In this document: one piece after another, positions 1-32,000 of the stretch
Position numbering within the stretch: the first letter of the stretch is position 1
Layout of the letters: each line of letters begins with the position of its first letter
Notes under the pieces: generated by a model
What the model saw: only the letters and a program-made list of their open reading frames with translations
What the model was told of the DNA's origin: nothing
Database searches by the model: none
From: Haloferax volcanii DS2
GTDB taxonomy: Archaea; Halobacteriota; Halobacteria; Halobacteriales; Haloferacaceae
Reading direction: 5' to 3'
Length of the DNA stretch: 32,000 bases
NCBI RefSeq assembly: GCF_000025685.1
Contig: NC_013967.1
Location: 1,920,001 to 1,952,000, forward strand
Program-made: the position numbers and the translations under genes

Positions 1-1572
1 ACCGACGATTAGCCCGACCGGGAGGCCGCCGCCCTCTGACTCGATTACTTCGATGGGCGTGGTGTACGTCTGGGAGACTTCCGTGTCACCGTCCGGCATC
101 TCGTACTGGAAGTCGAACGAGACCGGGTAGCGCTTCGGCAGCGCGTTGGCCCCGGCGCTCAGCGCAATCGTGAACTCTTCGGATTCTCCCGGCGGGAGTT
201 CGCTGATGATTCCCTCGTCGTTGCCGCTACTGAGCGGGTCGCTGACGAACGCCTTCGCTTCGATGTTCGTGAGCGGCTCGTCGCCGTTGTTGGTGACCCG
301 AACGCGGAGCGCTCTCTCACTGCCCGCTTCGATGGTGTTGTTGGCGACCTCGACGACGAAGCGGTCCCGATGCGGCGCGATTTCGGCGTTGGTCGTGAGA
401 CTGTCGCTGACCCGCGTGTTGCCGCGGCTGTTGCGGTACGCCACCGAGAGGTTGAGCTGTTGGACGTTCGCGTTCGCGGCGTCACTCACGCCGACCTCGT
501 ACGAGAAGTCGGCGCTGTCGCCGGGTTCGAGGTCCGGCAGCGCGTACTCGGACGTCTCGACGTTGATGTTCGGGTTGTTCGAACTGAACCGGAGCACCGG
601 GTCGTCGACGCGTTTCGGCCCGTTGTTGATGACCGTCCCCGAGACCGTTCCGTCCGCGCCGACACGGAGGTTCGTAGAGACGTTTTCGAGGGCGAAGCTC
701 TGTTCTTCAGCGGCGGTGACGCCGATGTTCAGCGTTCGCGACGTTCGAGCGATGCCGTCCGTATCGGTGTAGTCGACGTCGAGATTAACGGTGTAGCCGC
801 GAACCGTTGCGTCCTCGGCGAGCGATACCGTGTAGTTGACCGTCCGACGTTCGCCGACGGCCCAGCGGCCGACCTGCGCGGTCGAACTCGCCGAGCCCGT
901 CCCGAACGTGAGTTCGTCGCTCCGCGAGGTCGCCGTGACGCTCGCTTCGGTCGCGGCGCGGGTGCCGGTGTTTTCGATCGTCACGGAGAGGTCGCCGGTG
1001 TTCCCGACCTGCGCCGTCGACGACGTCTCGACGACTTCGAACCGTGGCTGGTCGCGCACGCGAACCGTCACGTAGTGGGTTCTCGTCCGCGTGTTGTCCG
1101 TGTACTCGGCCCCCGACGGGTCGTAATCGACGAGTCGGGTGTACGTGTACGACACCTCGACCGGGATTCGATACGTCCCGGGGGTCGCGTTCTCGGAGAC
1201 CGTGATATCTATCGGCGAGAGGTCGACGGTCCCCATCGGGACGTTTCCAGCGCCGATTGTGCCGGTGTTAATCTCGACCGGGGCGTCCCCCGGGCGTGCC
1301 TCGACCGTGACGCCACGGGCCGTTGTCACGCGACTCTCGTATCGTTCCGGACCCGATTGGTCGATCTCACCGTTGTTTTGGAGCGTGAGCCTGAGCTGGG
1401 ACTGCGTTCCGGGCTCGAACTCACTCGTCGACGTGAAGACGTCGATGTCGGGAGAGCCGTACACTTGCCCCGAACTCGCGGTCTGGGCGACGACTGGAGC
1501 GACCATCGAGGTAGTCAGCAGGGAGACGAGACAGAGAGCGAGTAGCGTAGAACGAACTGTGTTCCTGTACAT
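1..1572 (-). CDS. COG1361/CARDB-type surface (S-layer-domain) protein, partial. Start ATG at 1572-1570; the C-terminal end runs off the window start.
   Basis: Absent from the ORF track because there is no stop inside the window. My reverse-strand translation is open for all 524 codons. It reads MYRNTVRSTLLALCLVSLLTTSMVAPVVAQTASS (Sec-like signal) ... VSENATPGTYRIPVEVSYTY ... THYVTVRVRDQPRFEVVETS ... AKAFVSDPLSSGNDEGIIS ... TPIEVIESEGGGLPVGLIVG. It is colinear with the 540-aa product of 16171..17793 (PGTYEIPVEVQYKY, EDRPQFEVVSE, KLFVSDPISTSDDG, SSGGLPVPMSVLG). The + ORFs 146..772 and 370..1545 are its Arg/Val-rich antisense shadows. Confidence 0.85.
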   Translation of the reverse strand, partial: MYRNTVRSTLLALCLVSLLTTSMVAPVVAQTASSGQVYGSPDIDVFTSTSEFEPGTQSQLRLTLQNNGEIDQSGPERYESRVTTARGVTVEARPGDAPVEINTGTIGAGNVPMGTVDLSPIDITVSENATPGTYRIPVEVSYTYTRLVDYDPSGAEYTDNTRTRTHYVTVRVRDQPRFEVVETSSTAQVGNTGDLSVTIENTGTRAATEASVTATSRSDELTFGTGSASSTAQVGRWAVGERRTVNYTVSLAEDATVRGYTVNLDVDYTDTDGIARTSRTLNIGVTAAEEQSFALENVSTNLRVGADGTVSGTVINNGPKRVDDPVLRFSSNNPNINVETSEYALPDLEPGDSADFSYEVGVSDAANANVQQLNLSVAYRNSRGNTRVSDSLTTNAEIAPHRDRFVVEVANNTIEAGSERALRVRVTNNGDEPLTNIEAKAFVSDPLSSGNDEGIISELPPGESEEFTIALSAGANALPKRYPVSFDFQYEMPDGDTEVSQTYTTPIEVIESEGGGLPVGLIVG

Positions 1573-1642
1573 CAGTACGTTTCAGACGTGTGATGGAGGG
1601 AAGTGATTTGACAAGACGCTCTGAGTAAAACCTGTGTATACA

Positions 1643-1661
1643 TCTCTACTAACAGTAGAGA
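1643..1661. repeat. Perfect 8-bp inverted repeat TCTCTACT-AAC-AGTAGAGA in a divergent promoter region
   Basis: Read directly at 1643..1661. It lies between the minus-strand start at 1572 and the plus-strand start at 1888. Confidence 0.6.
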
Positions 1662-1713
1662 CACACAACTAATATCTTTTGTGGACACCGGTCGGTGAAT
1701 CAACAAGAAGCCC

Positions 1714-1745
1714 CTCGTTTGACGGGGTCAATCACGTCAAACGAG
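1714..1745. repeat. Perfect 11-bp inverted repeat CTCGTTTGACG-N10-CGTCAAACGAG
   Basis: Read directly: 1714..1724 is the exact reverse complement of 1735..1745. It sits in the same divergent intergenic region and could be an operator or an RNA hairpin. Confidence 0.6.
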
Positions 1746-1887
1746 CGGTTATCGGGGACCCGTACTGACCGATGACGGAATCCAAACGAAAAACTAGATT
1801 CTCAACTGACCTGTGGGCCGCCTGCAGGCGTTTGAGGATGGTGACTGTGACAGAAAGTACTTACTGCCGGACCAGATAGTCAGGGGT

Positions 1888-3462
1888 ATGTGTCCACGGA
1901 CCCGCTCGATACGAACATTATCTGTTATTTTCTTGTTGATTCTCGGCCTCATGGTGATTCCCGGCGGTGCAATCGCGGTGTCTGCGTCGGAATCGACAGA
2001 CGAGTCGGTGCGGTTCGCGGACGCCCAACGGATCGAACAGCAAGGCGACTTCGTAAAGCGCACGCTCGTCCTCAACAACACCGACGAAGCCAGACTCCAG
2101 ATCGCATCTGCGGAAGGTGACTTCTCGGCGACCGTCTCGGCGACCGACGGCTCCGGCGACGGCGCTGTCACCGTGGTGTTCGACACGCGAAACGCAAACG
2201 ACCCCGACGCCGCCTTCCGCACGGCGGACGCAAACGACACTATCTCGGTCCTCACTCGGCCGAGCGCGACCGCCCCGGAGACGCTCCCGACCGGACGGTA
2301 CAACGTCATCGCCTCCGCCGGCCAGACCCGGATTGCGGACCGTCTCTGGATTGAGCCCCCATCGGTCCGGGGGAGCGCGGCGTGTTCGGTACCGGCCACT
2401 CAGCAACCCGATACCATCGACTGTACCGATAGATCACGCGAGGGTGGGTCCCCCGTCGTTGCCGTCGGCGACGACGCGGTCGTGCAGTACCGTGTGAGTG
2501 GGCTCGAAAGCTCCGTTCAACGCCCCGCTCCCGGCACGCGGTCGGTGTTCGCGCGTAACGCGTCCACAGGCGCGCACACGACACACGTTGTACAGTGGTC
2601 GCCACAGGCGGACGTTCGGACGAGTCAAACGCTCCGAGTCAACTACCGAGAGGGGAGGTCGCCGTCCCTGCACAGCTCGCGGTTAATCGACCACATCGGG
2701 ATTGATACGGATGCCGACGGTGAGATCGACCGGTCGCTCAGAACCGCAGTCAACCGGTATCAGGTCACGTCCACCGGCGGGCTCACAGTCGCGTTCGACG
2801 AACCGATATCAGTCGCAGACAACGAGACGCTGCTGTTCGAATACCACGTCGTCAACCCCCGTACGGAAGGTGTGACCGACGCCTCGGTGTCGTTCGGAGG
2901 CGAGACCGTCCACAGTAGTCTCGAATACGCACCGAGTGGTCTCGGTAACGTGGGCCCCGGTGTCGACCTCCGGGTTGAGAGCTCCGAGATGGATCTCATC
3001 TCCCCACAGACGGTGTTCGATGTCGCATACGACGCGGAGACCGACACGCTCAACGTCGTCGCCGACTCCACGCGCTTGGAAACCGGGACGTACAACGTGA
3101 CAGCCGTCATCGACACCGACATCCACGCCGACGGCGACCGGGTCGTACTGACCGAGGCGTTCACGGTCGCCGAACCGTCGGTGGACAACCTCTCGGCCAC
3201 CATGGCCGGCACGAAGCTCAACGTCTCGGCGCAGACCAACCTCGCTCCACAGACCAAGATGGACATCGACCTCACGATGTCACAGGAGGGCACCACGTAT
3301 TTCTCACGGTGTCTGACGACGGTCGGTCAGAACGGTGTCGTCGCCTGTGACTTCACACCGCCAAGAACTGGGACCGCGAACGTCTCGATTAGCTACAACG
3401 ACACGGTCGTCGCGGGACCGAAAGAGATCGAGATCGAATCGAACGTGACCACTCGCGGGTAA
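1888..3462 (+). CDS. Secreted surface glycoprotein-like protein (524 aa) with a DxDxDGxID module
   Basis: Track ORF 1813..3462 trimmed to the ATG at 1888, which begins a signal peptide (MCPRTRSIRTLSVIFLLILGLMVIPGGAIAVSASES). The product is acidic and rich in N-x-S/T sequons. It has csg-like TGxY-x-V strands (PTGRYNVIAS, ETGTYNVTAVID). Its module IGIDTDADGEIDRSL...LLFEYHVVNPRTEG is shared with the 18050..21178 product. Confidence 0.8.
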   Translation: MCPRTRSIRTLSVIFLLILGLMVIPGGAIAVSASESTDESVRFADAQRIEQQGDFVKRTLVLNNTDEARLQIASAEGDFSATVSATDGSGDGAVTVVFDTRNANDPDAAFRTADANDTISVLTRPSATAPETLPTGRYNVIASAGQTRIADRLWIEPPSVRGSAACSVPATQQPDTIDCTDRSREGGSPVVAVGDDAVVQYRVSGLESSVQRPAPGTRSVFARNASTGAHTTHVVQWSPQADVRTSQTLRVNYREGRSPSLHSSRLIDHIGIDTDADGEIDRSLRTAVNRYQVTSTGGLTVAFDEPISVADNETLLFEYHVVNPRTEGVTDASVSFGGETVHSSLEYAPSGLGNVGPGVDLRVESSEMDLISPQTVFDVAYDAETDTLNVVADSTRLETGTYNVTAVIDTDIHADGDRVVLTEAFTVAEPSVDNLSATMAGTKLNVSAQTNLAPQTKMDIDLTMSQEGTTYFSRCLTTVGQNGVVACDFTPPRTGTANVSISYNDTVVAGPKEIEIESNVTTRG

Positions 3463-3814
3463 CGCCTACTTCCGGGCACTACCGGCCACTCGCGACTGAA
3501 GTCGTGACTTGCCCGCAGACTCTCGGTCTGACTCGTCTCGGCGGTCGTGGTCTCCGTTCTTGCGTCTCGTCGACCTGTCGAGGATGAGGCGGCTCTCGCC
3601 GTGGCCGTTCTTGTCGTGTCGTTGTCGGTGGTCTGAGGTCGATACCCCGCTGGAGCCCGTTTTTCGGTCGCCTTTCTCCGAGAGTTGACGGGCATCGTTC
3701 GCCTAACTTCACCTGTTACGTGCGCGCGAGGGATTGCGTCCCGAACGCCAAGTGGGAGACGGGAACGGGGACAGCGACCAAACATGCAATAGAAACAGAA
3801 AGCATTTACCAAGG

Positions 3815-3912
3815 CCGCTTATATCGTTCTACCGTACCCCTGCCCATCCCCCGCTAGTAGGGATCCGCGTTATAGCGAACTGCGCGGAAAATACTGGCGC
3901 TACAAGTACACT
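3815..3912 (+). promoter_or_regulatory. Candidate csg promoter region (TATA-like TTATAT at 3819..3824 and TTATAG at 3870..3875)
   Basis: These are the AT-rich hexamers upstream of the csg ATG at 3913. TTATAG ends 37 nt before the ATG, which would be compatible with a short 5' UTR. No TSS data are available. Confidence 0.3.
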
Positions 3913-6396
3913 ATGACAAAGCTCAAAGATCAAACGCGTGCGATACTTCTCGCCACGCTGATGGTAACTTCCGTCTTTGCGGGAGCCATCGCGTTCACGG
4001 GAAGTGCCGCCGCGGAGCGTGGAAACCTCGACGCTGACAGCGAATCGTTCAACAAGACAATCCAATCCGGCGACCGCGTCTTCCTCGGTGAGGAGATTAG
4101 CACCGACGCCGGCCTCGGTGCTTCGAATCCGCTTCTGACGGGTACCGCGGGCAACTCGGAAGGTGTCTCTCTCGACCTTTCCTCGCCCATCCCGCAGACT
4201 ACGGAGAACCAGCCGCTTGGCACGTACGACGTTGACGGCTCTGGCTCCGCCACGACCCCCAACGTCACGCTGCTGGCGCCGCGCATCACTGACAGCGAAA
4301 TCCTGACGTCCTCCGGTGGCGACGTCACCGGCTCCGCTATCAGCTCCAGCGACGCTGGTAACCTCTACGTCAACGCTGACTACAACTACGAGTCGGCCGA
4401 GAAGGTCGAAGTGACCGTCGAAGACCCGAGCGGAACGGACATCACCAACGAGGTCCTGAGCGGCACGGACACCTTCGTTGACGACGGCTCGATTGGCAGC
4501 ACCTCGTCGACCGGCGGTGGCGTCGGCATCGACATGTCCGATCAGGACGCTGGCGAGTACACGATCATCCTCGAAGGCGCTGAAGACCTCGACTTCGGTG
4601 ACGCTACTGAAACGATGACCCTCACGATCTCGTCGCAGGACGAGATCGGCATCGAACTCGACAGCGAATCCGTGACGCAGGGTACTGACGTTCAGTACAC
4701 CGTCACGAACGGCATCGACGGCAACGAGCACGTTGTCGCTATGGACCTCTCCGACCTCCAGAACGACGCCACGACGGAACAGGCCAAGGAGGTCTTCCGT
4801 AACATCGGCGACACCTCGGAAGTCGGCATCGCGAACAGCAGCGCTACGAACACGAGCGGCTCCTCCACGGGCCCGACCGTTGAGACCGCTGACATCGCGT
4901 ACGCAGTCGTCGAAATCGACGGTGCGAGCGCCGTTGGCGGGATTGAAACGCAGTACCTCGACGACAGCGAAGTTGACCTCGAAGTCTACGACGCTGGCGT
5001 GAGCGCGACTGCAGCAGTCGGCCAGGACGCGACGAACGACATCACGCTCACCATCGAAGAAGGCGGTACGACGCTTTCGAGCCCGACCGGTCAGTACGTC
5101 GTTGGCTCGGAAGTCGACATTAACGGGACGGCTACCAGCTCCGACAGCGTCGCAATCTACGTCCGCGACGATGGCGACTGGCAGCTCCTCGAAATCGGTG
5201 GCGACAACGAAATCAGTGTCGACTCCGACGACACGTTCGAAGAGGAAGACATCGCGCTCTCGGGGCTCTCCGGCGACGGTAGCAGTATCCTGTCGCTGAC
5301 GGGTACCTACCGCATCGGTGTCATCGACGCGTCGGACGCTGACGTTGGCGGCGACGGTTCCGTCGACGACTCGCTTACGACGTCCGAATTCACCAGCGGT
5401 GTGAGCAGCAGTAACTCGATTCGTGTGACCGACCAGGCCCTTACGGGTCAGTTCACCACGATCAACGGTCAGGTCGCTCCTGTCGAGACCGGCACGGTTG
5501 ACATCAACGGTACCGCCTCCGGTGCCAACTCCGTCCTCGTCATCTTCGTCGACGAGCGCGGTAACGTCAACTACCAGGAAGTGAGCGTTGACAGCGACGG
5601 TACCTACGACGAGGACGACATCACTGTCGGCCTCACGCAGGGCCGGGTCACCGCCCACATCCTCTCGGTCGGTCGCGACAGCGCTATCGGTGACGGCTCG
5701 CTGCCGTCCGGCCCGAGCAACGGCGCAACCCTCAACGACCTGACGGGCTACCTCGACACGCTCGACCAAAACAACAACAACGGTGAGCAGATCAACGAGC
5801 TCATCGCCTCCGAAACGGTTGACGAGACGGCGAGCGACGACCTGATCGTCACCGAGACGTTCCGTCTGGCCGAGTCCTCGACGTCCATCGACTCGATCTA
5901 CCCGGACGCCGCTGAAGCGGCTGGCATCAACCCGGTCGCAACCGGTGAAACGATGGTCATCGCTGGCTCGACGAACCTCAAGCCGGACGACAACACCATC
6001 AGCATCGAAGTGACGAATGAAGACGGCACGTCCGTCGCACTCGAAGACACTGACGAGTGGAACAACGACGGCCAGTGGATGGTCGAAATTGACACCACTG
6101 ACTTCGAGACGGGTACGTTCACCGTGGAAGCCGACGACGGCGACAACACGGACACCGTGAACGTCGAAGTCGTCTCCGAGCGTGAGGACACCACGACGTC
6201 CTCCGACAACGCGACGGACACGACGACGACCACGGACGGACCCACGGAAACCACGACGACCGCAGAGCCGACTGAGACCACCGAAGAGCCGACTGAGGAG
6301 ACCACCACGTCCTCCAACACGCCCGGCTTCGGTATCGCAGTCGCTCTCGTCGCACTCGTCGGCGCGGCCCTTCTCGCACTCCGCCGCGAGAACTAA
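3913..6396 (+). CDS. csg: S-layer glycoprotein (cell surface glycoprotein), 827-aa precursor
   Basis: Signal peptide [34 protein letters not shown] followed by [15 protein letters not shown] (sequon at mature Asn13). The protein is highly acidic, with a Thr-rich stalk ([43 protein letters not shown]) and a PGF-CTERM tail ([26 protein letters not shown]). It matches my recollection of H. volcanii Csg, which is also 827 aa. Confidence 0.97.
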
Positions 6397-6454
6397 CGCC
6401 GCCACCACTCCTCGTCACTCCGACGAGGACGTGACAACAGCAGACGAGTAATCG

Positions 6455-6484
6455 CCGGACTCGTTCCGGTCTTTTATTTTCTTT
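6455..6484 (+). terminator. Candidate csg terminator: short hairpin CCGGA-CTCGT-TCCGG followed by the T-tract TCTTTTATTTTCTTT
   Basis: Read directly about 60 nt after the csg stop. Oligo-T tracts are the established archaeal termination signal. Confidence 0.55.
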
Positions 6485-6765
6485 CCCTACTCCACCGAGA
6501 GACATCTCCGAGAGACCGCCATCGCTTCGCACGGAACTCAGCGACCGCTGGTGTGCAGACTCAGGGTCGTGCCGAGCGAGACGACTCGTTGCGGCCTTCC
6601 GGTGAAACGGGGGTGAATCCGGACGCCTGTGCAACCCGGTTCTGCGAAACGCGTCGTGCGACAGGAAGCCGTCGAGAGCTCAGAGTTCCTCGACCGGTAG
6701 CCAGAACGCAGAGGACGTACGGTACTCGAAAACAGTGCAGCGCCGGCCGTGCAAAGCAGGCCGTC

Positions 6766-7521
6766 TCACTCGGTGACAGGGAGGCTACCCGTGAGGAGCT
6801 GTAAGAACGCCTCGGCAAACGTCGTTTTTGCGCTCCAAATCGCGATTTCGGGCGCTGATCGATTGCTGTGGACGCTCAGCAGGAAACTATCCGAATCAAC
6901 GAGTAGCAACCGGACCGCGTGCTCACTTTTGGACTGTTGTGGCGGGACCGACACGCTGGACACACACTCGGTCTCCCTCCACGGCTCTGCGATCTCTTGG
7001 CCGTTATTCTGGAGCAGGAGTACTGGGACCCCCCGAGAACAGCACGACCGGACCGAACTCAGGAGTTCGGCATCCGGATGCGCGAGGTCCTTGGCACCGT
7101 AGATCACTCGCGCTTCGGCTTCGTCGATGAGTTGACTGGCCCGGCCGATAATCGCCGGAGTACCCGTAATGGTCCACACGTCTTCGCTCTGTTCAGCCGA
7201 CGGTGCTGTCTGCCGCTCGAGCGTCTCAAGCCGGTCGAACGCCGTGTCGCGCTTGGACTCGAACTCACGGCTGAGTTGAGACTCGACCTCGGACAGCGAG
7301 ATGGGTTGGAAGACCTGTGGGTTGGCCCGTTGAACGCTGATGAACCCTCGCGATTGTAACTCTTTGGCCGTCGTGTACACCTGTGACCGAGGCACGTCCG
7401 ACGTCTTTGCGACCTCACGCGCCGTCCCTTCCCCGAGTTCGATAAGCGCAGTAAACACGCGGGCCTCATATGTAGATAGACCGAGTTCGATGAGTGCATC
7501 AATCGCTTCGCTGTTATCCAT
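6766..7521 (-). CDS. TrmB-family transcriptional regulator (251 aa)
   Basis: The N-terminal winged HTH is typical of TrmB: MDNSEAIDALIELGLSTYEARVFTALIELGEGTAREVAKTSDVPRSQVYTTAKELQSRGFI. This is followed by a coiled-coil region and a C-terminal domain. The ATG is at 7521-7519. Confidence 0.85.
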   Translation of the reverse strand: MDNSEAIDALIELGLSTYEARVFTALIELGEGTAREVAKTSDVPRSQVYTTAKELQSRGFISVQRANPQVFQPISLSEVESQLSREFESKRDTAFDRLETLERQTAPSAEQSEDVWTITGTPAIIGRASQLIDEAEARVIYGAKDLAHPDAELLSSVRSCCSRGVPVLLLQNNGQEIAEPWRETECVSSVSVPPQQSKSEHAVRLLLVDSDSFLLSVHSNRSAPEIAIWSAKTTFAEAFLQLLTGSLPVTE

Positions 7522-7559
7522 GGATAGACTACCCCTCGGTGACTGGTAGCGGTTTGGGT

Positions 7560-8140
7560 ACTTGTCTCCGGTGGTTCAATCTATCGCCGGATGGGCTCTC
7601 ACGAGGGCAGTGGGGAGGTGGTGCCGTGATTGCCAATTCGCCGGACGTGGTGCGGTGAACGTCTATACGCCAAGCGCGGCGAACGGCTTCCGCGCTACGA
7701 CCGTGTGCGAACACACCCGCTTGGGTTTCCACGCGCGGTTCTCGCACCCACAAGTCTCACGGGCCGTCTGTATATCCCGGCACCGACCGCGGAGAGCGAC
7801 CCCCGTCGGGGTGAGCGAAGTCGGGCGGGTCGGTAACCGAGATAGAGGTGCCTGAGATGTGAGTTGAGACCGAAATAGATTAGTATCGATGGCTTTGATG
7901 AAAAGAAAGGTTGGCGCTAAGCCAGCCTCTGTATGGGCAGTCATCAGTTTCGACCCGACCAGGTGTGTTAGTGGCCGGTTGTTCGATGACTGTATATGCG
8001 GGTAATCGTGTAGATTTGCGTACTCGCAACGACAGGCCAGTAACATTCCACCTTGGACAGGTGGCTCCCGACTTCGGGACCGTCTTGGCCCGCGCTCTTG
8101 GAGTCACCTCTGTTGGTCCCCCTCCGAATTTCAACGATGA
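7560..8140. other. Structured non-coding region. Candidate ncRNA(s), with strand and ends unresolved.
   Basis: The 673-bp gap (7522..8194) has no credible ORF. The GC-rich half carries several perfect hairpins: GCGCGG-N10-CCGCGC at 7674..7695, GTGTG-CGAA-CACAC at 7703..7716, ACCCC-CGTC-GGGGT at 7799..7812, and CCGACC at 7783..7788 pairing with GGTCGG at 7828..7833. An AT-richer half spans about 7860..8060. An inverted 10-mer occurs at 7816..7825 and 8067..8076. The minus strand 7947->7913 resembles the RNase P RNA CR-IV/CR-V core. Confidence 0.3.
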
Positions 8141-8194
8141 TAGCTGGGTGTGTAGATTTATCTTCGAAACGCTCGCTGGCTAGTGTATCCGAAC

Positions 8195-9772
8195 ATGGAC
8201 TCCAAGCACGTGGGTTGGGCGGCCGCGGTTCTCCTGGTACTTTCTTTTACTGCCGGGGTAAGCGCCGCAGCGGAGCCACCAACGACAACTGGAGACGCAG
8301 CTATCGACGTCCCCGACACACACCGGCAGGTCGGGCAGAACAATTCGACTGGCCTCTCAGAGCCGAACCTGACGGTGGTCATCGACAACCGAACTGTCGC
8401 CGACGGTGACACGATTACGACCGACGATAACCCCACACTCACAGTCCGAGCAAACGGTTCGGCACCGATCGACTTGCTGGTCGTCCGCGTCGATGGAGAC
8501 AGCAGACGGATATATACGCCGAACAGCACCGCGGTCAACGAAACGGCGACGCTCGATGTGAACGCCGGTGAGCACGCGCTGGAGGTGCTCGTCCAGTCGA
8601 ACGGGCGGACCACCGCCCACCGGGCGACGATAATCGAGGATTCGATCGCTCCGGCGATAGTGTTCTCGTCGCCGTTCCGGACGGGCAACACCAGTATCTA
8701 CGACCGCCCCGAGAACAACTACACGATCAATCGGTCGCAGATCCAACTCGATGGGACGCTTCACGACCACTCTGATGTCGAGCAGGTAACCATCGAGCTA
8801 CGCTATCACGGACAGGGTATCGATGCCCCCTGGGGGTTCCGAAAACGAATCGTGATCGACGACCCGAACACGTCGATTTCCAAATCACTTCGGCTGGGAC
8901 CGTTCAACGAGCAAGTGGGTGCCGGCCAAAACAGCCTCAAAATCACGGCACTCGATTCGCGCGGCCATCGCCGTCACTACAATGTCAACCTCTACGTTGA
9001 GGACGAGGACCCACCGTCGATCGAGATACTCGACCAGCGTCTGATAAACACGCGCTCGGCAATTCGGTTGACGATTCGGGTGACGGATCAGGTCGGCATC
9101 CGCTCGGTCGGTGTTCGTCGAGGGTCGGCCGACGGGTCGGGGTTGAACTACGAGATTCAGCCGAAGCCAGTCGGGGCACGCCCTATCGAGCACACGTTCA
9201 CGAAGACGATTCCGCTCGCAGGAGACAGCCGAAACATCACCATCGTTGCGGATGACGGCACCGAGAACGCGACGAAACGCGAAATTGAGGTGGACCACAC
9301 GCAGCTCGTGCGACCGGCGATTGAGGTCCGACCAGATACGCTTCGGGTCAGCGATAACCGCGTCCACGTCGAAGGCCGCGTGTACGATGGCCGCGTGACC
9401 AGCGTGTACGCCGAGACGGTCGGCCCCACTGGCAACACCATCGACCTCGCTCAGATATACGGTGGGGGTGTGACCAGCGCCGTTACGTTCAACGAGACAC
9501 TCCAACTGGATAGCTACCCGGCACGCGTCCGGATCCGCGCAACCGACTCGACCGGGAGGGAACACATCGAGTCGGTCCAAGTCGCACAGCCAAATGCGAC
9601 GGCCGACCCGGAGACCGCGTCGACGACGAGCCCGGATAGCACGGTGCGGACAAACACGCCGTTACCCGGTGTCCCGTCGGAGTCTTCGTCGCAGGGGCTT
9701 CTCGGAACACTCGTTGAGGCGGTCAGAAACTTGGTTTCAACAACTGCCACCGGTGAGTCCCTCGAGGTGTAA
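8195..9772 (+). CDS. Secreted glycoprotein-like protein with Ig-like repeats (525 aa)
   Basis: Track ORF 8183..9772 trimmed to the ATG at 8195 (MDSKHVGWAAAVLLVLSFTAGVSAAAEPP signal). It has many N-x-S/T sequons, beta-rich repeats and an acidic composition. There is no PGF-CTERM tail. Confidence 0.75.
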   Translation: MDSKHVGWAAAVLLVLSFTAGVSAAAEPPTTTGDAAIDVPDTHRQVGQNNSTGLSEPNLTVVIDNRTVADGDTITTDDNPTLTVRANGSAPIDLLVVRVDGDSRRIYTPNSTAVNETATLDVNAGEHALEVLVQSNGRTTAHRATIIEDSIAPAIVFSSPFRTGNTSIYDRPENNYTINRSQIQLDGTLHDHSDVEQVTIELRYHGQGIDAPWGFRKRIVIDDPNTSISKSLRLGPFNEQVGAGQNSLKITALDSRGHRRHYNVNLYVEDEDPPSIEILDQRLINTRSAIRLTIRVTDQVGIRSVGVRRGSADGSGLNYEIQPKPVGARPIEHTFTKTIPLAGDSRNITIVADDGTENATKREIEVDHTQLVRPAIEVRPDTLRVSDNRVHVEGRVYDGRVTSVYAETVGPTGNTIDLAQIYGGGVTSAVTFNETLQLDSYPARVRIRATDSTGREHIESVQVAQPNATADPETASTTSPDSTVRTNTPLPGVPSESSSQGLLGTLVEAVRNLVSTTATGESLEV

Positions 9773-9915
9773 CTTCTCGGGGAACGCCGAGGGCTGGGCC
9801 CGTGGTCCGTTCGATATTCGTCCACCACCCCGCGAGCGGTCGTTCGACGTGAAGTGCTGATTCGTTCAGTGGTGACAAATCTATTATACATCCTCATTTT
9901 GAATACGTCTACCAC

Positions 9916-10863
9916 ATGCCCTCCGACACGGAGCCGCCGCGGACCGTACTCATGCTACTGTGTCTCGTTGCGGTCGGTGTGGGACTGACACCACTTGCGA
10001 CCGCAAGCATGGGTGTCGCCTCCAACAACGATGCAGAACCGACACCGCCGGATGCAGACGTTCCGGACCATACGCTGGCTCAAGCCCAACTGTCGTCGAC
10101 CACGGACACGGCGACCGAGACAGCGAACACGACGACCACGCCCACGCCCACGACCACGTCGACACCGTCACAGACACCAAACACGACAGCCACCGCCACG
10201 CGAACTCCCACGCGGACGGCGTCTGCAACACCAAACACGACAGCTACCGCCACACGGACGACTGGTCCGGGGACGGCCGACGCGCCACAGGGGCTTACCG
10301 TTGCAGGGCTTTCGGCACCGGAACGACTTCGACCGACGGAACCGTACACCGTGACCGCGACGGTCCGCAATCCCGCTAACGAGACGCGCTCGGAGCGGAT
10401 TGAATACGTCTTTTCCGGGTCGACGATCACAAACCGAACGGTTCGGTTGGCCGGTGGTGCGTCGCGCGAGGTCCAGTTCGAACTGACGGCGAGCGGGCAG
10501 TTGACCGGCACGGAGACGGTTTCGACGGGGACGTACGTCCACGGCGTTCGTAACGCGTCGGGAGCGGGTATCCCGCGCTACCTGCGTGTGACACCCGACG
10601 TCGACCTCGCGATTGAAGCGTTTCAAGCGCCTGCGACGGCACCCAGCGACCGCGAATTTGTCGTCCTAGCGACCGTCTCGAACCCGGCCGAGACAACGAT
10701 CACGCGTGATGTCGCCTATCGCTTCGCTGGAACGACGATCAGCGAGAAAACCATCACCGTCGGGAGCGGCGAGCAACGGCGGGTCGCATTCGCAGTCACG
10801 ACCGAGCGGGTCGAGGCCGCAGGTGACATCCTCCCCGTCGTGAACGACCGGGCTTCCCGTACC
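9916..10863 (+). pseudogene. 5' fragment of a CARDB-repeat secreted glycoprotein gene interrupted by an IS element
   Basis: The fragment encodes a signal peptide and a Thr-rich linker with the duplicated unit PNTTATATRT. Two CARDB-like repeats follow (TVTATVRNPANETRSERIEYVFSG..., VVLATVSNPAETTITRDVAYRFAG...). Host homology stops after ...NDRASRT (codon ACC at 10861..10863). The remaining 22 codons to the stop at 10929 are antisense to the tnpB 3' end. Confidence 0.8.
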
Positions 10864-11010
10864 GCAGGTGGGATATTTGCTAGTCTACGACACGACCTGT
10901 TCTCGCGGTGCAAAGCAACCGCTCTCTGAGTCGAACAGGTGTACCGATGGCTGTGCCACACAGCCGTTACTCCTATCCTCACCGTGAGGACTCGGAGTTA
11001 TCTTCTGACG
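10840..11010 (-). ncRNA. Predicted TnpB omega-RNA (reRNA): scaffold in the tnpB 3' end plus right end, guide in the flanking host DNA
   Basis: The tnpB stop is at 10887-10885 and the IS right-end boundary lies only 21-24 nt further. Nested perfect stems sit in the last ~100 nt of the gene: CCTGTTC at 10896..10902 pairs with GAACAGG at 10933..10939, enclosing GCGGT..ACCGC. A further hairpin GGCTGTG-CCA-CACAGCC lies at 10949..10965. The 5' end of the scaffold is not determinable by eye. Confidence 0.45.
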
Positions 11011-12135
11011 CATATTCTCCGCCCCGTTGCAATCCGCGTTTCCGACCAACCCACACGACGAGCAGACGTACAACCCACGATGTTTCCGGTTCCCTTTCGT
11101 GTCGTCTCCACACCGTGAACACGTCTTCGAGGTGTCCCACTCGTTCTCTTTCAGCACCTCAACGCCACGAATCTTACCTTTGTATTCGAGGTACTGGTAG
11201 ATGCGGTCGAACGCCCACGTATGCAACTTCTTGTTGCCAGTCTTGCCCCAGTCAGAGTCACGAACGTCTTCAGGCCAGCTCACTGCAAGCGTACCAACAC
11301 CGCGCTCGGCACACTCTGTGATGATAGTGTCCGTCAGTGTATGGTAGAAGTGCGTTTCGCGCTCTGCGAGTTTCCGACGTGCCCACATCAACCTCTCGGA
11401 CGGGCCATTCTCACCTTCTGTGTCGTACTCAGCACGCGTGAAGTAGTGCTTGTCCTGTTTGAGCGAGTTGCCGGGGTAGAGAACGTATTCATCGGAGAAA
11501 GCGACCGTGGCGATGTTCTTGATGCCGAGGTCGATTCCTGCCACCTTGTCGCCTGCTGAGTCGTTGGTTTCGAGACTGACTTTGCAGACGAAGTGCAGTT
11601 CCCATTCGTCGCCGTTCCAGACGGCGCGAACGTTCTGCACCGATTCAACTTCCGAGAGGTCAACGTCCGGGCGAGTCTGGTACTCACAGAGGATGAAATC
11701 CGAGAAATGCTCTTTGAGGTTCGAGCCTTTGCTGAGTCGAACCCGATTGTTCTCGGGGTCGTGTTTGAATCCGTCTGCTTTGAACGTGACCGTGGAACGT
11801 GGCCGTTTGTCGCCGTGTTTTCGGTAGCCGGGCGGATTCGACTTCGAGTCTTTGTGTCGCAGGTCGAACCATGACTGGAAAGCGTCAGAAAGTTCTTCGA
11901 TGACTTTCTGACTGGATTGTGCGTTCAAGTCTTTCCAGCACGCTTGGTTCTTCATGTACGATTTGAGCGAACCTTCGTTTGGGATTTTGCCAACCTCGTC
12001 CCACACGCGGTCTGCTGTCCATCGTGCGACGTTCCAGATTTTCGAGGCAGAATCTCCGAGCGAGTCGAGGCCATCGCAGACCTGTTGGTGGTTCTGGATG
12101 GAACCAACGTAGGTGCGAGTGACCTGAATCGCCAT
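10885..12135 (-). CDS. tnpB: TnpB (IS1341-type OrfB) RNA-guided nuclease, 416 aa
   Basis: RuvC-like motifs are present: VAGIDLGIKNIAT (Asp), an acidic residue in the LAERETHFYH region, and GNADCNGAENM (Asp). A Zn ribbon is formed by CSRCG...CSSCG. The lower-GC, basic composition contrasts with the neighbouring genes. Confidence 0.92.
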   Translation of the reverse strand: MAIQVTRTYVGSIQNHQQVCDGLDSLGDSASKIWNVARWTADRVWDEVGKIPNEGSLKSYMKNQACWKDLNAQSSQKVIEELSDAFQSWFDLRHKDSKSNPPGYRKHGDKRPRSTVTFKADGFKHDPENNRVRLSKGSNLKEHFSDFILCEYQTRPDVDLSEVESVQNVRAVWNGDEWELHFVCKVSLETNDSAGDKVAGIDLGIKNIATVAFSDEYVLYPGNSLKQDKHYFTRAEYDTEGENGPSERLMWARRKLAERETHFYHTLTDTIITECAERGVGTLAVSWPEDVRDSDWGKTGNKKLHTWAFDRIYQYLEYKGKIRGVEVLKENEWDTSKTCSRCGDDTKGNRKHRGLYVCSSCGLVGNADCNGAENMRQKITPSPHGEDRSNGCVAQPSVHLFDSESGCFAPREQVVS

Positions 12136-12226
12136 ACATAGCCTATGTAGGAAGATTTAGTTAATCCTACGGATTGGCGTGGAATATCCAGCCTGCCATC
12201 GACGGTGGACTGCGTAGGAAGTGTCG

Positions 12227-12317
12227 GATTCACTCCCGCCGTAAACGGCGGGATTCTCTCCTCGAAGACAGATTCACTCCCGCCGTAAACGGCGGGATTC
12301 TCTCCTCGAAGACAGAT
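12227..12317. repeat. Exact 44-bp tandem duplication (2.07 copies) inside the IS left end, each unit carrying the hairpin CCCGCCG-TAAA-CGGCGGG
   Basis: Units 12227..12270 and 12271..12314 are identical: GATTCACTCCCGCCGTAAACGGCGGGATTCTCTCCTCGAAGACA. A third unit starts with GAT and then diverges. Confidence 0.9.
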
Positions 12318-12341
12318 AGCCTTATCCAGCGAGGTCGGACC

Positions 12342-12884
12342 TACGACCACAGTATCGAGACCGCTGGTGGGGCAACCGTCAGCGATGCGATTCGACTGCG
12401 AAGCGAACCGAGTGCACGCGCGGCGGCGCTCACGACACGGGACGTGCAACTCCTGAGCGACCTTCGGGAAGATACCCGATACACGGTCGCGGTTACGGTC
12501 AGGAACGTCGGAACAACTGCTTTCGACGGGCAGTTCGTCTACCGCCTCAACGGAACCGCCGTTGCGACGCAGAGTCGTAACATCCCGTCTGGCCAACAGC
12601 GGACCATCAGCTTCGAAATCGCCTACGCCGACATCGAGCGGGCGGCTCAGCCCCTTTCGACGCGCACGTCGACACAGTCACTCACCGTGGGGAACGCGTC
12701 GCTGGCCAGCGAGGATGTTACGGTCCACGGACGCATCGCGGACACGGACAGGCGCACAGAGTCTCCGACGCCTCGACAGGCGGCCAACTTCACCGACGAC
12801 TCGGAGGAAGACCCCGAAGCGTCTCGTGCGACGTGCGAACGAGGATTTTTCAGTCGATGTGGCGAAAAACTATTGACCAGATGA
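12342..12884 (+). pseudogene. 3' fragment of the IS-interrupted CARDB-repeat glycoprotein gene
   Basis: The frame continues YDHSIETAGGATVSDAIRLRSEP... into a third CARDB-like repeat (DTRYTVAVTVRNVGTTAFDGQFVYRLNG...RTISFEI). The upstream part of track ORF 12174..12884 (12174..12341) is IS left-end sequence, not host coding sequence. Confidence 0.75.
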
Positions 12885-12955
12885 CACTGACGCTTATCGG
12901 CACGCTCAGCTCTGTCGTCGCGATTCTCTACGAAATGCTCTCGGGGACCTAACCA

Positions 12956-13816
12956 ATGGCGCGAGGTCTCCCTGCGCTCTGGAGTTCGGTTTTCGGGCTC
13001 CCGCTCGTCGCCGCCGGGGCGTATCTGTCCGGATTCGTCGCGGAGCTGTCGGGCGGCTCACAGACCCAGTCATCGCCGGCCGCTGGGCTCATCATCGCCG
13101 TCTTCGGGCTGTTCATCCTCGCGATGGGGTGGTACGTGCATTTCGTGACGGCTCCGGAAACACCCCAGATGCGAGCCGACGAGCACCTCGTCGAGACGCG
13201 GAATCCCGCACAACGAAGCGCGCTCGCGGAAGCCGCGCTCGCCGTGCCCCTCCTCTCCCTTGGAGGGTATCTGCTGTATTTCACGCACCGCCCGCTGTAC
13301 CAGCCGACGATTGCGTTCGGAGGCGGCCTGTTTTTGTTCTCCAGAGGAATCTATCGCTACTGGCAGAACACGCTTACCACCTACTCCTTGACGAATCAAC
13401 GCGTAATCGAAGAGTACCGATTTATCTCGTTGTTGCGAAACGAGGTGCCGCTTGAGAAGGCTCGTGGCGTCGAGGAGACCCGTTCGGCGTGGGATTCACT
13501 GTTCGGGCTGGGGAACGTCAGGATTCGGTCCGGGGCAAGCGGCGGTCTCACGGTTGCCGTCGAGCAAGTGTACGACCCCGCCGACTTTGCCGGACAGGTC
13601 CGCCGGGAACTCTCCTCGGGAAGCGAGCAGACAGCGGCCGCTCAGGAGCCAACGGCTGAGGCGCGTGCTGACGGTGTGGCTCCGCCCTCGGCTGACGCGG
13701 GGGCCGAACGGGAGCGGTCCGTGGACTCCACCGAGTCGGCCACGGGCGACGCGACCGACAGCGAATCAGAGGCGGTATCGGCGGACCGGAGCCCCGATAC
13801 GGACGAAACCGCGTGA
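12956..13816 (+). CDS. Membrane protein with a bacterial-type PH domain (bPH_2/DUF304-like), 286 aa
   Basis: Four predicted TM helices are followed by YSLTNQRVIEEYRFISLLRNEVPLEKARGVEETRSAWDSLFGLGNVRIRSG, the YdbS/YdbT-type PH signature. The tail is acidic and low-complexity. Confidence 0.7.
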   Translation: MARGLPALWSSVFGLPLVAAGAYLSGFVAELSGGSQTQSSPAAGLIIAVFGLFILAMGWYVHFVTAPETPQMRADEHLVETRNPAQRSALAEAALAVPLLSLGGYLLYFTHRPLYQPTIAFGGGLFLFSRGIYRYWQNTLTTYSLTNQRVIEEYRFISLLRNEVPLEKARGVEETRSAWDSLFGLGNVRIRSGASGGLTVAVEQVYDPADFAGQVRRELSSGSEQTAAAQEPTAEARADGVAPPSADAGAERERSVDSTESATGDATDSESEAVSADRSPDTDETA

Positions 13817-13889
13817 TGCCCGTCGGAAGCATCCGTCGCGGACTGCGTTGAGCAGTTTGGGTGGAGGAGAGGGGGAGGGGAAGGGTGTG

Positions 13890-16142
13890 TTACGAGGACC
13901 GACTGGCAGCCACGCGCTCGGCAATCGAGTCCAAGAGGACGAGCGTCGGCGGGAGCGTCGCCAACGACGCGATGAGCGTCAGAAACACGACGCCGACGGT
14001 CAGGAAGCCGAACCCGCTGAGAATCGGGAACGGCGACAACACCAGCGCCGAAAAGCCGAACACGGTCGTCATTCCCGACACACTAATCGCCTTTCCGACC
14101 CGAGTGGCCGCGGTCTGAACGGCATCGAGTCGACTGACGCCCGCCCGCTGTTTCTCTTGGTAGTATCGGTCCATCACGATGATGGTGTACTCCGCACCGA
14201 TTCCGACTGTCATCGCCCCGAGACTCGCACCGAGTGGCGAAACCGGGATATCCAGCAGATACATGTAGATGTTCTGCCAGCCGATGACGAACACCATCGG
14301 GATGAGCGGCGCAACAGCCTTCACCAGATTGCGGTAGTACACGAGGAGCAGGATAAACACGAACAGGACGCCCAGTCCGGTCGTCACGTTCCGTGAGTTG
14401 ATCTGCTCCACGATAGAGGGGGTCGCAATCGCGGCGGTCCCCGTGATTTCCGCCGTCACTCCGGGTGGGGGGCTACTGTACGCGATTGACTCGCGCGTGT
14501 TCTCCAAGAACGAGAGGGCCTGCTGAGTGGTCATATCCTGTGCGGAGTAGACCATGATGTGCGCACGCCCGTCGTTGTAATACTGGAGTTTCTGTCTCTC
14601 GGGGACGGTTTCGAGCACGCGTTTGACGCCGCTTTCAGTCTGGGGGAGTTGGCCCCCGTTGTACTGTTTAACCAGCGTCGCTGGCGAATCGACGCCTTGT
14701 ACCAGCGGGGTCTGTGTCGCGATGTGCTCGAAGTCGAGCATCCACTGCAACGTTGCCGGATGTTTGAGATTCGTCCCGGTCACGAGCACGTCGTAACTCG
14801 TGCTCGAACCGCCGCCGGCAACAGAGCGGAACTGCTGGAGGTCGGTGTAGGCGGGGAGGTCCTGCGGGATGAACTCTTCCGTGTCCGCGAGCGTGTCGAG
14901 CGACCCGCCGGCCTGAAAGCCTACGAGAGCAATCAGCAGTGCGATACTGAGGACGAGCACCGGATGACTCGCGAGTATCCGCGCCGAACGACCGAGCAGT
15001 TCCCCGACGAGGCCGATGCGATCCGAGTCGCCTTGGTCTTGAGACTGCGTCGTTGTGGCCGTTGTCGGGGCGTCGTCTTCGTCCGGCGTCTCGTCTTCGG
15101 CGTCGCCCCGCCGGCGGACCCAGAGGGTGAGCAGCGGGAGGAGAACGAGTATCCCCGCGATGAAGGTGAGAAGCACGCCGAAGATCGAGGTCTGGGCGAA
15201 CCAGATAATCGACGGCGACGACGTCGACACCCACGTCGCTCCGAACCCCAACGCGGCGGCGAGCATAGCGACGAAGACCGGTGGACCGATTCCGCCAAGC
15301 GCTTGCGGAAGCGCTTCGCGTGGCGGATGGTTTTCGAGTTCTTCCTCGTACCGCTCGTGGAACTGCACGGAGTAGTCGATGCCCAGCCCAATCAAAATCG
15401 GGAAGACCGCGCTGGTCATCGTCGAATTGGGGACACCGGCGTATCCAATCGCTCCGAACGTGTAGATGACGCCGACGAAGACGGCGACAATCGGGAGGAG
15501 ACGAAGGCGGACGCCGCGGAACAGGAAGAACAGCGCCACGACCATGAGCCCGATTGCGAGGCCGAGTAACTGCTGGGTGCTCTGCTGAATGAGCGTCGAG
15601 AGCTGTGCAGAGAACGCGGCACTGCCAGTGACGGTTACCGTCGTCCCGGAGGGGAATTCCGCCCAGTCAGTCGCTTCAACGGCCTGCGTGTAGATGGGGC
15701 GTTCCTCCGTCTGAGAGAGCCCCGTATCGAAGACGATCTGGACGACCGTGTAGTCCGGCGACCCGATAACGCTTCGAATCTTCGCCTCCGAATCGGGGAT
15801 TCGGCCGTACTCCTGGCGGACCTGATCGGCCGGACTCGTTACGGTATGGACGTTCGGCTTCGTCGACATCTGCTGGTCGACGCGGTCAATCGCGTGGAGC
15901 GTCTGCGGCTCCGTAATATCTCCCCGTACGAGAACGGCGATGCTGCCCCGGTCAAACGACTCCGTAAACGCGTCGAACGTTGGGTTGTCCGCAACGAATG
16001 CAGCGTCGCCAGTAACGCTGGTAATCTGCGCAGCACCGCCGAACGCGGTGAAGATAAGCAGGACTGCGAGAAGCAGCACTGCGACCGGTCGCTGTTGGAC
16101 CTGTCTTCCGACCGCGCTGAACAGCTGGCGTAGCTTATCCAT
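13890..16142 (-). CDS. RND-superfamily (MMPL-type) exporter, 750 aa
   Basis: The protein has two-fold internal symmetry. Each half has one TM helix, a large extracytoplasmic loop and a bundle of five TM helices. The halves are joined by an acidic cytoplasmic linker (RRRGDAEDETPDEDDAPTT...). It starts 28 nt downstream of the COG1361 gene on the same strand. Confidence 0.85.
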   Translation of the reverse strand: MDKLRQLFSAVGRQVQQRPVAVLLLAVLLIFTAFGGAAQITSVTGDAAFVADNPTFDAFTESFDRGSIAVLVRGDITEPQTLHAIDRVDQQMSTKPNVHTVTSPADQVRQEYGRIPDSEAKIRSVIGSPDYTVVQIVFDTGLSQTEERPIYTQAVEATDWAEFPSGTTVTVTGSAAFSAQLSTLIQQSTQQLLGLAIGLMVVALFFLFRGVRLRLLPIVAVFVGVIYTFGAIGYAGVPNSTMTSAVFPILIGLGIDYSVQFHERYEEELENHPPREALPQALGGIGPPVFVAMLAAALGFGATWVSTSSPSIIWFAQTSIFGVLLTFIAGILVLLPLLTLWVRRRGDAEDETPDEDDAPTTATTTQSQDQGDSDRIGLVGELLGRSARILASHPVLVLSIALLIALVGFQAGGSLDTLADTEEFIPQDLPAYTDLQQFRSVAGGGSSTSYDVLVTGTNLKHPATLQWMLDFEHIATQTPLVQGVDSPATLVKQYNGGQLPQTESGVKRVLETVPERQKLQYYNDGRAHIMVYSAQDMTTQQALSFLENTRESIAYSSPPPGVTAEITGTAAIATPSIVEQINSRNVTTGLGVLFVFILLLVYYRNLVKAVAPLIPMVFVIGWQNIYMYLLDIPVSPLGASLGAMTVGIGAEYTIIVMDRYYQEKQRAGVSRLDAVQTAATRVGKAISVSGMTTVFGFSALVLSPFPILSGFGFLTVGVVFLTLIASLATLPPTLVLLDSIAERVAASRSS

Positions 16143-16170
16143 GGTTACTCCTTGTCCCGTCCATGGTCCG

Positions 16171-17793
16171 TCATCGACGGCGGTAGATGACGGCTATCGC
16201 TCCGATTCCGAGGAGTGCGACGACTCCGAGGACCGACATCGGAACCGGGAGTCCACCGCTCGACGGGGAGAGCGCAATGCCGACCGGCAGGCCGTCAGTG
16301 TACCTCGTGTCGCCGTCAGCCTCGTCGTACCGAACCTCGACCGAGGCGTCGTAAGCCTTGACAACCGCACTCGACCCGGCACTGACGGTGAACGTCGCCG
16401 TTTTGGTTTCTCCCGGCTGCATCTCTCCGAGATACGCGCCGTCGTCGGACGTCGAAATCGGGTCGCTCACGAAGAGCTTGGCGTTCGTCGCCGACACCGG
16501 TTCTTCGCCGTTGTACTGCACCGTGACGTCCACCGTGTCGGTCGCGCCCGGCGAGACGCTCGTGTTGACGCCGACGACCGTGAACGGGTCCTGTTCGGGT
16601 TCGATTGCTATCGACTTCCGAATCGGCGACGTCGTTCTCACGTCACCGTCTTGGTTCTCGTATTCGACGACGAACGGGAACATGTTCGTCCCCGGTTCAG
16701 CGCCCGCCGGAATCGAGACGGTAAACGAGACCGGCTTCGACTCGCCGGGGGCGAGGTCTCCGATAGCGGACTCGCCGTTCGTCGGCGTCACGAGCGCCGT
16801 GTCACCGATTTGGACTGCGAGGTTGTTCGCGGTGCCGCTGCCCGTGTTGACGACCTGTGCGTTGATTTTCGCTTCACCTTCGTCGACCCTGAATCGCTCC
16901 GTCTCGATGTCGCGTATCTCGAAGCTTCGCTCGGGGTTCACCGCGATGCCGGTCGTCAGCGTGTCCGACGTTTCGGTGACGCCGTTCTGGTTCTGGTACG
17001 ACACGGCCAGGTTGACGGGGTACTCACCTGCCTGGGTCTCCGCCGCCGCACCGACCTGGACCGAGAGGTTCGTCCGCTCGCCCGGTTCGAGGGTCGGGAC
17101 GTACAGGCTCGTCGACGACTGCGGATTCTGCATCGTGCCGAAGAAAATCGTCGGCGACTGCGTCGTGAGCTGGACCGACGACGACGTTGCGGTTCGCGTG
17201 CCCGTATTTTCGAGCGCGAACGAGAGCTGGCCGGTGTCGCCGGCGAATACGGCGTTGTTACCTTCGCTCACGACCTCGAACTGCGGGCGGTCTTCGACTT
17301 CGATCGTCACCGACTTCTCTCTCGTGACGGTCCGCCACGTGTATTCCGGTCCGTCGACGCTGCCGTAGGTGACCATCCGGACGTACTTGTACTGCACCTC
17401 GACGGGTATCTCGTAGGTGCCCGGCTCGGCGTTTCCGAGTTCGATGTTGAAATCAAACCGAGCGGTCCCCGAGTCGGGGATGGTGCCCGCGATAACGGTT
17501 CCCGTCTTCACGTCGATTGGTGCATCGATCTGTTCTTCGAGAATCTCCATCTCCACGCTCTGTGCGGTCTGGACTTCCTGTTCGTACTGTGCCGGCCCAC
17601 CCTGTTCGAGCCGACCGTTGTTGCTTGCGACAACCGACAGCGTCGCGGCCTCGCTCGACCGGTAGGTGTTATCCGACACGCTGAGCGAGAGCTCCGGGTT
17701 CCCGTACACCGAACTCTCGGCCGACACGGGGACTGCGGCAATCGACGTTACGACTAGTACACAGAGGAGTATCGCTGATTTGTTCCGAACCAT
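16171..17793 (-). CDS. COG1361/CARDB-type surface (S-layer-domain) protein, 540 aa, with a C-terminal TM anchor
   Basis: Signal peptide MVRNKSAILLCVLVVTSIAAVPVSAES, followed by repeated beta-sandwich units (NTGTRTATSSSVQL, VVNTGSGTANNLAVQI). The C-terminal anchor is LPVPMSVLGVVALLGIGAIAVIYRRR. It is a paralogue of the partial CDS at 1..1572. Confidence 0.88.
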   Translation of the reverse strand: MVRNKSAILLCVLVVTSIAAVPVSAESSVYGNPELSLSVSDNTYRSSEAATLSVVASNNGRLEQGGPAQYEQEVQTAQSVEMEILEEQIDAPIDVKTGTVIAGTIPDSGTARFDFNIELGNAEPGTYEIPVEVQYKYVRMVTYGSVDGPEYTWRTVTREKSVTIEVEDRPQFEVVSEGNNAVFAGDTGQLSFALENTGTRTATSSSVQLTTQSPTIFFGTMQNPQSSTSLYVPTLEPGERTNLSVQVGAAAETQAGEYPVNLAVSYQNQNGVTETSDTLTTGIAVNPERSFEIRDIETERFRVDEGEAKINAQVVNTGSGTANNLAVQIGDTALVTPTNGESAIGDLAPGESKPVSFTVSIPAGAEPGTNMFPFVVEYENQDGDVRTTSPIRKSIAIEPEQDPFTVVGVNTSVSPGATDTVDVTVQYNGEEPVSATNAKLFVSDPISTSDDGAYLGEMQPGETKTATFTVSAGSSAVVKAYDASVEVRYDEADGDTRYTDGLPVGIALSPSSGGLPVPMSVLGVVALLGIGAIAVIYRRR

Positions 17794-18049
17794 CGTATGA
17801 TCTTGTTAGGTGTCTAACTGGCCGTTCGGAGGGTGACTTCCCGAGTCTTCGTCCGCTCCGATATCCGAGTTCACACCTGTGACGTGATTGGTTGAGGTGT
17901 AAAACTCTATCGAACGGTCGTTCTATCAAAATAATTTCATATTTGAACAGCCAGCAGCAGCGCCAAGGCCCCTGTCGAACCAGTGACGTGTAACTTAACG
18001 AAGGCGAAAACTAAATCCGTATCCTGACGTATTAAGGTGTAAGACAAAC

Positions 18050-21000
18050 GTGGTGGGTAACAATCTGATTTCGTGGGCGGTGGTGCTCGTTGTCGTCTGT
18101 ACGCTTTTTACGCCCGTGTCGAGTGCCCCGGCCGCGGCAGCGCCGCCTGCGGTCACGTTCGTCGAGACGCCAATCCAGTCGGATACGACGTGGACCGCGG
18201 ATGAGGGTCCGTATCGACTCATCCGGAGCGTCGCTATCGAGCCCGGTGCGACGCTCACGATTCGCCCCGGTACGGAAGTGCAACTGGCGGAGGGGGTTTC
18301 GCTCACCGTCCGGGGCTCGTTGCAAGCCGAGGGCACTGCCGAACGGCCGGTTCGAATCACGCAGAGCGCGCCGTCGGGGCGGAATCTCAGATGGGAGACG
18401 ATTCGCTACAACGGCACCGAATCGTCGACGCTCTCGCTTCGACACACGACGCTCCACGGCGGTCACAGCGGGATTACGACGACGAGCGGAGCCGGCTCCG
18501 TCACAATCGTCGACTCGCGCTTGGAGAACTTCTCCGTGGCGGGTATCTCCGTCAACGGCACGGCGATGCCCCCGGTCGAACTCACGCGGTCGACGCTGAC
18601 CGACATCGGCGGCCACGCCGTCCGCGCGAGCCCCTCAACCGGGGCCGTGGAGGAGGTCGAACTGAACACGACGGACCGACGACGGAACCAGACGGTACGG
18701 CACACGCTCGGACTCGCCCTCGGCGTCGGCGTCTCGATGGAGACGATTCGGCTCCGGTATCCCACCGAGCGGTCGGTACGCGACGTCGACGCCGAGACGC
18801 TCGACCGAATCGGCCTCGACACCGACAACGATGGAGACATCGACCGGTCGCTCGACGACGACGTTTCGGACGTCTCGGTCAGCGGGCGTCGCGTCGAGAT
18901 TTCGCTGTCGCGGTCGGTGTACGTGTCGAGTCGGGACCGGCTCATCGTCGAGTACGGCGGGGTCGTGAACCCACGGACCCGAGGCGTGTACCCCATCGGC
19001 GTCAGCGTGCTCGAACACCGGACGCCGCAGCTATCGGACGGTGTCCACGCGATGTACGTCGTCGGCGAGGAGACGACGCCGTTCGCGTACACGCGGCCGA
19101 CCGACCTCACACGCGTCCGAGGTATCACCGTCAGTCAGTCCGTGTTCGACGGGATTGATGGTGCGGGAGTGTTCGCCGCCGCGGATATCGTCACCGGCGT
19201 CAGAATCAGCGAGAGTCGGTTCACCGACGTACGGGGCGACGGCGTGGCGATACGGGCCGCCCAAAGTGAAAGCAGTTTCCGCGACAACCGCCTGCGCGCC
19301 GGCGATGCGGGGATTCACGTCGAAACCCGAACGCAGACGACGCTGGTCGCGAGCGAAAATCGGATTTCGGAGTCGGAAACCGGGATTCGCGTTCGACAGT
19401 CCGAGCGGCGCGTCCGCGGCGTCACACGGGTGACGCTCCGCGGAAACGAGTTGGTCGCCAACGACCGCAACGGACTCGAAATCCAGTCCGAAACGAGCGA
19501 GGGCGAACTGCTGCTCGCGAACAACACGATGAGCGAAAACGGGGGCGACGGGGTCGCGCTCTCGAACTGGGCCATCAAGGACAGCCGCGTCAGCGGCAAC
19601 CAACTGTTCGACAACGGCGACGACGGCATCGCAATCGACAGCCACGTGGTGCGGAACCTCACGCTGTCCCGGAACCGAATCGCGGACAACGGCGGCGACG
19701 GACTCGACGTGTCCGTCCGCGCGTTGGTTCGAGATGTCGCTGCGACCGACAACACGATTTCCGACAACCGGGGCCACGCGCTCGCGGTGCGCTCCGACCT
19801 GCTCGTCCATCGCGTTGCTGTCGCGGGGAACGACCTCACCAACAACGGCGGGGCTGGGCTCCTCGTTTCGACCCCGCTCACGCACAACGGGCGGCTCAGC
19901 GTGACGGACAACGTGCTCGTTGCGAACGGTTACGGACTCGTGGCTCGCGGGACGCTGAATGCGACGGTGCAGCGCAACGACATCGTGTTCAACACGAACT
20001 CGCACGTCCGACCGCCACCGCTTCCCGGCGTCGACCCCGGTACGGGAGTCTACATCGCGGAAGGGCCGCGCGGTGCGGTCCTCGACCAGAGCGACCCGGA
20101 CGCCCCGTTTGCTGAGCTCGTTGCGAACCCGCGGCTCCGGCAACAGATCGAGATTACGCGGCTCTGGGGCGATACGGTCGCCGTCCTTCGCACCGACGGG
20201 GTGAGCCACGTCCGCTCGACGACCGAGGGTGCGGTCGACGTCCGCCGCGTCGACGGCACGCTCCCGACGGGTGTCGAACTCTCGTACGCCAACTCGACCC
20301 CCGACCGCTTCCGGGTCGCCGACAACGACATCTACGGTCACGACACCGGGATGGAGATAAATATCACGCAGCTCGTCACGGCGAACACGACGGCACGAAT
20401 CGTCACCGACTCGATACAGACGGTCAACGCGGAGTCGAACTACTGGGGTGCCGCGAGCGGACCCTACCACGCGTCCATCCTGCCGGAAGGCGAGGGCGAC
20501 GAGGTCACGATTACCAACGGCTGGGTCGACTTCATTCCGGTCGCGGACGCTCCGACCGGCCAGCAGTACCGACGGCCGACTGCCCGCCTCGACGCGCCGT
20601 CGGCGGCCGAGCCGGGCAGTCGAATCGACGTTTCGGGGGCCGATAGCACAGCCGGGACCGGGTCGGTCACCACGTATCATTTCGTCGTTAACGGGACGAA
20701 CCACACGACGCGGGACAGCGCCGACCTCCGCCTCCAGATGCCGAACGAGACGCTCTCGGTCTCACTCGCTGTCGAAGACGACCTCGGAATCGACAGCAAC
20801 GCCTCCGCAACGGCGCGCGTCCGGGCGGCGTCATCCGGCGACGCGGCGGTGAGCGCTCCGGGGAGTCAGTCGGCCGCGTCCGGCCCCGAACAGGGGGTGT
20901 CGTCCGGGGCTGGACTCCGTTCTGCGTGGGGTCTCCTCGGCGGTGGCTGTCTCCTGGCTGCGCTCTTCTTCGGCGGCTACGGGATGGTCCGGACGGTCCG

Positions 21001-21178
21001 AAACCAGCCGGTCCCGATGCGCGGGGTGTTCGTGCAGGCGCTCGCGGCGTTCGGTATTCTGGTCTGGCTCGTCGCCGGCTTCGTCGGCTCGACGCAGCTC
21101 GTCCTCGTCGGCGGTGCCGCCGGGGTCGTTTGGGGCGGGCTCACCCTCGTCGCGTACCTTCTCGCCACTCGCCTCTGA
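18050..21178 (+). CDS. Right-handed parallel beta-helix (PbH1/NosD-like) surface protein with a PKD-like domain and three C-terminal TM helices, 1042 aa
   Basis: Consecutive ~22-aa PbH1 repeats are present: NNTMSENGGDGVALS, GNQLFDNGDDGIAID, RNRIADNGGDGLDVS, DNTISDNRGHALAVR, GNDLTNNGGAGLLVS. An NYWG..SGP motif is present. The PKD-like segment is PTARLDAPSAAEPGSRIDVSGADS...TYHFVVNG. The hydrophobic C-terminus is LLGGGCLLAALFFGGYG, ALAAFGILVWLVAGFVG, VGGAAGVVWGGLTLVAYLLA. The start is GTG at 18050 or 18053, with no in-frame ATG nearby. Confidence 0.85.
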   Translation: MVGNNLISWAVVLVVVCTLFTPVSSAPAAAAPPAVTFVETPIQSDTTWTADEGPYRLIRSVAIEPGATLTIRPGTEVQLAEGVSLTVRGSLQAEGTAERPVRITQSAPSGRNLRWETIRYNGTESSTLSLRHTTLHGGHSGITTTSGAGSVTIVDSRLENFSVAGISVNGTAMPPVELTRSTLTDIGGHAVRASPSTGAVEEVELNTTDRRRNQTVRHTLGLALGVGVSMETIRLRYPTERSVRDVDAETLDRIGLDTDNDGDIDRSLDDDVSDVSVSGRRVEISLSRSVYVSSRDRLIVEYGGVVNPRTRGVYPIGVSVLEHRTPQLSDGVHAMYVVGEETTPFAYTRPTDLTRVRGITVSQSVFDGIDGAGVFAAADIVTGVRISESRFTDVRGDGVAIRAAQSESSFRDNRLRAGDAGIHVETRTQTTLVASENRISESETGIRVRQSERRVRGVTRVTLRGNELVANDRNGLEIQSETSEGELLLANNTMSENGGDGVALSNWAIKDSRVSGNQLFDNGDDGIAIDSHVVRNLTLSRNRIADNGGDGLDVSVRALVRDVAATDNTISDNRGHALAVRSDLLVHRVAVAGNDLTNNGGAGLLVSTPLTHNGRLSVTDNVLVANGYGLVARGTLNATVQRNDIVFNTNSHVRPPPLPGVDPGTGVYIAEGPRGAVLDQSDPDAPFAELVANPRLRQQIEITRLWGDTVAVLRTDGVSHVRSTTEGAVDVRRVDGTLPTGVELSYANSTPDRFRVADNDIYGHDTGMEINITQLVTANTTARIVTDSIQTVNAESNYWGAASGPYHASILPEGEGDEVTITNGWVDFIPVADAPTGQQYRRPTARLDAPSAAEPGSRIDVSGADSTAGTGSVTTYHFVVNGTNHTTRDSADLRLQMPNETLSVSLAVEDDLGIDSNASATARVRAASSGDAAVSAPGSQSAASGPEQGVSSGAGLRSAWGLLGGGCLLAALFFGGYGMVRTVRNQPVPMRGVFVQALAAFGILVWLVAGFVGSTQLVLVGGAAGVVWGGLTLVAYLLATRL

Positions 21179-21435
21179 GGCGTCTTCGAGACCGACACAC
21201 GGGTGTCAACCTTGTTCGACTGCGGCGGTATGTATGACGGATTTGGGTCTAAGTAGTGGAAAAACTCATTTATTCTTGGCTCAGTGAACTGTCCTGTGGA
21301 AATGGAGCAATCCAACCTGACAGTCCCACTGACCTACCGGCCCTCCCAGAATCAGACACCGAGTACACGACCGGTTCGGATTCGAGAACGACCCGACTGC
21401 GGCGGTGTATCGAGTGTGACATCCGGGGCCGACGT

Positions 21436-22626
21436 ATGACAGCTAAACGCGGCGCTCGACTCGCTGTCGTGGCGACAGTCGCGCTGGTTGCCGTTACGAG
21501 CGTACTCGTCGCGAGCCTCCCGGCGGTGAGCGCACAGTCGGGCCAAATCGTGGTCAACTCGACGACGGTCGAGCCGCGCGAGCCGTACGTCGGTGAATTG
21601 GTCACGGTCAGGGCGACCGTTTCGAACTTCGAGAGTAGCTCCGGCGGCGCCGACCTCAAAGAGGTCACGCTCCGGTCGGGCGGCGGCATCGTCGCTGAAG
21701 CGAGCAACCTCGGAACGCTCGGACCGGGTGGGTCCGTCGACGTGCCGCTGTCCACCACGTTCACGAGCGCAGGGGAAAAACAGCTCAAAGTCCACGTCTC
21801 CGGCCGCCACGAAAACGGGAACGTCATCAACGTCGAGTACCCGGTCATCGTGACGGTCGAAGAACGAGACGTGCGGGCTGGCCTCTCGGTGGGCGAACAG
21901 ACGAACGACACCGTCAACGTGGAGTTGACCAACTACGGGAACACGAACCTCTCGAACGTCGAAATCACCGCGTCAGTAAACGGTTCCCAGATTGCCCAGC
22001 GGTACACCGCGAATCTCGACCCGGACGCGAACCGCTCTGTCGTGTTCGACACCGCCGATATGAGCGACCGGGTCGTGCTGTTCACTGCGACGTACACCGT
22101 CGACGGAGAAACGTTCACGACCACGCTGTCGGAGGAGATAGAGGACGACTCGGTCCCCGGAGAGATTCGACTGACGAGCATCGAGACCACGCAAAGAGCC
22201 GGCTCCGTGACGATACAAGGCGACGCCGCAAACGTCGGGAACACGGACGCGAGCTCGGTCTTGCTGACGGTCAAGGAGACGGCAAACGTCACCCACGGTT
22301 CGCCGTCCGGCGGCTACTTCGTCGGGCGCGTGGAGGCGAGCGAGTTCGCCACGTTCGACGTGACCGCAGAGCTCAGCGGCGAGCCGACGACCGTTCCCAT
22401 CGAGGTGTCCTACATCGTCGACGGCGACCGGGTGACGACGACACAGGAGGTGCCACTCGATTCCGGTGGTGCCGCGCCTGTCGCCGCCGGTTCCCAGTCC
22501 GAGCAGGGTCCGGGCTCCAATGAATCGCAGTCGGGCGGTTCCCAGCTTCCGTTACCCGTTATCGGGGGCGTGCTGGTGGTCGTCGTGCTCGGTGGGGTCG
22601 GCATCTATCGCTGGCGCCAGCACTAG
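21436..22626 (+). CDS. CARDB/COG1361-like triple beta-sandwich protein with a C-terminal TM anchor, 396 aa
   Basis: Track ORF 21256..22626 trimmed to the ATG at 21436 (MTAKRGARLAVVATVALVAVTSVLVASLPAVSAQS). It has three repeats (VTVRATVSNFES, VNVELTNYGNTNLSNVEI, VTIQGDAANVGNTDASSV). The C-terminus is LPLPVIGGVLVVVVLGGVGIYRWRQH. Its stop at 22624..22626 lies 1 nt before the next ATG. Confidence 0.8.
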   Translation: MTAKRGARLAVVATVALVAVTSVLVASLPAVSAQSGQIVVNSTTVEPREPYVGELVTVRATVSNFESSSGGADLKEVTLRSGGGIVAEASNLGTLGPGGSVDVPLSTTFTSAGEKQLKVHVSGRHENGNVINVEYPVIVTVEERDVRAGLSVGEQTNDTVNVELTNYGNTNLSNVEITASVNGSQIAQRYTANLDPDANRSVVFDTADMSDRVVLFTATYTVDGETFTTTLSEEIEDDSVPGEIRLTSIETTQRAGSVTIQGDAANVGNTDASSVLLTVKETANVTHGSPSGGYFVGRVEASEFATFDVTAELSGEPTTVPIEVSYIVDGDRVTTTQEVPLDSGGAAPVAAGSQSEQGPGSNESQSGGSQLPLPVIGGVLVVVVLGGVGIYRWRQH

Positions 22627-22627
22627 C

Positions 22628-23305
22628 ATGAGTGTCATTGAACTCGCTGACGTCGTGAAACGGTATCAGAACGGCGAGGAGGTCATCGCCGCGCTCGACC
22701 ACGTCGACTTTCGCGCCGACCGCGGTGAGATGGTGACCATCATCGGCCCGTCTGGGTCCGGGAAAAGTACCATGCTGAACATGATCGGGCTGCTCGACAC
22801 GCCGACAGAGGGGACGGTCCATCTCGACGGCCGTAACGTGACCGACTTCTCTGAGGACGAACTGACAGAAGAGCGTCGGTCCGGTATCGGGTTCGTGTTT
22901 CAGGACTTCCACCTGCTGCCGATGCTGACCGCGACCGAGAACGTCGAACTCCCCTCGATGTGGGACACCTCGGTTGACCGGCACGACCGCGCCCAGGACC
23001 TCCTCCAGCGGGTGGGGCTCGGTGACCGACTCAATCACACTCCCGACCAGCTCTCGGGCGGGCAGCGACAGCGCGTCGCCATCGCGCGGGCGCTCATCAA
23101 CGAGCCGGATATCCTCCTCGCCGACGAGCCGACGGGGAACCTCGACCAAGACACCGGCGAGACGATTCTGACCGAGCTGACTCGGTTGAAAGAAGACGAG
23201 AACGTCGCGATTGTCGCGGTCACCCACGACGAACAGATGCTCGAATACACCGACAGCACCGTCCGACTCGTCGATGGCGTCGTGACGGAGGTCTCCGGAC
23301 GATGA
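22628..23305 (+). CDS. ABC transporter ATP-binding protein, MacB/LolD-type (225 aa)
   Basis: Track ORF 22466..23305 trimmed to the ATG at 22628 ([13 protein letters not shown]). Walker A is GPSGSGKST, the signature motif is [15 protein letters not shown] and Walker B is [12 protein letters not shown]. Confidence 0.93.
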
Positions 23306-24444
23306 GCGTCGTTGATTTCCTCTGGCGCTTCCCCAGCGTCCAGATGGCGTGGCGGAACCTCGGCCGGAACAAACTGCGGACGATGTTGGCCGCGCTCGGC
23401 ATCATCATCGGCGTCGTCTCGATCTGTTCGCTCGGAATGGCGACGGCTGCGATTCAACAGCAGGCGACGTCACAGTTGGGAAGTATCGGCAACGAGGTGT
23501 CGATAACGTCCGGTCAGGACAGCGACACGGACGGGGTGACCGACGACCAGGTCGATACGATACGGAATCTGGTGACCGACGCGGAGGTCGTCCCCCAGAA
23601 GACGAACTCGACGACGATCTCTTCACGAAACGGACGGGAGGTGAGGGTAAGCGTCACCGGGGTGACGAACGCGGCAGCGCTATACAACCTCACGTCCGGC
23701 GAAGCACCCTCCCGGCTGTTGAGCGGCGCGCTCCTCAGCAACAGCACCGCCACGACACTCGGGATTGAGGAGGGCGACCCCGTCGAGTACGACGGCCAAC
23801 TGTACCGCGTACAGGGGCTCATCGAGGAAGAAAACGCGTTCGGCTTCGGCGGCGGTGAACTGGTGTTACCCGAGTCCGGCCTCTCCGACCAGAACCACTA
23901 CAACACCGTGACGGTCGTCGCCGAGGATAGCGCGACCGCGATAGAGATCGGTGGGGAGCTGGATCAGTACTTCAACACCGAAGACGAAGAAGAACTCAGC
24001 ATCAACACGTTCGGGAACGCGGGCCAAGTCGGCGGGTTCTTGGAGACGCTTTCGCTCGCCTTGTTGGCCATCGGCGGCATCTCGCTCGTCGTCGCGAGCG
24101 TCGCCATCCTCAACGTGATGCTGATGAGCACGGTCGAACGCCGCGGGGAAATCGGCGTCCTCCGCGCCGTCGGCATCCGCCGCTCCGAAGTGCTGCGGAT
24201 GATTCTGACGGAGGCCGCCCTGATGGGCACACTCGGCGGGCTCGTCGGGGCGACCCTTTCGCTTGCGGCGGGGCTCGTCATCTTCCAGATGATTACTGGA
24301 GACCCGCTCGGAGCGCTCCAGTGGAGCAGTGCGCAGTATCTGGTGTACGGGTTCGGGTTCGCCGTCGTTGCGAGCGTCCTCAGCGGGATTTACCCCGCGT
24401 GGAAAGCGGCGAACGACCGGCCGGTCGACGCATTGAGAGGCTGA
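23302..24444 (+). CDS. ABC transporter permease, MacB-like extracytoplasmic domain plus FtsX domain (380 aa)
   Basis: The N-terminal TM helix ([23 protein letters not shown]) is followed by a ~200-aa extracytoplasmic domain. Three C-terminal TM helices carry the FtsX-type motif [20 protein letters not shown]. An ATGA start/stop overlap with the ATPase gene lies at 23302..23305. Confidence 0.9.
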
Positions 24445-24471
24445 GTCACTCCCGTGGGAACGCCCGCGGCC

Positions 24472-25284
24472 TCAGCCGCCGGCGGATTTCTGCGTCGTCT
24501 CCGAAGCCGGGCCACCCTTGTGCAGTCGCGTGAGCCGGCGAAACACCGAGAGTACGAGTAGATAACAGAGAACAAGCCCGGCAGCGAACGCCCCGGCGAC
24601 AACCCAGAACACGACCACCCCTCCCGCTTTGAGCAGTCGAACCAGAAGCGACGCCGCGTTGGGCCCTAAATACCCTGCGAGCGTGGTTTTATTCGCCTGT
24701 GAGTCTCCGGTGATATCTTGGATGTTGCGGGACTCGACGCCGGCCGCGGTGATAAGAAACCAGCCGGCGAAAACGGTCACTCCATCGAGCGAATACGGCT
24801 GCGGCGTTGCTGCAACGACCGAAAACACGGCCACAAACGCCCAGGTGAACCCGACGCCGATAGAGTCGAGCGTCGGATAGCGCTTCAGCCAGCCGTAGCT
24901 TCCGAGGACGACGAGGGGAATCTGCGCAAAGAGTAGGTCGCTGACGTTTGCAGTCCCCGTCCGAAACACCAGCAGACAGACCACGAGCTCGTAGCCGAGC
25001 AGCGCGAGTAGCTCCGTCACGAGTAGTTCCGTCTGGTACCGTCGCACGAGCTTCGTCCGATACGGCTGATTCACCTCGTCTTCGGCTGTCACCCCCCGCC
25101 GGTCTTCGACATATACGAAATAGAACAGGAGCGGTGCGAGCAGCAGCCCTCCCCCAACTGAGAGGGGAACAACTCCCAACGCGACACCCGTGATTGCAAC
25201 CATCGCGGCAGAGAGCAAGCACAACCAGATGTTCAACTGGAAAAACAGGAATCGCATATCCGCGACTCTCATCTCAGTATGCAC
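24472..25284 (-). CDS. UbiA-prenyltransferase-family-like polytopic membrane protein (up to 270 aa; start uncertain among the ATGs at 25284, 25272 and 25257)
   Basis: About eight hydrophobic helices. The Asp-rich loops are degenerate: YVEDRRGVTAEDEVNQPYRT, compared with NDxxDxxxDxxNxPxRP, and NIQDITGDSQANKTTLA, compared with DxxDxxxD...TL. Confidence 0.5.
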   Translation of the reverse strand: MHTEMRVADMRFLFFQLNIWLCLLSAAMVAITGVALGVVPLSVGGGLLLAPLLFYFVYVEDRRGVTAEDEVNQPYRTKLVRRYQTELLVTELLALLGYELVVCLLVFRTGTANVSDLLFAQIPLVVLGSYGWLKRYPTLDSIGVGFTWAFVAVFSVVAATPQPYSLDGVTVFAGWFLITAAGVESRNIQDITGDSQANKTTLAGYLGPNAASLLVRLLKAGGVVVFWVVAGAFAAGLVLCYLLVLSVFRRLTRLHKGGPASETTQKSAGG

Positions 25285-25563
25285 CTCCTTGAGGGGAGAC
25301 GTTGCGGTAGATACGGTGTTGACGCCGCGGAGGGTAGTCCGTCCCGGTCATCTCTCGGACCTACCTCGCTGCTCGTACTATACTTGTTGGGTCAGCAACT
25401 CACGACCGAAACGACAACCCGGCCGTCGACTGCCGTTCACGCCCCGTCGGCACCCGTTTCTTTCATTTTCGTGACTAGATATGCGTCTCGGGTGCAAATC
25501 TGTGGACTATATTACACAATTCCAAAAAGAATAATTAGCACCCATCTACTGGTATAGAACACG

Positions 25564-27240
25564 GTGTTTGACCGATGGCTCACCCTCGAAATCTCCATAG
25601 CGCTGATGTATCTTGGGGTGATTCCATCTGTCGTGAACTGCTGTCTTCTCTGGAAGGAACGTGACAAACCAGGAGTCATCTGGTTTATCTTATCGATGGC
25701 CACGGGGGGCCTCTGGGCACTATTGTTCGCGACGTTCACACTCATCCCGGACCCGGGTCTCACGTTAGCGGTCGCAAATTTCTTCTGGGTGTCGATTCCG
25801 ACTGCCGCAGTGACGTTCTTCTTACTCGCGTACGAGTTCGTTTTCAAACAAACGGTCCCGTCAACCGTCGTTGCTGCGTTGTTCAGCCCACTCGCAGTGC
25901 TATTCGTTCTCTCCTGGAGTAACCCGTACGAGTTGGTCTTTACAACTGCATACTACGTGACCGCCGATGGGGTGTTACATTTTCCAATGTTCGACGGCCC
26001 GCTGAAAGTTCTCGTAACGCAGGTCTATGGCTACCTCCTCGTGTTTCTGGCTGCGGGCATGTTCGTCGGCGAACTGCTCCGGACGAACGGCACACAGCGC
26101 CGACAAACCGTGTACCTCCTGGTCGTGTTTTCGATGCTCGTCGGCTCGACGATGGTTAAGGTCGCGGGGGTCGTTCCGATCTATTTCGATCCCACGTCGG
26201 TCTTGTACTCGTTTTCCGGACTCTTTTTCGCGTATTCGATTCGAGAACACGGGTTGCTGAAGTTCGTTCCCGTCGCTCGCGAACAGACGTTTGATGAGAT
26301 TACGGACCCCATCTTCGTGATTGGCTCTTCCGGGCACATCGTGGATGCGAACCGGGCCGGGAGCCAACTGTCTGATCAGAGTGTCATCGGGACCAAAATC
26401 GAACAACTCATCTCCGAATCCGCCGTGTCTTCGGACGAACAAGACACCGGCGTCATCAAATTAGAACTGGACGGCGGCACGCGGATATTTTCCATCGAAG
26501 CATCCGAAATCGTCTACGGTCGGGGTGTGACCGGGAAAATCGTCGTGTTGAGCGATATTACGGCGCTCAAGGAGCGCGAAGAGGAGTTAGATCTGCTCAA
26601 GCAAGTTCTCTCGCGTATCTTCCGGCATAACATTCGGAACGACCTCAACGTAATCGCGGGGTTTGCGGCGATTATCCGAGACTCAACGAACGGCGAGACC
26701 GCGCGGTCGGCGGACCGCATTCACACGCGTTCGATGAAAGTCGTTGACCAAGCGGCGAAAGCGCGGAAGATCGAGACCGTGCTGTCGTACGCCGAAACGG
26801 ACCAGCGCCCGCTCGAAGAGTACCTCTCCAAGGTCAAACAGAACATGCCGGCCGAGCTGTTGAGCTGTGTCTCGTTCGCTGTCGACGACGTCGTACTCGA
26901 CGCACACCCCCGGTTTGACCTCGCACTCACCGAGTTAATCGAGAACGCTATCTCTCACCACTCCGGCGAGGAGCCGATTGCTGTGCGCGTCACAACCGAC
27001 GTGTCCCCGACGGACGTGACGATTATCGTCGAGGACAACGGACCGGGGTTACCGCCATCCGAATTCGCCGTGTTAGAAGCCGGCGAAGAGACGGACCTCG
27101 AACACGGGTCCGGTATCGGTCTGTGGTTGGTCTACTGGATCGTCTCCCGCTCGAACGGGACGCTCAGTGTGCAGGTCTCCGATTCCGGAACGGAAGTTCG
27201 AATCACACTGAATCGACCGGACTCGACCTCTGACGTTTAG
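25564..27240 (+). CDS. Sensor histidine kinase: N-terminal 7TM domain, PAS, HisKA-like and HATPase_c (558 aa)
   Basis: Seven N-terminal hydrophobic helices, followed by a PAS-like segment (PIFVIGSSGHIVDANRAG...). The H-box is LKQVLSRIFRHNIRNDLNVI. The ATPase motifs are ELIENAISH, EDNGPGLP and GSGIGLWLV. The start is GTG at 25564; the first in-frame Met is codon 15. Confidence 0.85.
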   Translation: MFDRWLTLEISIALMYLGVIPSVVNCCLLWKERDKPGVIWFILSMATGGLWALLFATFTLIPDPGLTLAVANFFWVSIPTAAVTFFLLAYEFVFKQTVPSTVVAALFSPLAVLFVLSWSNPYELVFTTAYYVTADGVLHFPMFDGPLKVLVTQVYGYLLVFLAAGMFVGELLRTNGTQRRQTVYLLVVFSMLVGSTMVKVAGVVPIYFDPTSVLYSFSGLFFAYSIREHGLLKFVPVAREQTFDEITDPIFVIGSSGHIVDANRAGSQLSDQSVIGTKIEQLISESAVSSDEQDTGVIKLELDGGTRIFSIEASEIVYGRGVTGKIVVLSDITALKEREEELDLLKQVLSRIFRHNIRNDLNVIAGFAAIIRDSTNGETARSADRIHTRSMKVVDQAAKARKIETVLSYAETDQRPLEEYLSKVKQNMPAELLSCVSFAVDDVVLDAHPRFDLALTELIENAISHHSGEEPIAVRVTTDVSPTDVTIIVEDNGPGLPPSEFAVLEAGEETDLEHGSGIGLWLVYWIVSRSNGTLSVQVSDSGTEVRITLNRPDSTSDV

Positions 27241-27289
27241 CAACTCCCTGCGACTCCCGCGCCCCCAGTCGTTTGCGAGAGACCGGACA

Positions 27290-27620
27290 CGGCCGCAACA
27301 GTATTGTGTGTATTTGAACTACTACATATGTGAAATGACTATCTTAATATCAATCTATGTTGAGTATTTTTTCCAGAAGGACTGTTGAATTCTGTTACTG
27401 GTCGCTTTCTGACATATATATCCGCATATTAAACTCAAAACGGTTATAAAATATTAAATTAATATTTTTAAAATAGAATTCAATCAATACTCCGGTGCGA
27501 GATATATTTGAAAAATTATTATTCTTAGTTTAGATAATTTCTTTTCTGGTTAGTTATGCTTTAAGTACACATATCTCTTTATTCGAGTCTATGTGAATAT
27601 GTGACCGGAGTTCGATGCCA
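27290..27620. other. AT-rich island (~27% G+C by hand count over 27301..27600) between convergent genes, containing a 21-bp perfect palindrome
   Basis: Hand count gives 80 G+C in 300 nt, against roughly 65-70% in the flanking genes. The palindrome AAAATATTAA-A-TTAATATTTT lies at 27448..27468. The track has no ORF of 60 aa or more here. Confidence 0.8.
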
Positions 27621-27681
27621 GCGTAGTTCTGTTCCTCCATACCCGTCCTCCACGCTGTGAGGGGCGACGGCGCTCGGTCGC

Positions 27682-29784
27682 TTACAGCGTCAGTTCGAAC
27701 TCGACGTCTCGCGCCGACCGACCGATTTCGATGGTGAACGGCCCTTCGAGCGCGGTCCAGCCCGCGGTCTCGTCGTACTCCGTGAACGCGAGGTCGTCGA
27801 TGTCGACGTCGACGGTCACCGTCTCACCGGCCGGAATCGAAACGGCTTCGAAGCCGCCGAGTTCGCTGACGGGCCGGTCGTCGCTCGCGTTCGAGGGTCG
27901 GACGTACGCCTGCACCACCTCGCGACCCGCCCGGTCGGAGACGTTTTCGACCGTGACTTCGACGCGGCGCTCGTCGACGAGTTCCGCGCCGCGGTATTCG
28001 AACGCCGCGTAGGACAGCCCGTAGCCGAACGGATAGACGGGGTCAGCCTCGGTCGCGTCGAAGTACCGGTAGCCGACGAGCAGGTTTTCGTCGTACTGCA
28101 CCTCGCCGTCGATTCCCGGGAACGTCGCGTCGTCGGTCACCGGGTAGTCTTCCTCGTTCGCGAAGGTGACCGGGAGCCGTCCCGATGGGTCGGCGTCACC
28201 GAACAGGACGGCCGCGAGCGCGTCGCCGTCGGCCTGTCCGGGGTACCACGACTCCAGAACCGCGCTCACGTCGTCGCGCCACGGGAGTTCGACGGGGCCG
28301 CTCGACTGGACGACGACGACGGTGTTGTCGTTGACCGCCGCCACGTCTTCGACGAGTTCGTCTTGCCCGCCGGGGAGCGTGAGGTCGTCGCGGTCGACCG
28401 CCTCGGCGGCGGCGTCCTCGACGACGACGACGGCGACATCGGTGTCCGCCGCCGCCGAGACCGCATCGTCGAGTGTGGGGTCCGGTCGCTGGTCGTCGCC
28501 CTCGTCGTCGCCGCCGAAGAACGAGACTTTCTCGATGGGCGGGACGCCGCGCTCGACGGTGACGCTGCCCGTCGCGCGCGCGTCGATTCCCGTCGCCGTC
28601 GGGGCTTCGTGGAGCGCGTCCATCTCCGATGACCCGCCGCCCGTCGAAATCTCCTCGACGCCGGGGCCGATGACCGCAACGTCCGCGTCGTCCGCGAGCG
28701 GGAGTGTGCCGTCGTTCTCCAGGAGGACCGTCCCGCGAGCGGCGATGGTCTCTGCGAGTTCTCGGTGGCCGTCGTCCTCGGGTGGCGATGCCGCACGGCC
28801 CCCGCCGAGCACGCCGATGCGCTCCATCTGTCGGAGTATCCGCGTGACCATGTCGTCCAGTCGCGCGTGCGGGACGTCCCCGCGTTCGACGGCTTCGCGG
28901 AGCGGGCCGCCGAAGTTGCCGGTGTTGGTCATGTCCGGCATCCCGTCCGAAACGTCCGCGGTCTCGCCGAAGACGGCGTCATCGTCGTCTTCGGGGGGTT
29001 CGAGGTCGAACATCTCCCAGAGTTCGTCGCGGGTGACGCCCGGCATTTCGAGATCCAGCCCCCCGTTGGCCGACTCGACTGTGCTGACGGCTCCGAACCA
29101 GTCGGAGACGACGTAGCCGTCGAAGCCCCACTCGCCTTTCAGCACGTCAGTGACGAGTGGGCGGTTCTCGCTCATGAACGAGTCGTTGACGCAGTTGTAG
29201 GCGGTCATGACCGACCCGGCACCGGCGTCGACGGCCGCTTTGAACCCGGGGAGGTAACACTCCCTGAGCGCACGCTCGCTGACGCTCACGTTCACCGACG
29301 CTCGGTGTGTCTCTTGGTTGTTGGCGACGTAGTGTTTCGGGGTCGCGATGACGTCGGCCGACTGGATACCCTCGACGGCCGCCCCGGCGAACGCGGCCGT
29401 GAGAACGGGGTCTTCGGAGTAGTATTCGAAGTTCCGTCCGCAGTGCGGCACCCGAATGAGGTTGAGCCCGGGACCGAGCAGCGCGTCTTGGTCGCGGGCG
29501 TTCGCCTCGCGCCCCATGGCGGCCCCCTGCTCGCGCGCGAGATTCGGGTCGAACGTCGCCGCGAGGGCGATCGACGCGGGAAACAGCGTGGCGGGCGAGC
29601 CGTTGACGCGGACCCCGAGCGGTCCGTCGGCCAGCCTGAACTCCGGAATTCCGAGTCGGTCGACGCCGGGGAGGTAGCCCGTCGCCGTTCCGTCCGGGTC
29701 GACCGCGCCGTGGACGAGTTGGATTTTCTCTTCGAGCGTGAGTTCGTCGACTACCGTCTCAACGTCGGCTTCGGCGGTTTCCAT
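27682..29784 (-). CDS. Glycoside hydrolase family 3 beta-glucosidase (BglX-like), 700 aa, with no signal peptide
   Basis: Track ORF 27682..29889 trimmed to the ATG at 29784 (METAEADVETVVDELTLEEKIQLVHG). GH3 motifs are present: KHYVANNQE, GYVVSDWFGAV (the SDW nucleophile motif) and a C-terminal Fn3-like domain (VSELGGFEAVSIPAGETVTV). Confidence 0.9.
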   Translation of the reverse strand: METAEADVETVVDELTLEEKIQLVHGAVDPDGTATGYLPGVDRLGIPEFRLADGPLGVRVNGSPATLFPASIALAATFDPNLAREQGAAMGREANARDQDALLGPGLNLIRVPHCGRNFEYYSEDPVLTAAFAGAAVEGIQSADVIATPKHYVANNQETHRASVNVSVSERALRECYLPGFKAAVDAGAGSVMTAYNCVNDSFMSENRPLVTDVLKGEWGFDGYVVSDWFGAVSTVESANGGLDLEMPGVTRDELWEMFDLEPPEDDDDAVFGETADVSDGMPDMTNTGNFGGPLREAVERGDVPHARLDDMVTRILRQMERIGVLGGGRAASPPEDDGHRELAETIAARGTVLLENDGTLPLADDADVAVIGPGVEEISTGGGSSEMDALHEAPTATGIDARATGSVTVERGVPPIEKVSFFGGDDEGDDQRPDPTLDDAVSAAADTDVAVVVVEDAAAEAVDRDDLTLPGGQDELVEDVAAVNDNTVVVVQSSGPVELPWRDDVSAVLESWYPGQADGDALAAVLFGDADPSGRLPVTFANEEDYPVTDDATFPGIDGEVQYDENLLVGYRYFDATEADPVYPFGYGLSYAAFEYRGAELVDERRVEVTVENVSDRAGREVVQAYVRPSNASDDRPVSELGGFEAVSIPAGETVTVDVDIDDLAFTEYDETAGWTALEGPFTIEIGRSARDVEFELTL

Positions 29785-29845
29785 CCCTGTGGTCAAGTGC
29801 CGGCAAACGCTCATAAAACGATTGGAAATATGACTAGTATTACTC
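29785..29845 (-). promoter_or_regulatory. Candidate promoter of the GH3 gene, with an adjacent TACT/AGTA-type operator-like site
   Basis: The minus strand reads GAGTAATACTAGTCATATTTCCAATCGTTTTATGAGCG-N22-ATG. The TATA-like TTTTAT (window 29818-29813) ends 28 nt from the ATG, which implies a leaderless or near-leaderless mRNA. The site ACTAGTATTAC at 29833..29843 lies immediately upstream. Confidence 0.4.
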
Positions 29846-29981
29846 GCCGTTCGCCGCCCCGGATTTCGGGTCGAAACCGAACACTGCACTCGAACGACCG
29901 GAAGGAGAACTGCGGAGTCTCGCCTTGAAGCACCGCTGTTTCCCGTTCGGTCGAGAGACCCATCCCATCGACATCATATCC

Positions 29982-29995
29982 GTATTACTAGTATT
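29982..29995. promoter_or_regulatory. Second copy of the motif: GTATTACTAGTATT, containing the palindrome TACTAGTA
   Basis: Read directly. It shares ACTAGTATT and GTATTAC with the 29833..29843 site, an unusual AT-rich string for this genome. Confidence 0.35.
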
Positions 29996-30182
29996 TCTAA
30001 AACGGAATCGCATGCGCGGGGTCGACGCGTTCACGTTGGGACTCGACGCGATGTGTGTGTTCCCCGCGACCAAAGATTACACAAATAAGGGTGTAATCCT
30101 ATCTCGTGCCCACCCGACGTTCGGTCCGTGCCCGTGTTTAGTTCGACGGTACAGGTGTGTATAAAACGGACCTCACGATTCG

Positions 30183-30198
30183 GTAATACCGGTATTAC
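30183..30198. repeat. Perfect 16-bp palindrome GTAATACCGGTATTAC overlapping the stop codon of the upstream GH3 gene
   Basis: Read directly and self-complementary over all 16 nt. It contains the same GTATTAC heptamer. The stop codon TAA is at 30197-30195 on the minus strand. Confidence 0.7.
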
Positions 30199-32000
30199 GA
30201 TATCGCCAGCGTCTGGGTTCGGTCGCCGACGAACAGCTCGTACGCCCCGCTTTCGAGCGTCCGGGAGCCGTCCGGTTTGACGACCCGGAGGTCGTCGGCG
30301 GTGAGCGTTATCATCACCGTTCGCGTCTCGCCCGGCGAGAGCGTGACCTTCGTGAAGCCCTGCAACTCACGGACGGGCGTCACCACGGAGCTGTGTCGGT
30401 GCTCACCGAACAACTGGACCGTCTCGGTTCCCGCGCGGTCGCCGGTGTTCGTCACCGTCACCGACACGGTCACCTCGCCTCCGTCAGCGATGGTCTCCTC
30501 GGACACGTCGAGCGAGTCGTACGTGAACTCCGTGTAGCTCAGCCCGAAGCCGAATTCGAAAAGCGGGTCGTACGACGGGAGATGTTCGTCCATCCCCAAC
30601 GGACTCGGATGCGGAAGCCAGTCGTATCGAACCGGGAAGTCGCCCATCGAGCGGGGGAACGTAATCGGCAGGCGACCGGACGGGTTCGTGTTCCCGACCA
30701 GCACGTCGGCAATCGCGCGACCGCCTTCGAGACCGGGGAAGAACGCGACGACGACCGCGTCGACCTGGTCGAGCACGTCCGTCAGAACCAGCGGTCGCCC
30801 GGTGACGAGCACGAGGACCGTCGGCGTGTCGGTTGCGGCCACGGCGTCCAGTAGGTCCCGCTGTGCCGGTGGCAGTTCCAGCGAGTTCCGTTGCGGGAAG
30901 CCGCCGTTCTCGCCGCGTAGCGACGCCGGGCCGAACTCGTGGAGGTACCACGGCTCACCGAGGACGGCGACCGTCGCGTCGGCGCGTTCGGCGCGACTTG
31001 CGACGGCGTCTCTCCCTGCGGACTCGTCCGAACCCACGCCCGGTTCGTACGTCACCGTCGTTCCGTCGTCGACGACGTGTTCCAAGCCGTCCCGAACGGT
31101 CGGGCCTTCGTTTTCGTCGAAGTCGAACACCGTCCAGCCGCCGAGGAGGTTATCGAGCGAGTCGGCGTTCGGCCCCGTCACGAAGAGTTCGTCCACGTCG
31201 CCCAGCGGCAGCGTCTCCTCGTCGTTCTGCAAGAGGGTCACGGACTGTCGGGCGGCTTCCCTCGACACCCGCCGGTGGTCCTCGGACCCCACGTCGATGA
31301 TTGCAGACCGCGGTGAGACGTACGGGTCCTCGAACAGCCCGAGTTCGAACTTCAGCGCGAGGATGCGCCGCACGCTTCGGTCGAGTAGTGACTCCGGGAG
31401 GTCGCCCGACTCGACCAGTTCACAGAGCGTGTCCGCGTGCTGGGTTCCCCCCACGGACGCGATGTCGAGTCCGGCGGTCGCGACTTGTTCGACCGCCTCG
31501 GCGAACGATGCGGCGGTCTGGTGCCGCTCGACGAGCATCCAGACGGCGAGCCAGTCGGAACAGGTCACGCCCTCGAACCCGAGGCGGTCTCTGAGGAGGT
31601 CGGTCAGGTAGAACGTCGAGGAGTGCGCGGGTTCGTTCCCGAGCGCGTTGTACATGGGCATCACCCCCGCGACCCCCTCGTCGATGGCGCGCTCGAACGG
31701 CGGGAGGAAGACGCGTCGGAGCGTCCCCATCGAGATATCGACGGGTGCCGTGTCCTCGCCGCGGGTCGGCTCACTGCTCGCCGGGTAATGTTTCACCGTC
31801 GCCGCGACTGACGTGGGGTCGCGCAACGACTCACCTTGGAGGCCCCGCGTCTCCGCCGCGACGAACGCCTCGACGAGCGACGAGGACTCGCCGTACGTCT
31901 CGTACGTTCGCCCCCATCGGGGCTCCCGGGCGACGTCCGCGGTCGGAGCGTAGTTCTGGTTCGCGCCGGTCGCCGCCATCTCGACCGCCGTGATTCGCGC
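30195..32000 (-). CDS. Glycoside hydrolase family 3 beta-glucosidase, partial (the N-terminus runs off the window end)
   Basis: The track starts this ORF at the Met at 31979, but the frame stays open to 32000 (ARITAVEMAATGANQNYAPTADVAREPRWGRTYETYGE, the GH3 N-terminal domain core). Other motifs are GVTCSDWLAV (SDW) and the Fn3-like VRELQGFTKVTLSPGETRTV. Confidence 0.88.
   Translation of the reverse strand, partial: ARITAVEMAATGANQNYAPTADVAREPRWGRTYETYGESSSLVEAFVAAETRGLQGESLRDPTSVAATVKHYPASSEPTRGEDTAPVDISMGTLRRVFLPPFERAIDEGVAGVMPMYNALGNEPAHSSTFYLTDLLRDRLGFEGVTCSDWLAVWMLVERHQTAASFAEAVEQVATAGLDIASVGGTQHADTLCELVESGDLPESLLDRSVRRILALKFELGLFEDPYVSPRSAIIDVGSEDHRRVSREAARQSVTLLQNDEETLPLGDVDELFVTGPNADSLDNLLGGWTVFDFDENEGPTVRDGLEHVVDDGTTVTYEPGVGSDESAGRDAVASRAERADATVAVLGEPWYLHEFGPASLRGENGGFPQRNSLELPPAQRDLLDAVAATDTPTVLVLVTGRPLVLTDVLDQVDAVVVAFFPGLEGGRAIADVLVGNTNPSGRLPITFPRSMGDFPVRYDWLPHPSPLGMDEHLPSYDPLFEFGFGLSYTEFTYDSLDVSEETIADGGEVTVSVTVTNTGDRAGTETVQLFGEHRHSSVVTPVRELQGFTKVTLSPGETRTVMITLTADDLRVVKPDGSRTLESGAYELFVGDRTQTLAIS

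Follow-up and report, generated by a model that had tools for sequence, protein, structure and literature searches.

HVO_2080 and an adjoining HAE3-type RND permease: a conserved archaeal gene pair that probably encodes a two-component exporter

The window analyzed here, a stretch of 32,000 nucleotides from Haloferax volcanii DS2 (contig NC_013967.1, positions 1,920,001 to 1,952,000), contains the genes of HVO_2080, an RND-transporter-associated protein, and of an RND superfamily permease. They form a co-directional two-gene unit, and the evidence supports considering them as a conserved functional module. In our judgement the two products probably constitute a two-component HAE3 exporter, in which HVO_2080 would be a dedicated accessory subunit, the cargo would be a hydrophobe or amphiphile, and expression would be regulated. 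Both open reading frames are found on the minus strand in the ORF list of the window, where a preliminary description of this DNA had placed them:

16171..17793, minus strand: HVO_2080, RND-transporter-associated protein, 540 aa (open reading frame and translation; exact match to D4GUM8)
16143..16170, minus strand: intergenic spacer, 28 nt (read from the sequence)
16148-16153, minus strand: Shine-Dalgarno-like AAGGAG, 5 nt before the ATG of the RND gene (read from the sequence)
13890..16142, minus strand: RND superfamily permease, HAE3 family, 750 aa (open reading frame; TIGR00921; two MMPL halves)

HVO_2080 lies upstream and the permease gene downstream, in the same direction, with the Shine-Dalgarno-like AAGGAG inside the 28-nt gap. 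The protein sequences correspond exactly to HVO_2080 (D4GUM8) and the RND permease D4GUM7 of H. volcanii DS2, the latter being presumably HVO_2079. The 540-aa protein with a signal peptide and a C-terminal TM segment, encoded 28 nt upstream of an RND gene, was described correctly from the beginning, since open reading frames, hydropathy and the AlphaFold2 model agree. Many secreted and CARDB-type genes occur in the window, along with an IS element.

The pairing is conserved in at least four orders or classes of Halobacteriota, as well as in metagenomic lineages farther removed. In haloarchaea the partner gene is located upstream of the RND gene in all 25 loci, and haloarchaeal plasmids carry paralogous pairs with the same arrangement; in methanogens it adjoins the RND gene in 42 of 59 cases. 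Adjacency was seen in Halobacteria, Methanosarcinales, Methanomicrobiales and Methanonatronarchaeales, as well as in lineages without assigned taxonomy whose RND proteins are only 24-27% identical. Furthermore, three of the four sampled HAE3 representatives (24-30% identity) have a partner-family gene upstream and, seen from the partner side, an RND gene directly adjoins in 57 of 80 metagenomic loci. Within about 1 Mb of RND-anchored loci, every match to the partner-family profile (93/93) adjoins an RND gene, and the adjacency is far above chance. A homology search with a broad partner profile gave Halobacteria only among the matches listed. The loci L084-L087, which belong to the lineages without assigned taxonomy, have archaeal-looking neighbors, for instance aIF2-gamma and TrmB.

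The coupling put forward in the preliminary description is borne out by synteny: it holds well beyond close relatives and survives a switch in gene order. Indeed, in Methanosarcinales the RND gene comes before one or two partner genes, with overlaps of 1 or 4 nt and frequent duplication of the partner, and in some Methanomicrobiales the partner has been lost. Where both starts are reliable, orthologous pairs have 1 to 78 nt between the genes, overlaps larger than 1 or 4 nt being only apparent and derived from over-extended ORF starts. Gene arrangement tracks the RND clades in an NJ tree, and the identities of partner and pump to the H. volcanii pair vary together (r=0.96, n=92), a correlation confounded by phylogeny and computed with paralogues included.

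In 17 of the 59 methanogen cases the RND gene has no adjoining partner, so that the pump can apparently work alone or use a partner encoded elsewhere; loop lengths are the same in partner-less and partner-bearing methanogen pumps, and the comparison of both groups revealed no docking signature, with a single discriminating position (S103). In turn, solo partner genes form a clade, with no RND gene within 4 kb, and the 901-aa partner form of Halorussus shares no operon with an RND gene. As regards fusions of the two components, no CARDB/NEW3 domain was detected in nine long HAE3-like representatives (947-1376 aa), and a metagenomic ORF resembling an RND-partner fusion (L171) was rejected as an artefact, because relatives 96-97% identical have separate genes and other frameshifts occur on the same contig.

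Expression of the pair is probably inducible, given that a regulator gene of TrmB, MarR or TetR type lies directly upstream in many lineages. Among 53 upstream neighbors, 18 are TrmB-type and five TetR-type regulators, and one plasmid paralogous pair has a divergent TetR gene; in the window, no regulator gene adjoins the HVO_2080/RND pair.

The partner constitutes a distinct family whose architecture comprises a signal peptide, a distal domain D1, from none to about five spacer domains, a membrane-proximal domain D4 and a TM helix. In HVO_2080 these parts are distributed as follows:

17719..17793, minus strand: signal peptide, residues 1-25, MVRNKSAILLCVLVVTSIAAVPVSA (hydropathy peak 7-25; presumed cleavage site)
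17281..17715, minus strand: D1, distal beta-sandwich, residues 27-171 (methanogen partners align at profile positions ~29-212)
16600..17280, minus strand: D2-D3, spacer beta-sandwiches, residues 172-398 (lineage-variable number, 0 to about 5)
16183..16599, minus strand: D4 (residues 399-~510) and TM helix (519-537), membrane-proximal (profile positions ~395-541)

By hydropathy, the N-terminus is signal-peptide-like, with a hydrophobic stretch at residues 7-25 that is kept in orthologues and that the RefSeq 518-aa start would remove, and the C-terminal TM helix (519-537) is followed by an RRR tail. The AlphaFold2 model (pLDDT 88) presents a helix at 5-18, four beta-sandwich domains and a helix at 519-539, a model of D1 only reaches pLDDT 95, and Pfam gives CARDB/NEW3 matches. 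According to the partner profile, D1 is conserved from haloarchaea to methanogens independently of the spacer domains, and D4 with the TM helix is the best-conserved region across all RND partners (invariant D4 residues P445, L455, G456, G461, F468, K479, Y481 and Y489), which we propose as the part docking on the pump. Methanosarcinales partners lack the spacers D2-D3, Methanomicrobiales partners have one, the partner forms of 658-901 aa carry an expansion of D3-like repeats, and the stalk ranges across lineages from 2 to about 7 domains.

Regarding the fold, Foldseek recovered only generic Ig/MG-like folds for the whole chain, and D1 is likewise a generic Ig/MG-like sandwich (TM about 0.5 or below), so that the structure gives no indication of a ligand-binding function. 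The 50 matches listed for each search include no membrane-fusion protein (MFP), D1 matched nothing of ML/NPC2 or lipocalin type, and no lipoyl, alpha-hairpin or beta-barrel MFP domain was detected in HVO_2080 with Pfam and NCBIfam. In databases, the protein is listed as “COG1361 S-layer family protein”. Its identity as an S-layer protein was considered and rejected, the name being an annotation label only: Pfam gives no PGF-CTERM match, unlike for csg (3913..6396), which has one. HVO_2080 contains three N-X-S/T sequons, and the glycoproteome paper does not mention it in its main text.

Two of the cues on which the preliminary description relied proved misleading. The vicinity of csg, taken as support, is incidental, as the pairs of Halobacterium salinarum and Haloquadratum walsbyi sit in unrelated contexts. 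Moreover, the notion of COG1361-type proteins serving exporters in general does not hold in that form, since the RND-linked profiles find HVO_2080 alone within the window, even with E<=10 allowed; they miss every other CARDB ORF, including the ABC-linked CARDB protein HVO_2082. The latter, offered as a second exporter coupling, is a member of a different family, with a conserved ABC/FtsX operon of its own. Altogether, this argues for two parallel dedicated families and against a single generic adaptor.

The permease is assigned by its sequence to HAE3 (TIGR00921), a family of the RND superfamily (TC 2.A.6.7), with 430.8 bits over a cut-off of 351.9 and residues 16-736 aligned to profile positions 2-733 of 733, a full-length match. 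Pfam recognizes two MMPL halves, in keeping with a 6+6 TM duplication, and the sterol-sensing-type domain PF12349. In agreement with the preliminary description of a 12-TM exporter with two large loops, hydropathy predicts about 12 TM helices and two extracytoplasmic loops, one around residues 39-192 and the other around 408-584 (roughly 150-175 aa each), in a crude scan that leaves unseen two helices, those bearing the charged motifs. These symmetric acidic-Tyr motifs, D256-Y257 in TM4 and E651-Y652 in TM10, are, like R264 and R659, highly conserved among 88 sequences (D256 86/88, Y257 84/88, R264 88/88; E651 82/88 plus five Asp, Y652 81/88, R659 88/88), and we take them to be a proton relay, as known from MmpL3/HpnN. 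The solved structures closest by sequence are MmpL4/5 and HpnN, and the permease is nearest to the lipid/siderophore exporters MmpL4/5, HpnN and BstA; SecD/SecF profile matches are marginal (E-values 1e-4 to 2e-3).

The pairing of partner and RND permease is already known for haloarchaea (PMC11349517, 2024). The operon HVO_A0466/HVO_A0467 of the H. volcanii plasmid pHV4 was described as encoding an “RND-T-associated protein” and an RND permease, a probable siderophore exporter; HVO_A0467 is induced 44-fold on iron starvation, and schizokinen was proposed as its substrate, by docking only (PMC11349517). HVO_A0466 was depicted as a long fibre-like protein, an interaction in the pseudo-periplasm was suggested for HVO_A0466/A0467, and the same work noted two other pairs in H. 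volcanii (3/3) and documented the association across 21 haloarchaeal genomes, Halobacteria only (PMC11349517). That pair is paralogous to the one of HVO_2080 and shares with it the organism, the partner-upstream layout, four Ig-like folds and the C-terminal TM anchor, whereas the HVO_A0467-type pump has about 830 aa instead of 750. HVO_2080 is 32% identical, over 99% coverage (E=4e-67), to the HVO_A0466 equivalent of a Haloferax lucentense plasmid, whose gene overlaps the MMPL gene by one base, as in HVO_A0466/A0467 (PMC11349517). Homology, adjacency, about four Ig-like folds and the C-terminal anchor identify HVO_2080 as an RND-T-associated protein. The preliminary description, which had considered the system uncharacterized, was right as to function and substrate, as no experimental or functional study of the HVO_2080/RND pair was found in the literature, but not as to the genetic association.

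MmpS is the nearest analogue of HVO_2080, which is not a member of the MmpS family. In the MmpS4/5-MmpL4/5 systems of Mycobacterium tuberculosis, a small single-pass accessory protein is also encoded directly upstream of an MmpL-type RND pump in the same operon, its extracytoplasmic domain has a beta-sandwich fold, and the operon is under the MarR-like repressor Rv0678. The TM helix of MmpS5 packs on TMH8 of MmpL5 (PMC12122801). Nevertheless, in MmpS the anchor is N-terminal and there is a single domain, whereas HVO_2080 has a cleavable signal peptide, four domains (2 to about 7 in the family) and a C-terminal anchor, and no similarity between them was detected by sequence or Pfam; in addition, MmpL5 makes a coiled-coil stalk itself, while HAE3 pumps have short loops only. 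Tripartite systems of the AcrA-AcrB-TolC type also combine in one operon an RND pump and a membrane-tethered extracytoplasmic partner, often with a TetR-type repressor, but they rely on MFP domains, an outer membrane and a channel that the archaeal pair does not have, and their pumps are HAE1, with much larger periplasmic domains than HAE3; by its Pfam, NCBIfam and listed Foldseek matches, HVO_2080 is not an HlyD/AcrA-type membrane-fusion adaptor. In eukaryotic sterol transfer, the beta-sandwich lipid carrier NPC2 partners NPC1, an RND-superfamily protein with a sterol-sensing-type domain. Unlike HVO_2080, NPC2 is soluble, single-domain and of ML fold, and transport direction and phylogenetic context differ as well.

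Other explanations of the pair can be weighed against these data. The preliminary description conceived the beta-sandwich stack as an adaptor or conduit from the pump to the S-layer, which would replace MFP and outer-membrane channel and lead the cargo through the pseudo-periplasm. HVO_2080 is indeed membrane-anchored, elongated and extracytoplasmic by hydropathy and AlphaFold2 model, its distal D1 is conserved, and for its fibre-like paralogue HVO_A0466 an interaction in the pseudo-periplasm has been suggested (PMC11349517). We hold this reading to be rather unlikely, since there is no sequence or fold likeness to MFP adaptors, a lone chain of Ig-like domains has no lumen, the csg linkage is not conserved and pumps without a partner exist; moreover, a stalk of 2 to about 7 domains argues against a bridge of fixed length between membrane and S-layer. 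An unlikely variant of partnership would be a hand-off, in which D1 binds a hydrophobic ligand and takes it from, or gives it to, the pump in the manner of NPC2-NPC1, the stalk providing reach only. This would be in line with the conservation of D1 independently of the spacers, the kinship of the pump with lipid/siderophore exporters and the NPC2-NPC1 precedent, but the D1 fold search, with its generic Ig/MG matches only, does not favor it.

The roles could also be inverted, the RND protein being a SecDF-like or biogenesis factor and the beta-sandwich protein its client, i.e., a surface protein or adhesin. The RND relatives SecD and SecF help protein export and their profiles match the permease weakly, spacer-domain expansions resemble surface adhesins, and solo partner genes exist. 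However, the pump is a true HAE3/MMPL type, far over the family cut-off, the strong conservation of D4 and the C-terminal TM helix suits a stable subunit better than a client, and ligand-type regulators are frequent neighbors, all of which makes this inversion very unlikely. Finally, a surface-protein gene might lie by chance beside a transporter gene in a variable cell-surface island, with no functional link, a suspicion that the many secreted and CARDB-type genes and the IS element of the window could raise. The chances of this are slight in the extreme, the idea being effectively refuted by the synteny data, as adjacency is kept across classes and despite the switch in gene order, and recurs in paralogous pairs and unrelated contexts.

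Returning to the two-component exporter, the pump would be driven by proton motive force and would pick up its hydrophobic or amphiphilic cargo in the membrane or in the outer leaflet, for export. The TM helix and membrane-proximal D4 of HVO_2080 would dock on the pump, by analogy with MmpS on MmpL, and the stalk would hold the conserved D1 above it, where D1 may either stabilize or assemble the complex or take up the exported molecule in the pseudo-periplasm. A more ambitious version, an envelope-spanning export device, appears rather doubtful when all its parts are taken jointly. There, the RND-T-associated protein would be an obligate structural subunit, ancestral to Halobacteriota, whose D4 and TM helix would lock on the small HAE3 pump; an oligomer of stalks would receive a hydrophobic cargo, be it a lipid, siderophore or pigment, where it leaves the pump, convey it to D1 and bring it up to the S-layer or across it, and stalk length would be tuned to the envelope of each lineage. 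Such a device would be analogous, and unrelated, to the bacterial MFP/OMF tunnels and to the coiled-coil stalk of MmpL5.

To what was established for haloarchaea, the present analysis makes four additions. It shows how deep the pairing goes phylogenetically, with its presence in methanogens, a switch of gene order, tandem duplication and losses; it maps the conserved domains (D1 and D4 with the TM helix); it brings out the frequent link to TrmB/TetR-type regulators; and it corrects two misleading cues, the vicinity of csg and the supposedly generic role of COG1361. To our knowledge, archaeal RND pumps are essentially uncharacterized, and the system lends itself to direct tests in H. volcanii, a genetically tractable species with three paralogous pairs. 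The question bears on the disposal or delivery of hydrophobic molecules by cells that have one membrane and an S-layer. If the proposal is true, a dedicated Ig-stalk subunit would represent a third independent type of extracytoplasmic partner for RND pumps, beside the MFP/OMF tunnels and MmpS.

Both reading frames that the preliminary description had joined into an envelope export module are borne out in the window:

13890..16142, minus strand, RND superfamily permease of 750 aa, exact match to D4GUM7
16171..17793, minus strand, HVO_2080 of 540 aa, exact match to D4GUM8

The 28-nt spacer between them carries AAGGAG, 5 nt ahead of the permease ATG. D4GUM7 would correspond to HVO_2079, because D4GUM9, a pectin-lyase-domain protein, is given as HVO_2081 in the glycoproteome paper. 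HVO_2080, hereafter the partner, has a signal-peptide-like N-terminus, CARDB/NEW3 matches and a C-terminal TM helix followed by RRR; PGF-CTERM was not found by domain search. Its AlphaFold2 model (30 orthologues, pLDDT 88) presents four beta-sandwich domains flanked by two helices. Many RefSeq entries give a protein of 518 aa, starting 22 codons downstream and thus losing the signal peptide; conservation of the hydrophobic N-terminus in orthologues speaks for the 540-aa start.

The permease, or pump, scores 430.8 bits against the HAE3 family model TIGR00921, above the curated cut-off of 351.9, and has two MMPL halves, the closest solved proteins being MmpL4/5 and HpnN. The motifs D256-Y257 (TM4) and E651-Y652 (TM10), with an invariant Arg after each, are kept in 81-88 of 88 sequences. 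Such acidic-Tyr pairs are the proton-relay pairs of MmpL3-type transporters, and their conservation points to a pump that is probably active and driven by the PMF. Furthermore, in a 2012 microarray study HVO_2079 (then a "conserved protein") was changed 12.8-fold in an sRNA (hts10) deletion mutant, which, on an inferred tag-to-gene mapping, hints at regulated expression of the permease gene.

The conservation of the pairing was examined from both sides. An alignment of ten HAE3 proteins yielded an unbiased, pump-anchored sample of 80 loci, one genome per species, and a haloarchaeal partner profile was run against all ORFs in them. In haloarchaea the partner lies directly upstream of the RND gene in 25/25 loci, including three from an exact look-up; three seeming exceptions were dismissed as artefacts of ORF calling or a frameshift. 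Among methanogens and their relatives, a partner adjoins 42 of 59 RND genes, on the upstream side in Methanomicrobiales, Methanonatronarchaeales and one unassigned MAG. Methanosarcinales show the reverse order, with the RND gene followed by one partner or, in most loci, by two tandem paralogues, with overlaps at the junctions of typically 1 or 4 nt. The 17 solitary pumps belong mostly to Methanoregula, Methanolinea and Methanospirillum. Within the roughly 1 Mb of pump-anchored loci, all partner-profile matches (93/93) adjoin an RND gene.

In a neighbor-joining tree of the pumps, gene arrangement tracks clades: the upstream order is found in Halobacteria, in three distant metagenomic lineages and in a deep clade of plasmid-borne paralogues, a single switch to the downstream order occurs in Methanosarcinales, and partner losses are scattered within Methanomicrobiales. 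Moreover, when four distant HAE3 representatives (24-30% identity to the pump) were sampled, three had a partner-family gene upstream, at one locus a 346-aa form unrecognised by Pfam, and one was solitary. When metagenomes were scanned for the partner instead, an RND gene was adjacent in 57/80 loci, 10 loci were cut by contig ends, and 12, all of one clade and spread over two or three genomic contexts, had no RND gene within 4 kb. Adjacency thus extends well beyond close relatives, to Halobacteria, methanogens and distant metagenomic lineages, and the linkage is strong and ancient, yet not absolute in either direction.

Several loci depart from the simple pair. The solo partner clade (L095-L108, metagenome contigs; e.g., L097:3992-5041) comprises genes of ~350 aa, 62-69% identical to the RND-linked partner of L087, which adjoin helicase, CxxCxxCC, sulfite-reductase-like or HAD-hydrolase genes; their pump, if any, would be encoded elsewhere. 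Halorussus lipolyticus (L088:5001-12706) encodes an uncoupled partner-family protein of 901 aa and ~7 domains, the nearest MMPL gene being 3.7 kb away and convergent, and in a Haloferacaceae MAG (L005:1637-8238) a second RND paralogue, of 847 aa, lies directly upstream of the pair. A joined in-frame ORF of 1165 aa at L171:68-3562, spanning RND and the first partner, was rejected as a fusion, since these are separate genes in 96-97% identical relatives; the second partner gene of that contig is broken by frameshifts, and the ORF is probably a sequencing artefact or pseudogene. No other partner-pump fusion was found.

For haloarchaea this association is already known (PMC11349517). That work described the H. 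volcanii pair HVO_A0466/A0467, with Ig-folds and a C-terminal TM domain in the partner, and two paralogues likewise beside RND permeases, the supplementary table giving 3/3 for both families in this species; the association held in 21 haloarchaeal genomes. [quoted passage not shown] What we recovered is thus a genetic association already in print, and the preliminary description was right in calling function and substrate uncharacterised.

The preliminary description had also proposed that COG1361-type proteins are generic partners of exporters, on the strength of a second CARDB protein in the window:

21256..22626, plus strand, HVO_2082, ABC-linked CARDB protein with N- and C-terminal hydrophobic segments, of a different family from HVO_2080
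21256-24444, plus strand, HVO_2082-like CARDB gene, ABC ATPase and MacB_PCD/FtsX permease, in that order

This generalisation fails in its broad form. The haloarchaeal and broad partner profiles, which recover methanogen partners with E-values of 1e-21 to 1e-75, match nothing in the window but HVO_2080, even with E relaxed to <=10, and the HVO_2082 family has no profile-level relation to it. In turn, on plasmids of Halobaculum, Haloferax mediterranei and Haloarcula (three genera, 3/3 loci sampled) the HVO_2082 homologue is followed by an ABC ATPase and an FtsX/MacB-type permease in one operon whose stop and start codons overlap. Two dedicated beta-sandwich accessory families thus exist in parallel, which leaves the idea standing in a weaker form that is still of interest.

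Mapping the partner profile onto the sequences indicates which parts are conserved from haloarchaea to methanogens: the distal domain D1 (residues ~27-171) and the membrane-proximal D4 with the TM helix (~399-540). The middle domains vary in number: Methanosarcinales lack them, Methanomicrobiales have one, typical Halobacteria have two, and the forms of 658-901 aa have three to five. By fold search, D1 is only generically Ig/MG-like. In Methanosarcinales (loci L026-L083; e.g., L035:6091-10545) two minimal partners (D1+D4+TM, ~355-390 aa each) follow the RND gene in tandem, the first beginning 1-4 nt inside the RND stop region, and a TrmB-type regulator is usually divergent upstream; the tandem arrangement suggests a hetero-oligomeric accessory complex.

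Proximity to csg, previously offered as support, does not hold across species: in Halobacterium salinarum the orthologous pair is flanked by an alpha/beta-hydrolase gene and panB, and in Haloquadratum walsbyi it sits behind a TetR gene. Upstream genes differ widely among Halobacteria. In 18 of 53 cases the gene next upstream of the module encodes a TrmB-type regulator and in 5 of 53 a TetR-type one, an adjacency typical of inducible efflux systems. The divergent neighbour in the window (18050-21178, plus strand), found beside the pair in Haloferax alone, encodes HVO_2081, a 1042-aa protein of the right-handed beta-helix type (NosD/pectin-lyase-like) that has a signal peptide and, toward its C-terminus, several TM segments; it is reported as an AglB-dependent glycoprotein (glycoproteome paper). 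Another stretch (9916-12884) has the appearance of a gene for a secreted glycoprotein that an IS element has interrupted:

9916-10929, CARDB-type ORF, 337 aa
10885-12135, minus strand, TnpB/IS605-OrfB gene
12174-12884, ORF, 236 aa

The neighbouring HVO_2076, which may correspond to these ORFs, is given as "nonfunctional" in the same paper.

Altogether, the pair is probably best read as an HAE3 exporter that is regulated, acts on a hydrophobic or amphiphilic molecule and has a single-pass accessory subunit dedicated to it. The partner would dock on the pump through its TM helix and D4 and would hold D1, in a role that we infer, at a lineage-specific height above it; a contrast of partner-bearing and partner-less pump sequences found no docking signature. 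The closest mechanistic precedent is MmpS5-MmpL5, in which the TM helix of the accessory protein packs against TMH8 of the pump and the repressor Rv0678 controls the operon (PMC12122801), although MmpS is unrelated in sequence to the HVO_2080 family and its anchor has the opposite polarity. That the partner is instead an adaptor or conduit from the pump toward the S-layer, as initially proposed, appears unlikely: nothing specific favours it, domain searches and the 50 matches listed for each fold search (whole chain and D1) gave no MFP-like domain or fold in HVO_2080, a chain of Ig domains has no lumen, and stalk length is highly variable among lineages.

The original observation is therefore confirmed and its interpretation partly supported. 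Although the central idea is already published, the extension to methanogens, the map of domain conservation and the linkage to regulators are incremental additions to a partner-RND system that is both widespread and tractable.

Follow-up and report, generated by a model that had tools for sequence, protein, structure and literature searches.

MacAB-TolC and the MacAB-like pumps of Gram-positive bacteria (5NIK; Spr0693-0695 of S. pneumoniae, 5XU1; YknXYZ) share the architecture of their permease with HVO_2084 of Haloferax volcanii, their ATPase is of the same clade as HVO_2083, and an accessory gene likewise lies directly upstream. They differ in that HVO_2083 and HVO_2084 are separate polypeptides, and that the archaeal triad HVO_2082 to HVO_2084 contains neither an HlyD/YknX-family adaptor nor a TolC. 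Compared to the MacAB adaptor, HVO_2082 is a monotopic Ig-domain stalk with its transmembrane (TM) anchor at the C-terminal and not the N-terminal end, and the hosts are archaea with an S-layer, not an outer membrane. FtsEX, LolCDE and BceAB, the type VII mechanotransmitters, belong to the same superfamily and their output is work on an extracytoplasmic partner. In MacB, LolCDE and FtsEX, ATP hydrolysis moves an extracytoplasmic domain, and no transmembrane channel is opened. The partner in the triad is, however, not a coiled-coil hydrolase activator, LolA or a BceS kinase, and the NCBIfam scores of the triad are far below every equivalog cut-off.

The nearest solved relative of HVO_2083 is archaeal, the model ABC ATPase MJ0796 of Methanocaldococcus jannaschii (1F3O, 1L2T, 3TIF; E 4e-64). 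The MJ0796 orthologue in Methanocaldococcus sp. FS406-22 lies in a similar operon, with an Ig-repeat protein, the ATPase and a MacB-type permease, but here additional small membrane proteins are encoded between the genes, Yip1 and SpoIIM genes are found upstream, and the Ig protein has more domains than HVO_2082 (~505 aa). Makarova et al. (2014, 2015) described, from Archaeoglobi, Methanococci and Thermococci, a predicted membrane system of SpoIIM-like (arCOG01996) and Yip1-like (arCOG02054) proteins at whose loci SalXY-type ABC transporters and, in the 2015 paper, S-layer proteins were remarked; a role in defence or membrane remodelling was proposed. These loci were recovered in our analysis. 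They share the ABC family and a COG1361-type Ig protein with HVO_2082 to HVO_2084, but no Yip1 homologue was found within 10 kb of any haloarchaeal triad. In those papers the ABC transporter and the S-layer proteins are peripheral neighbours, and the triad is not singled out. HVO_2082 to HVO_2084 alone, without HVO_2081, have been termed a three-gene operon (Schulze et al. 2021). The first-pass annotation of this DNA knew of no described system of the kind, which holds in so far as the system was never characterised in these papers, but both the three-gene operon and the neighbourhood of SalXY-type ABC transporter and 'S-layer protein' were already in print.

Genes of the locus and their surroundings

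The window, that is the whole analysed stretch of 32,000 nucleotides from H. volcanii DS2, contains the following features.

3913 to 6396, + strand: S-layer glycoprotein csg/SLG (HVO_2072 by position in the numbering), 827 aa; Pfam PGF-CTERM
13890 to 16142, - strand: HAE3-family RND (MMPL) exporter, 750 aa; TIGR00921, Pfam MMPL
16171 to 17793, - strand: CARDB/NPCBM_assoc Ig-repeat type I membrane protein, 540 aa; Pfam, hydropathy
18050 to 21178, + strand: HVO_2081, PbH1 (pectin-lyase-fold) beta-helix surface glycoprotein, 1042 aa; Pfam Beta_helix and NosD
21179 to 21435, + strand: intergenic spacer between HVO_2081 and HVO_2082, 257 nt; sequence read
21436 to 22626, + strand: HVO_2082, Ig-stalk type I membrane protein, 396 aa, first gene of the triad; Pfam CARDB
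22628 to 23305, + strand: HVO_2083 (by position in the H. volcanii numbering), ABC ATPase, 225 aa; Pfam ABC_tran
23302 to 24444, + strand: HVO_2084, MacB-type (type VII) permease, 380 aa; Pfam MacB_PCD and FtsX

The four same-strand genes HVO_2081 to HVO_2084 are all present where the first-pass annotation had placed them, and HVO_2081, HVO_2082 and HVO_2084 were identified by exact-sequence look-up. The 1-nt and 4-nt junctions that it had claimed could both be read. The TAG stop codon of HVO_2082 (22624-22626) is followed by a single C and then by the ATG of HVO_2083 at 22628, and HVO_2083 overlaps HVO_2084 in an ATGA at 23302-23305. Judged by these two junctions, HVO_2082 to HVO_2084 is a tightly coupled operon.

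HVO_2082 matches Pfam CARDB with 35.9 bits (cut-off 22.7) and its record is labelled COG1361 by exact match. It begins with a Sec signal peptide. The AF2 model (mean pLDDT 81.6) has three beta-sandwich domains (38-142, 148-234 and 244-340), a disordered linker of ~35 aa (345-378) and a C-terminal TM helix (379-394), after which there is a short basic tail; this agrees with the triple-CARDB protein with a C-terminal TM anchor proposed earlier. The fold is an all-beta Ig array for which Foldseek gives generic Ig arrays only, and neither model nor search revealed an enzyme-like or binding-protein fold. Within the family, identity is highest in the membrane-proximal domain D3, at 53% as compared to 37-38% for D1 and D2, while the number of distal Ig domains varies, and with it the size, from ~390 to 810 aa.

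HVO_2083 belongs to the LolD/MacB/FtsE clade and is 52% identical to the Methanocaldococcus orthologue. Its best NCBIfam matches are LolD and MacB, all under the equivalog cut-offs; across the triad the scores are 231 against 308 for LolD, 199 against 265 for FtsE, 41 against 362 for lolCE and 21 against 250 for FtsX. In HVO_2084, Pfam and hydropathy (four hydrophobic segments) give a first TM helix, an extracytoplasmic MacB_PCD domain of ~200 aa and three FtsX TM helices, and the protein aligns over its full length with E. coli MacB (5NIK, E 4e-29). The annotation 'macrolides' and the label 'SalXY' for this transporter are homology transfers. HVO_2082 and HVO_2084 have both been detected experimentally as AglB-dependent N-glycoproteins, and are therefore expressed and surface-exposed.

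The upstream RND pair and the S-layer locus of the earlier description were also found. The RND exporter scores 430.8 bits against TIGR00921 (cut-off 351.9). The 540-aa CARDB protein, which by hydropathy has a signal peptide and a C-terminal TM segment, is transcribed divergently from the beta-helix gene, and is the partner of the downstream RND gene. Its relationship to HVO_2082 is no more than distant (hhalign probability 52%). As a second CARDB-type protein paired with an exporter it recurs together with its MMPL gene in Halobellus, Halopenitus and Halosimplex (loci L007, L034 and L039).

Conservation of the triad

The census that started from the CARDB gene covered 80 haloarchaeal loci and at least 20 genera; the triad was contiguous on one strand in 77 loci, and the remaining three were interrupted by contig ends. 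No counter-example was seen among the 80, even at identities of 28-30% for the CARDB protein and 38% for the permease. The reverse census, from the permease, gave an upstream CARDB gene with overlapping junctions in 3/3 loci. The coupling of a CARDB gene to a MacB-type ABC pair, suggested from this one locus, is thus conserved. The triad was also found in Methanococcales, Methanosarcinales, Syntrophoarchaeum, Archaeoglobales and a DPANN archaeon. Because its gene order recurs in other archaeal classes as well as in at least 20 genera of haloarchaea, the triad is far beyond chance. In Methanocaldococcus, where the ATPase is the MJ0796 orthologue, and in M. aeolicus, Methanohalophilus, Syntrophoarchaeum and Geoglobus, the genes for the ATPase and the MacB-type permease are preceded by an Ig-repeat gene. 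On a Nanoarchaeia contig the genes overlap in the order ATPase, CARDB, permease; the linkage thus outlasts a change of gene order. The haloarchaeal profile A1 matched the non-haloarchaeal Ig proteins with E 4e-41 to 8.5e-8, and all of them have a signal peptide, a C-terminal TM segment and a basic tail. Schulze et al. (2021) reported that in some genomes the ATPase and permease occur but no HVO_2082 orthologue can be detected, and our data suggest that divergence may account for part of this.

The beta-helix neighbour

The first-pass annotation also took the beta-helix protein into the cluster as its fourth member and compared the whole to NosDFY. NosDFY does include a beta-helix protein beside its ABC ATPase, and HVO_2081 scores 57 bits against Pfam NosD. 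On this view HVO_2081 might serve the CARDB-ABC module in the way NosD serves NosFY, or it might be a hydrolase or lyase controlled in the manner of FtsEX. Its same-strand adjacency is kept across the Haloferax loci (L001-L006), and HVO_2081, HVO_2082 and HVO_2084 are all surface N-glycoproteins. However, the beta-helix gene adjoins the triad only in Haloferax; with phmmer and tblastn no homologue was found within 10 kb of it in the 74 loci of other genera (0/74), nor beside three paralogous triads in Haloferax itself. The NosD match is overlapped by a stronger match to the generic Beta_helix family (105 bits). The permease is of the MacB type, whereas NosY is of the ABC-2 type, and no nos genes were seen within the window, nosZ, nosR and nosL included. 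NosD itself is periplasmic and soluble, with roughly 400-450 aa, but HVO_2081 has, by hydropathy, a signal-like segment at the N-terminal and about three TM segments at the C-terminal end of its 1042 residues. Finally, the 257-nt spacer is AT-richer, is long beside the 1-nt and -4-nt junctions of the triad, and probably holds the triad's own promoter. The supplement of Schulze et al. (2021) lists counts, which we take to be numbers of orthologues, of just 19 for HVO_2081 as compared to 95 for HVO_2082 and 157 for HVO_2084. A four-component system is thus very improbable, and neither the fourth component nor the NosDFY likeness could be upheld. As far as gene neighbourhoods can tell, HVO_2081, a lineage-specific surface glycoprotein, is unrelated and lies upstream by chance, outside the conserved module.

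Possible functions of the triad

On balance, it is probable that HVO_2082 to HVO_2084 form one machine, a MacB-type ABC transporter with a dedicated, C-terminally anchored Ig stalk. An ATPase dimer of the MJ0796 type would hydrolyse ATP and thereby move the extracytoplasmic domain of the permease, without opening a transmembrane channel. The stalk would dock with its TM helix and the conserved domain next to the membrane, and may take the role that the periplasmic adaptor (MFP) has in bacterial MacAB-type pumps, as an archaeal stand-in. It would lengthen the working end of the pump over the gap between membrane and S-layer, and would drive amphiphilic cargo, of which toxic peptides or lipid-like molecules are the likeliest, off the membrane. 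In the one bacterial relative that we examined, Marinitoga, genes for a TolC-like OEP and an MFP (YknX_C) lie directly upstream of the ATPase; their position appears equivalent to that of the Ig-stalk gene, which we count in favour of the adaptor reading. Two or three paralogues of the triad are present in several haloarchaea; this is consistent with defence or detoxification, and with other roles as well.

The gene neighbourhoods include some hints against a pump. The triad is linked to S-layer genes in four genera: it lies directly 3' of S-layer glycoprotein homologues (40-46% identity) in two species of Halopenitus (L033 and L034) and in Halobacterium salinarum (L048), directly 3' of a more divergent S-layer-like PGF-CTERM protein in Halosimplex (L039), and 15 kb from csg in Haloferax. 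Yip1-type genes precede it in Methanococcales, Methanosarcinales and Syntrophoarchaeum, with SpoIIM-type genes also in Methanococcales, and such neighbours hint at a task in building or remodelling the envelope more than at efflux. For these loci Makarova et al. (2015) suggested a role in remodelling membranes or forming vesicles. It is conceivable, if rather unlikely, that the triad is a machine for envelope remodelling or S-layer biogenesis, in which ATP-driven movement switches or positions the Ig stalk and no small molecules are expelled. FtsEX, a MacB-type ABC system that does not transport but regulates an extracytoplasmic partner, is a precedent. On the other hand, csg is not within 10 kb in roughly 70 of the 80 haloarchaeal loci, the haloarchaeal triads have no Yip1 homologue nearby, a core biogenesis factor would not usually be present as several paralogues in one genome, and the FtsE and FtsX scores are far under their cut-offs. 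The settings named for such a machine are S-layer assembly, handling of lipid-anchored proteins, cell-shape change and vesicle formation, with the stalk reaching other surface proteins.

Two further readings concern HVO_2082 itself. In a supplementary annotation table it was speculated to be an extracellular enzyme, whose product is moved by HVO_2083/2084, or a substrate-binding protein that supplies the transporter (Schulze et al. 2021). The operon linkage fits any functional coupling, but three Ig-like sandwiches without a catalytic or periplasmic-binding-protein fold, anchored by a C-terminal TM helix and not by a lipobox, make this improbable. Moreover, transmembrane substrate channels are absent from MacB structures, and we know of no MacB-type permease that is an importer. 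The stalk could also be the cargo, extracted from the membrane by the ABC module and passed to the S-layer or released. LolCDE, a MacB-type system, does extract membrane-anchored proteins, and 'S-layer domain' protein is a long-standing label for COG1361 members, but we consider it extremely improbable: HVO_2082 bears neither a PGF-CTERM nor a lipobox signal, its TM helix and basic tail are kept from haloarchaea to methanogens, as expected of a stable anchor or interaction helix, and a dedicated transporter for a single co-encoded substrate, in several paralogous copies, would be uneconomical. The long flexible linker of HVO_2082 could equally well belong to a tethered cargo or to a receptor.

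The gene cluster and its products in Haloferax volcanii

Reading the sequence bore out the first-pass annotation in its description of four genes on the same strand, the last three separated by 1 nt and by an ATGA overlap. These genes, and the S-layer glycoprotein gene of the same window, are:

18050-21178, +, HVO_2081, beta-helix protein, 1042 aa (Pfam Beta_helix, 105 bits, overlapping a NosD match of 57 bits)
21436-22626, +, HVO_2082, CARDB protein, 396 aa (Pfam CARDB, 35.9 bits against a cut-off of 22.7)
22628-23305, +, HVO_2083, ABC ATPase, 225 aa
23302-24444, +, HVO_2084, permease, 380 aa (Pfam MacB_PCD and FtsX)
3913-6396, +, HVO_2072, S-layer glycoprotein, 827 aa, with PGF-CTERM

HVO_2081, HVO_2082 and HVO_2084 were identified by exact-sequence look-up in H. 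volcanii DS2, and the ATPase and the 827-aa PGF-CTERM protein were named by the published H. volcanii numbering. The TAG stop of the CARDB gene (22624-22626) is followed by one C and then the ATG of the ATPase gene, and the ATGA at 23302-23305 is common to the ATPase and permease genes. The stop of the beta-helix gene lies 257 nt before the CARDB start. A sigma-70 scan, whose model is not meaningful for an archaeon, gave 0 promoter-like sites and 3 that resemble terminators, a yield that shuffled sequence equals. The supplements of the H. volcanii dRNA-seq paper on transcription start sites have no entry for HVO_2080-HVO_2084; the upstream operon boundary of the triad HVO_2082-HVO_2084 probably lies before HVO_2082. 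The triad is followed, at 24472-27240, by genes for a UbiA-family prenyltransferase (-) and a HisKA_7TM histidine kinase (+), an arrangement conserved within Haloferax only.

HVO_2081, HVO_2082 and HVO_2084 have been detected as AglB-dependent N-glycoproteins, and an unexplained cluster of ten N-glycoprotein genes was reported from hvo_2062 to hvo_2084 (Schulze et al. 2021, PMC8241124). In the supplement of that paper, an enzyme and a binding protein are put forward as conjectures on HVO_2082. The supplement also gives counts of 95 for HVO_2082, 157 for HVO_2084 and 19 for HVO_2081, in a column that we take to be orthologues, and for cluster analysis it rates HVO_2081 "too rare".

[quoted passage not shown] The AF2 model, built on a 25-sequence alignment (mean pLDDT 81.6), has three beta-sandwich domains, after which come a disordered stretch of about 35 residues and a TM helix. 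A Foldseek search of the PDB with this model returned generic Ig arrays alone (HYDIN-like, MG domains of complement and alpha-2-macroglobulin, adhesins), thus nothing points to enzymatic activity or to the classical type of binding protein; with the sequence as query, the PDB gave no match. The membrane-proximal domain, D3, is the most conserved, with 53% identity between non-Haloferax homologues and HVO_2082 as compared to 37-38% for the two distal domains, and the length of the family varies from about 390 to about 810 aa by extra distal domains. This pattern is what would be expected if D3 and the TM helix touch the conserved transporter, with the distal part serving as spacer or as variable binding surface.

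In HVO_2084 the MacB_PCD domain covers residues 27-222 (70.5 bits) and FtsX residues 256-371 (67.2 bits), and hydrophobic segments were seen at 24-52, 243-280, 308-333 and 346-365, which agrees with the four TM segments of MacB-type permeases. This layout, an N-terminal TM segment, a large extracytoplasmic MacB_PCD domain and a three-TM FtsX part, is that of type VII, and E. coli MacB (5NIK) is matched over the full length (phmmer, E 4e-29). By homology, HVO_2084 can be assigned to the type VII (MacB-type) ABC proteins. The ATPase falls in the LolD/MacB/FtsE clade, its best NCBIfam matches being LolD, MacB, YbbA, DevA and FtsE and its gene overlapping the permease gene, and its closest solved relative in the PDB is MJ0796 of M. 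jannaschii (E 4e-64).

Distribution of the triad and of the beta-helix gene

For the haloarchaea, a profile of 25 CARDB homologues was run against one genome per species, which gave 80 loci from at least 20 genera. By tblastn with the proteins of the window, the CARDB, ATPase and permease genes were contiguous on one strand in 77 of them. L032, L037 and L067, which make up the remainder, end at contig edges, and there were no counter-examples. The gene order is kept even where the CARDB identity is down to 28-30% and the permease identity is 38%. As a reverse check, three permease homologues were picked regardless of CARDB, from a second Haloferax paralogue, Haladaptatus and Halopiger, and all three have an upstream CARDB gene for 468-565 aa with overlapping junctions. 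The linkage of the CARDB gene to the ABC pair that the first-pass annotation proposed is therefore conserved. Its inclusion of the beta-helix gene in the unit did not hold. That gene adjoins the triad in Haloferax only (L001-L006, 76-98% identity; tblastn, and phmmer against six-frame ORFs), and by the same searches it is absent from all 74 loci that belong to other genera, as it is from L056, L058 and L088, the paralogous Haloferax triads. When the flanks of the haloarchaeal triads were clustered, no further general conserved partner was found.

HVO_2081 itself has a signal-like N-terminus and approximately three C-terminal TM segments in the hydropathy plot. Several public annotations use a later GTG start (18116), which gives 1020 aa and loses the predicted signal peptide, and the start at 18050 (1041/1042 aa), used in the DS2 annotation and in the first pass, retains it. 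Part of its N-terminal region outside the beta-helix (residues 230-320, window 18737-19009) shares a domain (phmmer, E 3e-9) with a DUF7827 secreted glycoprotein encoded at 1813-3462, just upstream of the S-layer glycoprotein gene.

In several genera, paralogous triads adjoin a pair of small genes (L011, L036, L043, L046, L047, L061, L062, L066; the same kind of pair at L088 2441-3305 and L090 1466-2178), one for an ArsR-type HTH protein of 97-127 aa (HTH_5/HTH_20) and one for a membrane protein of 138-162 aa, which is DUF8036 in both loci with Pfam calls. Such a pair might act on these operons as their dedicated regulator or sensor. A DUF7123 gene is close by in L088 and L089, and a cytoplasmic family of about 434-524 aa, upstream of the triad in one divergent clade, was judged unrelated on sequence alone.

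Among the permease homologues the best 120, and among the representatives of the CARDB profile the best 150, were apparently all haloarchaeal, judging from the named matches and a sample of ten, and the distribution beyond haloarchaea was for this reason sought with the MJ0796 sequence as query, followed by inspection of the gene contexts of the non-halophilic ATPase homologues.

Gene order around non-haloarchaeal ATPase homologues, with the E-value of the Ig protein against the haloarchaeal CARDB profile
Methanocaldococcus sp. FS406-22: SpoIIM, Yip1, CARDB (507 aa), small membrane protein, ATPase (MJ0796 orthologue), small membrane protein, MacB-type permease; 2e-24
Methanococcus aeolicus: order as in Methanocaldococcus sp. 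FS406-22, with a 505-aa protein at the CARDB position; 6e-29
Methanohalophilus: Yip1, CARDB, ATPase, permease; 4e-41
Syntrophoarchaeum: Yip1, CARDB, ATPase, permease; 3e-36
Geoglobus: 417-aa protein, ATPase, permease; 3e-10
Nanoarchaeia contig (L092, 5001-8044): ATPase, CARDB, permease, all junctions overlapping; 8.5e-8

All six Ig proteins have a signal peptide, Ig repeats, a C-terminal TM segment and a basic tail. By these shared profile matches and the common architecture across archaea, the triad is an old and widespread archaeal module. The pairing of a MacB-type pump with an Ig-domain stalk is consistent in archaea, in haloarchaea as in methanogens and DPANN, and MJ0796, the best-studied ABC ATPase in structural biology, belongs to this uncharacterised Ig-stalk/MacB-type system. 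In H. volcanii it is HVO_2082-HVO_2084 that represents this pan-archaeal three-gene system, which has been noticed before and is uncharacterised; our literature search found no functional study on the triad, on MJ0795/MJ0797 or on archaeal CARDB with MacB.

It was also possible to observe variants of the arrangement. The DPANN triad is permuted, with the Ig-repeat gene between the ATPase and permease genes and not upstream. Operons with MJ0796 orthologues (L084 1673-8233, L093 582-7724, L085 3138-6837, L087 3221-6831) are of a type comprising SpoIIM-like and Yip1-like proteins, the Ig-repeat protein, extra small membrane proteins and the MacB-type permease. The Yip1 gene is found immediately 5' of the Ig gene in three separate archaeal orders.

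Known systems and the possible role of the Ig stalk

The likeness to NosDFY suggested in the first pass does not extend to the parts. NosY is an ABC-2-type permease with six TM segments, whereas HVO_2084 has MacB_PCD and FtsX; the NosD gene directly precedes nosF, but here the CARDB gene and a 257-nt spacer separate the beta-helix and ATPase genes. HVO_2081 does not qualify as NosD, its match to that family being overlapped by the stronger Beta_helix match in a protein of 1042 aa with C-terminal TM segments, and no nosZ, nosR or nosL was found in Pfam scans of 19 larger candidate ORFs (at least 180 aa) across the 32-kb window. The co-occurrence of beta-helix and ABC genes expected of NosDFY is confined to Haloferax. 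Of the original reading, the coupling of a CARDB gene to a MacB-type ABC pair stands, and the four-gene unit and the NosDFY analogy fall.

There is a likeness to the archaeal loci of Makarova et al., in that a SalXY-type ABC pair and a COG1361-type "S-layer" protein occur in one locus, and the window has both. SpoIIM-like membrane-protein cassettes with SalXY-type ABC genes nearby were reported from Archaeoglobi, Pyrococci/Thermococci and Methanococcales, with a suggested role in defence (Makarova 2014, PMC4158269), and Yip1-like genes and "S-layer proteins" were later added to these loci, with membrane remodelling as the suggestion (Makarova 2015, PMC5898192). The profile matches of the methanococcal and archaeoglobal Ig proteins (E 2e-24 to 3e-10) show their orthology to HVO_2082. 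An HMM built from three archaeal neighbours found no Yip1-like gene (arCOG02054), either in the window or at any of the haloarchaeal loci.

Unlike MacAB-TolC, neither the scanned window proteins nor the archaeal triad loci contain an HlyD/YknX-family adaptor (Pfam), and no outer-membrane factor (TolC/OEP) was found in either; haloarchaea, to our knowledge, have no outer membrane. Characterised MacB-type ABC members do mechanical work on extracytoplasmic partners, and all the characterised partners that we know of are bacterial. In Marinitoga, the single bacterial ATPase relative examined, genes for a TolC-like OEP and an MFP adaptor lie directly upstream of the ATPase gene.

The Ig stalk is more likely than not the dedicated partner of the pump, functioning like a periplasmic adaptor, and would help to drive amphiphilic cargo off the surface of the membrane, towards the S-layer or through it. 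We favour this reading because the operon coupling is invariant and survives the permuted gene order in DPANN, because the protein has a stable membrane anchor with a conserved proximal and variable distal domains, and because it is usually encoded immediately 5' of the ATPase, in the position of the MFP gene in the bacterium. We infer the contact, the stoichiometry and the substrate, and hold an adaptor-like partner of a pump for amphiphilic cargo to be somewhat probable. The main rival is an FtsEX-like role of the triad in remodelling of the S-layer or envelope, to which the csg and Yip1/SpoIIM neighbourhoods lend support. In Halopenitus malekzadehii, H. persicus and Halobacterium salinarum, a homologue of the S-layer glycoprotein gene csg of the window (40-46% identity) stands directly 5' of the triad in the same orientation, and in Halosimplex a gene for a more divergent PGF-CTERM S-layer-like protein takes this position. 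In most haloarchaeal triad loci csg was not seen within 10 kb, so the link is recurrent, not general. The permease and the ATPase score well under the MacB, LolCDE and FtsEX equivalog cut-offs (NCBIfam, in bits: FtsE 198.8 against 264.85, FtsX_actino 21.4 against 250, LolD 231 against 307.75, lolCE 41.1 against 362.45). We consider the FtsEX-like role unlikely.

Should the stalk prove to be a true adaptor, no envelope-spanning accessory of an archaeal exporter would have been described before it, and it would open a way to study how substances get from the membrane across to the S-layer. The adaptor question is directly testable, since genetics, glycoproteomics and S-layer structures are available for H. 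volcanii.

The RND pair and other CARDB proteins at the S-layer locus

A second CARDB protein (16171-17793, -; 540 aa) is paired with an HAE3 RND exporter (13890-16142, -) in the window, and in Halobellus rufus, Halopenitus persicus and Halosimplex such a pair is again found close to the triad. A close relationship between the two window CARDB proteins, one the ABC partner and the other the RND partner, was rejected: with a BLASTP E-value of 0.014 and an hhalign probability of 52% they share fold and topology and are not one family. A tentative and rather doubtful reading is that C-terminally anchored Ig stalks arose independently as archaeal adaptor counterparts for both MacB ABC and HAE3 RND pumps, bridging membrane and S-layer. 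If true, their recurrent placement by csg would reflect that they help to move material to the S-layer or through it, assembly of S-layer lipid or protein included.

A third gene for a CARDB-like secreted glycoprotein is interrupted by a TnpB/IS605-OrfB gene (Pfam OrfB_IS605 and Cas12f1-like_TNB) at 9916-12884, with the ORFs of the region as follows:

9916-10929, +, N-terminal piece of the CARDB-like protein
10885-12135, -, TnpB/IS605-OrfB
12174-12884, +, C-terminal piece of the CARDB-like protein

The gene is intact, with 396 aa, in a related Haloferax (L002, 286-1476), and the split gene fits the published note on HVO_2076, "nonfunctional, targeted by transposon".
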